A model generated the notes under the pieces. The model ran no database searches and was not told where the DNA came from. It saw only the letters and a program-made list of their open reading frames with translations. The translations under genes were made by a program, and so were the position numbers. A stretch of 63,740 bases of DNA, counting the filler, from Candidatus Fermentibacterota bacterium (lineage in GTDB: Bacteria; JAFGKV01), in assembly GCA_016928395.1 (NCBI GenBank). It is 4 parts of 4 records of this genome, joined end to end, with 100 filler letters (N's around TTAATTAATTAA, not from the genome) between each part and the next. Parts side by side here need not be neighbours in the genome. Positions count along the whole stretch, not along the records: positions 20,529 to 42,682 come from JAFGKV010000099.1; 3 more parts are not named here. The stretch is one strand, 5' to 3'. Shown piece by piece: positions 1 through 63,740 of the stretch (positions are counted from its first letter, which is position 1; each line of letters opens with the position of its first letter).

Positions 1-1
1 C

Positions 2-100
2 CCCGGCTACCTCTCCGCGAAACGTGTCATCATCTGGTGCTTCGCCGCCCGCGAGTTCACCGAGAGCACCGGCTGGCAGAAGATCCCACTGGTGGAGTGA
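2..100 (+). CDS. 3' end of AlgX/AlgJ-like (SGNH-type) polysaccharide O-acetylation protein, partial
   Basis: Own translation from base 2: PGYLSAKRVIIWCFAAREFTESTGWQKIPLVE*, resembling the KxVIWxFAxRE C-terminal motif of AlgX/AlgJ-related proteins; not in the ORF track. Confidence 0.55.
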   Translation, partial: PGYLSAKRVIIWCFAAREFTESTGWQKIPLVE

Positions 101-151
101 GGTTGGCGCGAGAGTGATGGATCGAGAGCGAGACGAGCTCTGTCGGCGCGA

Positions 152-2110
152 CTACAGCCCTGACCACGATCTGAACCGCGCCCATGTCGTGCGGGCCTTG
201 CCCCAGAGGGTGTGGCGCAGGTAGGGCTCGACATCGGGCGGCCCCGAGTACCGCCAGCGTGCGGCGACGCTGAGGGGCTCGTCGCCCGCCTCCAGCCGCA
301 CACAGGCGGGGAACAGGAGACAGCCGCGAAGGATCGCCCCCTCGCCAGGCATCGCGTCCCGGTGATCCAGGGCCCAGCGCCTGCTGGAGGTCTCTTCCCG
401 GGCCACCAGAGCTAGCCCGGCGCTTCCCGGGGGCACTGCCGTGATTTCCACAGCAAAACACCCGGGTGGAATGCGCCGCCAGCGCCCCGAGTCCCACGGC
501 AGGACATCCTCCCTGGTGTGGCGCACCACCTGGAAGCGGCTCACCCCGTCTAGAGGGGCCAGCTCGCGCAGGGCGACTCTCTCTGATAGCCGCTCCAGGA
601 GCAGGGAGTCCGACAGTTCATAAGCTGCCGTGCATTCCGGATATGCGTATGTGATGGCCCGCCAGATCTCCTCCGGCGAAACCCGCCCCAGATCCCTCCA
701 GATCGCGAAGAAGTTCTTCCGGAAGTCATCGCGCATCCACCATGCATTGCGCGGATGAAGCTGCAGGGCGATCACGTCGCCGGGCGCGAGGTCCGAATCA
801 TCGGTAACGATACCGTACTGCGCGCCCTGCGCCATGTACTCAGTGGTCCAGTGCAGGTAGAGTTGCGGCGAGAGGAAGATAGGTGTGCCCGGGGAGGCCT
901 CCTTGAGCCAGCGACCCAGCGCATACTCGGATCGGTGGAACCCATAGAGTGCTTCCTCCGCGTGGTGTAACCGGTCGAGGCTGCGAGGCCACAGGACGAA
1001 GTACCGGCCGAGGTTGACCGTCGATACCGCGACCGCCACCACCAGGGACAGCACCGGCGTCCACCGGGAACCGAGAAACCGTCGAACCTGGACGAACCCG
1101 CCCGCTGCAAGGAGATACGGCACGGGGAGCACGCCCAGGGTTCTGAGGCAATGGGGTGCCTGCCGCTCGACGGAAAGCACCCCCGGCATCAGCTGGATTG
1201 CCAGCCACGCCAGCAGAAGCCGATCCGCCTTGTCGCGCCGCGCCAGCGCCACCGCGATACCCGCCACGAAGAGGAATCCGGTGAGGACATCAAGCTGGGG
1301 CTCACCCGATAGGTTGTGCCGTGGATTGCGGTCTCCGGCTATGGTGAACATGGCCGCGTGAGCGACCACATTGCGGAGAAACCCGGCCACCGGGTCGGGC
1401 GTCTCGCTCCACAGCGAGGCCATGGAGGTGCGGGCCGTGACCAGCTCGGGAACGCGGGTCCACGCCCATAGCAGCGGAAGGAGCCCAACGACGAACGCCG
1501 CGGCCGGGGAGACCCAGCGCCGAAGCCCCGCGCGGCCACGAGTGTGCATGAGCAGCCACAGCGCCGGAAGCACCGGGAACAGACGAAAGGCGGGGTAGGT
1601 GTACCACAGGGCAGCGGCAGATAGCCCAGCAACGACTCCCCGCCATGCGCATGGCCTGCGGGCATAGCTGTCGACGGCCAGCAATGCCGCCAGCCCCAGC
1701 GTCGGCCCCAAATTGGCCCGGAATGCGATCCGGCTGAAGTGCAGGGGCCAGACACCGACCGCGACCAGCAGCGTCGCCCACAGCGCCTCCTCCCGGCTTC
1801 TAGTACGGCGGACCCAGCACCAGGTCAGCAGAACCAGCAGCGATCCCGCCAGGGCCGAGGGTAGGCGCAGGGCCGCGACCCCATGCCCCAGCACGGCACC
1901 CGTCGCGACCGCGAGATACTTGTACAGCGGCTCCTGGCCGCAGTTGCCGGGGAAGAACACAGGCCGGGGGCCGCCTTCCAGGATGGCCTCCGCCTCCAAC
2001 CCATGATTGGCCTCGTCGCTCCATAAGCCCGGCGGAATGCGGTCAAGACCGATGGTGCGGATAGCCGTCGCCGCCGCCAGGAGGAAAACGATTACCCAGG
2101 GCTTGTGCAC
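152..2110 (-). CDS. ArnT/PMT-like (GT-C) membrane glycosyltransferase
   Basis: 652 aa, multiple TM segments, PPGLWSDEA acidic motif after TM1, EPLY motif, soluble C-terminal region. Confidence 0.8.
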   Translation of the reverse strand: MHKPWVIVFLLAAATAIRTIGLDRIPPGLWSDEANHGLEAEAILEGGPRPVFFPGNCGQEPLYKYLAVATGAVLGHGVAALRLPSALAGSLLVLLTWCWVRRTRSREEALWATLLVAVGVWPLHFSRIAFRANLGPTLGLAALLAVDSYARRPCAWRGVVAGLSAAALWYTYPAFRLFPVLPALWLLMHTRGRAGLRRWVSPAAAFVVGLLPLLWAWTRVPELVTARTSMASLWSETPDPVAGFLRNVVAHAAMFTIAGDRNPRHNLSGEPQLDVLTGFLFVAGIAVALARRDKADRLLLAWLAIQLMPGVLSVERQAPHCLRTLGVLPVPYLLAAGGFVQVRRFLGSRWTPVLSLVVAVAVSTVNLGRYFVLWPRSLDRLHHAEEALYGFHRSEYALGRWLKEASPGTPIFLSPQLYLHWTTEYMAQGAQYGIVTDDSDLAPGDVIALQLHPRNAWWMRDDFRKNFFAIWRDLGRVSPEEIWRAITYAYPECTAAYELSDSLLLERLSERVALRELAPLDGVSRFQVVRHTREDVLPWDSGRWRRIPPGCFAVEITAVPPGSAGLALVAREETSSRRWALDHRDAMPGEGAILRGCLLFPACVRLEAGDEPLSVAARWRYSGPPDVEPYLRHTLWGKARTTWARFRSWSGL

Positions 2111-3759
2111 AAGGCCCTCCAGGCCATGGAGTTCTCCCGCGCGTACACCTTCAGGAGCGGGCGGTCGAAAAGCCGGAAGGTCAGCTCAGACCGGGCATCG
2201 TCGATGACGAAGGAACCGATCCGGGCCGGATTGCGGTAGACCCGTACGAGCTCGAATCCCAGAAGACCCCCGTCCAGTTCACGGTAGAACCGCGTCAACG
2301 CGGGGAATCGCACGGGCAGGCGGGTATACTGGTCCCGGTAACGGTCGCCGATAATGATCACGTCGGCACTGTCCATCGCGGCCGTAATGCAGGCCCATTG
2401 CTCTTCCGGCCTATCCGCGATCTCGTACAGGTAGCGGTATGGATCAAGGTACAGCAGCTCAAAGCGGCCTGAACGCCGCACCCGCGGCTGCCCCAGCGTG
2501 GGCAGGTAGCTGCCGAAAAGGCCCTTCCGGTAGTCGTCTTCGATCAGGGGGGGATTCGAGTGGGTCGTCTCCAGCAGAACAGCCGTGCCGGGTGGTAGCG
2601 CAGTGCCCAGCTCCCGGCCGGCTCGTATCCGGGGATCCTCCCGGATGAACACCCCCGCATAGGCGATCCCCACCAGAATGTGGGCCGTCAGAAGGACGAC
2701 CACAGCCGCCCTCAGGACGCGAGAGCCGGACACCAGGGCCGCGACCAGCATCGCCGCGGTAAGGGCCATGACTGGATGCAGCGGCAAGGAGAAGCGCATG
2801 AACTTCTGAAAGCTGGCGCCCATGATCACGAGGTAAGGAAGACCCGTAGCCGCAACCAGAAGCCGCTCACCACGGGCGCGACACGACACGAACACAAGAC
2901 CCGCCATGCCTAACACCCAGAACACCGGCCCCGCGCCGAAGCGCAGGAGATTGCCCAGCCAGTACAGCCAGGGGGCCGTACCCACGAACTGCAAATCCGT
3001 CTGTCGGACGGCCCGGCCTGAGGCCCATGCTGCCAGGAGCTCCATGCCCCGCAGGTACTCAATAGGGGCCAGGAGCATGGGCCAGTTCCCCGCCAGGAAT
3101 GCGCCTAACGCTGCAGCGGAGGCGGCTACGACACAGGCTCGGCGGCGGGCATACACCAGCGCCACGGGTATCGATCCGAGAGCGAACACCGCATTGACCT
3201 TGGTAGCCATGGCCAGGCCCGCGCACAGTCCCATGACGGCGGCCGCCCGTACGCTGCGCTCGCGCATGACCCAGAGCGCGCCCGCCACCGAGGCGACGAT
3301 GAACATGGTCAGCATAGGATCCGGCGTGAAGAAGTGTGAATCCCGAAGATGGAGGGGAGAGAATGCCAGGAGCGTCGGCGCCGCCAACGCCCACGAAGAG
3401 GGAATCGCCGCCAGCGCCATGACTCCGACCAGTAACACGGTGACGGTCCCGGCGAGCGCGGAGATAGACCGCGCCAACAGGTAGTAGGCTTCGACCTGGC
3501 GGGGCTTGTTGAGGTCGAGTTTCCCCGCGACCTTGGCCGCGGTCAGCGGCACGCCGGCGATCAGCCTGGGCACGGAGCCGTAGTTGAAGAAGTACTTGTC
3601 CCGGACCGCGGTCTGGGGGCTCCCCACCAACGAAGCAGTTGAGACAAGCATAAGTTGCTCGTCGATGTGGAAATGAAACGGCACCGAGTAGCCGAGACCG
3701 ACAAACCGTACCACCGCCGCAGCCCCAACGATAGCTGCCAGGGACAGATTCCTGTTCAC
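2092..3759 (-). CDS. GT-C (PMT/ArnT family) membrane glycosyltransferase
   Basis: FHIDE motif after TM1, ARSISALAG, SHFFTPD, GLAMATK motifs; start moved to GTG 3759 (AAGGAGG upstream, abuts the stop of the upstream gene). Confidence 0.8.
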   Translation of the reverse strand: MNRNLSLAAIVGAAAVVRFVGLGYSVPFHFHIDEQLMLVSTASLVGSPQTAVRDKYFFNYGSVPRLIAGVPLTAAKVAGKLDLNKPRQVEAYYLLARSISALAGTVTVLLVGVMALAAIPSSWALAAPTLLAFSPLHLRDSHFFTPDPMLTMFIVASVAGALWVMRERSVRAAAVMGLCAGLAMATKVNAVFALGSIPVALVYARRRACVVAASAAALGAFLAGNWPMLLAPIEYLRGMELLAAWASGRAVRQTDLQFVGTAPWLYWLGNLLRFGAGPVFWVLGMAGLVFVSCRARGERLLVAATGLPYLVIMGASFQKFMRFSLPLHPVMALTAAMLVAALVSGSRVLRAAVVVLLTAHILVGIAYAGVFIREDPRIRAGRELGTALPPGTAVLLETTHSNPPLIEDDYRKGLFGSYLPTLGQPRVRRSGRFELLYLDPYRYLYEIADRPEEQWACITAAMDSADVIIIGDRYRDQYTRLPVRFPALTRFYRELDGGLLGFELVRVYRNPARIGSFVIDDARSELTFRLFDRPLLKVYARENSMAWRALCTSPG

Positions 3760-3760
3760 C

Positions 3761-4711
3761 TCAGGCGGTCGCCTCCTTGCGCCCGGCCAGGGCATGCGTG
3801 ATCCCTCCCGCCACGCCGAACAGCAGCATGGCGGCAAAGAGAAGGGCACAGAACGCCACTGCGCTCTCCCGGGAGACGCCAACCCGCGCCAAGAGCACGA
3901 CAAAGGCATTCTCGCGAACTCCGATGCCGTTGATGCTGGCCGGCACTAGCAGCAGCACACTCACGAGGGGGACGAGAAACAGGAAGGTACCAAAGGTCAC
4001 GCCCAGGTCCAGAGCCTGGGCCAGGAAGTAGTGGTGCACGACGACATTGAGTTGCAGCAGGAGGCCGACACCAAAGGCCGCCACAAAGGCCGCCCGCTGG
4101 TGCCGGTACGCCACTATAGCTTCGTGTACCAGGCGCACCCGCGCCTTGATTCGGGCCAGTAGTGGCAGGTCAAAGAGCCGGCCCGCACGACGGGTGAACC
4201 GGTTCCAGAACAACAGCAGGGCGCCAAGCATGAAACTGCCCGCCAAGAGCAGCGGCGCGACGGCCAGAGCGGGCGAGCCGAACATCCTCACCGCCCAGGG
4301 AGTCGCCGCCACGGCAAGAAGCAGCAGGGCAAACAGGCCGCTGACCCGCTCCACCAACAGGATGCCCAGCGCCTTCTCGGGCTGGCGCGTGAATCTGCCG
4401 GTATCGTAGGCTCGATACACGTCGCCGCCCACATTGGTCGGGAGGAAGTAGTTGAAAAACGAGGCGATGAGGAATGATCGGGCCAGATACGGGATTGGCA
4501 CGGGCAAGGATTGGGCGCGGAGAAGAATGCCCCAGCGCCAGGCCGTCAGGAGCACCCCAGTGATGTGCAGGGAGGCCCCGGCGATCGCCCAGCCCCATCG
4601 CACGTCGCGGAGGGATTCTCCGATACCGGCCAGGTCGGCCCGCATCAGGAGCACCGCCAGCAGGGCTATGCTCAACCCGGCGCGAAGGAGCAGGCTCATC
4701 TTCTTTCTCAA
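3761..4711 (-). CDS. Lysylphosphatidylglycerol synthase TM / UPF0104 flippase-like membrane protein
   Basis: AWRW, FFNYFLPTNVGGDVYR, ER and PASINGIGVRE motifs typical of the family. Confidence 0.85.
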   Translation of the reverse strand: MRKKMSLLLRAGLSIALLAVLLMRADLAGIGESLRDVRWGWAIAGASLHITGVLLTAWRWGILLRAQSLPVPIPYLARSFLIASFFNYFLPTNVGGDVYRAYDTGRFTRQPEKALGILLVERVSGLFALLLLAVAATPWAVRMFGSPALAVAPLLLAGSFMLGALLLFWNRFTRRAGRLFDLPLLARIKARVRLVHEAIVAYRHQRAAFVAAFGVGLLLQLNVVVHHYFLAQALDLGVTFGTFLFLVPLVSVLLLVPASINGIGVRENAFVVLLARVGVSRESAVAFCALLFAAMLLFGVAGGITHALAGRKEATA

Positions 4712-5449
4712 CTACTTCCTCGTACGCACGATCCGAGCGGGAGCACCCACCGCAACGCTGCAGGGGGGAAGATCCTTGGCCAACATGGAACAGGCTCCCA
4801 CGACGCTGCCCTGCCCGATGGTGACGCCGTCCAGTATCACGACGTGGGCGCCCAACCACACGTCATCATCCAGTGTGATGCCTTGCGACGCAACATGCTG
4901 GGCCATCATGGGGATATCGGTACGATCCATTCCGTGATTGCCGACCCCAACGAGGTAGCAGCGCGCAGCCAGCATGCAGTAACGACCGAGACGAACGGGA
5001 CCTGCCGCATGCACGAGGCACCCGATGCTCATATTGACCTTCTCGCCGAGGGTGATTGTGCTCCCCTTGCAGCTCAGAATCGTCCCCCGGGAGAGCACGA
5101 CGCCATCGCCGATGGTGATGCCTGTCTCTGGGCCCCCCTTGGCATCCAATACGACGCCGTCGTCGATCACCACACTGCTGCCGATGTGTATCTTGTGCGG
5201 ATGCCGGATGATGACGCCTTGGCCAATAGTACTGCCCCGGCCCAGGCTCCCCAGCAGGCGCCGGTACACGATTCGCCGCAACGCCAGGCCCGCCGCACCC
5301 GGCATGGGCCCGAGCATGCCGGTCAGCGCCTCGAACACCGCCAGACCGGCCAGCGATTGCCTGCCGTACACAACGTCTCGGTATACGCTGAGCGCCGATC
5401 GTCGGCCTGAGGTGATTTGCTCCTGAAACTGAGTAGCAACCTCATCCAT
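4712..5449 (-). CDS. Hexapeptide-repeat (left-handed beta-helix) acyltransferase
   Basis: Repeated IG/LG hexads, DDVWLGAHVVILDGVTIG, C-terminal AVGAPARIV. Confidence 0.9.
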   Translation of the reverse strand: MDEVATQFQEQITSGRRSALSVYRDVVYGRQSLAGLAVFEALTGMLGPMPGAAGLALRRIVYRRLLGSLGRGSTIGQGVIIRHPHKIHIGSSVVIDDGVVLDAKGGPETGITIGDGVVLSRGTILSCKGSTITLGEKVNMSIGCLVHAAGPVRLGRYCMLAARCYLVGVGNHGMDRTDIPMMAQHVASQGITLDDDVWLGAHVVILDGVTIGQGSVVGACSMLAKDLPPCSVAVGAPARIVRTRK

Positions 5450-6089
5450 ACGGGATCCTCCTTACTGTCAAACCCTGCCAATGAGGCATGAACCAGCCCG
5501 ACCGGCAAGCTATGAACACAGAGAAAGCTCACTCCCTGTCGGAATCCCTCCCGTCGCCCTGCAGAAAGCCCGAGGATCGAGAGCCGAGAAGCAGTTCATT
5601 CCTGAGGCACTTCCCTGGCTCGCCTGTGCATGGGGCGTGGCGCACTCGAGCGACGCCGACCATTCCAGATGCCCGCCCGCACACGCCGCGCGAGCTTCCG
5701 CGCTCCAACGATACAGAGGAGATGCCGTGGTGATGACCGGCGGATCGAACGTCCTTGACCGACATCCGGAAGGCTCCTATGCTACGGCGGAGGCGCATCG
5801 CACACACGGGAACAGCTCCGCTGTGGGAGCCATAGTGTGCAGACCCGGCGAAGGAAGGCGTGGGGTTCGTCCCCTCTTCCCACACGGCTGCACTGCCCGA
5901 TGGCAAGAGAGAAGACCGCAGGTCCTTTGTCTCAGGCTCACCAACGGGTGCCGCTTCCATGGGGAACCCTGGAGGCTGGTTGGTACTCGTGGGACTTGGC
6001 CGCAGCGGGTCCCTCTCCGATTCTGCTCGATGCCATCGGAATGGATTGACCATACTGACCATACATCGAGCGTGGCTTTGAGGTAGTAG

Positions 6090-7541
6090 ATGAACATCGC
6101 CCGTTTCGTCATGCGTGATCTGCCTTATCACATAGGCACCATGCTTCTCGCGGGAACCATAGTCGCCGCCAGGATCTCGACCGTGGGCCTGCATGGTGGA
6201 GAGAAGACGATGGCGGTCGTGCTCTACGGTATTGCCCTGACCGTGGTGGTCGCCGTGTATCGTCACCGGAGGCGGATCTTCCAGGGGCCCTTTGCCTGGG
6301 CATGGTACGTGCCGTGGTTCCCGCTCATCGGTATCGTCGTATTCCGCCAGTTCTACAGCATCGTGCCGCGCATGGATCTCCTCGTGGCAGTGGCTCTCGT
6401 AGCAGTGATTGATGCCCGGCACGTGCGCTGCTGGTGGGCTGGCCTGATGCTTTCCGGCGCGACGATCCTCCTCATGATCCGGGTCATCGATCTTGCCTGG
6501 GGAACCTCACAGCCCGAGGTCGTCTACGAGAAACAGCCCCCTGACTTTGTTCGCGTTGATACAGACCTCGGATATGCGCCAAAGCCCGACCTTTCGGTCC
6601 GAATCACATGCCACCGAGAAGACACTCGGCTCTATGAGGTTGTCTACCAGTTCGATGAGCATGCCCGGCGCCGCGTGACTGGATACCCAGGGAGTGCGTG
6701 CAGCCGTCATGTCATTTTCACAGGTGGTTCCAGCGTATTCGGGGAGTATCTGAACGATGACGAGACGCTACCAAGCCTGTTCCAAGCACTCCGGAACGAA
6801 AACTGCGTCTACAATTACGGTTTCTCGGGGTATGGCCCACAGCAGATGCTCGTCATGCTTCGATCGGGCCGGCTTCGCGCGGAGGTTCCCCAGCGGGGCG
6901 GCCTGCTCCTGTGCGAGGTGATCCCGGATCACATCAATCGGGCACGCGGCTCGTATGCCACCCTCGCGTGGGCCAGTGGGTTCCCCCGGTTCGTGCGAAG
7001 AGACGGCGGCATCGTCCGCGATGGCACGTTTGCTTCTTCCAGACCCGGCACGCTGAGTCTGTTCAACCTGCTGCGCAGTTCCCGCAGTCTGGACTACCTT
7101 GCCAAAGCAGTAGACAGGACGGTGGCGTTTCACCCGAGACAGTGGGGCCCGTTCCTCGACATCGTGACTGCCAGCAAGGATGCGTATCTCCAACAGTCTG
7201 ACGGTGGCTTCTTCGCATATCTCTGGCCCGACGTCCGCGTTGTTGCCCCCAGCCTGTCAGACTCACTGACCGCACGCGGCGTGGATGTGATCGATCTAGC
7301 CGAATGGGGCGTCATGCTTCCGAGGGTGGAGCAACTTGTGCCGTTCGATCCCCACCCTTCAGGAGAGTACAACGGGATCATCGCCCGTGCGCTGGCCACG
7401 GCCCTCTCGCCGCCGAAGGCTGCTCCTCCTGCGGGTGTGACCTCGCTGCGCGGCATCACTTCCACATCCGGGGTCGATACAGCCGGCCCGAGGACGCGTT
7501 TCTCCTCTTGCCCCCACGCCGATGTCTGTAGTCGAAGCTGA
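6090..7541 (+). CDS. Membrane-anchored SGNH/GDSL-fold protein
   Basis: N-terminal TM helices, GGSSVFGE block I, NYGFSGYGPQQ block II, DPHPS block V. Confidence 0.75.
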   Translation: MNIARFVMRDLPYHIGTMLLAGTIVAARISTVGLHGGEKTMAVVLYGIALTVVVAVYRHRRRIFQGPFAWAWYVPWFPLIGIVVFRQFYSIVPRMDLLVAVALVAVIDARHVRCWWAGLMLSGATILLMIRVIDLAWGTSQPEVVYEKQPPDFVRVDTDLGYAPKPDLSVRITCHREDTRLYEVVYQFDEHARRRVTGYPGSACSRHVIFTGGSSVFGEYLNDDETLPSLFQALRNENCVYNYGFSGYGPQQMLVMLRSGRLRAEVPQRGGLLLCEVIPDHINRARGSYATLAWASGFPRFVRRDGGIVRDGTFASSRPGTLSLFNLLRSSRSLDYLAKAVDRTVAFHPRQWGPFLDIVTASKDAYLQQSDGGFFAYLWPDVRVVAPSLSDSLTARGVDVIDLAEWGVMLPRVEQLVPFDPHPSGEYNGIIARALATALSPPKAAPPAGVTSLRGITSTSGVDTAGPRTRFSSCPHADVCSRS

Positions 7542-8940
7542 CGCCGCTCGGCCACGCCGACGGTTCCGATTCATGGCCGCCCTCGTGGGAATCGGCATTC
7601 TCGGGATCGGGATCGCCGCCGTGGAGATCCTACTCAGGGAATTCCTCCCCTACAGCCTCGTGACCATAGGCCACCTTTATGCTGACAATGCCGATCTGTA
7701 TGGATGGGGATTCCATCCCTATGAACTGATCAGAACGCGGGATCCAGACACCGGGGAGATCTACAAAGCGTATGCGAACAACCACGGATGGAGAGACAGG
7801 GATCGAGTCTTTGAGAATCCATCTGGGGCCTACCGCATTCTGGCCCTCGGTGACTCACACACATTCGGCCCACTGGTGCCCGCGACGCACACCTACACGA
7901 GAATCTTGGAGGATACGCTGACCTCGGCCGGATACGACGTGGAAGTGCTCAATATCGCCTATGGCCAGTGGGGCACCGACCAGGAGGTCGAAGCTCTACG
8001 ACTGGAGGGCGCACGATACCAGCCTGACCTGATCGTGCTTCAGTTCTGCGACAATGACCTGCTTGACAACACCTATCGCCAGTGGCATGAGAACAAGGCC
8101 CTAAAGCCTTTCTACTACGATCTGAGTGATGATGGGCATCTAGTGCGACATGCCAATCCTGACTGGACCTTCAAGGAATCAAGCCTGAAGGATAGACTCC
8201 GGCGGCTCATCACCACGTCTGAAATCTTAAAACGATGCTATGGCGTCTATCTGCGGTACGCGCTCCGATCATTGGGGCCTACAGCCTGGACGTGGCAGCT
8301 TGCTCCTGAGGCGCCGGCTTCCATCGTCTACAGCTATTCCGTCGACAGTACAAAGATCGAACACCTGAATGTCGTGCTGCAGGGTCGCCTCGGTGAGTTC
8401 AGTCGTCTCTTGAGGTCACTGGAAGGGAACACTCTGTCGGCGAATGGCCTTGATGAGTTACTCTGGAGCGCGGGTGTGACTTCGCAAAGAGACACGATCT
8501 TCAGGATCCTGGAGGATCACTGGTTTCCACGCGGGGCAAAGGACAGCTACTGGCTAACTCCTCCGGATTCGAGCTGCTTCGAGTGGCGCCTCTATTTCGC
8601 CCTTCTGGAGAAAGGGAAGGCCGTTGCCGACAGCCTGGGTGCCGATCTGGCGGTCATCTCCGATCAGGAGCTGGGGCTGTACCTGTGGCGGCGGTATTGG
8701 CATATAATCGCGCCGGGTGACCAGCACTTGCAGGCCTTTCTTGGATACTCTGAGTTGATCCGTCGTTTTTCAGAGGCGCGCGACATCGGCTTCATCGCCA
8801 GCCACCATCAACACACTCGCGCCCGGAATGATCCGCATCCCAACCTCGAAGGCAATCGGGCCATGGCGCTGAACGTCTTTGAGTACCTCCTGAAGCACCA
8901 TACAGGTGAGCTTGATCAGCATCGCCGATCCGTGCCATAG
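7522..8940 (+). CDS. SGNH/GDSL hydrolase family protein
   Basis: N-terminal anchor, NNHGWRD, GDSHTFG, NIAYGQWGTDQE, CDND, DPHPN. Confidence 0.85.
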   Translation: MSVVEADAARPRRRFRFMAALVGIGILGIGIAAVEILLREFLPYSLVTIGHLYADNADLYGWGFHPYELIRTRDPDTGEIYKAYANNHGWRDRDRVFENPSGAYRILALGDSHTFGPLVPATHTYTRILEDTLTSAGYDVEVLNIAYGQWGTDQEVEALRLEGARYQPDLIVLQFCDNDLLDNTYRQWHENKALKPFYYDLSDDGHLVRHANPDWTFKESSLKDRLRRLITTSEILKRCYGVYLRYALRSLGPTAWTWQLAPEAPASIVYSYSVDSTKIEHLNVVLQGRLGEFSRLLRSLEGNTLSANGLDELLWSAGVTSQRDTIFRILEDHWFPRGAKDSYWLTPPDSSCFEWRLYFALLEKGKAVADSLGADLAVISDQELGLYLWRRYWHIIAPGDQHLQAFLGYSELIRRFSEARDIGFIASHHQHTRARNDPHPNLEGNRAMALNVFEYLLKHHTGELDQHRRSVP

Positions 8941-9207
8941 GCCAGGATCGTGTCCCTGGGATTCGCTGGGCGGAGGGGCAGTCCTCCCAACGCACTGTGC
9001 CTTTCTCATGCAGGACACTGTCGAGTCCGGCCCCGCGACACGATCTCGAGGGAACCTTGGCCAGAGAGCCATGCAGAAGAGCTGCTGAACCCACGGGAGT
9101 CGATTTCGCAAGGCCCCCCGCCAGGTCAGAAACCCGCAGTCAGGGTATCAGATAGCGTGTACTCCGAATCCTCTCACCACTGCGTTGCGGCAGATGATAT
9201 GACCTGC

Positions 9208-11184
9208 TCACGGCAACGCTGTCCTGCCGCCACGCCACACAGGCCATAGACTGCAACGCTGGCGCGATGAGTCAGCCATGTTCACTAGGCACACCTCCAC
9301 TTCTCCCCTATCCACCCATGCCGGTACTTCCAGGATATGGGCATCCGCCACCACCTTCCCCACTTCCCAGCACGTCGTGGGATAGGTGCCAAGTTCGGGT
9401 TCTCCTTCATGGGCCGCTACCTTCCTGCCATCAGCATCGACCAGCCGAACGTCCACCGTGCACCGATCTGCCAACGGTTTTGTTGCCGACCAGTACAGAT
9501 ACACCACCAACCTCTCGCCCCGCCAGACCCAGGTGTGCCCCAGGAGCAGGACACCAGGTGCCAACTCCATGCTGTCGACTGCTGCATCCCCGGTTCCGCC
9601 GGGCCGTGCCATGTAGACACCGAGTGAATCCTGAACATAAACGGGGATAAGGTCAGAGCCTCCGGCCGCCGTTTCCAAAACGACACTGCCGTAGTCTCCC
9701 CAGAAGGCATGGTGGTCGATGATCACGAACGCGGGATCAGCCTTCCGTCTGCCCCGCGTGAGCAGGTCTTCGACCGATAGAGCGACCCACGGGGGGCCTA
9801 GGTCGTCGTACTGCGTCAGCCATGGATTCTCGAGGTCGACCAGAAGGCCAATGTTGGTCATTGCCCGCTCTCGTTGAATCCCAAGATCCTTGGCGAGGCC
9901 GTCCAGACGAGCGTAGAACTCAAGGGTGGTGCGCCCTGCAAAGCTGCGCGCCCCATGGGCCAGAAGGCAGATCAGAGCCAGTGATCCTGCGGCCGTGATC
10001 GTTCGTCGAATGGCGTTGCGTGAGGAAAGCGAATTGCCGGCAAGCATCAAGGCGAGGCCTGATCCCGTGACAACGGAAAGACCAAGGACGGGAACAAGGC
10101 CATGCCGAGGAATGAAGAATGCCAATGCTGTCGCGAATACCGGGCCATAGGCCGCTGCGAGCAGCAGAAGCCTCAATGCCAGGGATATCCGCCTGCATGC
10201 CAGCACCATCACAGAGGAGGCGACTACCAGGGCATTGAATGCGCGGGGCCAGCCTGTTCCCGACACGAGAAAGCCCCAGACTTCTCCGGCCCAATGCCGG
10301 GCAAACCGGATGGGATCCGAAACGACAATGCCAAAGAGACTGGCGTCAGGAGGGGCCAGGCTCCAGTTGGTGGGTGACTTCTCACCGACATTGAGCCCGA
10401 GCCATGTATTGAAGGCCAGCTGGTTGAAGAAAGGATTGCCGTGAGCCAGCGTTGACTGAAGAAGCTGAGGAAATGTCATGATGACAAATCCGCACAAGAA
10501 CAGGAGAGTGGCGACCCAACGCCGTGCACTCCCCGCGGCGACGAACACCACGCCAATGGGCATAAACACCATGGCGGTGTATCTGAACATGTACGCCGCA
10601 CCGAGGAGCACGCCACTCCGAAAAGCCGCCCGGGAAGTCACCGTGCCGGTGCGCGCCGATGCCGCGAGGGGGATCAAACTCAGTAGCATCAGCGCGGCGG
10701 CGGGCATTTCCGTTCCTTCCGTGACACCCATCTCGAGAAACACGGGATTCGCCAGAAGCACCGCCATTGCCACGAGGCATCCCACAGTCCCCGCCCCCGC
10801 GAGTACTGCAAGGCGCCCTACAGCCCATACTGCGCACATCGCCGACACCCAGGAGAGTACCCTGCCGACCTTCACGGGCTGTGCGCCCAAGTGAAGCACG
10901 GCGAATCTGAGGATGGCGGGATAGCCCCCCGGCCACTGCCCATGAGAGAACAGGCCAGGGTCGGTAAACGAAAGAGACCTCGCCATGCCAACGTGCCACA
11001 CTGTGTCACCGTGAAGCGGGTAGGGATGAGAGTGCAAGGTGATTCCCGCAAGAATCGAGACATAGAGCATCCCGGTCAGCCACACGAAAGTACACGGCCG
11101 TGCGTGCGGTGCCCGTGGCTCTGACCGGCTGGGTGGTCCGGAGTTCCCACGCCCCCGGAGAATCGAGGAAAGCTGTGGAAGCAT
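9208..11184 (-). CDS. GT-C-like multi-pass membrane glycosyltransferase with C-terminal extracytoplasmic beta domain
   Basis: GD motif, WPGGYPAIL, TEMP, AYMFRY; C-terminal LYWSA...YPTTCWEVG domain; start uncertain (ORF open to 11271). Confidence 0.7.
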   Translation of the reverse strand: MLPQLSSILRGRGNSGPPSRSEPRAPHARPCTFVWLTGMLYVSILAGITLHSHPYPLHGDTVWHVGMARSLSFTDPGLFSHGQWPGGYPAILRFAVLHLGAQPVKVGRVLSWVSAMCAVWAVGRLAVLAGAGTVGCLVAMAVLLANPVFLEMGVTEGTEMPAAALMLLSLIPLAASARTGTVTSRAAFRSGVLLGAAYMFRYTAMVFMPIGVVFVAAGSARRWVATLLFLCGFVIMTFPQLLQSTLAHGNPFFNQLAFNTWLGLNVGEKSPTNWSLAPPDASLFGIVVSDPIRFARHWAGEVWGFLVSGTGWPRAFNALVVASSVMVLACRRISLALRLLLLAAAYGPVFATALAFFIPRHGLVPVLGLSVVTGSGLALMLAGNSLSSRNAIRRTITAAGSLALICLLAHGARSFAGRTTLEFYARLDGLAKDLGIQRERAMTNIGLLVDLENPWLTQYDDLGPPWVALSVEDLLTRGRRKADPAFVIIDHHAFWGDYGSVVLETAAGGSDLIPVYVQDSLGVYMARPGGTGDAAVDSMELAPGVLLLGHTWVWRGERLVVYLYWSATKPLADRCTVDVRLVDADGRKVAAHEGEPELGTYPTTCWEVGKVVADAHILEVPAWVDRGEVEVCLVNMADSSRQRCSLWPVWRGGRTALP

Positions 11185-11185
11185 C

Positions 11186-12745
11186 CTACTGGTTCGGCTC
11201 CTGGCGGACATCGAGAAGATCGGCGAGAATGCGGGCCACTCGGGCATAGTAACTGCCGTTGGGATGCCCATCCAAGGCTACGACCATATCGTCGTCGGGA
11301 GGGTTCAGACCATGATCGGCAAGAATGATGACCCTGATTCCCCTTGCCGTCAGCTCCCGCACCAGAGCCCTGCTGCGCGGATCACGATTCGGCCACAAGA
11401 ACACGATGAACTCCCCATCAAACTGGCGGTGGTACTCCCTCGCACTCTCGCTCAGAATCGCGACGGTGAGCTCGACGCCACGCCGGTAGTACAGAACTTC
11501 CTTGTAAGAGAACGCCAGGTCCAGGCGCGTCATCAACCGATCCAGCGTCCGCGATGACTGCACGAGGTCAACGAGTCTCACCGACGCTGGCCTGGCCTCG
11601 GCGAAGGAACCGGCGCGGGCGAGCCCGGCCTCCTTCAGAATATAGCAGGGGGCAAACCGGCCCCACTTCAGGAAGATATACGAACCGATGGCGCGGTCCA
11701 CGTGGAAGGCGTGGAGCCCGTAGAGCATGACGCCTGAGTGTTCAGAGATCTCATCGGCGAGGGCACCTGATTCCAGCAGGGCATACATGTGCTGCGGGCC
11801 CCATCCTCCGAGCCCGTAATTGTAGACCCGAAAGGAGCGAGTCTCAGATGCGAAATGAGACGGAAGGGTCTCTCCATCGTCAACACCCTGGCCGAACACA
11901 AAGGAACATCCCATGAAGGCGGCATGACGCAGGCGTGGCCCGGGTGTACGATCCACAGTCACGCGGCGAGAGAACTCGTCGGCGGTCACCGCCACGTCAT
12001 ATCCCTGCCGAGAGCCCTTCCACATGGAAGCGCGGCCCGCATACCCAGCCACTGGTCGGTGACCCAACGCGTCGTCGCGAGCAAGAAAGGGTTCTGGGTT
12101 CAGGGAAACCACGGTGTCGGGCGTTCCCATAGACTGAATCCCGTCCAGAGAGACCAGGAGCAGAAAGGGTGACGCCAGTGCGATACACCACGGTGCAAGA
12201 CCGGGCGTAACGATGGCCGAATCCACGGCAACGATCACGAGGGTGATCAACGCCATGGGCAAAGGCGGAAGAAGACTGAAACGCTCATCCCACAGCGCAA
12301 GGGCAAGTGGGAGGAAGAGGGGCAAGTATCGGATAACCATCAAGCCGCCCGTGTGCTGGCGAAGAAACTGTCGCACCGCCGCGCTAGTGACTCCAAGCAC
12401 TGCCGCGAAAACCGCCAAAGCCGCGAGCTTGAGCGGTGCGGATAGGATCCCGACGCGAGCCCTTGCCACAATGACGGCGGTGTACAGAACCAGGACGCTT
12501 CCACGGTAGAACAAATCGTGATGGCGACTTGATGTGCCTGTGCTGTGGTTTGTCACTGGAAACCCACCGGCCACCGTCGCGGCCCGCGCAGTCTCGGATG
12601 GTCGTTCATCGGCGTCCCGCATCTGGGAGGGAGACACCTGTGTCCGCCATGCGGTGGATTCCTCGGGGAAGCAGCTCTTGCCAGGCGAGGGCACGAAGCG
12701 CCGTAAGCCAAGGAGGCAATCTCTTCGCGCTTTCGGCCACTCCAC
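11186..12745 (-). CDS. Membrane-anchored SGNH-fold protein, paralogue of 6090..7541
   Basis: GCSFVFGQ, ETLP, NYGLGGWGPQH, HVDRAIG, DGHPN; true start probably downstream of 12745 (about 12556). Confidence 0.7.
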   Translation of the reverse strand: MEWPKARRDCLLGLRRFVPSPGKSCFPEESTAWRTQVSPSQMRDADERPSETARAATVAGGFPVTNHSTGTSSRHHDLFYRGSVLVLYTAVIVARARVGILSAPLKLAALAVFAAVLGVTSAAVRQFLRQHTGGLMVIRYLPLFLPLALALWDERFSLLPPLPMALITLVIVAVDSAIVTPGLAPWCIALASPFLLLVSLDGIQSMGTPDTVVSLNPEPFLARDDALGHRPVAGYAGRASMWKGSRQGYDVAVTADEFSRRVTVDRTPGPRLRHAAFMGCSFVFGQGVDDGETLPSHFASETRSFRVYNYGLGGWGPQHMYALLESGALADEISEHSGVMLYGLHAFHVDRAIGSYIFLKWGRFAPCYILKEAGLARAGSFAEARPASVRLVDLVQSSRTLDRLMTRLDLAFSYKEVLYYRRGVELTVAILSESAREYHRQFDGEFIVFLWPNRDPRSRALVRELTARGIRVIILADHGLNPPDDDMVVALDGHPNGSYYARVARILADLLDVRQEPNQ

Positions 12746-12970
12746 TGGAGCAGGGTGCCTGATGCGCGAGAATCAATCTCCCCGGAAGGGGATGGCGCCG
12801 TGACGAGTTCCGTGCGAAGGAGATGGGTCCGTGTTCGGTCGTACGAGTAGCCTGCACGGCTGAGGTGGTGCGCGGGCGAGATAGTACGGTGACTTCCCCT
12901 TGTCACAGTCCGCACCCGAGTCGCGTACTCCGCCCGTCGCGATGGGTCACACTGCTGCCCCGTGCGGGGA

Positions 12971-14188
12971 TCAGAGCTCGGCATGTAGGCCGCCCTCCTC
13001 TGACCCGATGGTCACACTATCCATACCGGCCGCCAGAGTCTCCGCCACCCAACGATGACCGGCCGGGGTCAGATGGGTGGGATCGTAGAACAGGCGCTCC
13101 CCGGGAGGATGAAGGCGCAAGGGATCAGCGAACACGACATCAAGTTCCGAGGCCATGGCCGCAACGGCGTCGCGGGCGCACAAGCCGGGACCTTCCGCCG
13201 TCTGATAGCTGAGCGGCAGGTAGAGCATCATCCAACGGAAACCATGCGATGTCGCCAATGAGTCCAGCAGTGCGACCCGGCGAGCCAGCCATTCCCTCCG
13301 TGGCGAGTCCCTGTCGCACAGGGAGAGGAGGCAGTCACCGAATGGCACGCTCCGCAAGGCTCGAAGCTCCGCCTCTGGGCCTCTGTGTGCGGCGGAGACG
13401 GCAAGACCCATGCGCAGAACCGCCAGTCGTGCATCAACAAAGGAGACGAGACGGGAATGCCGTGTCATGGAGAACCACGGGCCGCCGGGCTGAGGCGGCT
13501 CTTCCTCCGCCATGGCGGGATCTGGAAACAGAGCCTCCGGCAGCGGTCCGAGCTTGTCCAGCGTATGCCAGGAGAAATGGAAGTGAGGGTTGTCGACATC
13601 GTTCGGGCAGAAGGCCAGCACCACCGCGTCAGGCTCGAACGCGAGACCGTGATCGATGAGCCACGCCATCTGGTTGTGAGTGTTGTAGCCGCCCACCCCG
13701 CCGTTGATGACCTCGATGGAGGGATCGTCACGCCGTAGGATCTCTTCCGCCCTCGAAGCGAACGTCGAATCCTCCGGAACATAGTACCCAAACGTCACCG
13801 AGTCGCCCAAGATGAGCACCCGGCGCGTACCCTCAGGTTTCGGCACGACGCGCTCGGGGCCGCGGACTCCCTGGCTCGAAATGCGATACGTGACCTTTCC
13901 CCGTGGCCCATAGTCGATGGTGGCGGTGGAGTGGGGAAGGAGATCGTAGAGGAGATCCCGGTTGTCGGCAAGGCGGTGGATGGCGCGCCACCGCGATGCG
14001 GCGGCCCAGCGGTACTCCTCCGAGAGGCCGACTCGCCACTGGACAATCCGGATCGTGACCTCTCCCATCACCAAGGCGACCGTCAGCGATCCCAACAGGA
14101 TCGCAACACCCGACAGAACCCGCCGCAGCACTACCGCTCCCCTCATCGCCCTTCGGGCGTGGGCGTTCAGAATCCGGGGTTCAGGCAT
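12971..14188 (-). CDS. SGNH/GDSL hydrolase family protein
   Basis: TM anchor, GDSVTFG, NGGVGGYNT, CPND, DPTHLTPAGH. Confidence 0.85.
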   Translation of the reverse strand: MPEPRILNAHARRAMRGAVVLRRVLSGVAILLGSLTVALVMGEVTIRIVQWRVGLSEEYRWAAASRWRAIHRLADNRDLLYDLLPHSTATIDYGPRGKVTYRISSQGVRGPERVVPKPEGTRRVLILGDSVTFGYYVPEDSTFASRAEEILRRDDPSIEVINGGVGGYNTHNQMAWLIDHGLAFEPDAVVLAFCPNDVDNPHFHFSWHTLDKLGPLPEALFPDPAMAEEEPPQPGGPWFSMTRHSRLVSFVDARLAVLRMGLAVSAAHRGPEAELRALRSVPFGDCLLSLCDRDSPRREWLARRVALLDSLATSHGFRWMMLYLPLSYQTAEGPGLCARDAVAAMASELDVVFADPLRLHPPGERLFYDPTHLTPAGHRWVAETLAAGMDSVTIGSEEGGLHAEL

Positions 14189-14268
14189 TATCTCGCCAAC
14201 CCGGGGTTAAGGGCCGTGCGGGCGGGAGAGTCTCGTCCCAATCCATCCGTGATGACTCCCTCGCTGTC

Positions 14269-16545
14269 CTACCTGCGGATCGACACGGGGAAGCGCTCCT
14301 TCGCCGGGCCGAGAAGGACCGTGAGCACGTACGCGCCGGGGGCTACCTCGCGCGGGATTGTCCAGCAGATCTCGGCTTCACCCCGACCCGCACTGCCGCG
14401 GTAGCGCGCCACGCATCGGCCTCCGAGATCGTACAGCTCGAGGTGAATGAGGGAAGGTTCGGGGATCTCGTACGCCACCCTGATGGTGCCCGCCGAGGGG
14501 TTCGGCGCAGGCCGGCCGATGCGGATCTGAGAAGGATTGATGCCGGCCATGGCGGCGCTGCGGAACGACCATTCGTCTTCGATGGAGAATGACTCCAACC
14601 CTGTGCTGTCCTCCGCGCGAACCCGCCAGTAGTAGGTCAGGCCGATTGCATAGTCGTCGGCAGGGAAGATCACGGTGGTATCCGTCCCGCAGGGAATCCT
14701 GTACGTCAGTTCCTCAGGGAAGCCAGGGTCGTGCGACCAGAGAACTTCATAGGTCACCCGATCCCACGGATCCCCATCTCGAGCCGACTGCCATAGGAGC
14801 CATGGAGGCACACTCGTCACGGCGCCGGAATCGGGGGAGATGAGATGGAATGGCGCCGGGTGTTCCCACAAATCGGGGCCTTCCAGCCGGAAGCTGTCGA
14901 CGCCCCAGCCCAAGGCGCCCTGCATGATGATGCCGGCGCATCGCGGTAAGGGCAGAGACTGCGCAGCCATGCCGGTGGACAGGATCCTATCAGGCATGCC
15001 ATCCCTTAGGGCCCGAACCAGCAGGGCCCCCTCGAACACGAAGGGGAAGGCGCCCAGTCGTGCCCCCGGCGCCAAGGCGCCAAATCGCGAGACCGCCGTA
15101 TCCACCACCGCGCCCAGGACCCCGCTCTCGAGCCGGCAGAGCTCCAGGGTCGCACCGGAACAACGCACGACGAATCCATCGGTGTTCTGGGAGGGCTCCG
15201 CCAACGTGACGAGCCCGACTCGAGCGGTCTCCGAGGCGGGCGCGTCAGACGGAAGCGTGAGTTCCGCCCCCCAAGGCTCGAGTTCACCGACGAAGACCGC
15301 CGGCGGCAACCATGTCGGGAACAGACCGACGGGACGCAACTGCCCGCTCTGCACGTGGTAGCTGTCGCCAAGTTCCCAGGCACCCAAGGAGGGGTCGTCA
15401 TCGAACGCATCTGTCAGGCTATCGTGCGCTGCGAGTGCCACCCATGGCGAGTTGGAGACGCCGGAGATATTCCCCGCGTCATCCGTCACCGTCAGGGCGA
15501 GCCAGTAGGTCATGCCGCCGGGCAGGCCGCCTGCAGTGAGCTGCTGCACGGTGCCCGGGGGGCCGGCGGCCATCGGGCGCATGAGCTCCCATGCAGAGGC
15601 AAACTGAACATCGTCGGTGATGGGCTCGTCCCATACGCGAAACGTGACGTGAGATGCGGTCCCGCTCCAATAGTCGTCACCAGTGACCGTCCACCAGACC
15701 CTCACGCTGTGGGGACCCTGGCCCCAGACGGTGAGGTTGGTGACGGCAGCGGGAGGGGTCGCATCAAGCAATGCGTCAAGATAAGAATGGGCCATGAGGC
15801 CGTAGCCGGTATCATTGGGATGAAGCGCATCGTGCATGGGATCGCCGGGTATGCCCGTGAACAGAAGTGGGTTCTCGATGAATGGCCCGAACTGGTCGCT
15901 CAGCACGAGGTGCACCGGCTGGCCGGTGACCTGCCCGCTGGCCATATCCAACACCATTTCTTCCAGGTACTCGTTGAACCCCATGACCTCCGGGATCTTG
16001 CCCAAGATCGGAATAATCTGACAGAGGACGATCAGCGGGGTCTCAGCCGGGTGGCCGGTATACTGGATGGTGATGTACTGGATGAGTTCGGCGACGTACC
16101 CGGCATAGCTACGGTTCAGAGTCAGTCCACCGTCATAGGAATAGGGCCCCAGGGGTGTTTGGCCGGGGGAGGCCACGTTGTTCGTCCCCAGGTGGATCAG
16201 CAGCACATCAGGATGAAGGTCTTGCAGCGCGGGGCCGATATCGAACTCACCGTTGCCCCAGCCATTCCCGAACGCAGATGGGTAGAACTGCTCAATCATT
16301 GCCCCCTGCTGCATATGACCGGGGTATCGAGGATCGCCGGCCTGGCCGTCTGTATCTCCAACATAGCTGAAGGCGATGCCAAAGTCACCGAGGAGCGACT
16401 CCAGGTCGTCCCGGAAGCCGAGAAGGTTGTAGGAATGATCGCCGTCGGTGATAGAGTCTCCTACGGGCATGATGGTGCCCAGCGTATCCCCTCGGCTCAT
16501 GCCTGCCGATCCGACGAGTATCACAGCCAGCAACACGCAGATCAT
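14269..16545 (-). CDS. Secreted SGNH esterase with FN3-like domains and C-terminal FlgD/T9SS-type sorting domain
   Basis: Signal peptide MICVLLAVIL; GDSITDG, HLGTNN, DALHPN; DATPPAAVTNL...DDAGNISGVSN FN3; YYWRVRAED; C-terminal PNP...LYDLGGR...PGAY. Confidence 0.8.
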   Translation of the reverse strand: MICVLLAVILVGSAGMSRGDTLGTIMPVGDSITDGDHSYNLLGFRDDLESLLGDFGIAFSYVGDTDGQAGDPRYPGHMQQGAMIEQFYPSAFGNGWGNGEFDIGPALQDLHPDVLLIHLGTNNVASPGQTPLGPYSYDGGLTLNRSYAGYVAELIQYITIQYTGHPAETPLIVLCQIIPILGKIPEVMGFNEYLEEMVLDMASGQVTGQPVHLVLSDQFGPFIENPLLFTGIPGDPMHDALHPNDTGYGLMAHSYLDALLDATPPAAVTNLTVWGQGPHSVRVWWTVTGDDYWSGTASHVTFRVWDEPITDDVQFASAWELMRPMAAGPPGTVQQLTAGGLPGGMTYWLALTVTDDAGNISGVSNSPWVALAAHDSLTDAFDDDPSLGAWELGDSYHVQSGQLRPVGLFPTWLPPAVFVGELEPWGAELTLPSDAPASETARVGLVTLAEPSQNTDGFVVRCSGATLELCRLESGVLGAVVDTAVSRFGALAPGARLGAFPFVFEGALLVRALRDGMPDRILSTGMAAQSLPLPRCAGIIMQGALGWGVDSFRLEGPDLWEHPAPFHLISPDSGAVTSVPPWLLWQSARDGDPWDRVTYEVLWSHDPGFPEELTYRIPCGTDTTVIFPADDYAIGLTYYWRVRAEDSTGLESFSIEDEWSFRSAAMAGINPSQIRIGRPAPNPSAGTIRVAYEIPEPSLIHLELYDLGGRCVARYRGSAGRGEAEICWTIPREVAPGAYVLTVLLGPAKERFPVSIRR

Positions 16546-16914
16546 CTTGGCAATTCCTTGCGGGCGGTAGTCCGCGCGGGCGGTAGTCCGCCGCACCTTG
16601 AGCAGTCGAGGGGTACGGCCAGAACGCATGGAACACCCCCACAAGAAGCTGCTATGGGTGGCCTTCTGGCAACCCCACAGAGCGGACGCTGCCACGGTCC
16701 TTGCGTAGTCCTGTGGTCGGCCGGCCTTATCGTGCAGCGGTCTTGCCGCTCCGGTGAGACGTGTGCATCAGAATGCTGCCTCGATCGGGGACTCACGGGG
16801 TCAGTGCTCGCGCTCCCCGATCTTCCGTCTGTGTCATCCATGGGTTCCACTTCGGTTCTCGATCCTCGCGCGTCCAACGTCCTGCTCTGACCCGGCGCCG
16901 CAATCTCTCCGGGA

Positions 16915-16944
16915 TTGACAGTCTCCGCCTACTGACGCCATAAT
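16915..16944 (+). promoter_or_regulatory. Sigma70-like promoter of the DASS operon
   Basis: TTGACA-18-CATAAT about 90 bp upstream of 17033. Confidence 0.5.
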
Positions 16945-17032
16945 GCCAGAGAGGCTTTGACAACCCCCAGAGGGCGGCGGCACCATCGATGGATGCCGAC
17001 CGCCCGGTGTCCTGACTGGTGAAGGAGCGGGA

Positions 17033-18409
17033 ATGAAAGGCTGGAGTCTGAGGCGAGTTCTGTTAGGTATCACGGGGATTCTCTTGGCCGTTCTGGCCTA
17101 TCTAATGCTGGGTTCGCTGCCGCCACGGCAACGTATCATGGCATCGATCTTCATCTTGACCGTGTTTCTCTGGATAACCGAGATCATTCCGATCTTTGTG
17201 ACCGCGGTGCTCTCGGCATTCCTGTGCGCCCTTCTTCTCGGGCAGGGCGCCACGTTGTTCGGCGCACAACCCCTGCCGGCATCGCTCTTCTTCAACCCGT
17301 TTGCCAATACCGTGATTGTGCTGATGTTCGGGGGGTTCGTGCTGGCCCGCGTCTTTTCCCGCAACTACCTCGATGAAGAGTTCTGCGATTTCATCCTGGC
17401 CCGGTTGGGCAACAAGCCGCAGGTCGTGCTCCTGGGGATCATGGGCATAACGGCCGTCATGTCGATGTGGATGTCCAATACGGCCACGACCGCCATCATG
17501 GTGGCCACCGTGCTGCCGGCGGTGCGGGGACTGCGGCCTGGATCCAATCTCGCCAAGGCCCTGATGCTCGGCATCCCCTTCGCGGCCAATATCGGCGGCA
17601 TCGCGACCCCCATCGGCACCCCACCCAATGCCATCGCTTTGGGTCTTTTGGCAGAGCGGGGGTACACGGTCTCGTTCTTTACCTGGATGATCGCGGGGTT
17701 TCCACTCATGGTGGTGGTCCTTCTCATTACCTTCGGACTCACCTGGGCCATGTTTAAGACCACGGTTACAGAGTTCTCTTTGAAGGTCTCTCGGGAGCAT
17801 CCAACCGCCAACCGCGGCATTGTGTATACGACCTTCTTTGCCACCGTGCTGCTCTGGCTGACCGACGCACTCCACCACATCCCCTCCGCCGTGGTGGCGC
17901 TGGTCCCCATGCTCGTCTTCTCCGTTGCGGGGCTCTTCTCCAAGGAGGATCTCCGGCTCATCGCATGGGATATCCTTCTCCTCATCGGGGGTGGCCTCGC
18001 GCTGGGTGCAGGCATCAAGGAGACCGGGCTGGCCGATACCATCGTGCAGTACGCGGTGCCTTCCGGATTTCCCAAATTCGGAGTCATTGCTTTGTTCTCC
18101 TTCTTCATCGCCCTCATCGCGACATTCATGAGCAACACAGCCGCCGCCACCATAGTGCTTCCCATTGCGGTGTCGCTCTCGGGCCAATCGCCGATGATGA
18201 TGATGATCACCGTTGCCATCTGTACCTCGTACGGCATGGCCCTGCCCATCAGCACGCCGCCCAACGCCATCGCATACGGCTCGGAGATGATCCAGTCAAA
18301 AGACATGTTCCGGCTCGGCGCTCTGGTATCCATTGTGGCTGTGATCGTCACTGTAGCCTGGCAAGCGTTGCTGTTTCTCGTTTTCCCGGGGCTTGCCGTC
18401 ACATCCTGA
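17033..18409 (+). CDS. SLC13/DASS family divalent anion:sodium symporter
   Basis: Two SNT motifs (MSNTATT, MSNTAAA), PIGTPPN and PISTPPNAIAY, many TM helices. Confidence 0.92.
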   Translation: MKGWSLRRVLLGITGILLAVLAYLMLGSLPPRQRIMASIFILTVFLWITEIIPIFVTAVLSAFLCALLLGQGATLFGAQPLPASLFFNPFANTVIVLMFGGFVLARVFSRNYLDEEFCDFILARLGNKPQVVLLGIMGITAVMSMWMSNTATTAIMVATVLPAVRGLRPGSNLAKALMLGIPFAANIGGIATPIGTPPNAIALGLLAERGYTVSFFTWMIAGFPLMVVVLLITFGLTWAMFKTTVTEFSLKVSREHPTANRGIVYTTFFATVLLWLTDALHHIPSAVVALVPMLVFSVAGLFSKEDLRLIAWDILLLIGGGLALGAGIKETGLADTIVQYAVPSGFPKFGVIALFSFFIALIATFMSNTAAATIVLPIAVSLSGQSPMMMMITVAICTSYGMALPISTPPNAIAYGSEMIQSKDMFRLGALVSIVAVIVTVAWQALLFLVFPGLAVTS

Positions 18410-18421
18410 AGGAGGAATGCC

Positions 18422-18772
18422 ATGTCACTTTGCGGCAGCTCAAAGCGCGAACACTGCATGAAGTGCGAGAGCGTCGCTATGCTGAACTATGTAATGGTCA
18501 AGCCTGGATGCGATACCGAGGTATTCGTCGAGTGTGCCACCTGCGGCGCATTTGTGGCGCGGTATACTCTTACAACCTACACGTCAGAGGATCCCTACCG
18601 GTCGTACCTGAGGCTCATGCGCAAGAAGCGCAGCGATTCGGGAGCTGCCACGCGGCAGGCCGGCCAGAAGTTCGTGACGGAGGTCTGGGAAGGCTACCGA
18701 CAGGCCAAGGATCTCGTGGCCGACAGTGAGGAAGTCGACCACCTGGAGGAGATCCTGGATCGGACGGAGTAG
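18422..18772 (+). CDS. Small hypothetical zinc-ribbon protein
   Basis: AGGAGG RBS, 12 bp after the transporter stop; CMKC and CATC pairs. Confidence 0.7.
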   Translation: MSLCGSSKREHCMKCESVAMLNYVMVKPGCDTEVFVECATCGAFVARYTLTTYTSEDPYRSYLRLMRKKRSDSGAATRQAGQKFVTEVWEGYRQAKDLVADSEEVDHLEEILDRTE

Positions 18773-18964
18773 GTCTCACTACTTCGGCAGCCTACAGGGT
18801 TCAGGGTTCAGCCGGGCCTGAAGGCAATCCTACTCCGTCAATGCGCCCCCGTCGCCCGCCGGCGGCTCGGGGGCGGCATCGATATTGTAGTTGTAATCGA
18901 CGAGCCGGGGCAGTCGAGCACGAGCTTTGCACGTTCTCTCAAACAAGGGTTCACGGGTCAGGCC

Positions 18965-19020
18965 GGACTGCCGATCGCCGATTGCTGACTGCCGATTGCC
19001 GACAGCCGACAGCTGACTGC
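18965..19020. repeat. Degenerate heptamer tandem repeat (GCCGATT/GCTGACT/GCCGACA)
   Basis: About 8 consecutive 7-mers between convergent genes. Confidence 0.7.
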
Positions 19021-19029
19021 TCTCCTGAC

Positions 19030-19797
19030 TCAAAGACGAACGGAGAATCGAACTGCAGACTCGGTGTTGGACCGGGCCTTGCCTGGAATCGGGACCCGCT
19101 GGTAAATGACGCTATGACCCGTGACAATGCTGACCCGCTGGTTGACCGTGAAGCTCAACGATCCCTCCAGATCCGCGTAGTAGTTGTCGCCTCCCAATAG
19201 AACGGGCTCATAGTCGCCCGTCAGGGATAGGGTGATGTTCTTCATCAGGGGGAGTTGCGTACGAGCCCCTAAGAGCAGGCAATGCTGCCGCTCCTCAGGT
19301 TTGGGGCCTTCCGATTGGCCCCACAGAGCCGTGAACTCGTTCGCCCTGAACTGATAGCCCGCCCGCGTCGTAAACACGTGACCAGATGTCGTATCCCACC
19401 AGCCTTGCACCAATCCGAACCCTACGCGCGCCTGATGGCGGAACCCCCAGACCGGGTTCCGGTAGTAGGTAAGCTTAGCATAGGGCTGAATTGTGGGCGT
19501 AAGGCGCCAGCTCTCCATGATGTCGGCCCTGAAGCTATCGACATCCTTTGCCTGGTTCTTTCTTTCCGAAACATCTCCCCGCACCCCGGCCGTCACGACG
19601 TGATCCATCCACGACAGCTTGAGCGACCCTCCATAGGTATAGTCAATCTTGTCGGTATTGCCCGCCTTCTGAACGAATGACCCCTCAATGCGCAGCTCAG
19701 CCTGCGGAGTGGCCGTATCGCCGGCTTTCGCTTTTCTCGCAGCCGCGGCAGGTACGCTCAGAACACAGGTGAGAATGATGGCTATCCAAAGCTGCAT
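19030..19797 (-). CDS. DUF481-like outer-membrane beta-barrel protein
   Basis: Signal peptide MQLWIAIILTCVLSVPAAAA, GNTD motif, alternating beta-strand pattern. Confidence 0.65.
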   Translation of the reverse strand: MQLWIAIILTCVLSVPAAAARKAKAGDTATPQAELRIEGSFVQKAGNTDKIDYTYGGSLKLSWMDHVVTAGVRGDVSERKNQAKDVDSFRADIMESWRLTPTIQPYAKLTYYRNPVWGFRHQARVGFGLVQGWWDTTSGHVFTTRAGYQFRANEFTALWGQSEGPKPEERQHCLLLGARTQLPLMKNITLSLTGDYEPVLLGGDNYYADLEGSLSFTVNQRVSIVTGHSVIYQRVPIPGKARSNTESAVRFSVRL

Positions 19798-20225
19798 GTC
19801 ACTGCCCTTTCTCTGCCACCCCACCATCACGGAACTCCTCCCCCGGGTGATAGTGTTTTTCAATGCGTGCATTGAGGCCGTGTGTCAAGTCTCGTATCTT
19901 GCGCGTCCTGCGACCAGCGCGCATTGGCAAGCGCCGCAGAGTCAGCATGCGGGGCGTGCTGCAAGCTGTTCACACCCATTGTCCACTCTAAAGGACAGTA
20001 TTCCTGGAGAAGTCATCCATCCTGCAATGGAGGCACGCCTGCATGACCGGCACCGGCGTCGGGGCCGCAACACGTTCGCCGGTGGCGGCCAGTCTTGCCC
20101 TTGAGTGGCATGGCGGTTGCATTCATTGAATGGGCTGCTACGGTGTTTCTTGTGACGCGCATCGTCGACGTACACAATCACGGCGGCGTGTCACCGGAGT
20201 TCGGTGTCCTAACAAGGAGGAAACC

Positions 20226-20428
20226 TTGATCAGATCGATACTCAGCCTGGGGCTCATCGTCGGGGTCCTGGCAGTCTCTGCCTCGGCAGGGCTGTACTAT
20301 GAGGCGGTCACCTCGACCCAAGGCAAGGGTTCTGGCGACATGGGGAACATGAAGGTCAAAGCCTGGGCAGACGGCGACAACGGCAAGGTGGAGTTTGCCG
20401 AGAGCAAGAACGATATGATGGGGAAAGG
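20226..20428 (+). CDS. Secreted protein (DUF4412-like), 5' part, cut by gap
   Basis: AAGGAGG RBS then TTG; signal peptide ...VLAVSASA; runs into the Ns. Confidence 0.55.
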
Positions 20429-20528
20429 NNNNNNNNNNNNNNNNNNNNNNNNNNNNNNNNNNNNNNNNNNNNTTAATTAATTAANNNNNNNNNNNNNNNN
20501 NNNNNNNNNNNNNNNNNNNNNNNNNNNN
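20429..20528. other. Artificial contig-join linker
   Basis: N44-TTAATTAATTAA-N44, with stops in all frames. Confidence 0.97.
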
Positions 20529-20580
20529 CAAAGGCATGGTCGAGACACCATTCCCCACCACCGCCTCCACGTGCTCCGCC

Positions 20581-20636
20581 AAGTCGGCATAATCCTGAAG
20601 TCGGCATAATGGCGGTTATGCCGACATCGGCATAAT
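20581..20636. mobile_element. Tyrosine-recombinase-type element end (RIT-like or dif-like inverted repeat)
   Basis: CGGCATAA repeated with a 9-bp gap (20585, 20602); perfect palindrome GTCGGCATAA-6bp-TTATGCCGAC (20600-20625); further CGGCATAA at 20628; abuts the integrase RH codons. Confidence 0.55.
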
Positions 20637-20792
20637 CGGCACTCGTTTGCGACGCATCTTCTCGAGTCCGGGTACGATATCCGGATGGTGCAGGAGCTCC
20701 TTGGTCACAAGGACGTCCGGACGACCATGGTGTACACGCATGTCCTGAACCGCGGGGGGCGCGGTGTGCGAAGCCCGATGGACGCTCTGTGA
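20637..20792 (+). pseudogene. intI: Integron integrase C-terminal fragment
   Basis: Own translation [51 protein letters not shown], typical IntI C-terminus; in-frame TAA at 20607 upstream. Confidence 0.88.
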
Positions 20793-20965
20793 GGCTGGTA
20801 GTGGGTGTCATACGGATCTGCATATCACGCATCCCTGGCTTGCCGGGGAGGAGGTGAATGCCATATGCTACAGAGTGAAACTGCATCCCAGTGGCAGTGC
20901 GCAATGAGTGTTATGCGGCCGGCGGGGCGCAACGCTCTACCCGTAACCAGGAGCCATTCGCAACC

Positions 20966-22036
20966 ATGAAGATAGGACAACGATCCGTCCTGCTCGGCCT
21001 TGCCACCATTGGGCTTCTCGGCGTTGGAAGAATGCTTCTCGATTTGGTTGTCTTACGGGGCAGCACACCGGGGATCGCGTCCACGCGAAGCATCAGCTCC
21101 CTTGAGCAGCAGGAGATCGGGGGCGTTAAGCAGTGGGTTCTCATTCGCGGTCACGATCGCACCAGACCAGTCCTGCTGTTCCTGCACGGGGGTCCGGGAA
21201 TGCCCGCAATGTTCCTCGCACACGCATTCCAACGGGAGCTGGAACGAGACTTTATAGTTGTACACTGGGATCGGCGGGGAGCTGGAAAGTCCTTCGATGC
21301 ATGGTCGCGAGCGTCAGACTTGAGCGTGAGCCAAACACTCGGGGACACTTATGAACTGACGCAGAGTCTGCGCGCGCGTTTTGACCAGCAGCGGATCTAC
21401 ATCTTGGGCCATTCATGGGGGAGCTACCTGGGGCTCTTGGCCGTCCAGGGTCACCCGGAGTACTACGCAGCCTACATCGGGATGGGGCAACTCGCTGGAA
21501 CTCGTGACGACGTACATGCGTTGCAGCGCGAGTTCCTCTACCACGCAGCGAAGATGACTGGTGATACGGCACTCCAGGCTCGTTTTGCCGATGAGTCCGT
21601 CGTGATTACTGATGATGATTTATTTCGCTCAGGTGGAGAGCTTTACGCTTCTCGGAGCTTCTGGCCGCTTCTGAAGACTGGATTGGCCGCTCCGGAGTAC
21701 ACGCTCCGCGATGTAATGAGCGTGAAGAAAGGGGCGGATCTCGTCAGCCGGGAGATGAAGTACGATGTCGTGGCCAAACCCTTGGATGGGGAGATTCGGA
21801 AGGTAGACGTGCCTGTTTTCTTCTTCCTGGGCCGGAGTGATTTCAACACACCATCGCAGCTGGCCGCGCAGTACCTTGATCGACTCGATGCTCCACTCAA
21901 AGAGCTTGTGTGGTTCGAAGAGTCGGCACATTTCCCATTCTTTGAGGAGCCTGATCGCTTCCACAGGGAGCTGCTTCGGGCCGAGGAGGCAGTAGCTGAA
22001 TTTTGGAAGAGCAAATTTGACAGTACAGTGCCTTAG
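20966..22036 (+). CDS. Alpha/beta hydrolase (proline iminopeptidase-like), integron cassette 1
   Basis: HGGPG, DRRGAGKS, GHSWG nucleophile elbow, SAHFPFFEEP; AGGAG RBS; followed by attC. Confidence 0.88.
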   Translation: MKIGQRSVLLGLATIGLLGVGRMLLDLVVLRGSTPGIASTRSISSLEQQEIGGVKQWVLIRGHDRTRPVLLFLHGGPGMPAMFLAHAFQRELERDFIVVHWDRRGAGKSFDAWSRASDLSVSQTLGDTYELTQSLRARFDQQRIYILGHSWGSYLGLLAVQGHPEYYAAYIGMGQLAGTRDDVHALQREFLYHAAKMTGDTALQARFADESVVITDDDLFRSGGELYASRSFWPLLKTGLAAPEYTLRDVMSVKKGADLVSREMKYDVVAKPLDGEIRKVDVPVFFFLGRSDFNTPSQLAAQYLDRLDAPLKELVWFEESAHFPFFEEPDRFHRELLRAEEAVAEFWKSKFDSTVP

Positions 22037-22048
22037 CTGCCTGCGGAC

Positions 22049-22110
22049 GCCGAACAAGGCGATGCAGCGGTCGTCACTACGCCACGCCGCTGATCGCCAT
22101 CCCGTTGGGG
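22049..22110 (+). mobile_element. attC site
   Basis: GCCGAAC ... GGCGAT-G-CAGCGG / CCGCTG-ATCGCC (paired L boxes with one extrahelical base) ... GTTGGGG; 62 bp, directly after the hydrolase stop. Confidence 0.85.
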
Positions 22111-22112
22111 TC

Positions 22113-22152
22113 TTGACAGAAGGCTCCGGTCATGTGTATGATGCCTACACAT
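22113..22152 (+). promoter_or_regulatory. vapBC promoter with operator palindrome
   Basis: TTGACA-18-TATGAT; inverted repeat ATGTGTA-7-TACACAT overlaps the -10. Confidence 0.7.
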
Positions 22153-22166
22153 CCTGGAGGTGTATC

Positions 22167-22358
22167 ATGAGAACGAATGTCGTGATCGATGACAATTTGA
22201 TGTTGCGTGCCATGCGCACCAGCGGATGCCGCACCAAGCGTTCGGCGATCGAGTCGGGGCTGCGCCTGCTGGTTCAGGTCAACAGTCAGAAGAAACTCCG
22301 CGCACTCAAGGGCAAGATTGCCTGGGAGGGTGATCTCGAGGAAATGCGGAAGGACTGA
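22167..22358 (+). CDS. vapB: VapB-family antitoxin (DUF2191 type)
   Basis: MRTNVVIDDNLM...TKR...WEGDLEEMR; GGAGG RBS. Confidence 0.88.
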   Translation: MRTNVVIDDNLMLRAMRTSGCRTKRSAIESGLRLLVQVNSQKKLRALKGKIAWEGDLEEMRKD

Positions 22359-22359
22359 A

Positions 22360-22749
22360 ATGGTCATCGTCGATACCTCGGCTTGGATCGAGTACCTTGG
22401 CGGTGGTGAGCCCGACGTTGTGACGAAGGTCGATCTGTGTCTGGAGCAGGATGTGGTCGGTATTGGCGACCTCATCTACTGTGAGGTCATGCAAGGGATC
22501 CGGTCGCCGAAGGAGAGAAGAGAAGTGTCAACGCTTCTTCTCTCGTTGCCACGATTCGAGATGGTCGGGTTCAGCGTGGCGGAGAAATCCGCGTCGAACT
22601 ACCGACTTCTTAGATCCAAGGGGGTGACCGTCAGGAAGACAATCGACGTTCTCATCGGAACTTTCTGCGCAGAACACGGCTTGCGGATCATCCACCATGA
22701 CTCTGATTTCGATCTGATGGCAAAGCACATCGGGCTCGACATAATCTGA
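22360..22749 (+). CDS. vapC: VapC PIN-domain ribonuclease toxin
   Basis: MVIVDTSAWI, EVMQG, RKTIDVLI, HDSDF. Confidence 0.9.
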   Translation: MVIVDTSAWIEYLGGGEPDVVTKVDLCLEQDVVGIGDLIYCEVMQGIRSPKERREVSTLLLSLPRFEMVGFSVAEKSASNYRLLRSKGVTVRKTIDVLIGTFCAEHGLRIIHHDSDFDLMAKHIGLDII

Positions 22750-22797
22750 CCCCAACCATTGCTTTCAGGCGACGGCTCACACGCAACCTCGTTAGGC
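22750..22797 (+). mobile_element. Degenerate or shortened attC closing the vapBC cassette
   Basis: CCCCAAC (exact complement of the cassette's leading GTTGGGG) ... GTTAGGC; inner boxes pair poorly; 48 bp. Confidence 0.6.
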
Positions 22798-22830
22798 GGA
22801 TGCTGCGGTCCCCCTCCTGGAGGTAGGAAT

Positions 22831-23352
22831 ATGTCCAAGGTCAACCTCTCTCAGAAGTTCGCTCTCATCAAGGAATATTGGTCCCCGAAGATTGCGGACC
22901 GACTGAACGGCCAGCATGTCAAGCTAGCCAAGTTCAAGGGCGAGTTTCTTTGGCACTATCATGCCAGCGAAGACGAACTCTTACTGGTTACCAAGGGCTC
23001 CTTGACGATCCAGCTCAGGGACGGCGCCGTTACCCTTGCCGACGGTGAGTTCTACATCGTTCCTGCCGGAGTGGAGCACAGGCCAGCGGCCCCTGAGGAA
23101 GTACACGCACTCATGCTAGAGCCGATCTCAACACTTACTACCGGGGGAATGCTCGCGGGGTCAGAGTACCAGGAGAAAGTCAAGGGGTTTCTTCTGTCTT
23201 GTGACACAAGGATCTCCTCCCGTTCCGGCATCCGCCGGTTTTCGAACACCCGCCAGCTCAGGACCTCGGCTCTCGACGCGAGACGTCCTCGAGGTCTGAC
23301 GTTGCCGGTGGCCGACCCTCTCCGTGTGTCTGACCGGAGCAGCCTGGTCTGA
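22831..23352 (+). CDS. Cupin-domain protein, probable cassette 3, with aberrant or replaced C-terminus
   Basis: EYWSPKI, KLAKFKGEFLWHYH.SEDE, VPAGVEHRP; family-like sequence stops at about 23150 and no closing attC is seen. Confidence 0.75.
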   Translation: MSKVNLSQKFALIKEYWSPKIADRLNGQHVKLAKFKGEFLWHYHASEDELLLVTKGSLTIQLRDGAVTLADGEFYIVPAGVEHRPAAPEEVHALMLEPISTLTTGGMLAGSEYQEKVKGFLLSCDTRISSRSGIRRFSNTRQLRTSALDARRPRGLTLPVADPLRVSDRSSLV

Positions 23353-23851
23353 CGAGATCTCTGTTCTGTGCGGCCACTGAAGGCGCGGAGCGCACTCAGA
23401 CTTCTCCAGGGTGACAGTAGGCCACGCAGCGATCTCGAAATCGCTATCGCTGTCGTAATCGGCGAGCCGGGCCCCCAGTCCGAGAACGGGCTTCCCATGA
23501 AATCTCATACAAGCCCTGGGGGTAGATCTTGAGTTCGCAATCCTCTCAGCCACTTGAGGTACTCTCGGGCCGGTCGTGCAGAGCGGCCCCCGCAGCGTCG
23601 CCGGCAGGGCCCGTCGCACCACCATCTGCCTTGACTTCTCCCTTGCGCTGCAGTACCCTCAGGCCTTCACACCGTGACGGCACATGCCACCCGGCTTCCC
23701 GCGTCAACCCCGAGGGAAAGCATGGCCAACAGCGAGTTCAAAATCGGATGCCCGTGGGCAGCCCCAAAGGCCCATGGGGGAGCCTGCCCCTCTGGCAATG
23801 TCCCGGGCGCCACGGCCTGGTGCCCAGCGATGTCCGGCAAGGACGACTGCC

Positions 23852-26533
23852 TTGGTTGAACTGCATGAATCCGAACGGCTGACCAGGAAACGACGCATCG
23901 ATCCGCGGCTGGATGGGGTCGGCTGGCCGCTGGCTCCCGCGGGTGTACGGTCCATGGCGGCACCGTTCCGCACCGAGGAACACCCAACTGCCAACGGTCC
24001 CGCCGACTACGTGCTCTGGCTCGATGGCCGCATCGTGGCCGTGGTGGAGGCCAAGAGGGTGACGGTGGGCGCCCAGGAAGTCTTGACCCAGGCAAAGCGC
24101 TACGCCCGGGGCCTCCATCAGTCGGCCTTCGACTTCGAGGGCATTCGGTGTCCGTTCCTGTATTCGACCAGCGGTGACGAAATCTGGTTCCACGATGTGC
24201 GCCACCCCATGAACCGCGCCCGCCGGATCGCCGAGTTCCACACGCCGAACGCCCTGCGGGAGATGGCAAGCCGGGAGTTCGAGGGCTCCCTCGCCGAGCT
24301 CAGCTCTCTTCCCATCGACACCCAACGGCTGTGGCCCCATCAGCAGGCGGCCAATGCCGCCATGGAAGCGGCCATCGCCGGCCGGAAGCGGGCCATGCTC
24401 CTGGCCATGGCCACCGGCACGGGCAAGACCATGACCATGGTCAGTGAGGCCTATCGGCTCATGAAGTCAGGCGTGGCCAAGCGCGTGCTGTTCCTGGTCG
24501 ACCGCCGCGCCCTGGCCGCCCAGGCGGTGCGGGCATTCGCCGCGTTCGAGCCCGAGGTCGGGCTGAAGTTCGACCGCATCTACGAGGTCTACAGCAGCCG
24601 GTTCCAGCATGATGACTTCGGCGAGGGCGAGGCTTTCGATCCCAAGGTGATGCCGTCCCGCTACCTGAGCGATCCCCAGCCGGGCCACGCCTTTGTCTAC
24701 GTGTGCACGATCCAGCGCATGGCTATCAACATCCTGGGCCGCCAGGCGATCTTCGGCGTGGGTGACGAGGCCATCGATGACGACGCCGACCGGCTCTGTG
24801 TCCCGATCCATGCCTTCGACGTGGTCATTGCCGACGAGTGCCACCGAGGCTACACCTCCCAGGAGCTCTCCGTGTGGCGTAGCACTTTGGATCACTTCGA
24901 TGCCATCAGGATCGGGCTCACGGCAACACCCGCGTCGCACACGTCGGCATACTTTGTCCACAAGGTGTTCGATTATCCCTACGAACGGGCCGTGCAGGAC
25001 GGCCGCCTGGTCGACTACCATGCCGTCACGATTCACTCGGATGTGCGTATGAACGGGATCTTTCTGCGGGAGGGCGATCACGTGGAGGTGGTCGATCCCC
25101 AGACCGGCCTCTCCGCCATGGACACCCTGGAAGACGAGCGGGTATTCGACACGTCAGACATCGAGTCACGGATCACCGCGCCCCAGTCCAACCGGCTCAT
25201 CCTCGAGGAGATCAAACGCTACGCCGATGCCCACGAGCGTGAGTTCGGCCGATTTCCCAAGACCTTGATCTTCGCGGCGAATGACCTCCCCCACATGTCC
25301 CACGCCGACACTCTTGCCGATCTGGCGCGCGATGTGTTCGGCCGCGGCGATGACTTCGTGTGCAAGATCACGGGCCGTGTAGATCGTCCCCTGCAGCGCA
25401 TCCGCGAGTTCCGCAATTTGGCCAAGCCGGGCATCGCGGTCACTGTCGATCTTTTGAGCACCGGTGTCGACATCCCGGATCTGGAGTTCATCGTGCTGCT
25501 CAGGCCCGTGAAGTCGCGCATCCTGTTCGAGCAGATGCTGGGCCGCGGCACCCGCAAGGGCGAGAGGTTCACCGACAAGCCCTACTTCACCGTGTTCGAC
25601 TGCTTCGACGGCACGCTCCTGGCCTACTTCAGGGGCGCGACCGGCATCACGATCGGCCCTCCCGACCAGCCCAGCCGCACCATCGCCGAGGTCATCGAGG
25701 ACATCTGGGCCAATCGCGATCGTGAGTACAACACCGCCTGCCTGATCAAACGGCTCCATCGCATCAACCGAAGCATGGCTGCCAGTGCCCGCACGCTGTT
25801 CGCCGCGTGGCTCCCACAGGGCGACGTGGCGCGCTTTGCCCGGGGGCTCAGCCAGGCACTAATCGACGACTTCGTGGGCACCATGGATCTCTTGCGCAAT
25901 CCCGAGTTCCAGGCCCTGCTGATTGACTATCCGCGCCCGGCGCGGGAGTTCTGGAAGGCAGATGAGTATGGCGATACCGTAACGTCGACTCTGCTCATCC
26001 GTGACACCCTGGGGCAGGAGTACAAGCCCGAAGACTACCTGGTCGCGTTCTCACGGTTCGTGCGGGAGAACCCCGCCCACGTCGAAGCCCTGCGCATCCT
26101 GCTGGACCGGCCTCGCGACTGGAGCGCGGCCGCCCTGGGTGAATTGCGGGAGAAGCTCATGCAGAGCCGCTACCGGTTCAGCGTGGAGACCCTCCAGAAG
26201 GTCCACGAGCTGCGCTACCACAAGGCGTTGGTGGATATCATCTCCATGGTCAAGCACGCGGCCGATGAGGAGGCCCCGTTGCTCACCGCCGCGGAACGCG
26301 TGGAGCGCGCATTCGCGCGGTTGACCTTGGATCTGTCGTTCACTCGGGACCAGGAGAAGTGGCTGTCTCGCATCCGTGCGGTGATGCAGGAGAATCTGTC
26401 CCTTGGCCGGGAGGACTTCGACTATCAGCCCGCCCTCGCCGATGCGGGGGGCTGGGGAGCGGCGCGCAGCGCATTCGGCGAGACAGAGCTGGTCAGACTG
26501 ATCCATGCCCTTAATGAGGCCATCGCCGCATGA
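23852..26533 (+). CDS. hsdR: Type I restriction endonuclease subunit R (EcoEI/EcoAI-like C-terminal domain)
   Basis: ADY...VEAK nuclease motif, ATGTGKT, DECHR, GLTATP, TGVD, QMLGRGTR; start uncertain (TTG 23852 chosen). Confidence 0.92.
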   Translation: MVELHESERLTRKRRIDPRLDGVGWPLAPAGVRSMAAPFRTEEHPTANGPADYVLWLDGRIVAVVEAKRVTVGAQEVLTQAKRYARGLHQSAFDFEGIRCPFLYSTSGDEIWFHDVRHPMNRARRIAEFHTPNALREMASREFEGSLAELSSLPIDTQRLWPHQQAANAAMEAAIAGRKRAMLLAMATGTGKTMTMVSEAYRLMKSGVAKRVLFLVDRRALAAQAVRAFAAFEPEVGLKFDRIYEVYSSRFQHDDFGEGEAFDPKVMPSRYLSDPQPGHAFVYVCTIQRMAINILGRQAIFGVGDEAIDDDADRLCVPIHAFDVVIADECHRGYTSQELSVWRSTLDHFDAIRIGLTATPASHTSAYFVHKVFDYPYERAVQDGRLVDYHAVTIHSDVRMNGIFLREGDHVEVVDPQTGLSAMDTLEDERVFDTSDIESRITAPQSNRLILEEIKRYADAHEREFGRFPKTLIFAANDLPHMSHADTLADLARDVFGRGDDFVCKITGRVDRPLQRIREFRNLAKPGIAVTVDLLSTGVDIPDLEFIVLLRPVKSRILFEQMLGRGTRKGERFTDKPYFTVFDCFDGTLLAYFRGATGITIGPPDQPSRTIAEVIEDIWANRDREYNTACLIKRLHRINRSMAASARTLFAAWLPQGDVARFARGLSQALIDDFVGTMDLLRNPEFQALLIDYPRPAREFWKADEYGDTVTSTLLIRDTLGQEYKPEDYLVAFSRFVRENPAHVEALRILLDRPRDWSAAALGELREKLMQSRYRFSVETLQKVHELRYHKALVDIISMVKHAADEEAPLLTAAERVERAFARLTLDLSFTRDQEKWLSRIRAVMQENLSLGREDFDYQPALADAGGWGAARSAFGETELVRLIHALNEAIAA

Positions 26534-26562
26534 CCCTGCCCCTTCGCCCTCCCTCGTCCTCC

Positions 26563-26858
26563 GTACGGGAGGGCGACCCTGCCCTCCCGTTGCCCCCCGT
26601 AGGGGAGGGCGACTCTGCCCTCCCGCCCCCCTGTAGCCACGGCGGTGCCCGCCGTGCATCCTGCCCTCCCGTGAGCTATCACGCCGTGCCGACCCCGACC
26701 TCCTTGCCCCCCGTAGGGGAGGGCGACCCTGCCCTCCCGTCCTCCTGCAGCCACGGCGGTCTCCGCCGTGCATGCGACCCTGCCCTCCCGTTGCCCCCCG
26801 TAGGGGAGGGCGTCCCTGCCCTCCCGCACTCCTGCAGCCACGGCGGTGCCCGCCGTGC
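26563..26858 (+). repeat. Cluster of two GTAG-headed REP-like palindromes (BIME-like)
   Basis: GTA(G/C)-GGGAGGGC...GCCCTCCC at 26563, 26599, 26713, 26800; G(T/C)AGC-CACGGCGG...CCGCCGTG at 26633, 26747, 26834. Confidence 0.8.
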
Positions 26859-26882
26859 CATCCCGTGCTCGAAGGATACTCC

Positions 26883-28325
26883 ATGACCGACATCGTTCAG
26901 AAGCTCTGGGGATTCTGCCACACCCTGCGCCACGACGGCATCGACTATGGCGACTACATCGAGCAGATCACCTACCTGCTCTTCCTCAAGATGGCAAACG
27001 AGCGGGGGATCGACCTCCCCGAGGGCTGTGCGTGGCCCGGTATCCGCGACCGCAGCGGCACCGACCTCATCGATCACTACATCGACGTGTTGCGCACCCT
27101 CGGTCGAACCCACGGCATCCTCGGCGACATCTATGCCGGCGCCCAAAGCCGTTTCAGCAATCCGGTGAATTTGAAGCGCCTCGTCTCGCTCATCGACGAG
27201 ACGGAGTGGACCTCCCTGGAGGTCGATGTCAAGGCTGCGGCATATGAGGGGCTCCTGGAGAAGGCCGCCAGCGAGGGCAAGAAAGGCGCAGGGCAATACT
27301 TCACGCCGCGTATCCTTATCCAGGCCATCGTGCGGTGCATGAAGCCCGATCCGCGCACGCGGCCCGAGTTTGCGATCTGCGATCCTGCCGTGGGCACGGG
27401 TGGATTTCTCGTCGTGTCCTACGAGTGGCTGGTAGGGGAATGCAGGGGCGCGCTGGACCGTGAGATGGCCAAACGCGTGCGCACCGAAACGTTCTTCGGG
27501 GAGGAACTGGTGGAACGGCCGCGCCGGCTCGCGCTCATGAATCTCTACCTGCACGGCATCGAACCGCGCATTCGGCTCGGTGACTCGATCTACGACCCGC
27601 CGGCGAGCCAGCGGTACGACGTCGTGCTGACCAATCCGCCGTTCGGCACCAAGGGCGCGAACCAGGCGCCCACGCGCGACGACTTCACCATCACCACCTC
27701 GAACAAGCAGCTCAACTTCGTGCAGCACATCCTGACGATCCTGAAGCCCGGCGGCCGGGCCGCCGTGGTGTTGCCGGACAACTGCCTGTTCGCCGACCAG
27801 GCCGGCGAGGTGTTCAAGATTGTCACCGAGTATTGCGACCTGCACACGGTGCTCCGCCTCCCCCGCGGCACGTTCACGCCGTACAGCCCCGGCGTGAAAG
27901 CCAACGTGGTCTTCTTCACCAAGGGCTATCCGACCGACACCGTCTGGATCTATGACGCGCGCACCAATGTGCCGGGCGTCACCAAGAAGGATCGGCCCCT
28001 CACCCCGGCGCACTTCGAGGAGTTCGCAACCTGCTACGGCGCCGATCCCAATGGCCGTGCCGTGCGTAACCCGCTGGATTCATCTCAGGATCGCTGGCGT
28101 TCTTTCCACATCTCCCAGGTCAAGGCGCGCGACTTCAAGCTCGACGGCTTCAAGTGGCTCAAGGAGGACTCCCTCGAAGACGCCGACGACCTCCCCGAAC
28201 CCGAGGAGCTCGTGACCGACGCCATCAGCGAACTCGAATCCGCCGTCGAAGAACTGAATCTGGTACTTCGCCTCCTCGAAAACGGCGCAAGCCCCCGGGG
28301 CCCCAGCGCCTCCTCCCCGGAATGA
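26883..28325 (+). CDS. hsdM: Type I R-M N6-adenine methyltransferase
   Basis: MTDIVQKLW, GAGQYFTPR, DPAVGTGGFL (motif I), NPPF (motif IV). Confidence 0.95.
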   Translation: MTDIVQKLWGFCHTLRHDGIDYGDYIEQITYLLFLKMANERGIDLPEGCAWPGIRDRSGTDLIDHYIDVLRTLGRTHGILGDIYAGAQSRFSNPVNLKRLVSLIDETEWTSLEVDVKAAAYEGLLEKAASEGKKGAGQYFTPRILIQAIVRCMKPDPRTRPEFAICDPAVGTGGFLVVSYEWLVGECRGALDREMAKRVRTETFFGEELVERPRRLALMNLYLHGIEPRIRLGDSIYDPPASQRYDVVLTNPPFGTKGANQAPTRDDFTITTSNKQLNFVQHILTILKPGGRAAVVLPDNCLFADQAGEVFKIVTEYCDLHTVLRLPRGTFTPYSPGVKANVVFFTKGYPTDTVWIYDARTNVPGVTKKDRPLTPAHFEEFATCYGADPNGRAVRNPLDSSQDRWRSFHISQVKARDFKLDGFKWLKEDSLEDADDLPEPEELVTDAISELESAVEELNLVLRLLENGASPRGPSASSPE

Positions 28326-28379
28326 TGGAAGACTGGAAGGGTGGAAGGGTGGAGTGAAGGAAGAATGGATGAATGGAAG
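28322..28379. repeat. Purine-rich degenerate octamer repeat (GGAA-N2-TG type)
   Basis: aatgatgg aagactgg aagggtgg aagggtgg ...; same family at 47550 and 60445. Confidence 0.6.
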
Positions 28380-28408
28380 ACCGTGGGCAGCATAGGCGGC
28401 AAAGTCTC

Positions 28409-29134
28409 ATGCCGATAGCCTTGCTTCTTCTGGTGGCTGTCGCGCTGGGGGGCGCAGGCGTCGCGGGACCTACCCGGTCTGTCGCCTCCGCAAGCGACTC
28501 CTTGCGAGGATCGACGCCCCTGGGGGCCCTGGGCGCAAACGCAGACAGCGCCCGGTTTGCAGCCCTTACTCGCACCCTCGCCACAGGATGTCGGTGCCCC
28601 GGCGTTACCGATAGCGTCGACGTGACGGGAGATCCACTTCTCAACCCGGCACATTCCCTCCATGAAGGAATGCGTGACAGCCTCCGCGACGCGATGGACT
28701 GCTGGAAGGACGGAACGGGCTTCCACGACTGGTGCTGTGGGGACACGAGACCTGAAATCCTGCACAGCGTGGACCCGGCATACCCCGAGTCGCTCCGGCG
28801 AGGGGGGGCCAATGACACTGTCGTTGCCCTGTGTTTCGTGAATCGCGATGGCAGGGTGGCTCGGGTGGAGCGCAAACGGGGGCGACCCGAGTTGTACGAT
28901 GCGACATTCAAGGCGTTGTGCCAATGGAGCTTTAAGCCCTGCACGTGGGTCTGTGAGAATGGGGCTTCGTTTCCGGTGGGGGTTTGGGTGGCAGTGCCTT
29001 TCGTGTTTCTCGCGGACTCCCAGGAAGGCCATGCCTCCGGGGATCCCGGAAACACGGCGATTCGGGGCGATGCGCCCCCACTCAGGTCGGAGAAGGAGTT
29101 GTCCATTCCCTCCGAAGCGCGGGACAGCCCGTGA
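28409..29134 (+). CDS. Secreted protein with TonB C-terminal domain
   Basis: Signal peptide; PAYPESLRRGG, VNRDGRV, QWSFKP, VAVPFVF. Confidence 0.7.
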   Translation: MPIALLLLVAVALGGAGVAGPTRSVASASDSLRGSTPLGALGANADSARFAALTRTLATGCRCPGVTDSVDVTGDPLLNPAHSLHEGMRDSLRDAMDCWKDGTGFHDWCCGDTRPEILHSVDPAYPESLRRGGANDTVVALCFVNRDGRVARVERKRGRPELYDATFKALCQWSFKPCTWVCENGASFPVGVWVAVPFVFLADSQEGHASGDPGNTAIRGDAPPLRSEKELSIPSEARDSP

Positions 29135-29149
29135 GGAGAACGCGCTTTT

Positions 29150-29328
29150 CTCGGTGCGCTCGGGAGTTGTCAGTGATCAGCCGTCGGATGGCAGTTCTGA
29201 ACTCTGCGCTCCGACTTCCGTGTTCGCCATTCCGAACTCCGCACTCGACAGCTCATCCCCTCGCCCGTCTGGGAGAGGGCAGGGGTGAGGGCGCTTCGGC
29301 CTTCCTGCGCAGCAGGTTCTCCTCACTC
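29150..29328 (+). repeat. 179-bp direct repeat, copy 1 (contains CCCTCGCCC...GGGAGAGGG REP-like hairpin)
   Basis: Near-identical to 30807..30985. Confidence 0.9.
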
Positions 29329-29338
29329 GCGAGACACC

Positions 29339-29367
29339 TTGACGGATCCCGCTGGGTACTGTAAAAT
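29339..29367 (+). promoter_or_regulatory. Sigma70 promoter of TA module
   Basis: TTGACG-17-TAAAAT. Confidence 0.65.
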
Positions 29368-29394
29368 ACCTATAAAGCACTCAATGGGAGGAAG

Positions 29395-29676
29395 ATGATG
29401 ACCTATATTGCGGTCAAAGACCTGAAACAGGGCGGCGCGCTCTGGACGAAGCTGAACGAGGAGCGCGAGCTCGTGGTCACTCGGGATGGGCGTCCGTGCG
29501 CCATTCTCATCAGCGTCGATGGAGACGAGGTTGAGGATTCGCTGGCCGCGATCCGTCGTGCGCTGTTCTCAGCGGCGGTAGGGCGGGCTCGGCGCAGAGC
29601 GGAAGCCAACCCGCCCCCGGCGGACATAGTCGAACGGGCGGTCCGAGAGAGCAGAAGGTCGCGACGCTCATCATGA
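29395..29676 (+). CDS. Phd/YefM-like antitoxin
   Basis: IAVKDLK...LVVTRDGRPCAIL; stop overlaps the next start (ATGA). Confidence 0.8.
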   Translation: MMTYIAVKDLKQGGALWTKLNEERELVVTRDGRPCAILISVDGDEVEDSLAAIRRALFSAAVGRARRRAEANPPPADIVERAVRESRRSRRSS

Positions 29677-30101
29677 AGGCGGTCCTCGACACGAATGTGC
29701 TCGTGTCGGGCATGATCAACCCGGTCGGCGCGCCCGGCAGGCTGGTGGACATGGTTCGTGCCGGGGTGTTGCGGTTGGTGGTGGACGATCGCGTCCCGCG
29801 TGAGTACGCGGATGTGCTTCGTCGCCCCATGTTGCGGTCGTACTTCTCCTTGGCCGATGCCGAAGCGATCCTTGACTTCCTTCGACACGGCGCCGAGCCC
29901 GCGCTGGCCACGGTGTGTGTCAGCGGGCTGCCGGACCCGGATGACGCCCCGTTCCTTGAAGTCGCCCTCGCGTCCGGCGTCCCGCTCATCACGGGAAACA
30001 CGAGGCATTTCCCTTTGAATCGGCGCGCCGGGTGCACCGTCCTGACCGCGGCTGAGTTCGTGGCGCAGTACTGTCAAGCAGATGCTACTCCTGTCCCGTA
30101 A
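29673..30101 (+). CDS. PIN-domain toxin (PIN_3-like)
   Basis: VLDTNVLVSG, EY, PDPDDAPFLEVA, LITGNTRHFP. Confidence 0.88.
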   Translation: MKAVLDTNVLVSGMINPVGAPGRLVDMVRAGVLRLVVDDRVPREYADVLRRPMLRSYFSLADAEAILDFLRHGAEPALATVCVSGLPDPDDAPFLEVALASGVPLITGNTRHFPLNRRAGCTVLTAAEFVAQYCQADATPVP

Positions 30102-30191
30102 CCTCGCGCCGCGAGAGGTTCATAGCGCACGTTTCTCGGTCCGCGACCTCCCACTCTCGCAAAGGGGGATCGAGGAGGATTCATCCTTGAC

Positions 30192-30219
30192 TTGACATTA
30201 GTATCAATAATGATATCAT
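30192..30219 (+). promoter_or_regulatory. hicAB promoter and operator, probably leaderless
   Basis: TTGACA-16-TATCAT ending 5 bp before the ATG; palindrome TATCA-ATAA-TGATA. Confidence 0.65.
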
Positions 30220-30224
30220 AGGCC

Positions 30225-30476
30225 ATGAGATCTCTTGAGCGAATTCTGGAGGAGATGCGGGCAAACCCGACAGGCGTTCGGTTTGCCGAGCTGTGCCGCG
30301 TGTGTGATCACTACTTCGGCCCTGCCCGGCAACGGAGCTCCAGCCATCGAGTATACAGAACCCCGTGGCAGGGAGATCCTCGCGTCAACATCCAGAACTC
30401 ACGCGGCATGGCGAAGGCGTATCAGGTCCGCCAGGTCCTGCGGGCAGTTGATCGGTTGAGAGGTGAAGATGCGTAA
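30225..30476 (+). CDS. hicA: HicA-like toxin
   Basis: 83 aa, NPTGVRFAEL, SSSH motif, AKAYQVRQVL. Confidence 0.8.
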   Translation: MRSLERILEEMRANPTGVRFAELCRVCDHYFGPARQRSSSHRVYRTPWQGDPRVNIQNSRGMAKAYQVRQVLRAVDRLRGEDA

Positions 30477-30798
30477 GCAGAATGACCGCTACACGTATCG
30501 GGTCACGTGGTCCGAGGAAGACGGAGAGCATGTTGGTCTCTGCGCCGAGTTCCCGAGTCTGAGCTGGCTCGCGCCTACGCCCGAAGGGGCGCTTCGCGGT
30601 GTGCGGAGGATCGTGTCGGGCGTCTTGAGTGACATGGCGGCCCAGGGGGAGCCAATCCCCGAGCCGTTATCCTCTCGGCGATTCAGCGGTAAGTTTGTCG
30701 TGCGTATCCCTCCCGACATCCACCGGAAACTGGCGGTCGAGGCTGCCGAAGCCGGCGTCAGCCTGAACCGGCTCGCCAGCGCCAAGCTCTCCCAGTGA
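30469..30798 (+). CDS. hicB: HicB-family antitoxin with C-terminal RHH
   Basis: YRVTWSEED, EFPSLSW, FSGKFVVRIPPDIHRKL...GVSLN. Confidence 0.88.
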   Translation: MRKQNDRYTYRVTWSEEDGEHVGLCAEFPSLSWLAPTPEGALRGVRRIVSGVLSDMAAQGEPIPEPLSSRRFSGKFVVRIPPDIHRKLAVEAAEAGVSLNRLASAKLSQ

Positions 30799-30806
30799 TG
30801 GAATCC

Positions 30807-30985
30807 CTCGGTGCGCTCGGAAGTTGTCAGTGATCATCAGTCGGATGGCAGTTCTGAACTCTGCGCTCCGACTTCCGTGTTCGCCATTCCGAACTCCGCA
30901 CTCGACAGCCCATCCCCTCGCCCCCTTGGGAGAGGGCAGGGGTGAGGGCGCTTCGGCCTTCCTGCGCAGCAGGTTCTCCTCACTC
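30807..30985 (+). repeat. 179-bp direct repeat, copy 2
   Basis: Near-identical to 29150..29328. Confidence 0.9.
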
Positions 30986-31176
30986 CTATCTCCTCACTCG
31001 GAAGACTGCCTGCCGTCGACTGGAGGCTGCCGACTGCGGCCCTACTCCTATCTCCTCATTCGGAAGACAACTGCCGCTCCCTCGCCCTGGGAGAGGGCAG
31101 GGCCTAGCCCGGCACAGAAGGCCTGCATGATCGGATTCGCCTTGCAATTTCACTACTCGCTGGTGAGATTGTCACC

Positions 31177-32406
31177 ATGATTGCGAGATCTATCGGGTCC
31201 TCCATCCACCGCGCACTTGCGGATACACCCGTCGTCCTGCTGAACGGCGCGCGGCAAACCGGCAAGACCACCCTGGCTCAAGCCATTGCCGACGAGACCA
31301 ATGCTCAGTACCTGACTATGGATGACGCCGCCACGCTCGCATCGGCGTGCGGCGACCCTGTCGGCTTCGTCAGCAACCTGCCTCGGTGCGTAGTTCTCGA
31401 CGAGGTCCAGAAGGCGCCCGACCTGTTCCCTGCACTCAAGCGTGCGGTGGACAAGGACCGCCTCCCAGGTCGGTTTTTGCTCACCGGCTCAGCTAATGTG
31501 ATGACGCTGCCTCATCTTTCGGAGTCGCTGGCTGGGCGCATGGAGGTCATTCCTCTCTATCCTTTCTCAGCCGGCGAACTGGCAGGCATACAGGAAGGAT
31601 TCCTGAAGCGCTTATTCGCAGGCGGAATGCCTGCCGTGCAGGAGCCGGCGATGCGCGAGGATATCCCCGGGCGAGTGGTCCGCGGCGGGTATCCGGAAGC
31701 GATCCAACGCACGGATACCGACCGCCGGGCGGCGTGGTTCGCCTCGTACGTCACGACAATCCTTCAGAGAGACGTGCGCGATCTAGCGCGGGTGGAGGGA
31801 CTCCATGCGTTGCCGAACCTGCTGAGACTACTGGCGGCCCGCGCGTCCGGCCTGCTCAACCTGGCCGACATCAGCCGCGACGCCAGTGTTCCGTACACGA
31901 CGCTGACCCGCTACCTGGCCTTGCTTGAGACAGTGTTCCTGGTCCATCGGTTGCCGGCATGGTCGCCAAACTTGGGCACGCGCCTCGTCAAGGCACCCAA
32001 GCTGCACCTCGTTGATTCCGGGCTGGCCTGCCACCTGATCGGCGCCGATGCCCATCGGCTCTCTGCGGACAGGCAGTTGCTGGGACGAATGCTGGAAACG
32101 TTCGTCGTAGGTGAACTTCGCAAGCAGCTTTCATGGACCGATCCCCAGACGAGACTTCACCACTTCCGCACCTCTGCCGGCTCCGAAGTGGACATCGCCT
32201 TAGAGAGAGCCGATGGGACTGTGGTCGCCCTCGAGGTCAAGGCCGGCGCCACGGTGGCCAGTAGGGACTTCGCCGCGCTCAAGACGTTGCGAGATAAAAT
32301 CGAACGCCGGTTTCAGGCTGGAGTGGTGCTCTACACGGGCGACCAGGTTCTTCCCTTCGGCGACAAGCTCTGGCTCGCGCCGATCCCGGCTCTGTGGATG
32401 CCGTAA
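31177..32406 (+). CDS. AAA+ ATPase with DUF4143 (PD-(D/E)xK-like) C-terminus
   Basis: GARQTGKT, LDEVQ, LLTGSA, ESLAGR, GGYPE, DSGL, EVD...LEVK. Confidence 0.9.
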   Translation: MIARSIGSSIHRALADTPVVLLNGARQTGKTTLAQAIADETNAQYLTMDDAATLASACGDPVGFVSNLPRCVVLDEVQKAPDLFPALKRAVDKDRLPGRFLLTGSANVMTLPHLSESLAGRMEVIPLYPFSAGELAGIQEGFLKRLFAGGMPAVQEPAMREDIPGRVVRGGYPEAIQRTDTDRRAAWFASYVTTILQRDVRDLARVEGLHALPNLLRLLAARASGLLNLADISRDASVPYTTLTRYLALLETVFLVHRLPAWSPNLGTRLVKAPKLHLVDSGLACHLIGADAHRLSADRQLLGRMLETFVVGELRKQLSWTDPQTRLHHFRTSAGSEVDIALERADGTVVALEVKAGATVASRDFAALKTLRDKIERRFQAGVVLYTGDQVLPFGDKLWLAPIPALWMP

Positions 32407-32813
32407 CAGACCGCACCATGAGGCCCCCTCGCTTCGGCCGTCCTGCGCAGTTTACTCCAGCACCGGGGATACGGTGCGGACTCTCAGCGCTCCGACTTCC
32501 GAGCTCCGCGCGCGACAGGATGCCGACTGCCGACGTCCCCCTGTTCCCTGTAGCCTGTGCCCTGTCACCTCCCCGCGAAGCGGCCACCGTGATCCTCTCC
32601 CGAGCGCAGACATCTGGTCAGTGGTGAGACGAAGATTATACATTAAAGATTTGACCCCACGCCCGAAGGCGAGAATCCTCCCACTTTCGCAAAGGGGGAT
32701 TGAGGGGGATTTCTATCCCTGTGGGAACGACTTCAGTCGTGATACTGTCCTCCGTGGTGCCCGGCGGGTACACTGCGGTCGAGCCCAGCTCGACACTGCC
32801 CGCCGTTGATCAC

Positions 32814-34244
32814 ATGAGCGACCGAGATCTCCCCGAAGGATGGGCCCGCGCGACTCTTGGGGCACTTGCCCAGCGGATCACCAAGGGGTCGACTCCAACC
32901 TCGTACGGCTTCGAGTACCAGACGTCCGGGATTCGGTTTGTCAAGGTGGAGAACCTCCGAGATGGTCGCATCGACCACTCCTCCCTGCGGCACTTCATCT
33001 CAGACGAGGCGCACCAAGCTCAATCGCGGTCAATCCTGCGTGAAGGGGATATCCTCTTCTCGATTGCCGGAACTCTCGGGCAGACGTGTGAGGTTCACCC
33101 GCAGGATCTCCCAGCCAATACCAATCAGGCGTTGGCGATAGTCCGTGGTACAGGCAGCTCTCTCGACGCGCGCTTCCTGCGCTTCGTCCTGTCTTCCGAA
33201 ATAGCTCGGGGGGTTGTTGCAGAGCAGGCTCGCGGTGCGGGTATGAATAACATATCTCTGGCAGATGTGGCTGCGATTGAGCTTCCCCTTCCCCCTCTTG
33301 CTGAACAGCGGCGGATTGTGGAGAAGGTTGAGGAGCTGCTGGCACATGTGAACGCAGCCCGCGACAGCCTCGCCAAGATCCCTTCCATCCTCAAACGCTT
33401 CCGCCAATCCATCCTCTCCTCCGCCTGCTCCGGCCGCCTCACCGAAGACTGGAGGGAGGCTGATAACGCGGACGACATACCCTCCGGCTGGGTCTGGGTG
33501 ACACCGACCGATCTGGCTGAGCCTGTGCCGAATGCTCTGACCATCGGGCCCTTTGGGAGCAACCTAAAGGTATCTGATTATCAAGAGGCCGGCGTGCCCT
33601 TGGTGTTCGTCCGTGACATCCGCGCGGAGGCGTTTGGGGGACCCATGACCCGGTTCATCAGTCGGGAGAAGGCCCGCGAGCTGTCTTCGCACATCGTTCG
33701 TCCTGGCGATCTGCTGCTTACCAAGATGGGTGAACCTCCTGGTGATACCGCCGTTTATCCAGCGGGCAGGCCCGATGCAGTGATTACGGCTGACTGCATC
33801 AAACTCACTCCCCGACGCGAGGTAGCGACGGGAGCCTATCTCAGGTTCTGTTTCCGAGCTGAACCGGCGCGTGCGCAGATCATCGAACAGACGATGGGGG
33901 TGGCTCAGCAGAAGCTGAGCCTCGCCCGCTTCCGACAAGTCCGCCTGCCCCTTCCCCCGCTTGCCGAGCAGCATGAGATCGTGCGACGGGTGGAGGCGCT
34001 GTTTGCGGTCGTGGACGCGATCGAGAATAGGGTGGCGCAGGCATCCGCCCGCGCGGATCGGTTGACGCAATCCATCCTCGCCAAGGCATTCCGCGGTGAC
34101 CTCGTCCCCACCGAAGCCTCCCTCGCCCGTGCCTCCTCCCGCCCCTACGAATCCGCGGCGGAGCTTCTGGCTCGGATGCAATCAGAACATAGAACCCGGA
34201 TGTCATCGGCACCCCCAAGCCATGACAAGTCGCTTCTATCATGA
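32814..34244 (+). CDS. hsdS: Type I R-M specificity subunit
   Basis: LPEGW start, two TRDs, duplicated LPLPPLAEQ.RIV/EIV conserved regions, QSILAKAFRGDL. Confidence 0.93.
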   Translation: MSDRDLPEGWARATLGALAQRITKGSTPTSYGFEYQTSGIRFVKVENLRDGRIDHSSLRHFISDEAHQAQSRSILREGDILFSIAGTLGQTCEVHPQDLPANTNQALAIVRGTGSSLDARFLRFVLSSEIARGVVAEQARGAGMNNISLADVAAIELPLPPLAEQRRIVEKVEELLAHVNAARDSLAKIPSILKRFRQSILSSACSGRLTEDWREADNADDIPSGWVWVTPTDLAEPVPNALTIGPFGSNLKVSDYQEAGVPLVFVRDIRAEAFGGPMTRFISREKARELSSHIVRPGDLLLTKMGEPPGDTAVYPAGRPDAVITADCIKLTPRREVATGAYLRFCFRAEPARAQIIEQTMGVAQQKLSLARFRQVRLPLPPLAEQHEIVRRVEALFAVVDAIENRVAQASARADRLTQSILAKAFRGDLVPTEASLARASSRPYESAAELLARMQSEHRTRMSSAPPSHDKSLLS

Positions 34245-35116
34245 TGTGCTTGAACGGGAACCAGTACAGGCTCTGCCTGCTGGATACCAATGCCCTGAGC
34301 GAATTGCTGATGAATCCCAACACTTGGCTTAACTACATTGACACCAGGTTTGGCCTCTCGGGCACGATCTTGACCTACTCCACATTCACTCTGGGCGAAA
34401 TCGTCTTTCGGCCGGAGATCCTCGATAGATACACCGAGCTGTTCTCTGACTTCCCGTCGGCGGTTATGGACGGGTACGAGACAATCTTCGAGAAAGAAGT
34501 CCAATGCTACCGATCGAAGGAACGACCGAATCCTCTGTTGGTCTTCCCGTCGGCGCAGCGAGAACCTCGACTCTCGCCGCAAGAGTGCCTCCGAGAGCTC
34601 ATCGCTCAGGCCAAGATCAGGGAGCACGCATCTCGCTGGAAAGAGGGTTGTGGTTCTGTCCTGGAGGGCATCCTCGAGCTGAAGCGCAACTATCCCCCCA
34701 AGGGCGCCTCCTATACGACGAGGGAGATCGAGCTTTTCAACGATATAGCGAGCATTCACCAGATCGGGTTGCGGAACATGGCTTTCGCCAGATCGGTGAC
34801 CGACTCAGGGGAGGCGATTGACCTGGGGCACTTTCCATCCGTAGTGATGACCACCTATGCTGTCTTCTACAAGTTCTACCCTGACCATCGGAAGCCTCAG
34901 GAATCGGACGTCTTCGATCTTGTCATATCCTCATCGTTTCCGTACGCAGACTATGTCATCACGGAGGGGAACCTGGCTACGATCCTGAGGACCGTGCAGC
35001 GCAGGCATGGCCTGTTCCTCGATGTGGAGGCGATCACTACGAAGGACGTCAAACGTGAGATAGCCGGATCCAGCAAGTCCTCACGAGCCCATAGGGCTCA
35101 GCAGTTTTCTGGGTAA
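34241..35116 (+). CDS. PIN-like domain protein of unknown function
   Basis: LLDTNAL N-terminus, SDVFD...YADYVITE acidic C-terminal motif; start overlaps the hsdS stop. Confidence 0.6.
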   Translation: MMCLNGNQYRLCLLDTNALSELLMNPNTWLNYIDTRFGLSGTILTYSTFTLGEIVFRPEILDRYTELFSDFPSAVMDGYETIFEKEVQCYRSKERPNPLLVFPSAQREPRLSPQECLRELIAQAKIREHASRWKEGCGSVLEGILELKRNYPPKGASYTTREIELFNDIASIHQIGLRNMAFARSVTDSGEAIDLGHFPSVVMTTYAVFYKFYPDHRKPQESDVFDLVISSSFPYADYVITEGNLATILRTVQRRHGLFLDVEAITTKDVKREIAGSSKSSRAHRAQQFSG

Positions 35117-35177
35117 AGAGTGCGAACCAAGGAGAGGTCAACGCTTTCCGCAGTGAGACGCCTGGCTCCTCGACGAT

Positions 35178-35261
35178 CATCCGCTCGCAAGGACCGGTTG
35201 ACGCTCCCCATCCCGCCCCTACGAATCCGCCGAGGAGTTGTTGACTCGGATCCAGCCGGAA
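35178..35261 (+). repeat. hsdS 3'-end copy 2 (internally deleted)
   Basis: Matches hsdS ...gatcggttgacg... and ...cgcccctacgaatccgc...cggat with the AKAFRGDL core missing. Confidence 0.75.
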
Positions 35262-35562
35262 CACGCCATCGCCAGGGCGTCCCGTCGGCACAAGCGTGGC
35301 GCTCCTCCTCCGACTTCTTGACTGCCCGACAACAGCATCCTTCCTTCGCCTTGTCTTGTTTCGACAATCACCTTTACCATGGGGCAGAGATGGCCGCGAT
35401 CGGATATCGCGAATACCGACCAGAACCGAGACGCCGCAGGGCGACTCTGCTGCCGTCGCGCGATCCTGGTCGTCTTTGCTTGGCGCAATCCTACGAGCAA
35501 TCGCAGACCAGTGGCCGAACCGACGAATTGGAACTTGACACAGACTTTAGGTATATGTAAAG

Positions 35563-36042
35563 ATGGCTGCCTCTGGAAAGCGAGAGACCCGCACCCGGTG
35601 GCGCGTTGAGCCGATCGCGGGTCTGCGATCGAGCATGCGTCGAGCAGTGGTCATGCTCGTGGCTGAGCCTGCGGACAAGTTTGCGAATGCCAAGGCCTCC
35701 TTGGATGCCGCCGACGTCGGATCGCGGAGAGGGATGAGCGGCAGCTTCGAGCTATGGATCGGTGGGTACGACAATGTTCGAACTCGACACCACCCATGGG
35801 ACAAGAGCGAATTCCGAGGAGCATACACGACGTGCCACGTCTTCAAGCAACCAGGATGGAGGATCTACGGCTTCAAGTGTCACCCTGCTTGGGCCGTTCG
35901 TTTTGAGCTCTGCGTGCTCGTGCATTCGGCCTCCAAGCATGAGCATGAGACCGATGAGAAGATCCTGAGAAAGGTGACCGCCTTCTCCTCACGGGTTGAT
36001 GTGATCGAGGCAGTGCAGGCGCTTGAGGAGTCCTCGATCTGA
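35563..36042 (+). CDS. Putative RelE/HigB-like toxin of a TAC module
   Basis: 159 aa, WRIYGF followed by LVH..SK pattern; position upstream of HTH and SecB-like genes; TTGACA at 35535. Confidence 0.5.
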   Translation: MAASGKRETRTRWRVEPIAGLRSSMRRAVVMLVAEPADKFANAKASLDAADVGSRRGMSGSFELWIGGYDNVRTRHHPWDKSEFRGAYTTCHVFKQPGWRIYGFKCHPAWAVRFELCVLVHSASKHEHETDEKILRKVTAFSSRVDVIEAVQALEESSI

Positions 36043-36056
36043 AAGGTAGGAGATCC

Positions 36057-36614
36057 ATGAAACTCAACGGCCGTCATTGGACCGCGGAGAATGCGGCGAG
36101 CTTCCGTTTTGCGGTTGCCGATAACTTCGTCACGCAAGTGCAGATGCGATTGGATGAACTAGGACTCCAGCAGTCCCATCTCGCGGAGCGGCTCGGTATC
36201 CATGAGTCGCGAGTGTCACAGGTGCTGAACAACCCTGGAAACCTAACCCTTGGGACGATGGTTCGATTGGTCAGAGCTCTCGAGATGAAGCTGGCGGCGG
36301 TGGCGTACGACGACGGCGACGCTGGCAACGAGCGGGGTCCGATCCATCCCGAGGTATTCCGCCTCTGCTGGGAGGCCCTCGGCAAACCTGCTGACCGCTG
36401 GGAGTTCGAGGGTGCAGTGTCCGCCAGCGCGGCCGTATGGCATCAGCCGTGGGATCTCAAGGATCTCGCTGACTTCGTCGAGCTGACCACTACGCCAGTG
36501 ATGGCAAGGCCGTTTCCGATTTCGGCCGACTCAGAGATCGGTCTCGCCTGGCAGTGGGCTGAATCGCGCTACGAGACTCAGACTGAGGGAATGCACGACC
36601 GCTTGGCGGCATAG
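36057..36614 (+). CDS. XRE/HigA-like HTH antitoxin with long C-terminal extension
   Basis: LQQSHLAERLGIHESRVSQVLN..GNLTLGTMVRL; C-terminus ends in LAA. Confidence 0.75.
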   Translation: MKLNGRHWTAENAASFRFAVADNFVTQVQMRLDELGLQQSHLAERLGIHESRVSQVLNNPGNLTLGTMVRLVRALEMKLAAVAYDDGDAGNERGPIHPEVFRLCWEALGKPADRWEFEGAVSASAAVWHQPWDLKDLADFVELTTTPVMARPFPISADSEIGLAWQWAESRYETQTEGMHDRLAA

Positions 36615-36634
36615 GATTCCCAAGGAGAGAACGC

Positions 36635-37243
36635 ATGATCAAAGTACGGGCCGATTCCAAGGAGATCGCAGCAGCTCATCTGGTGGCGCAGGTGGCTCAG
36701 TTGGAGTCTATAGATATCGTCCAGGTCACGATGTCCAGTCGTCTCCATAGACTCGCCCGGTCGGCACAGCAGGAACTCAATCTAAGAGCACGGCACTCGG
36801 TGGGAGACTACCTGATCGTGGAACCCCAGCGCCTGGTTGTCGAAGTCGGCGCAGAGCTTGCGGTCGAACGCACGAGCCCATCCTCACAGCCCGCTGATTC
36901 GAAGCCCGAGTCGATCCCCGACCCTGAAGGGCCGGACGTGAGCATACGCGTCATCGCAGCTCTCAGCTATCGTTTGCCACCACCACCAATTCCTGACGAA
37001 GTTGTGAAGAAGGGGTTGCCCGCGTTCGCGAGACTCAATGCCGTCTACAACGCGTGGCCGTTCATACGTCAGGAGATACACCACCTCGCCATGGGGATAG
37101 GCCTTCCCGTCGTCGTGCCGCTACTGCAGATTGTGCCAACTGGCGAGCAGAAGAGCACGCACATGGTCGCCGAAGGCAAGAAGGCTGCAACGCGCAAACC
37201 CCGGGAGGGGGGCGGAAAGCGAGCCATCGCTCGTGGGGAGTGA
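36635..37243 (+). CDS. SecB-like chaperone
   Basis: FARLNAVYNAWPFIRQEIHHLAMGIGLPVVVPLL matches the SecB C-terminal helix signature; AAGGAG RBS. Confidence 0.7.
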   Translation: MIKVRADSKEIAAAHLVAQVAQLESIDIVQVTMSSRLHRLARSAQQELNLRARHSVGDYLIVEPQRLVVEVGAELAVERTSPSSQPADSKPESIPDPEGPDVSIRVIAALSYRLPPPPIPDEVVKKGLPAFARLNAVYNAWPFIRQEIHHLAMGIGLPVVVPLLQIVPTGEQKSTHMVAEGKKAATRKPREGGGKRAIARGE

Positions 37244-37277
37244 CATAAGCCGTGGAGTGTTGCACGGCCACCATCGC

Positions 37278-37455
37278 GGACGCGATCGAGAAGAGGGTGG
37301 CGCAAGCATCCGCTCGCGCGGATCGACTGACGCAATCCATCTTGGCCAAAGCCTTCCGTGGTGACCTCGTCCCCACTGAAGCCTCCCTCGCCCGCTACGC
37401 CTCCAGCCCCTACGAATCCGCTGAGGAATTGCTGGCGCGGATCCAGGCTGAATGA
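37278..37455 (+). repeat. hsdS 3'-end copy 3
   Basis: Encodes DAIEKRVAQASARADRLTQSILAKAFRGDLVPTEASLAR...YESAEELLARIQAE*. Confidence 0.92.
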
Positions 37456-37941
37456 CCCGTTGTCAGAACGCCCCGTCGCTGGATAGCCGCGCAGACGTAC
37501 CTTCGTTTCCCCTTGAGGCGGGCCGCCACGTGAGCCGAGTTGGACACGTCAACGAGGCCTCACTCGGTTGCCCACCAACGGGGGCTCCCCGTAAGGCGGC
37601 ACGTTGCTCCGTAGACGGGGCTCACGCGTACGGCCGGATGGCGCGCTTGGTGCTGCGGGTTTCCCGCAAAGCAAGTTCCTTGACCGCCCGACGACCTGCT
37701 CCTTCCTTCGTGTTGTCTGTTTCCACAATCAGGTCAGGCGTGGAGGCAGACATGAGCACGACTGGATTTCAGGTAAGCTCGTGGTAGTTGGTCGCTTGTC
37801 CGCTAGCATCGTGGCACGGAGGGGCCGCACTCGATTCGGAGCTCTGGAATCCGTCAAGAGAACGCCCTTGCCGTTTCTCTTCTATGCTGGATAGCCGGGG
37901 CGACGTGGTCTGGAATGGCCTCGGCCCAAAGGGAGATATGG

Positions 37942-38673
37942 ATGACGAGGATACCAGTGGTGGCAGCCCTCTTCGTGTGCATGGCGAGCCCGCTTTCGTG
38001 GTGTGAGAGCATCCGATCTGAGGAGAGCCCTCAATCAACCCGAGGCTGGGGCACGATGGCCGTTGTCGCGCTCTCAGATCTCGTGGATCTTGCCACTGTG
38101 GTTGGGGGAGGATGGCACAGCCTCGGTCTGAGGGCCGACGGGTCCATCGTCGCGTGGGGTGCCAATGACTACGGGCAGTGCGACGTTCCATCCCCCAACG
38201 CCGGCTTTGTCGCGGTGGCGGCAGGCGCCCTGCACAGCATGGGCTTGAAGCGAGACGGCTCGATCGTCGCATGGGGATTCAATGGATTCATGCAGTGCGA
38301 CGTGCCATCTCCTAACGCCGACTTCGTCGCAATTGCGGCAGGCGCCCTGCACAGCATGGGCCTCAGGAGAGACGGTTCAGTGGCTGCATGGAGGCATGGC
38401 AAGTACGGGCAGTGCGATGTTCCGTCTCCCAACGCTGATTTCATCGCAGTTGCGGCGGGTCACCAGCATAGCCTCGGCCTGAAGGCCGACGGGTCCATCG
38501 TCGCATGGGGTGCCAATGACTACGGGCAGTGCGACGTTCCATCCCCCACCGCCGATTTCATCGCCGTGGCTGGAGGAGGGAAGCACAGCCTCGGCCTGAA
38601 GGCTGACGGGTCCATCGTCGCGTGGGGACAGTGCGCGGTGCCCGACCCGACGAGGGAGCTTGGGGCACGTTGA
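37942..38673 (+). CDS. Secreted RCC1/BLIP-II repeat protein, probably C-terminally truncated
   Basis: Signal peptide; about 4.5 tandem 39-aa repeats HSLGLKADGSIVAWG.N.YGQCDVPSPN; ends abruptly. Confidence 0.8.
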   Translation: MTRIPVVAALFVCMASPLSWCESIRSEESPQSTRGWGTMAVVALSDLVDLATVVGGGWHSLGLRADGSIVAWGANDYGQCDVPSPNAGFVAVAAGALHSMGLKRDGSIVAWGFNGFMQCDVPSPNADFVAIAAGALHSMGLRRDGSVAAWRHGKYGQCDVPSPNADFIAVAAGHQHSLGLKADGSIVAWGANDYGQCDVPSPTADFIAVAGGGKHSLGLKADGSIVAWGQCAVPDPTRELGAR

Positions 38674-38821
38674 TTCCGAGAGTGCATGACTGCCAGGGGA
38701 GCGGGCCCACTGAAGCACCATACTCCGGCTGACCAGGGCAACCTGGGGGACGTTGATTCCGAAGGTGCGCAGGGGGCAGGAGTAGCGGTCTTCTGAAACA
38801 TGAGCTCCGGCTCGATGCTCG

Positions 38822-39029
38822 AGCATCTACTCGTGCCGATCGGTTGACGCAATCCATCCTCGCCAAAGCGTTCCGCGGCGACCTCGTCCCCACCGAAGCC
38901 GAGCGCGCCCGCGCCGCCTCCCGCCCCTACGAATCCGCCGCGGATCTGCTGGCACGGATCCAGGCCGAGCGCTCCGTCAGAGCGTCCGGTCGACGCAGGG
39001 GAGGATCGAGACCCCGACCGAACGAGTAG
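38822..39029 (+). repeat. hsdS 3'-end copy 4 with natural-looking basic C-terminal tail
   Basis: RADRLTQSILAKAFRGDLVPTEAERARAASRPYESAADLLARIQAERSVRASGRRRGG...*. Confidence 0.9.
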
Positions 39030-39110
39030 CCGCTCCGCCCTGCTTCGCCCTTCACCCTACGCGTCATACAAGGCGTCGTGACCTCGAGAGAGACCGCTCT
39101 CGTATTGAAG

Positions 39111-39159
39111 ACTTATCAAACTAGTAGTACTTGACAAAATGATAAGTTATGCCTAGTGT
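39111..39159 (+). promoter_or_regulatory. Promoter with operator inverted repeat
   Basis: TTGACA-17-TAGTGT; ACTTATCA (39111) and TGATAAGT (39140) flank the -35. Confidence 0.65.
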
Positions 39160-39188
39160 GCGGTGTGGAATGGATGAAAGGAGCCACC

Positions 39189-40337
39189 ATGAGAGGAGCT
39201 ATGGCGCTCAATCTCCGACGGTTTCGGAAGGTGCGACAACTTACGCAGCAGGCTCTGGCTGATGCCGCCGGAATAAGCAGGGTTGCTTATAGGAACATCG
39301 AAACCGGAGCCTCCGAGGCGAAGGCCTCAACGCTGAACGCGTTGGCGCAAGCATTGCGGGTTTCCGTGTTCGATCTGCTGGAGGAAGCCCCGACCATGCA
39401 GAGCCTTCGCTTCCGTTCTCTCAAGTCGCTGACGGCCCAGGAGCGAGCCGAGAGAGATCAGATCGCCGTCGAAGTCGCGCGGTGGCTCCGGGATTACAAC
39501 GAACTGGAGGACATGCTCGACCAGCGGATCGCTTATCGCCTGGATGAGATTGATGCTCGTGGTTCCAGTCCGGAAGAGGTGGCAGCGACTGCGCGCGAGC
39601 ACCTGTCGTCGCCCGGCGGGCCGACGCGGCCGGACATCTGTGGTCTACTTGAGCAGGCAGGTGTCAAGGTGCGCCTATCCCCATCACGCATGCGCGCGTT
39701 CTTCGGGCTCTCCGTGGGACCTCCTGACGGCGGACCAGCAATAGCGGTGAACACGGCAGAAGAGATTCCCGTCGAACGACAGATCTTCACGGCTGCCCAT
39801 GAGCTGGGGCATCTCCTACTTCACGGCGACTCCTACCGAACCGACCGTGTTGACGAGGATCCCCTCCAGGAGAAGGAAGCAAACCGGTTCGCGGCCCATT
39901 TCCTGATGCCCCCCGGGGAGTTCAGCGCTGAGTGGGAGAAGAATCGCGGTCTGCACTGGATCGACGCTGTGTTGCGGACGAAGCGTCAATTCGGCGTGAG
40001 CTACAAGACCGTCCTACGACGACTTGTCGAGGGGGGCCTCGCCGATGACCGGATCTATCCCCACTTCGTCGATGCCTATGCCACCCGATACGGAAAGCGA
40101 CTCGCCTACAGAGAAGAACCTGAAGCACCTGTGACGGTGACCAAAGGTGAAGAACCGGTCGCTTTGGAGTGGGTCGACTTCCACGAAGATCGACTGAGCC
40201 AGCTCGTCCATGACGCGCTGGACAAGGGCTTGATCAGCATCGGGAGGGCCGCGGAGATCTTGAACGTGAGCCTCGCAATGATGCGAGAGCGGATCAGCGA
40301 GTGGGGTCTGTTTGGATGCCCGATCCTCAAGCAGTAG
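39189..40337 (+). CDS. XRE HTH fused to ImmA/IrrE-family metallopeptidase
   Basis: N-terminal HTH LTQQALA...YRNIETG; ERQIFTAAHELGHLLLH (HExxH); EKEANRFAAHFLMP. Confidence 0.9.
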   Translation: MRGAMALNLRRFRKVRQLTQQALADAAGISRVAYRNIETGASEAKASTLNALAQALRVSVFDLLEEAPTMQSLRFRSLKSLTAQERAERDQIAVEVARWLRDYNELEDMLDQRIAYRLDEIDARGSSPEEVAATAREHLSSPGGPTRPDICGLLEQAGVKVRLSPSRMRAFFGLSVGPPDGGPAIAVNTAEEIPVERQIFTAAHELGHLLLHGDSYRTDRVDEDPLQEKEANRFAAHFLMPPGEFSAEWEKNRGLHWIDAVLRTKRQFGVSYKTVLRRLVEGGLADDRIYPHFVDAYATRYGKRLAYREEPEAPVTVTKGEEPVALEWVDFHEDRLSQLVHDALDKGLISIGRAAEILNVSLAMMRERISEWGLFGCPILKQ

Positions 40338-40831
40338 TCATCGCTGACGCGAACGTACTCATCGACTATGCGGTCACAAGTCCCGATCTGCTTGGCCTCA
40401 TCTCGACGCGACTATGGGTCGTTCACGTACCGCGGCCCGTGTTCGACGAGGTTGACCAACTCGATGAGCACGATGCGGCTCGGCTCTCGCTGGCGATCGT
40501 GGAGCCTAGTCTGGGCCAACTCGTAGAGGCCGGAACACGAGGTGGCCGCCTGTCCAGGCAGGACAGGCTGTGCTTCGTCATGGCTCGCGACAATCGCTGG
40601 CGTTGCTGGACGAACGATACGGGACTTAGGAAGCTGTGCCGAGACGCGCAGATACGGACGTACTGGGGCCTTGAACCCATGATACTCCTTTGCCAGCAGG
40701 GATACCTGCAGGTCGATGAAGCCACCAGAACGGCACGCATGATCCACGACATCAACCGGTATCATCTCAGCGGTGAGATCCTGGAGCGTTTCCTGGGGAA
40801 ACTGGATCAGATCGAGGGGGAGCGGGGATGA
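40316..40831 (+). CDS. PIN-domain protein, partner of the XRE-ImmA gene
   Basis: IADANVLIDY, VFDEV, LSRQD, TNDTGLR; overlaps the upstream gene. Confidence 0.78.
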   Translation: MPDPQAVVIADANVLIDYAVTSPDLLGLISTRLWVVHVPRPVFDEVDQLDEHDAARLSLAIVEPSLGQLVEAGTRGGRLSRQDRLCFVMARDNRWRCWTNDTGLRKLCRDAQIRTYWGLEPMILLCQQGYLQVDEATRTARMIHDINRYHLSGEILERFLGKLDQIEGERG

Positions 40832-41330
40832 ACGAGAAGAAGCCGCCAGCCACCTCCAGGCATCAGAACTCTCCGCTGGGCATCCGCCGGAGCCCGAAGC
40901 GGAGTCGGCCGGAGCGACAAATTCAACACGGACGTCGCTCACCATGTGGCCGTGCGCAAGTTCCGGCGCTCAACCAAGGGGAGAGCTGGCTAGGGTCGTG
41001 TATTGCTTTTTGACATATGACGATCGCCCCTCTCGTCGCGCGCTGTGCGAGTCGTCCGACCGGTGAAGCAGAATCGGCTGTCGGCCAGAGTGAGGAGTCA
41101 GGAGATAGGAGTAAGGAGTCTGAGGTTGTTGGTTCTCAGTGGACTTACCCCGAAACTGCGGACACATGGGGGGAGATAGTGGCACAAATGACTGCAGCTG
41201 ACCTCTCGACCGTAGGATCGGATGACTGCAAGAATCTGAAAGCAGCTAGTAAGAGGCCAACCGAAGATGGCCCAAAGGGGGAAGACCGCGTTGCCCTACC
41301 CCCGCCCGCATCACGCAGATAGAAGAAGCA

Positions 41331-42682
41331 TTACTCCTCGTGGTGGAGTCGCTCCTCCTCCATCTCCAACCGCTCCTGCTCCCTCAACTCCGGATACAGG
41401 TATGAATCCCTCTCCGCCGAGGCGCAGTAGTCCAGCCGCTTCTCCTCGAAACCCCTGCGCTTGGCTACCACGCGGTAGTCGAACGTTCCGTTGGAACCCC
41501 CGCCATTCCGCTCTACCACGTCGAATCCCGTGAGCCCCTTCTTCACCGCGACCCCTTCGCATGACTCGTCGTGCAACTCCACGAACACCTTCATCGGATT
41601 CGCCGCATCGATGGTCACCGTCTCCAGGAAGAGTGGATCCAGCTCGACATGGCATCGCCCATCGACCAACTGCCCCTCCCCGAAGTCCTCGAACCAGTTC
41701 TCGGGGCTCTCCTGGCAGTACATCAGGGTCGGACCCCTGGATGTCTGCACCACGCAGCTCTTGGTCCCCGAACCGGCAAGACCGCCAATGAAGTAGACTC
41801 CGTAGCCGCCGGGGGAATCACTCCGACCCACGACGCCGCAGGGGTCGCCCGTAGTGGCGGAGGCATGGGCGAATACGCCCGTTCCGATGGCGGAGGAGCT
41901 CGTGAAGTCGCCGCCACAGGCGGAGGCAGAGCCGGTCACGCCGCAGCCGTTGGGGGAGGCGCTCATGAACCGGCCGCCATAGGTGACGCCCGAGGTGGCG
42001 GTAGCCTCCCCATAGACGCCTATACCTTGGGTGGAGGCGCTCGTGCCTCGCACGCCTGGGGAATTGCCCGCGGTACTTGAGTTGGTGCCCGAGATGATGG
42101 GATTCGCGTTGGAGGCGGTGAGAGCAAGGGGCACCGCGACGTGCAGCGTCGCATTACCGGAGGTGGCGCCGCCGGTGAGCCCCGTGCCCGCAATGACCGC
42201 GGTGATGTCACCCATCCCGGAACCGGAAAGGGTCCCATCCACCGTCAGATTCCCGGTGACCCGTGCATTGCCCTGGAAGTAGCCTGCGAAGCCAGCGGGG
42301 GAGACGGCTAGGCCGTACACCCCATAGGTCGTTCCCGATGTGGCGGCGGCATAGCCATGCACGCCACGGCCATCGGACGAGTTGCTCTGGCCCCAGATGC
42401 CGTAGGTCGTCCCCGATGTGGCGGCGGCCCAGCCGTAGACAGCTCGACCCGCGGTGGAAACGCTCGTGAAGTAGCCACCGTAGGCAGCACCCGATGCGGC
42501 GGTGGCGCCCCCATACACCCCTCGGCCAGCGGTGGAGTCGCTCGTGCCGTACACGCCGGAGGTAGTGCCCGATGTGGCGAGGGCCCGGCCGTAGACACCG
42601 CGGCCATCGGTGGAGGCGCTCGTGAAGTAGCCGCCCCAGGCAGCGCCCGATGTGGCGGTGGCGCCCCCGTACACCCCGCGGC
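41331..42682 (-). CDS. Gly/Ser/Thr-rich repeat surface or fibre-like protein, 3' part, cut by gap
   Basis: Repeats of about 24 aa G(V/I)YG.A.ATSG..YGG.F; GDITAV.AGTGLTGG; C-terminal ESPENWFEDFG...FDYRVVAKR domain. Confidence 0.75.
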
Positions 42683-42782
42683 NNNNNNNNNNNNNNNNNN
42701 NNNNNNNNNNNNNNNNNNNNNNNNNNTTAATTAATTAANNNNNNNNNNNNNNNNNNNNNNNNNNNNNNNNNNNNNNNNNNNN
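42683..42782. other. Artificial contig-join linker
   Basis: N44-TTAATTAATTAA-N44. Confidence 0.97.
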
Positions 42783-42967
42783 CGCTATCGGAGCCGCAGC
42801 TCCGAGTACGAGTATTCCGAGTACGAGTATGAGTACGAGGTCAGGATGTACTCTCAAACAAGTGCGGCCGGGTCAGTGAGGAGATGGGAGATAGGAGTGA
42901 AGCGCCGACAGCCGACAGCCGACTGCGACGCTTCCTCCAGGCTGCGGGAAACGAGCGTTGAGGCGGG

Positions 42968-43044
42968 TGGTACGCCTGCCGAGACTTGAACTCGGAACCC
43001 TCGGATTAGAAGTCCGATGCTCTATCCGGTTGAGCTACAGGCGC
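42968..43044 (-). tRNA. tRNA-Arg (anticodon TCT)
   Basis: Reverse complement GCGCCTGTAGCTCAACCGGATAGAGC-A-TCGGA-CTTCTAA-TCCGA-...GTTCAAGT...CAGGCGT-ACCA folds as a cloverleaf. Confidence 0.96.
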
Positions 43045-43049
43045 GAGGG

Positions 43050-43127
<78 letters not shown>

Positions 43128-43535
43128 AGTTCGGAACCCGGCTCATTTAGGCGTGAATCGCGACCGGGGTCAAGAGCCGGGTGCAGACGACCGAGTTCAT
43201 CATGTCATTGGGGTTCCGGCTGACAAGAGCCCGGCCGGCAACCATTGAGCCCGTGCCTCTGGTCATTGGCGGGCTCTGCTTCTCGTTCGCCCATTTCGCC
43301 AATGTGGAGGAGGGTGAAGCCGTAGCTCTCATGCTGCCGACGGCGCGCGAGGTGAGTGGTGACCCATCACGGAGCAGAGAGAAGGCGCAGGCTGTGCCTT
43401 TTCCCTTTCGCCCGGCTGCTCACGGCGCTATCGTTTGGAGAATGGCTGCAGTAATGCGCAGGCCGGCAGTCGCTCCGGCGCACCGGCATGCGTGCTCCGC
43501 ACGACTTTGAAGACCATTCCGAGGAGGAACCAACA

Positions 43536-43964
43536 GTGCAGAGAATAGAGTGGACACCGCGCCTGTCCGTAGGCGTACCCTTGATCGATCAGCAACACCA
43601 ATCCCTCATAGGACGTATTCGTGACCTGGCACAGGCCGTTGAGGAGTATCAAGGCATCGGAGTGGTCACGAGCACCCTGAACTTCCTCATCGAGTACGCG
43701 GACTATCACTTCTCCACCGAGGAGAAGCACATGACGGGCAATGACTATCCGGGTCTAGAGTATCACAAGGGCCAGCACGAAGAATTCCGGCGAACCCTGG
43801 CCAACCTCGAGACTGATTTCCAGGAGGAGGGATCATCGCAGGACCTGGCCGGTTCGATCAAGACGTTCCTGTTTGACTGGTTTGTCACGCACATCGATCG
43901 CGTCGATCGCGGCTTTGGCGCATTCCTGGCCCACAAAGGAGTAGTCCTAGACGCTGAGGAGTAG
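43536..43964 (+). CDS. Bacteriohemerythrin
   Basis: IEW...SVGVPLIDQQH, HFSTEE, HKGQH, HIDRVD di-iron ligands; GAGGAGG RBS then GTG. Confidence 0.92.
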   Translation: MQRIEWTPRLSVGVPLIDQQHQSLIGRIRDLAQAVEEYQGIGVVTSTLNFLIEYADYHFSTEEKHMTGNDYPGLEYHKGQHEEFRRTLANLETDFQEEGSSQDLAGSIKTFLFDWFVTHIDRVDRGFGAFLAHKGVVLDAEE

Positions 43965-44124
43965 GCGCACACACCCCGCGCTTCCGGCATCATGAGCCGG
44001 CACATCACTCGGCTGACGATGGTTGCATTCCTGAGGTCATGGCGAACCAATACCGTATCACGCCTGAGCTGAGGATCACGCCTGACTCTCAAAGTATGCC
44101 GCTGCGTGGCGGGACTGACAAAAC

Positions 44125-44173
44125 GCCGCGGGGGGAGGGAGAGCGAACCCCCCCTCTCCCAACCCCCCGCGGC
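44125..44173. terminator. Long GC hairpin between convergent genes, possible terminator
   Basis: GCCGCGGGGGG-a-GGGAGAG...CTCTCCC-aa-CCCCCCGCGGC. Confidence 0.5.
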
Positions 44174-44361
44174 ATTGGCCCCCACGACCACACTGGCCGA
44201 AGGCCAATCAGGACGAAATTCGTAACGCGAATGAAAACCTCTCGCAGTTAGAATGTCTCCGTTCTGTATCAGAAGCTCTACTGAAAATGGATTATAGAGA
44301 CCACAAAGAAGGGTTAGGGCGGGGGTCTCTGCAGGGGACGAAGGCCCTGAGACGCGAGCAA

Positions 44362-45006
44362 TCAGGCCTTGACCATACCCTCGCGTACCGCATAGCGGAT
44401 AAGGCCTGCCTGTGTGTGCAGCCCCAATTTCGTCCGGATGTTGTTCTTGTGTACGTGTATTGTGTTGGCCGATACACTCAGCCTCGCGGCAATGCCCTTA
44501 GTAGAGAATCCCTCAGCGACCAGTTGCAGCACTTCTCGCTCGCGGGATGTAAGCGCGGTACTGTGTGGCGTGGCCGGTCGTTTGGCGAGGAAACCTCTGA
44601 CAATGTACCTGGAGATGCAAGGACTGAGGAAAAAGCCGCCGCGGTGAACCTCTCGGATCGCCTGAAGAATGTCCCGAGTGGCGGTCTCCTTCAACACGTA
44701 CCCATTCACGCCCGCCTCGATGGCCCGGGTCACGATGCCCTCGCTGTCATGAATGCTCAGAATGATGATCCTGGCATCGGGATACTCACGACGGAGCCGA
44801 ACAGCCGTCTCAATCCCGTTCAGCAGGGGCATGGCAACATCCAGAAGGTAGACATCGGCGGGGTGGGTCTTTGCCAGCTCCAGTGCTTCGGCGCCGTTGC
44901 CCGCCTCAGCGACAACCTCGATGTCCGTCGCGCTCTTGGCCATCGCTGCCCGCAGGCCCTCACGAATCACGGGATGGTCATCGGCGATCATGACCTTGAT
45001 ACTCAT
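44362..45006 (-). CDS. NarL/LuxR-family response regulator
   Basis: IADDH, LLDVAMP, GYVLK, LTSREREVLQL HTH. Confidence 0.95.
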   Translation of the reverse strand: MSIKVMIADDHPVIREGLRAAMAKSATDIEVVAEAGNGAEALELAKTHPADVYLLDVAMPLLNGIETAVRLRREYPDARIIILSIHDSEGIVTRAIEAGVNGYVLKETATRDILQAIREVHRGGFFLSPCISRYIVRGFLAKRPATPHSTALTSREREVLQLVAEGFSTKGIAARLSVSANTIHVHKNNIRTKLGLHTQAGLIRYAVREGMVKA

Positions 45007-47327
45007 TCGACATTTCCTCCCGCAGGCAGTGCGACGTGGATCTGGGTTCCCTGGCCCACGATGGATTTCACCTCAAAGGCGCCGTGAACCGACGCAACCA
45101 TCTCCCGCATGGCACGGATTCCCATATGGCAGGTTGGGGCCGAGGCAATGGATTGGGTGTCGAAGCCTTTGCCGTCGTCCTTGACTCGCACCACCACGCG
45201 CCCGTCCCGCCCGGAAAGCTGTATCGACGCCCGCGTCGCTTCGGAGTGGAGCGCAATGTTGTTCAGCGATTCCTGGACGAGGCGAAACACGACGATCGAC
45301 CGACGAGAGCCGACATCCGCATCGTGCACCTTCACGCTGCACTTGATGGGGATTCCGGCGCGATCACTCACCTGAGAGACAAGCAGCCTTAGCGCCGCGG
45401 TGATACCCAGGATGTCAAGGTCAGGCGGTCTTAGGTCTGCGGCCAGGCCCTTCAGTCGCCTGACGACATCTTCAAGCAGGGCTTTTCCCTCCTCGATTGC
45501 GTTCGTCGCGTCATCGGAATCCCCTCGTCTCATCGCTTCGGCTGCGACGTGAAATTTGGAGGTCAACCCCACCGCCATGGATCCGACTTCGTGGTGCAAC
45601 ACGGAGGAAAGGCCTTGCTTCTCTTCCTCCCTGATGGCCAGGAGCCTTCGGGAGAACTGCTGGAGCTCTCGCTCGGAGTCCTCAAGCCGGGCGCGGTGCC
45701 GTGCCAGTTCTCGGTCGGTGCGCGCTCGCTCCAATACACCAATGAACAACTCTCCGGCAAGCTGCAGCACGGCGAAATCATCGTCTTGCCACATCCGGCC
45801 GGCGTCCGTGCATCCGAACGCCAGAAGCCCGGTCAACTCCTGTTCACGGAACAACGGAATGCTCAGAAACGAATACCACCCAAGGGATCTACAGAAGTCG
45901 CGCAGTGGCTCGGCAACGGAGTCTGAGGTGAAGGCCTGGAGTTTGCGTTCGGATCGTATCTTCGAGAAAGCCCATTCGAATCCTTCCATTGACACCCTGC
46001 ATTGCTGAGAATCATCCGCATCCGAATGCCACCAGTAGATCTTGTCTACCCCCGTGCGATCTTGAGAAAGGACGCCCAGAGTGCACACAGCCGACTCCAC
46101 GAACCGACCCAGTTCGCCCAGCGAATGAGTCACCGCGGATTCGACCTCCTCGGGCAATGACCTGACGAACCGGCTTGACATGCCGGTGACCAGGTGTTCC
46201 GCCGTGAGACGGCGGCGAAGAGCGGTCTCGACGCGGGTGCGTTCGGTGAGTTGAGCCTGAAGCATCTCATTGGCGTGCCGCAGTTCCTCTGTTCGTTGGT
46301 GAATGGTCGTTTCAAGGGCGGCAAGTGTCTCGGTCAGCTCCCGCTGGGCTGCATCACGGGCCTGGCGCGCGCGAAGTGCGGCAATGCCGTGGGCGAGGTT
46401 CGCGCCCACATCACGCAGCAGGTCGATCTCCACCTCGTCGAACGCATCCGGTTCGGCCGCGTAGAGGTTGAGCACCGCCAAAGGCTGCCCTGTCTGGAGG
46501 AGGGGAACAGCAATGCTGGACGCATAGCCTCGCAGGAGTGCCTCCCGGCGCCATGGGGAATACCGCGCATCGTCGGCGATCGCCCTGGCAACGCAGGGCT
46601 CGCCCAGACGAATGGCCGCCCCCGTGGGCCCTTGACCGCGTTCGTCACTGGACCACGTCAACCGAGCCATGTCGACATAGCCTTCGTCGCGACCCCATCG
46701 TGCCACCGGGCGAATCGTTCTGGCCTCGTCATGCTCCACCAGGCCGACCCACGCGAGGCAGTAACCGCCAACGTCCACGGCGATTCGGCACACCTCCTGA
46801 AGGAGATCTGCCTCGTCGTCGGCCCTGGCTACGGCCATGCTGCACCCGCTCATCATGAAGAGTGCGCGGTTGGCCCGTTCCAGGCGGTGCTCGAATTGCT
46901 TGCGAAGCTGGAGATCAATGACCGTGACCACCAATCCCGCAGGCGTCCCGTCTGAATTGCCCAGCTTCGTCGCGAGCAGTCCGACCCAGATGCGACGACC
47001 GTCCTTGTGCAGCAGTTGGATATCAATGCCCGACAGAGGTGACGCGCCGTCACAGCAACCGTGAATCCACTCCTCGAGTCGTGGGTGGTGGTCCTCCGCG
47101 CAGAAATCGGAACAGAGGTCTCGGGAGAGGACCTCAGGGCCAGGGCGCCCCAGAAGGTCACAGTATGCACGGTTGGCTCGGACGATTCGTCCGCCAAGAT
47201 CCAGTATTACCATGCCGCAGTGTGTTGCCTGCTCCAGAAGCCGTGCGGCCGTATCGGCCGCCACGACATCGGCGAGATTCCCTTCAAGAGCGATCGGCGT
47301 TGCCAGCGCAGGATCTTGTGTGTGCAC
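45003..47327 (-). CDS. PAS-GAF-GAF sensor histidine kinase (HisKA_3 type)
   Basis: PAS and two GAF domains, EEEK...LHHEVG H-box, QESLNNIALHS, DDGKGF. Confidence 0.9.
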   Translation of the reverse strand: MHTQDPALATPIALEGNLADVVAADTAARLLEQATHCGMVILDLGGRIVRANRAYCDLLGRPGPEVLSRDLCSDFCAEDHHPRLEEWIHGCCDGASPLSGIDIQLLHKDGRRIWVGLLATKLGNSDGTPAGLVVTVIDLQLRKQFEHRLERANRALFMMSGCSMAVARADDEADLLQEVCRIAVDVGGYCLAWVGLVEHDEARTIRPVARWGRDEGYVDMARLTWSSDERGQGPTGAAIRLGEPCVARAIADDARYSPWRREALLRGYASSIAVPLLQTGQPLAVLNLYAAEPDAFDEVEIDLLRDVGANLAHGIAALRARQARDAAQRELTETLAALETTIHQRTEELRHANEMLQAQLTERTRVETALRRRLTAEHLVTGMSSRFVRSLPEEVESAVTHSLGELGRFVESAVCTLGVLSQDRTGVDKIYWWHSDADDSQQCRVSMEGFEWAFSKIRSERKLQAFTSDSVAEPLRDFCRSLGWYSFLSIPLFREQELTGLLAFGCTDAGRMWQDDDFAVLQLAGELFIGVLERARTDRELARHRARLEDSERELQQFSRRLLAIREEEKQGLSSVLHHEVGSMAVGLTSKFHVAAEAMRRGDSDDATNAIEEGKALLEDVVRRLKGLAADLRPPDLDILGITAALRLLVSQVSDRAGIPIKCSVKVHDADVGSRRSIVVFRLVQESLNNIALHSEATRASIQLSGRDGRVVVRVKDDGKGFDTQSIASAPTCHMGIRAMREMVASVHGAFEVKSIVGQGTQIHVALPAGGNVE

Positions 47328-47549
47328 TCATTCACCCCTTCGGATCACGGATGGGATCGAAGAAGCCACAAATCCCCGCGGTGGTCAAGGCGTGGGCTCG
47401 GCGGGGCGAGCAGGTCCTGATGCGACAGGGTTTGAGCTTCGGCGCCGCGTCGCTCCCGGCTCTGTGACGCCGGTAGGGCCTCCGAGTGCGCGGGCGCAGA
47501 GAGATGTGCCGTGGTTGGGAGTGGAGGGTTGGCCGGGCGGATGGCGGAC

Positions 47550-47598
47550 GAATGGATGGAATGATGGAACGATGGAATGATGGAACGATGGAGGGAGG
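47550..47598. repeat. GGAA(T/C)GAT octamer tandem repeat
   Basis: ggaatgat ggaacgat ggaatgat ggaacgat. Confidence 0.75.
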
Positions 47599-47697
47599 AC
47601 ATCGAAGGGCCAGGGGGATAAGGGTCGCCATCTGTATCGCAATCGCTTTCCCAGCAGACGACTCCCCCGAATCGTGGTTCCTGGGGGCAGGCTTCGT

Positions 47698-48354
47698 TCA
47701 GGGTTTTTGATGACGGACGATGCTCCCCTCGATCATGTAGATCACGTCTTCGGCAATATTGGTGGTGGCATCGGCGATGCGCTCGAGGTGGCGACTGGTG
47801 GAAAGGTAGCTCAGAAGCCTGTCGGTACGAGAGGGGTCGGCCTGGATGGCAGCACCGATCTTGGCATACATCTGGCGGTTGATTTCATCGACCTCGTCGT
47901 CTGATGCCAGCACGCGCCGTGCCAGATTGGCGTCCATGTCGAAGAGGGAGTCAAGACTCCCGCGGAGCATGGCCAGGGTCTTCCCGCACATCTCGTCGAA
48001 GGCAAACGGCGCCTGGATCGGCTCCCGATCGTGGAGGAACACGGTGCGTTCTGCGATGTTGACCGCGAGGTCACCCATGCGTTCCAGATCATTGTTGATC
48101 TTCAGCGCCGCGATGATGAAGCGAAGATCGATCGCCACTGGTTGATGAAGGGCCAGAATCTTGAGGCACTCTTCTTCGACCCGAACCTCCTGCTCGTCAA
48201 TGACCCAGTCGCGTTCGATGATCTCCTTGGCCAAGGTGGTGTCCCGCTCTTCGATGGACTTGACTGCCTTTCGTACGCTTTCCTCGACCACTGTGCTCAG
48301 AACGGTGATCTGTTTCTTCAGTCCCTCTATCTCTCGTTGGAGATGCTTGCCCAT
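47698..48354 (-). CDS. phoU: Phosphate signalling complex protein PhoU
   Basis: QPVAIDLR, DLERMGDLAVNIA, LERIAD...NIAEDVIY. Confidence 0.95.
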   Translation of the reverse strand: MGKHLQREIEGLKKQITVLSTVVEESVRKAVKSIEERDTTLAKEIIERDWVIDEQEVRVEEECLKILALHQPVAIDLRFIIAALKINNDLERMGDLAVNIAERTVFLHDREPIQAPFAFDEMCGKTLAMLRGSLDSLFDMDANLARRVLASDDEVDEINRQMYAKIGAAIQADPSRTDRLLSYLSTSRHLERIADATTNIAEDVIYMIEGSIVRHQKP

Positions 48355-48370
48355 GGCTACTCTCTCTTCC

Positions 48371-49189
48371 TCAACCGAAACGCCCGGTGATATAGTCTTC
48401 CGTTTGCTTCTTCTCGGGTTTGGTGAACAGCCGCTGCGTGGGTCCGAACTCCACGAGAACACCCTCGTAGAAGAACGCGGTCAGATCACTTATGCGTGCT
48501 GCTTGCTGCATGTTGTGCGTCACGATGACGATGGTGTACGAACCCCGCAGCTCACCGATGAGGTCCTCTATGCGGGTGGTGGATCGTGGATCCAGGGCCG
48601 ATGTCGGTTCGTCCATCAGCAGGATCTCGGGACCGACCGCCAGGGCACGGGCGATGCAAAGTCGCTGCTGTTGGCCGCCCGAGAGCCCCAGGGCATTCTC
48701 GTTGAGCCTGTCCTTCACCTCATCCCAGAGTGCCGCCTTGCCGAGGCTTCGCTCCACGATCTCCGCGAGGTCTGTCCTGCCCTTGATTCCCTGAAGTCGC
48801 GGGCCGTAGGCTACGTTCTCAAATACAGTCTTTGGGAATGGATTCGGCTTCTGGAAGACCATGCCGACACGTTGCCGCAAGGCCACGACGTCGACGTCAG
48901 GGCTGTACACGTTGACGCGATCGAACACCAACTCGCCCTTGGCCGAGCACCCGGGAATAAGATCATTCATGCGATTGATGGCGCGGAGGAACGTGCTCTT
49001 GCCGCACCCGCTGGGGCCGATGATGGCGGTCACCAATCCCCGAGGAATATCGAAGGAGGCCTGTTTCACCGCTTCGACCTTCCGGTAAAACACGGAGAAT
49101 TCGGCCGCCTTCACGTGGGCCGTGAGTCCCTCAATGGCGATGTCCGGCCTGCTGGGCGCGCGGAGTGTGGTGAGCAGGGTCTGGGCCAT
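48371..49189 (-). CDS. pstB: Phosphate ABC transporter ATPase
   Basis: [37 protein letters not shown]. Confidence 0.97.
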
Positions 49190-49193
49190 GGAG

Positions 49194-50540
49194 CTATCCT
49201 CTCAGCTTCGTGGAAACCCGGGCACGAAGGATGATGGCGGTGATGTTGAGCAGAAGAACCAAAGCGACCAACGTGAAGACCATGCCATACTGCACGTGAC
49301 GAATCTGATCCACGGCTTCATGTTCGGTGGCGAGGTTGTAGATGTTCCAAGGCAACGCTGGTGTCGGCTTGGAGAGCGTCTCCCACACCTTTAGGGGCTT
49401 TCCCACGCTCACGGCGGCGGTGAAGATGATAGGCGCCGTCTCGCCGGCGGCCCGACCCATGCTGATCACGATGCTGGTTAGTATCCCGGGAAGTGCGGCG
49501 GGGAGGATGACGGACACGATAGTGTGCCACTTGCCCGCCCCCAGGCTCAGCGCGGCCTCCCGGTAGGTGAGCGGCACGGCGCGGATCGCCTCCTCGGAGG
49601 CTCTGATCACCGTGGGCAGCACCAGCAGCGCCAGGGTAATGGCTCCGGCCAGCACGCTTTTCGAAGAGGACACGTGCAGCGTGTTGATGAAGAACGCGAG
49701 GCCGAACAGGCCAAACACGATGCTGGGGACTCCGGCCAGCGAACTGATGCAGGTGCGCAGGAGCTGGATGAGACCGGTATCCTTCGCATACTCCACGAGG
49801 TAGATGGCGGCGATGACGCCCATGGGTACGGCGAAGAGCATGGCGCCGATGGTCAAATACAGCGTGCCGAGCATCTCGGGCCAAATGCCGCCGAAGAAGT
49901 GGGCGTCAAGCGAACTATCGAACAGAAACCGCCAATAGAGAGTCGTCCGAGGCCGAAGCATCGCCTCGACATGCTTTTCCAGGTAAGGGAAGAAGCCGTG
50001 AAGGCGAGTGCCTTCATACAATGCCTGGCGCGGCGTGTATACCTTGGTCCCCATGCGAGTAGCGTCAGAGTAATCGTAGGACTCGACATATAGGATCTCC
50101 TGCAGCTTGAGCTGGGCCTGATCCCATCGGGTCTGGCCATACTGCCGCCGGATGAGTGCGGGGGTCGGCTCCCCGGGAAACGGCCCCAAGAGACTCTGCA
50201 CCAAAGTCTCGAGCTCACGGACGGATGTGCGAAACATCCGGCGTCTGTCCGGATCGAATCCTTCCATTTCCTCCTTGAATTCCGCCAGGATTCGGTACAG
50301 GGGCTCCCGCGCGATCCTTGCCGCCTCCAGATCTTTATCGACGACGGCGCGATTACCCCGCCCGAAGCGCTCCAGCATAAGCCGGCGATGCTCCACCGTG
50401 GCCTTGAACACGAAGGCATCGAGCCCCCTGACGAACATGGGCGCCAGGATCACTATGAGCGATGCTGCCATGAGGCCTACGGCGAAGAAGCCGAGCCCGC
50501 TGAACGACCGGTCCAGCATTCGCCGGGTTGAGAGGCGCAT
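49194..50540 (-). CDS. pstA: Phosphate ABC transporter permease PstA with N-terminal soluble insertion
   Basis: [31 protein letters not shown]. Confidence 0.95.
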
Positions 50541-51716
50541 CTACGTGCCCTCGATCCCGCGGAGGGTTCGCCGACGCACGTGCTCACTCGCCAGATTGCA
50601 CAGGAAAGATATGAGCAGAAGTCCGGCCGCCATGGCAAAGAGGACGTGGTAGCGAGCCGATCCCATCACATGATCGGCCTCGCCCATGTCACCGGCAATC
50701 GTGGCGGTCAGTGTGCGTACCGGTTGCAGGACATTGTACCACGGATCGGGGATCTGTGCTGCATTGCCCGAGGCCATCCAGACCACCATAGTCTCCCCGA
50801 TCGCCCGCATGACGCCCAGAATGACTGCGGCGAGTATGCCGCTGCTCGCGGCAGGGATGATTACCTTCACGATGGTTTCGGCTCGGGTCGCGCCCAGGGC
50901 GTAGCTGCCCTCGCGAAGGTCGCGGCCCGTGGCCTGCAACGCATCTTCCGAGACGCTCACGATCGTAGGCAAGGCCATGATGCCCAGAATGAGTGAAACG
51001 TTGAGGGCGTTGGTGCCGCTGTCGATGTCAAGCCCGCGCAACTCAGCGCCCAGGCGCCACAACCCGAACCCTCCCAGCATCGCCAGCGCTACGGTGAGAG
51101 CATAGCGGAGGATGCGGGTTCTGGCGCCCGTAAATCGCGAGGCCGCCAGATCGCCGGCCACCACCGACATCAGAAGAACCAACGGGGTCCCCACACACCA
51201 GGCCGCCACTGCCAAGACCGGTCCGCCGTGAGACTGGAGCATCGGCGCAAGCACCACCAAGGCGAAGAAGCCGTATGCCACTGACGGGATGGCGGCAAGG
51301 ATCTCGATGACCGGTTTCACGGCCTGACGCAGCGTAAAGGGGAGGACATCGCTGAGGCACACCGCGGCGGCGATGCCCATGGGTACCGCGACTACCACGG
51401 CTCCCAGGGTCACGAGGCCGCTCCCGAAGAAGATAGCCAGGGCCCCGAAGTGGGGCGGGGTGCCGGAGGGATACCAGTCCTTGGTGGTCAGAAACTCGGT
51501 GATCCCCCGCAACTGGAAGAAAGGGAGGGCGTCCCTGATGATGAAGTAGAAGATGAAGAGGATGGAGGCGGCACTGAACGCGGTGACGAGGAAGAGCAGC
51601 CCCTGGCCCGTCGCCGCAGCGATGCGGGCCCATCGGCTGGCGCTCCTGGAGAGCAGGAGGCTTCGAGGGGGGCGCGGATCGATCGTGCGATCCGTGCCCC
51701 TGGCCTCAGACGTCAT
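50541..51716 (-). CDS. pstC: Phosphate ABC transporter permease PstC
   Basis: LAAIPSVAYG, MRAIGETM, RTLTATIA. Confidence 0.95.
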   Translation of the reverse strand: MTSEARGTDRTIDPRPPRSLLLSRSASRWARIAAATGQGLLFLVTAFSAASILFIFYFIIRDALPFFQLRGITEFLTTKDWYPSGTPPHFGALAIFFGSGLVTLGAVVVAVPMGIAAAVCLSDVLPFTLRQAVKPVIEILAAIPSVAYGFFALVVLAPMLQSHGGPVLAVAAWCVGTPLVLLMSVVAGDLAASRFTGARTRILRYALTVALAMLGGFGLWRLGAELRGLDIDSGTNALNVSLILGIMALPTIVSVSEDALQATGRDLREGSYALGATRAETIVKVIIPAASSGILAAVILGVMRAIGETMVVWMASGNAAQIPDPWYNVLQPVRTLTATIAGDMGEADHVMGSARYHVLFAMAAGLLLISFLCNLASEHVRRRTLRGIEGT

Positions 51717-51742
51717 CGACGAGACCTACCCCGTCTCCCTGA

Positions 51743-52558
51743 TTAGTATGCGGTCACCGGGACGAAGCCGATGCCCTCGACCATCTCCTGGCCTTTGGCG
51801 GTCAGGTGAAGGGTGACGAAAGCGTGGAGATGACTGCCCAGCTTGGGATACCCATTGGTGAACATGAACAGCGGCCGGGCCACCGCGTAGGTGCCGGACG
51901 CGACGGTCTGCGGGGTGGCAGCCACGCCATTCACCGTCACGGCTTTGACCGTGTTGTCCACGAAGCCCAGCCCAACGTAGCCAATAGCCGCATCGGTGCT
52001 CTGAACGCGCTGGCGGGCAGCGCCATTGCTGCCGACGTACTCGACGCTTCCGGCCATCTTCTGCTTGTTCATTACCAGCGTCTCGAAGGTCTCGTAGGTG
52101 CCGCTGTTGGTATCGCGGCTTACCACGATGATCTTCTTGTTTGGGCCGCCGATATCCTTCCAGTTGGTGATGGCGCCAGTGTAGATGTCGCGGATCTTGT
52201 CTACGGTCAGATCCTTGACCGGGTTGGCCGGGTGGACAACAACGGCAATGCCGTCCATGGCGACCACGTGGGCCGTGGGCATCCTGCCGGCATCGGTCGC
52301 AGCCTTGAATTCCTCGTGCTTCATGAAACGGGACATGTTGGCGATATCGCACGTGCCATTGACGATGCTCTTGGCGCCGTTCCCTGAACCCGATTCGCTC
52401 ACGGTGATGTTCACGTCGGGGTTGTTCTGCATGTAGTACTCGGCGAAGGCCTTGGCGATGGGGCCGACCGTGGTCGATCCGTCGAGGACCAGCGTCGAGG
52501 GATCGCCGGCAAAGGCCGTACCAATGAGTGCGCATGCAAGGATCAATGTACGGAGCAT
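51743..52558 (-). CDS. pstS: Phosphate ABC transporter substrate-binding protein
   Basis: Signal peptide, DGSTTV, GSGNG, SR, SRDTNSGT; AGGAGG RBS before ATG 52558. Confidence 0.95.
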   Translation of the reverse strand: MLRTLILACALIGTAFAGDPSTLVLDGSTTVGPIAKAFAEYYMQNNPDVNITVSESGSGNGAKSIVNGTCDIANMSRFMKHEEFKAATDAGRMPTAHVVAMDGIAVVVHPANPVKDLTVDKIRDIYTGAITNWKDIGGPNKKIIVVSRDTNSGTYETFETLVMNKQKMAGSVEYVGSNGAARQRVQSTDAAIGYVGLGFVDNTVKAVTVNGVAATPQTVASGTYAVARPLFMFTNGYPKLGSHLHAFVTLHLTAKGQEMVEGIGFVPVTAY

Positions 52559-52816
52559 CTCGTTCCTCCTGTGTGTGGGTGCCTGCCCGAGGCCGGGGTA
52601 TCCGGTGCCGGGCGTTCTTGTGTGAGGTGAGCGGTAGACCTGGGTTGAGCGATTAGTGCCGTTGCGAGGCACACAGTCCGCGAGCGAGCCCCGATGCTGG
52701 AGCGCCGAGCCGACGCGGGCGTATCCACCCGATACGCCGAGGAGGCGAGACGGGAAGCGAGCGGCGCAGCCGCGCAGTGTGGGCCGGAGTAGACGGGAAT
52801 CGCTCACCACAGGACC

Positions 52817-53866
52817 CTAGAACTTGAACGCAAAATCGAGCTGCATCCGGCCGTAGTCGGTCTCCGCGCCGCCTTCGCCGATGCCGCGCTTGTTAAGGAA
52901 ATAGGTCAGACCGAGATCAGCGTCCTTCATGACCTGGAGGCCCGCACTGACCACCACGCCGCTGGCATCCGTGCCGCCGCCGCCGAAGTCGGAGCCGCAG
53001 AAGGCGGGGTTGACGGCATTGGCCTCCAGAGACTGGTAGTAGGCCATCAGGTCCCACGAGCCTGGCGCCTTCTTCTTGCCGAGGCCCATGCCGAACACCA
53101 TGCCGGTGTTGTCGTCATCGGCCTCGCCGTTGGAGGCGAAGTCGACAAAGAGCGAAGCCGGCATCGTGCCGAGTTTCGTGCCAATCTGAGCCATGACCTG
53201 CATGATGTTGTAGAGTTCGACTTCGGTATAGGTGAAGTAGCCCAGACCTGCGGTCAGGTCCAGGGTGCCCAGCTTCGCCGAAAGCCCGGCCTGGCCTCCC
53301 ATGAGCATGACGTCGGAATCGTCTTTGATCTCATCGACCCACAGATAGCCCGCATTGGCGAAAAGCTTCGCCGAACCCACGGGAGACGAGAATCTCAGCG
53401 CGAGTCCCTCGGGGGTGAGGTCGCCGTCCCAGAGCAACTCGGACTTGCCGGGGGCCACGAACGGAGTCTTCATCTTGCCCAGGAGGATGCTCAGACCTTT
53501 GAGCGAGGCGGGATGCACATCAGCGTATGCCATATCGATGGCCACGCCCTTGTTGGCGAAGTCGCCGTCCAATGTCTGATTAGTGGAGACCGGATCGGTG
53601 GTCCCGCCAGTGGCGAGGCTCAGGCGAAAGCTCAGCGCATCCGAAACCGCTGCATCGAGGTAGAGCCGCGTGCGTATGCGGTGGCGCATCTGGGTGTAGG
53701 TGTCACCGTCGGCATCGGTCTTGGAATCGTCCGAGATGGTCTCGAGGCGATACCGGAAATCCCCGCCGAGCTTCAGCTTGTCCGACCATGCTCCGCCTTC
53801 GGCGGCATGGGCCACTCCACACACAAGGAGAAGCCCACTCACTATCGCTGCCAGGTGTCGACGCAT
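52817..53866 (-). CDS. Putative outer-membrane porin (Porin_5-like), first gene of the pst operon
   Basis: Signal peptide, GDFRYR, DPVSTNQTL, WDGDLTPEG, terminal F. Confidence 0.85.
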   Translation of the reverse strand: MRRHLAAIVSGLLLVCGVAHAAEGGAWSDKLKLGGDFRYRLETISDDSKTDADGDTYTQMRHRIRTRLYLDAAVSDALSFRLSLATGGTTDPVSTNQTLDGDFANKGVAIDMAYADVHPASLKGLSILLGKMKTPFVAPGKSELLWDGDLTPEGLALRFSSPVGSAKLFANAGYLWVDEIKDDSDVMLMGGQAGLSAKLGTLDLTAGLGYFTYTEVELYNIMQVMAQIGTKLGTMPASLFVDFASNGEADDDNTGMVFGMGLGKKKAPGSWDLMAYYQSLEANAVNPAFCGSDFGGGGTDASGVVVSAGLQVMKDADLGLTYFLNKRGIGEGGAETDYGRMQLDFAFKF

Positions 53867-53956
53867 CGTCCCTCCTTAAGTAGGGTTACCCGGCTCCAAA
53901 GCTCTCCAGCTTTGGCATGTGCTCACCGTGAGCACAACATTGAGAGAATATGCCTG

Positions 53957-54001
53957 AGCAGAGTGAGAAAGATGTGAGGGATTTATGAAGAGTTCATGAA
54001 G
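53957..54001 (-). promoter_or_regulatory. Tandem Pho boxes
   Basis: Minus strand TTCATGAACTC TTCATAAATCC CTCACATCTTT CTCACTCTGCT: four units at exact 11-bp period upstream of porin-pstS. Confidence 0.75.
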
Positions 54002-54335
54002 ACAGACGGCCGACGCCCGCTCAAGCTCACGTTGGGTTTTCATACGATCGGGGCGTGGCGTCATTCGTTGATCCTCTGAGCGCGGCGCTTCTGCCGAAGG
54101 AGCGGCCTGACCCGTGAATGAAAGCGCAATGGGGCATCAAGCTCGCAGAGGCAGCGCGTTAACCCTGACGTGTGCCGGCTCGGGCCCAGTGAAGAGTACC
54201 CGGCTGCATCAAAGCCCCTCCCGGGGAGACCACACGTCTCACGGCATCGTGGGGAGGCCCATGAGAACGCTCTCAGACGAACTTTAAGAAATAAAGTAGG
54301 CTCCCTTGCCCTTGTCTGCCCCATCGGGCGAGTCC

Positions 54336-56090
54336 TCAGGGCAGGGGAAGGTGAATCTGGAACGTACTCCCGACTCCCGGGGTGCTCTCTACCGTCACGC
54401 TGCCGGCGTGGGCATGAATGATGTGCTTCACGATGGCCAGGCCCAACCCGGTGCCTCCCAGGGTTCGGCTGCGTGCCTTGTCGACGCGGTAGAACCGTTC
54501 GAAGATTCTCGAGAGGTGGCGCGGCTCGATGCCGCACCCATGATCCTCGACGGTGATCACTACTTCGTGGTTCCGGTCTACCTTCAGCACGACGGCGCCG
54601 CCGACTTCGCTGTAGGTGATGGCATTGTCCAGTAGATTGACTACCGCTGTCTCCAGCAGTGGGCCATTGATCCGGGCACGGATGGATGCCGGGCATGCCA
54701 CTTCCACCGAGACTCGCTTATCGGCGGCTTTGGAGGCGCAGGTCTGCACCGCGCCGCCGATCACGGCCTCCAAGGGAGCTTCTGTGAGCGCGATGGCGCG
54801 ATCTTCGTCTTCCTCGATTCGTGAAAGCATGAGCAGGTCACGAATCACCGCGTCCAGGCGAGACGCCTGACGCGTGATGATATCGAGAAAGGTCGCAGCG
54901 TCGCAGGGCGTGGCCATTGCCCCTTCTATCAGTGTCTCCGCGGCGCCTTGGATGGCCGCGATGGGCGTCTTCAGCTCGTGTGATACATTGGAGACAAAGT
55001 CACGACGGATCTGCTCCAGTCTCCGAAGCCGTGTCACATCGTTGAGCACCACCACCGCGCCGACTCGCATGCCCTGGGGATCCCGCAGGACCGCGCCGTG
55101 GGCTTGCAGGTAGCGATCGCTATTGCCCAGCATGGTGAGATCCGCCTCGACCGGCTCCACTGACGTGAGTGCCCGCCGCACCAGCGCGTGAAGGTCGGAG
55201 TTGCGGATTGCCTCCTGGATGGTGCGTCCGACGGCGCGTTCCGGTGGAACACCGACAATCCGGCCACATGCCTCATTCATCCAGACGACCCGTTCGGACG
55301 AATCAACGGAAAGAACTCCCTCCGTCATGCTGGTCAGCACTGCCTCCCGTTCGTTCCTCTCCTGCGTGATGATCGCGATACGCTCCCCAAGCTGATCAGC
55401 CACATCACCCAGAGACCGGGCGAGTTCATCGATCTCTGTAAGACCGGTGAACGGTACTCTGTGCCTGAGTTCGCCCTGGGCAAACGCCTTAGCGCTCTCA
55501 GCAAGCCTGGCCAACGGAGCCTTGATCCTGCTGGCGACGCCGAGGCTGAGCAGCCCAAGCAGGACTGCCGTGGCAACGGCAATGGCCGCGAACCGCCCAT
55601 TGAGGTCGCGAACCGATTGCTCGACGACCTCGAACGGAAGTGCGGCCCGCACCACGGCCCGTACACCCTGGGAGTCCTCGATGGGCAAGGTCGCGTAGAT
55701 CATTGATCGCCGTAGGGTTCCTGAGGCGCGCACCGATACCGATGGCTCTCCCCGCAGTGCCCCTACGATCTCCGGCCGATCAGAGTGATTCTCCATGGAG
55801 GATGGATCCGCGTCGGAGTCACCCACTACAGTGCCGCGGGGATCGACCACGGTGATACGGGTGCCGGAGGAGCCGCCCAATGTCTTGCAGGCCCGATCAA
55901 TGAGGGAATCAGGAAGGGCGCGAACATATTCCCGTGCCAACGCGGCTCGTGCCTGAATCTGGGTGGAGAATAGCTCGACTTGCGTCTTGCGTACGGTGGT
56001 CGCCGTGACCGTATAGACCACGAGCAACACGAGGCCGACGATCAGGGAGTATGCCGCGAAAAGCTGCCAGAAGAGCCGTCTTCGCCGCAT
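54336..56090 (-). CDS. phoR: Phosphate regulon sensor kinase
   Basis: ENHSDRPEI, HAMP, PAS, DFVSNVSHELKTP, FERFYRVDKARSR, GTGLGLAIVKH. Confidence 0.93.
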   Translation of the reverse strand: MRRRRLFWQLFAAYSLIVGLVLLVVYTVTATTVRKTQVELFSTQIQARAALAREYVRALPDSLIDRACKTLGGSSGTRITVVDPRGTVVGDSDADPSSMENHSDRPEIVGALRGEPSVSVRASGTLRRSMIYATLPIEDSQGVRAVVRAALPFEVVEQSVRDLNGRFAAIAVATAVLLGLLSLGVASRIKAPLARLAESAKAFAQGELRHRVPFTGLTEIDELARSLGDVADQLGERIAIITQERNEREAVLTSMTEGVLSVDSSERVVWMNEACGRIVGVPPERAVGRTIQEAIRNSDLHALVRRALTSVEPVEADLTMLGNSDRYLQAHGAVLRDPQGMRVGAVVVLNDVTRLRRLEQIRRDFVSNVSHELKTPIAAIQGAAETLIEGAMATPCDAATFLDIITRQASRLDAVIRDLLMLSRIEEDEDRAIALTEAPLEAVIGGAVQTCASKAADKRVSVEVACPASIRARINGPLLETAVVNLLDNAITYSEVGGAVVLKVDRNHEVVITVEDHGCGIEPRHLSRIFERFYRVDKARSRTLGGTGLGLAIVKHIIHAHAGSVTVESTPGVGSTFQIHLPLP

Positions 56091-56093
56091 GGT

Positions 56094-56786
56094 CTACTCT
56101 TTGACGCGGTAGCCGACACCACGAACCGTCTGGATGCAGGAGCGGGTCGGCCCCAGCTTGCGGCGAATCGACGCCACGTGGACATCCACTGAACGATCGG
56201 TTACCGCATAGTCTTCGCCGCGTACCGCATCAACGATCTGGTAGCGGGTGAAGACCCATCCCGGATGTCGCGCCATGTGTTCGAGAATACGGAACTCGGT
56301 GAAGGTCAAGTCAATCGGCTGTTCCGCCACGGTGACACGGTGCCGCTGCCGGTCAATGACGATGTCGCCAAGGGAAAGGATCGAGTCTCTGTCGGGTTGC
56401 GGCGCACGGGAGGGCCGGCGTCGGAGAACGGCCCGTAGCCGCGCGGTCAACACCTTGGGGCTGAAGGGCTTTGTGACGTAGTCATCCGCGCCGAGCTCCA
56501 GCCCTGTGACAATGTCGGCTTCTTCGCCTTTGGCAGTAAGCATGATGATGGGGATTCCGTCGGTGGCAGGGTCTTTTCGAAGTACCCGGCAAAACTCCAG
56601 CCCATCCATGCCGGGGAGCATCAGATCAAGGATTACTACGTCCGGAGGCTCCGTCCGCACGCGGCGAAGACCATCCTCCGCGGCGGCGACCGCCACGACA
56701 TGGTAGCCTTCCTTCTCAAGATTGTAGCGGACGATATGCCGGATGTCTTCCTCGTCCTCGACCACAAGCACGGTTTTCCGGGGCAT
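56094..56786 (-). CDS. phoB: OmpR-family response regulator PhoB
   Basis: VEDE, LDLMLPG, KPFS, RSVDVH, TVRGVGY; adjacent to phoR and pst. Confidence 0.9.
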   Translation of the reverse strand: MPRKTVLVVEDEEDIRHIVRYNLEKEGYHVVAVAAAEDGLRRVRTEPPDVVILDLMLPGMDGLEFCRVLRKDPATDGIPIIMLTAKGEEADIVTGLELGADDYVTKPFSPKVLTARLRAVLRRRPSRAPQPDRDSILSLGDIVIDRQRHRVTVAEQPIDLTFTEFRILEHMARHPGWVFTRYQIVDAVRGEDYAVTDRSVDVHVASIRRKLGPTRSCIQTVRGVGYRVKE

Positions 56787-56982
56787 AGGTACGACTCCTG
56801 AGGCGGTGTAGACCCAAGTAAGAGTCGCTTTGTCAAGAACATGCTAGCATCGTGTGAGAATCAGGTCAAGGCGGAAGGCATGCCGGCCTCCGACAGGTAG
56901 CAGATGAATACCGCACGGTTGACGCGAAGGGCCGGTGAGGTTTCTTCCAGCCTGTTGAGTGTGATATCGTGCGTGACACGGA

Positions 56983-59220
56983 GTGTCGCTCGGGCGTATT
57001 CCTTCGCCGAGGAGGTCTCTTGTGAAGATGCTGTGCGTATGCCTCGCAGGTCTTGCCCTTGCCGCGGTTCTTGGCTGCTCCAAGGATTCGACATCCCCCC
57101 TCGTCGACGACACCTACGTGCTCGAAGAGACCCAGACCATCGGAGGCGTCGGAGGAACTGTCGAGACTGACGACTTCTCCCTCTTCATTCCCGCCGGAGC
57201 CTTCGCGGAGGACCACACGGTCACGCTCTACGTCTCCTCCGAGGACAGGCCGTTCGAGGAGAACCAGGTGACGCGGACATTCCGGCTGGAGGGGCTCCCT
57301 GAGGAGTATTCACAGCCTTTGCGGGTCAGCATCAAGTATGACGGGGTGCTTTCGGGGGAGACCTACCTTGCCCAGGGATCGCGCGTCTTCGACTACCTGG
57401 CGGGGGATACCGCCGTGGTCCACTCCTTGCGTGCCGCATCGGACTCCGCGGGGTACCTGGTCGCCCAGATACCCCAGGTTCATCAGGGCGTGTCGCGTCT
57501 TCGTCACGGCATTCACATGCACCGAGGGGCCGCCGACGGCGCTGCGGATCCGCTGGAGCTTCTCGGGCTCAACGGATACAGCACCAGGGAGACCGAGCAC
57601 TTCGCCATCAGGTATCCGCTGCATCTGGTCGAGGTGAATATGGGCCATGTGGCCGAGCTTCTCGAGGGTTGCTACCAGACCGTGGTTGATGATATCCACC
57701 TTAGTTATGAAGCGCGATGGTGGCAGTGGCCCATAGGGGTCGTGGTCAAGAGGTTACCATCGGACGCGCCGCGGAGCGTTTCCTGCGCGCGGTTCCCGGA
57801 CAGAGTATCGCTCAGCATAGACCAGGCCACGCTGAGCCGGGGCGATCTGGCGACAGTGCGGGTTGATGCCGGGCAAGAGCTTCTGGCCTTGGCCTTGGAA
57901 TCGTATGATCGGTTCGATCCCGCTGACGTGCCGCGGTTCTGGCTCGCGTTGGCCACCTTGGTATGGGCTCAGGAATGGTGTGTCGACGGCCCCGGCTACC
58001 AGTACCCGGACTCCTTCGTCGGCAGGGAGATGGCGCCCTTCCACGGCATGCGGGCCGGCGCTGGGCAGGACTGGCAGTCTGTACGATTACACGGCTTCGG
58101 CATGTCGGCCCTGATCGAGTACCTGGTGAACGACCCGCGATACGGCGAGTATGGCATACGGAACACCTTCGAGGCGATTTGGGGCGGCACCGCGCCCACC
58201 GCCGCACTGCTGAACAACGTAAACGCGTTGGTCTCGGAGTGGTGGCCGCAGTTCTTCAAGGCCTACGTAGGCGGCGAGCTCTACGGGGTGGGAAAGGGTG
58301 TCTTCACCAGCAGTTCGAACCTGTCGGGAAGCTGGACGATCGCCACCGGAGATGACAGCGTGAAGGTATTCACCGGACGCTACCCGGATCTCTCGGCGAA
58401 GCTCTACCTGATCAACCTGGACTACCCGACGATCGATGAGAGCGCCGACCTGCTACTCGCGCTCGGGGGGCAGACCGGGTATCAGGAGCCCTGGGGCGTG
58501 ATGGCGTTCGGCGTTGGTGCGACATCGCTGGAGTACTGGGGCCATTCCATTGCCCAGGGTTCGACCAGTCTGCAGGTGCCAGGCCTCAAGGCTCTGTACG
58601 ACGCGGGCACACGACAGATCCTCGTTGTCGCCATCTGCAGCAATCCCTCCGACACCTATCTCCAGGAGACCGATGCCGATCTCGAGATCAGGATAACCCA
58701 GGAGGAGGAACCGATTGGAGGAGAGTGGAACGCAGGGCACCTCTACCTCTGGTCGATCCGGGGTCAGTACGCAAGGGACTACTTCGATCCCGGTGAGGAG
58801 GATACAGAGTACGAGTATGCGGATAGAAATTTCGAATCTGTCTACTTCCAGGGGAGCACGACGGGGAACACCTTCACCGCGAGCTGGGACAACACCGTCC
58901 TAAGCTATCGTTATCAGGGCTCGGTTCTGGCCGTCTTCAGCGGGGATCCTCCGAGTGAGATTTCGGAGATCGAATGGAACGAGACGATCAGTACGGATAC
59001 CGTCACAAGGAGCTACTCCATCACCATGAATGGCGTGCCGGTTTCAAGCAACTGGGACAACGGGTTCACGGCAGAGGTCTGGGGAGGGGAGACCTGTGAC
59101 TATCTTGGTTCGCTGTTTCATACGATCACCTATGCCACGTTTCGAGACGTGCTGCAGGAGTGGGAGTGCAACACCGAGTATCCGCAAAGCGGCATCAGGC
59201 TGAGCTTCTCGAAGGAGTAG
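56983..59220 (+). CDS. Large secreted lipoprotein of unknown function
   Basis: Lipobox AVLG-C; N-terminal IG..GG...LFIPAGA ZU5-like segment; start probably 57022-57028. Confidence 0.7.
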   Translation: MSLGRIPSPRRSLVKMLCVCLAGLALAAVLGCSKDSTSPLVDDTYVLEETQTIGGVGGTVETDDFSLFIPAGAFAEDHTVTLYVSSEDRPFEENQVTRTFRLEGLPEEYSQPLRVSIKYDGVLSGETYLAQGSRVFDYLAGDTAVVHSLRAASDSAGYLVAQIPQVHQGVSRLRHGIHMHRGAADGAADPLELLGLNGYSTRETEHFAIRYPLHLVEVNMGHVAELLEGCYQTVVDDIHLSYEARWWQWPIGVVVKRLPSDAPRSVSCARFPDRVSLSIDQATLSRGDLATVRVDAGQELLALALESYDRFDPADVPRFWLALATLVWAQEWCVDGPGYQYPDSFVGREMAPFHGMRAGAGQDWQSVRLHGFGMSALIEYLVNDPRYGEYGIRNTFEAIWGGTAPTAALLNNVNALVSEWWPQFFKAYVGGELYGVGKGVFTSSSNLSGSWTIATGDDSVKVFTGRYPDLSAKLYLINLDYPTIDESADLLLALGGQTGYQEPWGVMAFGVGATSLEYWGHSIAQGSTSLQVPGLKALYDAGTRQILVVAICSNPSDTYLQETDADLEIRITQEEEPIGGEWNAGHLYLWSIRGQYARDYFDPGEEDTEYEYADRNFESVYFQGSTTGNTFTASWDNTVLSYRYQGSVLAVFSGDPPSEISEIEWNETISTDTVTRSYSITMNGVPVSSNWDNGFTAEVWGGETCDYLGSLFHTITYATFRDVLQEWECNTEYPQSGIRLSFSKE

Positions 59221-59275
59221 TCTTCGCACGGGATCGTAGCTGAGCGTCTTCGAGGATAGACAAAGGAGGGAGCGA

Positions 59276-59830
59276 ATGAGACATCCGAGTGTCACTATGC
59301 TCATGGGGGTTCTGTTGCTGGGTGCGCCCGGCGCAGGCGCAATCGGTGTCACCGTCGGGGGATTCGGGGGGTACAATGTCCCCATCCTTCAGGATGATGT
59401 CGGGCCCGGGCCGCTGTACGGCATGAGAGTCAAGCTCAAGAGCGAGCTACCCTTTGTGCTGCAGCCGTACTTCGCCATGGTTTCGGAGGGTGATGTCGAT
59501 TACGCCGAAGAAGGAATCGAGTTCACGCAGGAAGGCGGTTCATTCACTTCCTTCGGGCTGGATCTGGCCTTTGGCGGGTACCGTGATGAACCAGGCATCA
59601 GCCCGTACTTCGTGGTGGGAATCGGCGCCTATTCGCGAGATCCCGGCCAGAAGTACCGGGAGACACTCACCAGCTTCGGGGTCGACCTTGGATTCGGCGT
59701 GGTCAGCAAGGTCGCTCCCATGCTGGATTTCGACCTGAGCGCCCGGGTACTTGCCTTCATGCTCGATGAGGGGGGATCCAGGAAAAGCCTCGGGATAGCG
59801 GCCGGTCTGAACTACTACTTCGCGCGATGA
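59276..59830 (+). CDS. Small outer-membrane beta-barrel protein
   Basis: Signal peptide, SPYFVVGIG, AGLNYYF terminus. Confidence 0.75.
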   Translation: MRHPSVTMLMGVLLLGAPGAGAIGVTVGGFGGYNVPILQDDVGPGPLYGMRVKLKSELPFVLQPYFAMVSEGDVDYAEEGIEFTQEGGSFTSFGLDLAFGGYRDEPGISPYFVVGIGAYSRDPGQKYRETLTSFGVDLGFGVVSKVAPMLDFDLSARVLAFMLDEGGSRKSLGIAAGLNYYFAR

Positions 59831-59847
59831 GAAGGGAGGTATGCAGC

Positions 59848-60378
59848 ATGAGACGACACAAGGCGTTCTTCATGGGGATGGCGCTGCTTGGGGCACTGTG
59901 TGGCGGGTGCTTTCTCATCAGCGCCCAGATGACCATTGTCTACAAGGCCGGCGATGGGTTCGGGACGGCAGACCAGTCGGTGTACAGCTACCATGTCGAT
60001 CTCAACGACAATAGCGACTACCGCGAACACAATGACAAGATCAAGAACGTTGAGGCCTTCGGATTCGACGTGACCGTCGCCAATCTCACCGGCAGTCCGG
60101 CCAACGGTGAAGGATACATCTCGTTCTCCGAGATCGTCTCGCCCACCGTAGCGAACATCCAGGCCCAGGCGACACGGGTCTTCTCGGGGATACCGCTGGA
60201 GCCCGGTGAGACACGCACTATCACCTACGACGAGTCGCAGCGTTATATCGACCGAATCGATGTCCTCGATGAGGCCATCAAACAGGGCATCGTCTGGTTC
60301 TACGTGATCACCGACCAGGGGATCCGGATCTCGAGTACCGGCCTCACCTTGGTGATGACCGTCAACCTCCAGGCGTAG
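59848..60378 (+). CDS. Hypothetical lipoprotein
   Basis: GGAGG RBS; MRRHK...LCGG-C lipobox. Confidence 0.65.
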   Translation: MRRHKAFFMGMALLGALCGGCFLISAQMTIVYKAGDGFGTADQSVYSYHVDLNDNSDYREHNDKIKNVEAFGFDVTVANLTGSPANGEGYISFSEIVSPTVANIQAQATRVFSGIPLEPGETRTITYDESQRYIDRIDVLDEAIKQGIVWFYVITDQGIRISSTGLTLVMTVNLQA

Positions 60379-60444
60379 ATCGCCGTCTGTTTTTCGGTGC
60401 GAGACGGCCCCGACCGTCTCGCACCCAGGGATCTGCGCGCCTGC

Positions 60445-60539
60445 CTCCATCCCTCCATCATTCCATCCCTCCATCATTCCATCGTTCCATCCCTCCATCA
60501 TTCCATCGTTCCATCGTTCCATTGTTCCATCGTTCCATC
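60445..60539. repeat. TCCATC(A/G/C)(T/C) octamer tandem repeat at contig end
   Basis: About 12 units running into the gap. Confidence 0.85.
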
Positions 60540-60639
60540 NNNNNNNNNNNNNNNNNNNNNNNNNNNNNNNNNNNNNNNNNNNNTTAATTAATTAANNNNN
60601 NNNNNNNNNNNNNNNNNNNNNNNNNNNNNNNNNNNNNNN
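60540..60639. other. Artificial contig-join linker
   Basis: N44-TTAATTAATTAA-N44. Confidence 0.97.
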
Positions 60640-60851
60640 AATGAGTTCGCGAAGAAGAGAAGACCTCGCCGATTCGTCACCCACCGCGCGACTATGACGG
60701 TTCGCGGGTGGGGCACAACGGAGAAAACGGGAACTGGTCCGGCTCGAAAAGAACGGTTACCCGACGACGGAGAACTACAGGCTACGCAGCCATTCACCCG
60801 TCACGCAGACCACTTGACGACTGGAGACATAGAATGTCCCCCAGTTGTTCC

Positions 60852-60947
60852 TCACGGAGTGCCGTTCGGCCTGCTTCAACTGGTCCGGAAGTCTTATCTG
60901 GCGGCTCTGTCGCTCACCAACTTGACTTTTCACCTACGTCCCTAGAC
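60852..60947. repeat. 96-bp direct repeat, copy 1 (IS-end or MITE-like)
   Basis: Ungapped similarity to 62244..62339, ending CACCTACGTCCCTAGAC. Confidence 0.8.
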
Positions 60948-61209
60948 TGTTCCCACACCGCGGCGAAACACACCGGACTTCGCAAGAGAGCCACGGCAAT
61001 CGGCACCCAATGTGACCACTGATGCACATGCTCTACCCTGAACCCTCTTTCGCACCCGGGTCCATCTGACCAGGAGCCTTTCGCCACGGTGATCCCTGAG
61101 CACCTGAGTAGTAACGATTCAGGATTTGACCCCAGAGTCCCCGTTATCAATATGACGTCAGGAGTCGAACGCGCGGGTACCTCGTCGCATGCACACCTCG
61201 GTCCTGCCC

Positions 61210-61482
61210 TCAACCTGCCTTCTCGACGAACCGACCGTTGATGTACTTGTGCAGGACGCTGGAGATGAGCGTCTGGTACGGCAACCCCTCTTGAACAGCC
61301 GCCTTCTGGAAGCGGACAAGATCGCGCTCAGCCATTCGTATGTTCACGCGCTTGTCCTTCCGCAACGTCGCGCGGGCCGCCTCGCGGTACCGAGCCGCCT
61401 CGCGCGGGAAGTCGGGGATACGTCTCCATTCCCCTCGCTCAACGGAATCGAGGAGGCCTTTCTCTTCCTGTGTCAGCTTCAT
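61210..61482 (-). CDS. CopG/RHH antitoxin (BrnA-like)
   Basis: KDKRVNIR...EGLPYQTLISSVLHKY. Confidence 0.85.
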   Translation of the reverse strand: MKLTQEEKGLLDSVERGEWRRIPDFPREAARYREAARATLRKDKRVNIRMAERDLVRFQKAAVQEGLPYQTLISSVLHKYINGRFVEKAG

Positions 61483-61760
61483 GTCGAACCACCTCCAAGA
61501 TACTGCTTCGTCATCTTTCGGCTGGGAATGATCGTCTTCAGGAAGATCGTCTCGTCATCCTCCACGAACGGCACGAGACAAGCATAGCCCTCAACATCAA
61601 CGACAAAGATCCGCTGGCCTGGATACTGACCCTGGTTAGGGTGTTCGATCGTATCGAGCAAGCCTCCGCGTGCCAGGTGGAAGATAATGTCCTCGAACGA
61701 GACGCCACGCTCCCGTCTCAGATTTTCATTCTTCTCCTCGCTCCAGTCGTATGGTTTCAT
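61479..61760 (-). CDS. brnT: BrnT-family toxin
   Basis: YDWSEEKN...RGVSFEDI, HPN..YPGQ, FLKTIIPSRK; ATGA overlap with the antitoxin. Confidence 0.82.
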   Translation of the reverse strand: MKPYDWSEEKNENLRRERGVSFEDIIFHLARGGLLDTIEHPNQGQYPGQRIFVVDVEGYACLVPFVEDDETIFLKTIIPSRKMTKQYLGGGST

Positions 61761-61766
61761 GGTGCA

Positions 61767-61795
61767 AACATATCACGCTGTGTGCATTTTGGCAA
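61767..61795 (-). promoter_or_regulatory. Leaderless-type promoter of brnT
   Basis: Minus strand TTGCCA-17-TATGTT-6-ATG. Confidence 0.55.
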
Positions 61796-62243
61796 CAGCC
61801 GTTTCCGATCTTTGCGGAGAAGAGACCAGGCACATCTGCAATGTGGTAGCCACGTGAGTTGTTCGAGGACTCGTGGGTGACTATTCTAACTATAGAATAG
61901 TCACCGACTCGAGCCTTGCCGGCATTGGATTACGGCGGATGTGACGTGACATGGGGGGACTTCGTCCGTCCGAGGCGGAAACAGCCGGGGACCCGCGCAA
62001 GCTGTCGGCGGGCGGCGCACCAGGTGCGGTGAGTGTGCGCGCGATCCGATCATATCCATCACGGCCCCTGGTGAAGGTCTCTCTCGGAAGAGAGTAGGCT
62101 TCAAGGAAGCCGATACCTTTTGCACGGTCAAGCGGTTCGGGTGCGAGGAACGCCCCTGCCCCCGACAAGCCCGGGAGGACCGCTGGTGCACGGGCCGCAG
62201 AGTGAAGGCTTTCACCTCATGGACTTCCCTCGGTCGACCTCGG

Positions 62244-62339
62244 TCACGGAGTAACGTTCGGCCTGTTTCAACTGGTCCGGAAGTCTTATCTGGCGCCTCC
62301 GTCGCTCAGTAAGTTGACATTGCACCTACGTCCCTAGAC
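62244..62339. repeat. 96-bp direct repeat, copy 2
   Basis: Matches 60852..60947. Confidence 0.8.
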
Positions 62340-62540
62340 CGGGACGTGCAGGTAGGGATGGCGCTTCGCCGTGTCGGATGTCGTGGGGTAGTGCTGGTAC
62401 TCACCGAACGTCGTGAACAAGGTCGGCGTGGTGTCACCGTCGAACGGCCAGACTGGGGGCTGCGGAAGGGCAGCGTCTTGAGATGCCGCCAGCATGACGC
62501 ACGCCGCCCACACAAGGCCTCGGAAGTGTGGCACGGCCAC
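62334..62540 (-). pseudogene. Truncated secreted protein (M23-peptidase-like N-terminus)
   Basis: GGAGG RBS, signal peptide, WPF...TFGEYQ...YLH, then the stop supplied by the repeat end. Confidence 0.45.
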
Positions 62541-62543
62541 GGC

Positions 62544-63740
62544 TCACCTCCCGCGGTCGGCGATGTCGATCCGCATGAGCCGACACCGGTCGCCTGCAGG
62601 GAGGAGGTGCTCCGTGTAGAAGAAGTAGCCCCCATCCTCAGTGAACGTCGTCAGTGAAAGGGGCGCCATGCCTCCCTCAAGCAAGGCGTCCCACAGGGTC
62701 TCACCGCCCGCCCCTATCAGCCATGCGCCCTGCTGAGCACTGGGCCCGTAGATCCCCTGGCTCGCTCCGAACGCCCACCGTCCATCGTCCGAAGACCAGG
62801 CCGCGCCCACCCACCCCGGTGCCGGAGCGGTGAACCGCCAACAACTCTGCGGCCCATCACGCCGCCCTGCCATGATGCCCACGCCAAGGTGCATTCCGAC
62901 CTGGCCCTGAGGCGACATGGCCGCCTCGGCAGATCCCGGAGACTTCGGTTCGTTCTCGGCGTAGACCCTGGAGACGGCCCCATCCGGGCCGTAGAAGAGC
63001 AGCGAATCACCGGCGCTTTGGACCGCAACACCCCCGTTGCCCACCGCGAACCCATCACGGGACTCTGTTTCCCACTGGACAGTCCCGTCGCGACGCCAGA
63101 GCCGAAACACAGGTGGCACGAACTGGGCGAGGGTGAGCCCATCCGGAGAGACCACGAGATCGTCCCCATAGAGTAGGTGCTCACCCGCTCCGGGATACGC
63201 GAACAGGAGCGTTCCCGCCTGATCGAAGATGTCATACCCAACCACCGGCCCGGGGGGCTCGTCCGGCATCTCCTCAGAGCGAAACGCCACGACAGTATTG
63301 CCGCTATCAGAGATCGCCCCGATGCGATCCCCACGCTGCTCCCACGTCGCCACTTCATTCCAGCCCGGATCGTAGACATGCACCGCCCATTCGCCCCCGG
63401 AGAGTGAACCCGTTCGTATGACACCGTACCCGCCATGGCGTGACATCGCCATCACTCCTTGACCACCGCCCTCGGCAACGAGGCTGTCGATCTGCCCGTC
63501 TTCTCCTATCTCCAGCAACGTGCGCCCGTATCCTAGTTTGACCGACACGTGCCCATCGCGCGTGCCGATACACCCACGTGGCGCTCCTACGATGGGCACC
63601 TCCGCCACCTGCGTCACCGTCACGGTTTGGGCGGGTTCCTCGATCCCGATCCGGATCTTCGCCCCCAGCGCCCCCTCCACCCATGCCTGCACGTCGTTCT
63701 CCCCCTCCTGCAGTTCCACCTCCACCGTCACGCTCCCCAC
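62544..63740 (-). CDS. Beta-rich (propeller-like) hypothetical protein, 5' end outside window
   Basis: 398-aa open frame with WD40-like SPDG/DG..W repeats. Confidence 0.6.
   Translation of the reverse strand: MGSVTVEVELQEGENDVQAWVEGALGAKIRIGIEEPAQTVTVTQVAEVPIVGAPRGCIGTRDGHVSVKLGYGRTLLEIGEDGQIDSLVAEGGGQGVMAMSRHGGYGVIRTGSLSGGEWAVHVYDPGWNEVATWEQRGDRIGAISDSGNTVVAFRSEEMPDEPPGPVVGYDIFDQAGTLLFAYPGAGEHLLYGDDLVVSPDGLTLAQFVPPVFRLWRRDGTVQWETESRDGFAVGNGGVAVQSAGDSLLFYGPDGAVSRVYAENEPKSPGSAEAAMSPQGQVGMHLGVGIMAGRRDGPQSCWRFTAPAPGWVGAAWSSDDGRWAFGASQGIYGPSAQQGAWLIGAGGETLWDALLEGGMAPLSLTTFTEDGGYFFYTEHLLPAGDRCRLMRIDIADRGR

Follow-up and report, generated by a model that had tools for sequence, protein, structure and literature searches.

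Downstream of an intact restriction-specificity gene (hsdS) lie three orphan copies of its conserved 3' end, each separating a different toxin-antitoxin (TA) or defence module, and similar arrays in other microbes suggest that this conserved end is a recombination handle by which defence islands grow and swap parts. The window analysed here is a stretch of 63,740 nucleotides from Candidatus Fermentibacterota bacterium (GCA_016928395.1), made of four joined parts, in which the locus belongs to JAFGKV010000099.1. A sequence-only reading of this DNA had pointed out four copies of the hsdS end in the same orientation, and this observation is confirmed. The features of the locus are as follows.

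23684-26533 (+), hsdR, Type I restriction subunit of the EcoEI_R_C type (Pfam EcoEI_R_C 3.5e-30, ResIII 3e-29, HSDR_N).
26883-28325 (+), hsdM (N6_Mtase 3.9e-59, HsdM_N); the ORF opens at 26772, but the likely start is the M of MTDIVQKLWGF, inferred from the HsdM N-terminus of another locus of this Type I family (L007).
28373-32406 (+), cargo embedded between hsdM and hsdS: TonB_C-like (28373-29134); Phd/VapC (29395-30101); HicA-like/HicB (30225-30798), of which the HicA-like gene has no family hit and is named by position only; DUF4143 AAA ATPase, PADLOC PDC-S01 (31177-32406). A 179-nt direct repeat (29150-29328 / 30807-30985, 96% identical) brackets the two TA pairs.
32814-34244 (+), intact hsdS, probably starting at the ATG at 32814: TRD1, central conserved region (33285-33470), TRD2 and terminal conserved region, TCR (33948-34169); tail copy c1 is 34009-34187 (Methylase_S; NCBIfam specificity subunit 1.4e-71; hits of a profile HMM of the tail at 5e-22 and 3e-28).
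34241-35116 (+), cargo 1, 291-aa protein of an uncharacterised family without Pfam, NCBIfam or PADLOC hit; a PIN-like fold is only a structural lead (Atlas structure, TM 0.67-0.69 on the PIN side).
35178-35287 (+), tail remnant c2, with the TCR core deleted, the frame shifted and a basic C-terminal tail retained.
35635-37243 (+), cargo 2, three-gene module: unknown 135-aa protein (35635-36042); HigA-like HTH (36057-36614); SecB-like protein (36635-37243). It is a candidate toxin-antitoxin-chaperone (TAC) system.
37274-37478 (+), tail remnant c3, which lacks the LPPLAEQ..IV block, may begin at about 37249 and has a premature stop after LLARIQAE.
37915-38673 (+), cargo 3, RCC1-repeat protein (RCC1_2 6.5e-37; four 117-nt repeats) with an N-terminus that resembles a signal peptide as judged by eye.
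38817-38992 (+), tail remnant c4, which may begin at 38778 with a 3-codon deletion and has a complete basic C-terminal tail.
39156-40831 (+), cargo 4, RosmerTA-like pair: XRE-HTH plus M78 peptidase antitoxin (39156-40337; PADLOC RmrA 1.9e-35, Peptidase_M78 4.6e-19) and PIN-domain protein (about 40316-40831).

The c2 copy has lost about 60 nt, which removes the QSILAKAFRGDLV core, and was recovered by tblastn (E 4e-4) and by blastn (81% over 53 nt, E 2e-7), while c3 and c4 were detected with the tail HMM at 2e-17 and 3e-12, respectively. The codon differences in the conserved core listed by the sequence-only reading are correct. Over 49 aligned codons, c1, c3 and c4 are 82-84% identical (82-86% for the copies as a whole), with differences at codon positions 1/2/3 of 7/2/15, 4/2/17 and 7/4/15 (binomial P 3e-3, 8e-5 and 9e-3), an NG86 dN/dS of 0.17-0.20 and a dS of about 0.5. 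The copies therefore come from different hsdS alleles that were once under selection, and not from local duplication. With regard to the basic tail attributed to c4, it is indeed kept (…ERSVRASGRRRGGSRPRPNE*), but c2 keeps one as well and c3 does so in degenerate form; the hsdS stop overlaps the ATG of the next gene (ATGA). The tails are closer to each other than to almost any tail in 127 other loci, which reach at most 78% over alignments longer than 100 nt, apart from c4 and the tail of locus L068 at 84%, and this points to donors from related lineages. A search with 105 full-length HsdS queries hit only c3 and c4 in 34245-42680 and 28326-32813, without TRD, central-region, hsdM or hsdR remains.

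The cargo identities proposed from the sequence hold to different degrees. The RCC1 repeats are confirmed, as is the XRE-M78 gene, whose partner is a PIN protein: 7 of 29 homologues carry PF01850 and 11 carry PF11848. In the triad, the HTH protein (HTH_3 1.5e-8) is HigA-like but below cut-off (TIGR02607, 1e-7), the SecB-like assignment is an Atlas lead only, and the supposed toxin has no family hit and only 1 homologue.

The same architecture occurs elsewhere. Among 96 other loci of this Type I family with a full hsdS, it was found in 3: L007 has two intact tandem hsdS genes plus 2 remnants, L062 has 2 remnants and L079 has 1. A further locus, L057, has two tails without a full hsdS. In a sample of 401 Thermodesulfobacteriota genomes, 46 of which had a match, genome G638 has hsdS plus 3 remnants and genome G721 has hsdS plus 1. 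Arrays are nevertheless uncommon, with 0 of 8 viral-contig loci and none seen in 401 Acidobacteriota genomes, in a search that scored only 14 candidates per genome. All 12 remnants downstream of a full hsdS (6 loci) are on its strand, and every one starts inside the TCR (tail-HMM positions 5-45), with none keeping the LPPLAEQ block or any TRD2 sequence. However, the 5' limits of the remnants are fuzzy, as c3 and c4 may extend 25-40 nt further, so the apparent clustering of boundaries is not secure.

Comparison of related genomes (G638, G721, G807, G442 and G793) shows differences in tail number and cargo, with synteny breakpoints that fall on the TCR core or its end. Between G638 and G721, the hsdS 3' half is 85.6% identical and the similarity stops 13 nt after the TCR, whereas a distal 588-nt block that includes the last remnant is 95% identical and stops at the TCR end of that remnant. 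Everything between differs: G638 has an NsnB-like ATPase, HEC-01A/B and a zeta-like gene, with two extra tails, while G721 has DarT plus an ADP-ribosylglycohydrolase. Furthermore, the functional hsdS tail of G807 (…IKKELGNEVK) matches, from the core onward, the remnant of G721, so that in this other lineage the tail type of a remnant is found attached to a functional hsdS in a related genome; the G721 remnant is chimeric between two tail types. Solo tails in G442, in G793 and in contig C178 of G807 sit at the border between a variable upstream region and a conserved downstream flank, and in the C178 contig homology with G638 begins at the core.

We favour, with moderate confidence and as only somewhat more likely than not, a reading in which the locus is a Type I R-M operon (hsdR-hsdM-…-hsdS) that has grown into a defence and TA island, the three orphan tails being scars, and re-usable homology anchors, of successive recombination events in the TCR. 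In this view, the TCR, and above all its 40-55-nt core coding for QSILAKAFRG(D/E)LVP, is the only stretch shared at DNA level by otherwise unrelated hsdS alleles, and DNA from a related Type I locus would pair there, carrying a new hsdS end and whatever defence or TA genes lay downstream of it, with its far end joined either illegitimately or through a second tail. The result would be an intact hsdS with a new 3' end, then the new cargo, then the previous tail cut inside the TCR, then the previous cargo, and repetition would give an array with the youngest module next to hsdS. The tails would remain usable as homology arms for swapping, deleting or permuting modules, addictive TA cargo would slow loss by tail-tail deletion, and no dedicated recombinase would be needed, in a recombinase-free accretion process and not an integron. 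The analysis itself establishes the anatomy, the origin of the tails from selected alleles, the recurrence in other loci, the co-orientation, the truncation inside the TCR and the mosaic synteny with breakpoints at the TCR in a related set of genomes. The order of events, the recombination pathway (RecA-type or homology-facilitated illegitimate recombination, Campbell-type circles or break repair) and the continued function of hsdS are inferred. Accretion at the window's own locus is argued by analogy, as no close relative was found and only the source run holds this locus. Moreover, homologous recombination alone does not explain how the first truncated tail arises, since one illegitimate joint per new boundary is needed, without donor sequences to show microhomology, and tails that are only about 80-86% identical, with longest exact matches of 16-29 nt, are marginal for RecA-type exchange. 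The short gap of 10-60 nt between a cargo stop codon and the next remnant, seen at c2, c3, L079, the first remnant (r1) of L007, and r1 and r3 of G638, would also fit defined element ends.

Several known systems share parts of this organisation. The pneumococcal tvr (SpnIV) locus (PMC6265443) is a closer precedent than the sequence-only reading allowed when it set the array apart from hsdS shufflons: it is a Type I locus with hsdS-derived direct repeats in one orientation, segments between the repeats leave as circles and re-enter at another repeat, a TA pair inside the movable segment stabilises it, and the long repeats also recombine, weakly, without the recombinase and without RecA. In tvr, however, the shuffled units are TRD-coding pieces that change specificity and a dedicated recombinase (TvrR) is encoded in the locus, whereas here the units are unrelated defence or TA genes, no TRD copies exist and no recombinase was found. 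Type I R-M loci often carry nested defence or TA genes, as catalogued under 'guilt by embedding' (bioRxiv 10.1101/2024.01.29.577857) and exemplified by PrrC in a Type IC locus (PMC12707154), and several cargo genes here match PADLOC candidates defined that way (PDC-S01, HEC-01A/B, PDC-M64). Those works catalogue the embedded genes; the main text of the preprint contains no occurrence of 'recombination', 'remnant' or 'hotspot', and orphan hsdS tails as scars or anchors are not mentioned in the parts of these works consulted, which did not include the preprint's supplements. The conserved regions of hsdS act as crossover points between alleles in TRD exchange (domain movement), as in natural recombination in Xylella (bioRxiv 10.1101/2022.09.01.506293). 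In homology-facilitated illegitimate recombination, one homologous anchor can carry adjacent foreign DNA in. Known cases swap TRDs within the gene, while here the terminal region appears to carry non-hsd cargo and leaves duplicated tails. Integrative islands that restore the 3' end of their target gene, and their tandem accretion (tRNA-gene islands, cis-mobilisable elements of streptococci), likewise have direct repeats of a gene's 3' end flanking each unit, an intact gene and the oldest copy farthest from it, but they use a tyrosine or serine integrase and a fixed short core, whereas here no integrase was found and remnant limits vary. Integrons are one-directional arrays of promoter-poor cassettes at a fixed platform, rich in TA and defence genes; here no IntI, attI or attC was seen, cargo orientation is not fixed, and the repeat is a coding gene end, not a folded site.

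The sequence-only reading had proposed that modules of hsdS tail plus cargo are inserted one after another into the hsdS C-terminus, restoring the gene each time, in an integron-like array, and this interpretation is partly supported. That each copy was once the end of a selected hsdS holds, as does the variation in tail number and cargo at orthologous loci of related genomes. The conditions it had named as refuting it were not borne out, as the copies have a synonymous bias, cargo variation exists, although in another lineage, and no sign of misassembly was seen. That each insertion restored hsdS remains an inference. A platform with its own machinery is not supported, and site-specific accretion of small integrative units (hsdS 3' end plus cargo) by a recombinase encoded elsewhere, akin to tRNA- or gene-3'-end islands, tandem accretion of elements that have lost their integrase or an integron with the integrase in trans, seems unlikely. 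It would account for the co-oriented direct repeats flanking each module, the truncation inside the TCR, the short gaps before several remnants, the purifying selection expected on element-borne tails that become the working gene end, and breakpoints that recur at the 5' edge of the core (L057 r2, L062 r3, L007 r2, C178 of G807 and the left end of the c2 deletion). However, no integrase or recombinase was found in the ORFs scanned between 17 and 43 kb of the window, in the cargo ORFs scanned in five other arrays (L007, L057, L062, L079 and G638; G721 partly), not every small ORF being included, or among the 25 commonest Pfam families of 150 ORFs downstream of hsdS elsewhere. In addition, remnant 5' limits spread over HMM positions 5-45 rather than one site, L062 and L007 carry reversed cargo genes, one right-hand junction in G721 lies inside a zeta-like gene and not at a tail, and no inverted-repeat or attC-like structure was seen by eye.

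Passive decay of several complete tandem hsdS genes, destroyed by unrelated insertions and deletions with only the 3' ends remaining by chance or through detection bias, is also unlikely. Tandem intact genes exist in L007, orphan truncated hsdS with a complete TCR plus part of TRD2 exist in L011, L111 and L116, and a frameshifted, decaying Type I locus was seen in G171. Yet none of the 12 array remnants keeps any TRD2 or the first conserved block, although TRD2 is several times longer than the part of the TCR in which the cuts fall, and the strict co-orientation, the exchange of cargo around shared remnants and the chimeric remnant of G721 also speak against it. It is very unlikely that the tails are kept because they work, for example as short HsdS C-terminal peptides that bind HsdM, or as RNA or terminator elements for the cargo operons. 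Although c3, c4, L062 r2 and G638 r2 lie in small ORFs with possible starts (67, 61, 79 and 112 aa) and a dN/dS below 1 cannot date the selection, the starts are non-ATG and not conserved, c2 is frameshifted and lacks the core, c3 has a premature stop, L062 r3 is a 39-nt fragment and no terminator-like site was found at the tails. Also very unlikely is a collapsed or chimeric assembly of hsdS paralogues from several strains. The window is a scaffold with an N gap (42683-42782) from a sediment metagenome, Logan contigs gave no cover for 34210-37157 and one odd joint (33410 to 38850) was reported. On the other hand, the copies share at most 29 nt of exact sequence, below the usual assembly word sizes, an independent Logan contig (38519-41586, 1 mismatch) spans c4 and its cargo and another covers 37516-38184, the same architecture occurs in independent assemblies, including large contigs (L079, and contig C3 of G721 of 130 kb), and composition is even across modules.

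The window carries a chromosomal Type I restriction-modification (R-M) operon in which hsdR, hsdM and hsdS are all present, as supported by Pfam and NCBIfam hits. The hsdS gene shows the TRD1-CR-TRD2-CR organisation, with both conserved regions recovered by a profile HMM of hsdS tails. A pst/phoR operon and two tRNA genes lie nearby, and the nearest named PstA comes from a Candidatus Eisenbacteria MAG, at 79% identity. The features of the locus are as follows.

22017-22749: a VapB/PIN pair and a cupin gene directly upstream of hsdR, so that TA modules flank the operon on both sides
23684-26533: hsdR
26552-26858: tandem REP-like GC-rich repeats (periods 87 and 114 nt) between hsdR and hsdM, which inflate the predicted hsdM ORF
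26883-28325: hsdM, the start at 26883 being probable
28326-32813: stretch between hsdM and hsdS, with about 4.4 kb of embedded genes, namely a TonB_C-like protein, Phd/VapC, a HicA-like gene with HicB, and a DUF4143 ATPase that matches PADLOC PDC-S01 at 9e-169
29150-29328 and 30807-30985: a 179-nt non-coding, REP-like direct repeat (96% identical) bracketing the Phd/VapC and HicA-like/HicB pairs
30147-30181 and 32677-32711: a 35-nt repeat (91% identical), the second copy just upstream of hsdS
32814-34244: intact hsdS, with a likely ATG start at 32814, a central conserved region (CCR) at 33285-33470 and a terminal conserved region (TCR) at 33948-34169; its end is tail copy c1
35178-35287: tail copy c2, same strand as hsdS
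37274-37478: tail copy c3, same strand as hsdS
38654-38685 and 38737-38768: a 32-nt stretch spanning the stop region of an RCC1-repeat gene and repeated (81% identical) just before c4, possibly a junction-associated duplication
38817-38992: tail copy c4, same strand as hsdS
41331-42674 (-): a 447-aa ORF built of 78-nt (26-aa) Gly/Thr/Ser-rich repeats, with no family hit, abutting the scaffold gap
42683-42782: scaffold gap (N)
42968-43127 (-): tRNA-Arg and tRNA-Pro

The sequence-only reading had described direct repeats of the hsdS 3' end separating unrelated cargo genes, and this observation held. Copy c2 has lost about 60 nt, including the QSILAKAFRGDLV core, and is frameshifted. Over 49 aligned codons, c1, c3 and c4 are 82-84% identical, and most differences fall at third codon positions (15 of 24, 17 of 23 and 15 of 26; P 3e-3, 8e-5 and 9e-3), with a dN/dS of 0.17-0.20 and a dS of about 0.5. 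The copies are therefore ends of different hsdS alleles that evolved as coding sequence and not a recent local duplication, although 49 codons do not allow the period of selection to be dated. Furthermore, c2, c3 and c4 share about 25 more nt of a basic C-terminal extension, which c1 lacks, as it runs instead into the next gene through an ATGA stop/start overlap.

Each tail is followed by different cargo. After c1 lies a 291-aa protein of an uncharacterised family, for which a PIN-like fold is only a structural lead. After c2 there is a three-gene module made up of an unknown 135-aa protein, a HigA-like HTH protein whose hit falls below cut-off, and a SecB-like protein; the latter assignment rests on an Atlas lead (features 0.94, structure TM 0.56/0.65) with no Pfam SecB hit, and the module, which would be a candidate toxin-antitoxin-chaperone (TAC) system, has no identified toxin. 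After c3 lies the RCC1-repeat protein, and after c4 an HTH plus M78 peptidase protein that was hit by 14 RmrA models (best 1.9e-35), next to a PIN protein. This last pair fits RosmerTA in having an RmrA-type antitoxin with an adjacent putative toxin gene, albeit the partner is a PIN protein and not an RmrT model, and its toxicity is inferred. Single-sequence AF2 models of the 171/176-aa PIN protein and of the 135-aa protein were unusable (pLDDT 42 and 36, respectively) and offered no basis for a fold search. The cargo proteins of the window have no homologues in 127 tail-bearing loci, apart from the DUF4143 ATPase, which has one in L116 (one of these loci), and the 291-aa protein has none in plasmids or viral contigs. 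The PDC-S01, RmrA and PDC-M64 matches place known or candidate defence families within or beside the R-M genes, as in a defence island.

When 105 full-length HsdS proteins from other loci were used as queries against 34245-42680 and 28326-32813, only c3 and c4 were hit, with no TRD, CCR, hsdM or hsdR debris. Neither was any integrase or recombinase family found in the ORFs scanned from 17 to 43 kb, which did not include every small ORF. GC and GC3 do not separate the modules, no promoter-like sites were found and no terminators lie at the tails.

Misassembly is unlikely, since the copies share at most 29 nt of exact sequence and an independent contig from the run spans 38519-41586 with one mismatch, although the contigs examined did not cover the remainder of the array. 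Among the roughly 56% of the run's contigs that were examined there was no cover for 34210-37157, which is no evidence either way. One contig (depth 14.6, 42 nt on the short side, no shared letters) joins the central conserved 'QSIL' region of hsdS at 33410 to the 'QSIL' of c4 at 38850; it could represent a half-hsdS deletion variant or the hsdS of another organism, and remains unexplained. A second joint, from 30998 to 41686 (side 21), lies in REP-like repeats and was dismissed. Contig depth at the 35-nt repeat upstream of hsdS is about 288, against about 16 nearby, which makes it a high-copy element in the metagenome.

To establish whether this architecture is a one-off, public collections were scanned with an alignment of the tails and every locus was then searched with the tail HMM, which was built from 70 conserved-region sequences and included central regions. 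Of 96 other loci with a full hsdS, 59 of which have at least 3 kb of downstream sequence, three carry extra tails downstream on the same strand: L007, from a Methanoregulaceae MAG, has two intact tandem hsdS genes plus two remnants, L062 has two remnants and L079 has one. A further locus, L057, has two tails but no full hsdS on the contig. Eight viral-contig loci were ordinary hsd loci without arrays, and a tail search in plasmids returned 52 records, only 3 of them with two places. In a sample of 401 Acidobacteriota genomes, 21 had a match and no arrays were seen, at limited sensitivity; closer inspection of two of these genomes, G003 and G171, gave an HsdM_N look-alike, an orphan tail and a frameshifted locus. 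Conversely, a sample of 401 Thermodesulfobacteriota genomes, 46 with a match, yielded two more arrays, in the genomes G638 (hsdS plus three remnants, a second four-copy array) and G721 (hsdS plus one remnant). In the order that holds G638, represented by 17 species genomes of which 6 had a match, five carry orphan tails.

The cargo in these arrays is again mostly TA or defence, and includes MNT-HEPN, an AbiEii-like nucleotidyltransferase, HigB-like with HTH-M78, AAA_15/21 ATPases, an NsnB-like gene, HEC-01A/B (3e-184 and 5.5e-76), a zeta-like kinase and DarT with an ADP-ribosylglycohydrolase, together with a reversed alpha/beta hydrolase in L062 and a reversed methylase-like gene in L007. All 12 remnants that lie downstream of a full hsdS, in six loci, are on its strand and start inside the TCR, at HMM positions 5 to 45, and none retains the LPPLAEQ block or any TRD2. 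These limits are approximate, as c3 and c4 can be aligned 25-40 nt further upstream. Resident tail and remnant are 71-87% identical everywhere. Several remnants start or break at the 5' edge of the core, namely L057 r2, L062 r3 (a bare 39-nt core fragment), L007 r2, a solo tail on contig C178 of the related genome G807 (G807:C178) and the left end of the c2 deletion. Moreover, the stop codon of the upstream cargo gene often lies only 10-60 nt before the remnant, as seen for c2, c3, L079, L007 r1, and G638 r1 and r3.

Whether tail number and cargo vary between relatives had been proposed beforehand as a test of the accretion idea, and it was examined in the G638 order, since a search of sequencing runs found the window's own stretch only in the probable source run. 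G638 and G721 hold orthologous loci. Their hsdS 3' halves are 85.6% identical, and the similarity ends 13 nt after the TCR, while a distal block of 588 nt, comprising the end of a zeta-like gene, an 85-aa ORF and the last remnant, is 95% identical and ends at that remnant's TCR end. Everything between the two anchors is unrelated, with three defence modules separated by two extra tails in G638, and DarT, a glycohydrolase and others in G721. The right-hand limit in G721 lies inside the zeta-like gene, and that joint is therefore illegitimate rather than tail-to-tail. G807 has orthologous hsdR and hsdM (86-92%) with other TRDs, and its functional tail, from the core onward ('…IKKELGNEVK…'), is of the type found in the G721 remnant. 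The 5' part of the latter is instead 95% like G638 r3, and the G721 remnant is thus a chimeric tail. Solo tails in G807:C178 and in two other genomes of this set, G442 and G793, sit between a variable upstream region and a conserved downstream flank, and in G807:C178 homology to G638 begins at the core. Tails are therefore places where synteny between relatives starts and stops.

These facts fit recombination anchored in the TCR. The TCR is the only DNA shared by different hsdS alleles, and its core reaches 90-93% identity over about 55 nt even between loci that are otherwise at most 78% identical. A new hsdS end plus its downstream genes would be recombined in, leaving the old tail truncated with its own cargo behind it, and the tails would then serve as arms for later replacement, deletion or permutation. 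The anatomy, the origin of the tails as coding ends of different alleles, their recurrence and co-orientation, and the synteny breaks at tails in the G638 order are shown by the analysis, whereas the mechanism, the polarity, the restoration of hsdS at each insertion and the toxicity of the cargo are inferred, and accretion at the window's own locus is argued by analogy. The pathway could be one homologous anchor with an illegitimate far joint, single crossover of a circle, double crossover with a donor that already has two tails, or break repair. Homologous exchange alone does not explain the birth of a first truncated tail. The 179-nt repeat around Phd/VapC and HicAB shows the same repeat-cargo-repeat signature with a non-coding repeat.

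The sequence-only reading had interpreted the locus as an integron-like array in which 'tail plus cargo' modules are inserted one after another into the hsdS end, and this interpretation was partly supported. Direct repeats of the 3' end of the target gene do flank the modules and hsdS has an open frame through a complete TCR, as would be expected of an integrative element that targets a gene's 3' end, including tandem accretion. The tight spacing between cargo and remnant and the recurrent breaks at the core edge also fit such a model, which remains possible, although unlikely, with a recombinase acting in trans. However, no integrase or recombinase was found among the ORFs scanned, and thus neither the adjacent IntI gene of an integron nor the integrase of an integrative element was identified; the limits of the remnants vary instead of marking a fixed crossover core; and cargo orientation is not fixed, with reversed genes in L062 and L007. 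The repeat itself is a coding gene end. A phase-variable hsdS shufflon of the ivr or tvr type is not supported either, since no silent or alternative TRD-coding copies were hit by the HsdS queries and no locus-encoded recombinase was found among the ORFs scanned. Passive decay of tandem hsdS genes, which also seems unlikely, does not explain why TRD2 is never retained in arrays.

Embedding of defence genes in Type I loci is already known (preprint 10.1101/2024.01.29.577857; review PMC12707154), although the main text of the preprint does not contain the words 'recombination', 'remnant' or 'hotspot'. The pneumococcal tvr locus shows repeat-guided excision and reintegration with a TA pair, but it shuffles TRDs and encodes a recombinase (PMC6265443). 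Full-text literature searches, which did not extend to subscription journals and supplements, found no account of orphan hsdS tails punctuating cargo.

Defence genes are known to cluster in and around R-M loci, and how they get there is mostly unexplained when no mobile-element genes are present. Orphan hsdS tails give a readable record of past acquisitions, including their order, allele of origin and junctions, and point to a mechanism in which a short, widely conserved coding segment serves as a portable homology arm. If this is right, the tails can be used to delimit cargo modules and to find new defence systems, a change of R-M specificity through new hsdS ends would be linked to the gain of new defences in a single event, and the frequent presence of TA modules would be explained by their stabilising repeat-flanked segments. 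A more far-reaching reading, which is not excluded but appears improbable on present evidence, is that the TCR, through its nearly invariant core of about 50 nt, works as a universal landing pad shared across bacterial phyla and archaea. Units of truncated tail plus defence or TA cargo would spread horizontally between Type I R-M loci by recombination at this pad, restoring hsdS each time without a recombinase of their own, and could be excised, permuted or replaced through tail-tail exchange. This would be a homology-anchored functional analogue of an integron and would explain how genes become embedded in R-M loci.

Further features of tails were noted in other loci. Four remnants in three genomes, at 6620-6990 and 5540-5900 of L139 (G638:C298), 13990-14360 of L140 and 3190-3560 of L142, share a divergent TCR type ('…VRDKDFIRRL…AIEFAA…'); two of them lie in one array, at 76% identity, and a remnant with the same 5' limit has therefore been propagated next to different cargo. 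Orphan hsdS ends far from any full hsdS occur in the loci L011, L111, L116, L129 and L046, some of which keep a complete TCR plus part of TRD2, and in L011 the neighbour is a 3135-aa gene on the other strand. Lastly, the two intact tandem hsdS genes of the archaeal locus L007 (8711-11694) are joined by an ATGA overlap, the same stop/start overlap as between hsdS and the 291-aa gene in the window.
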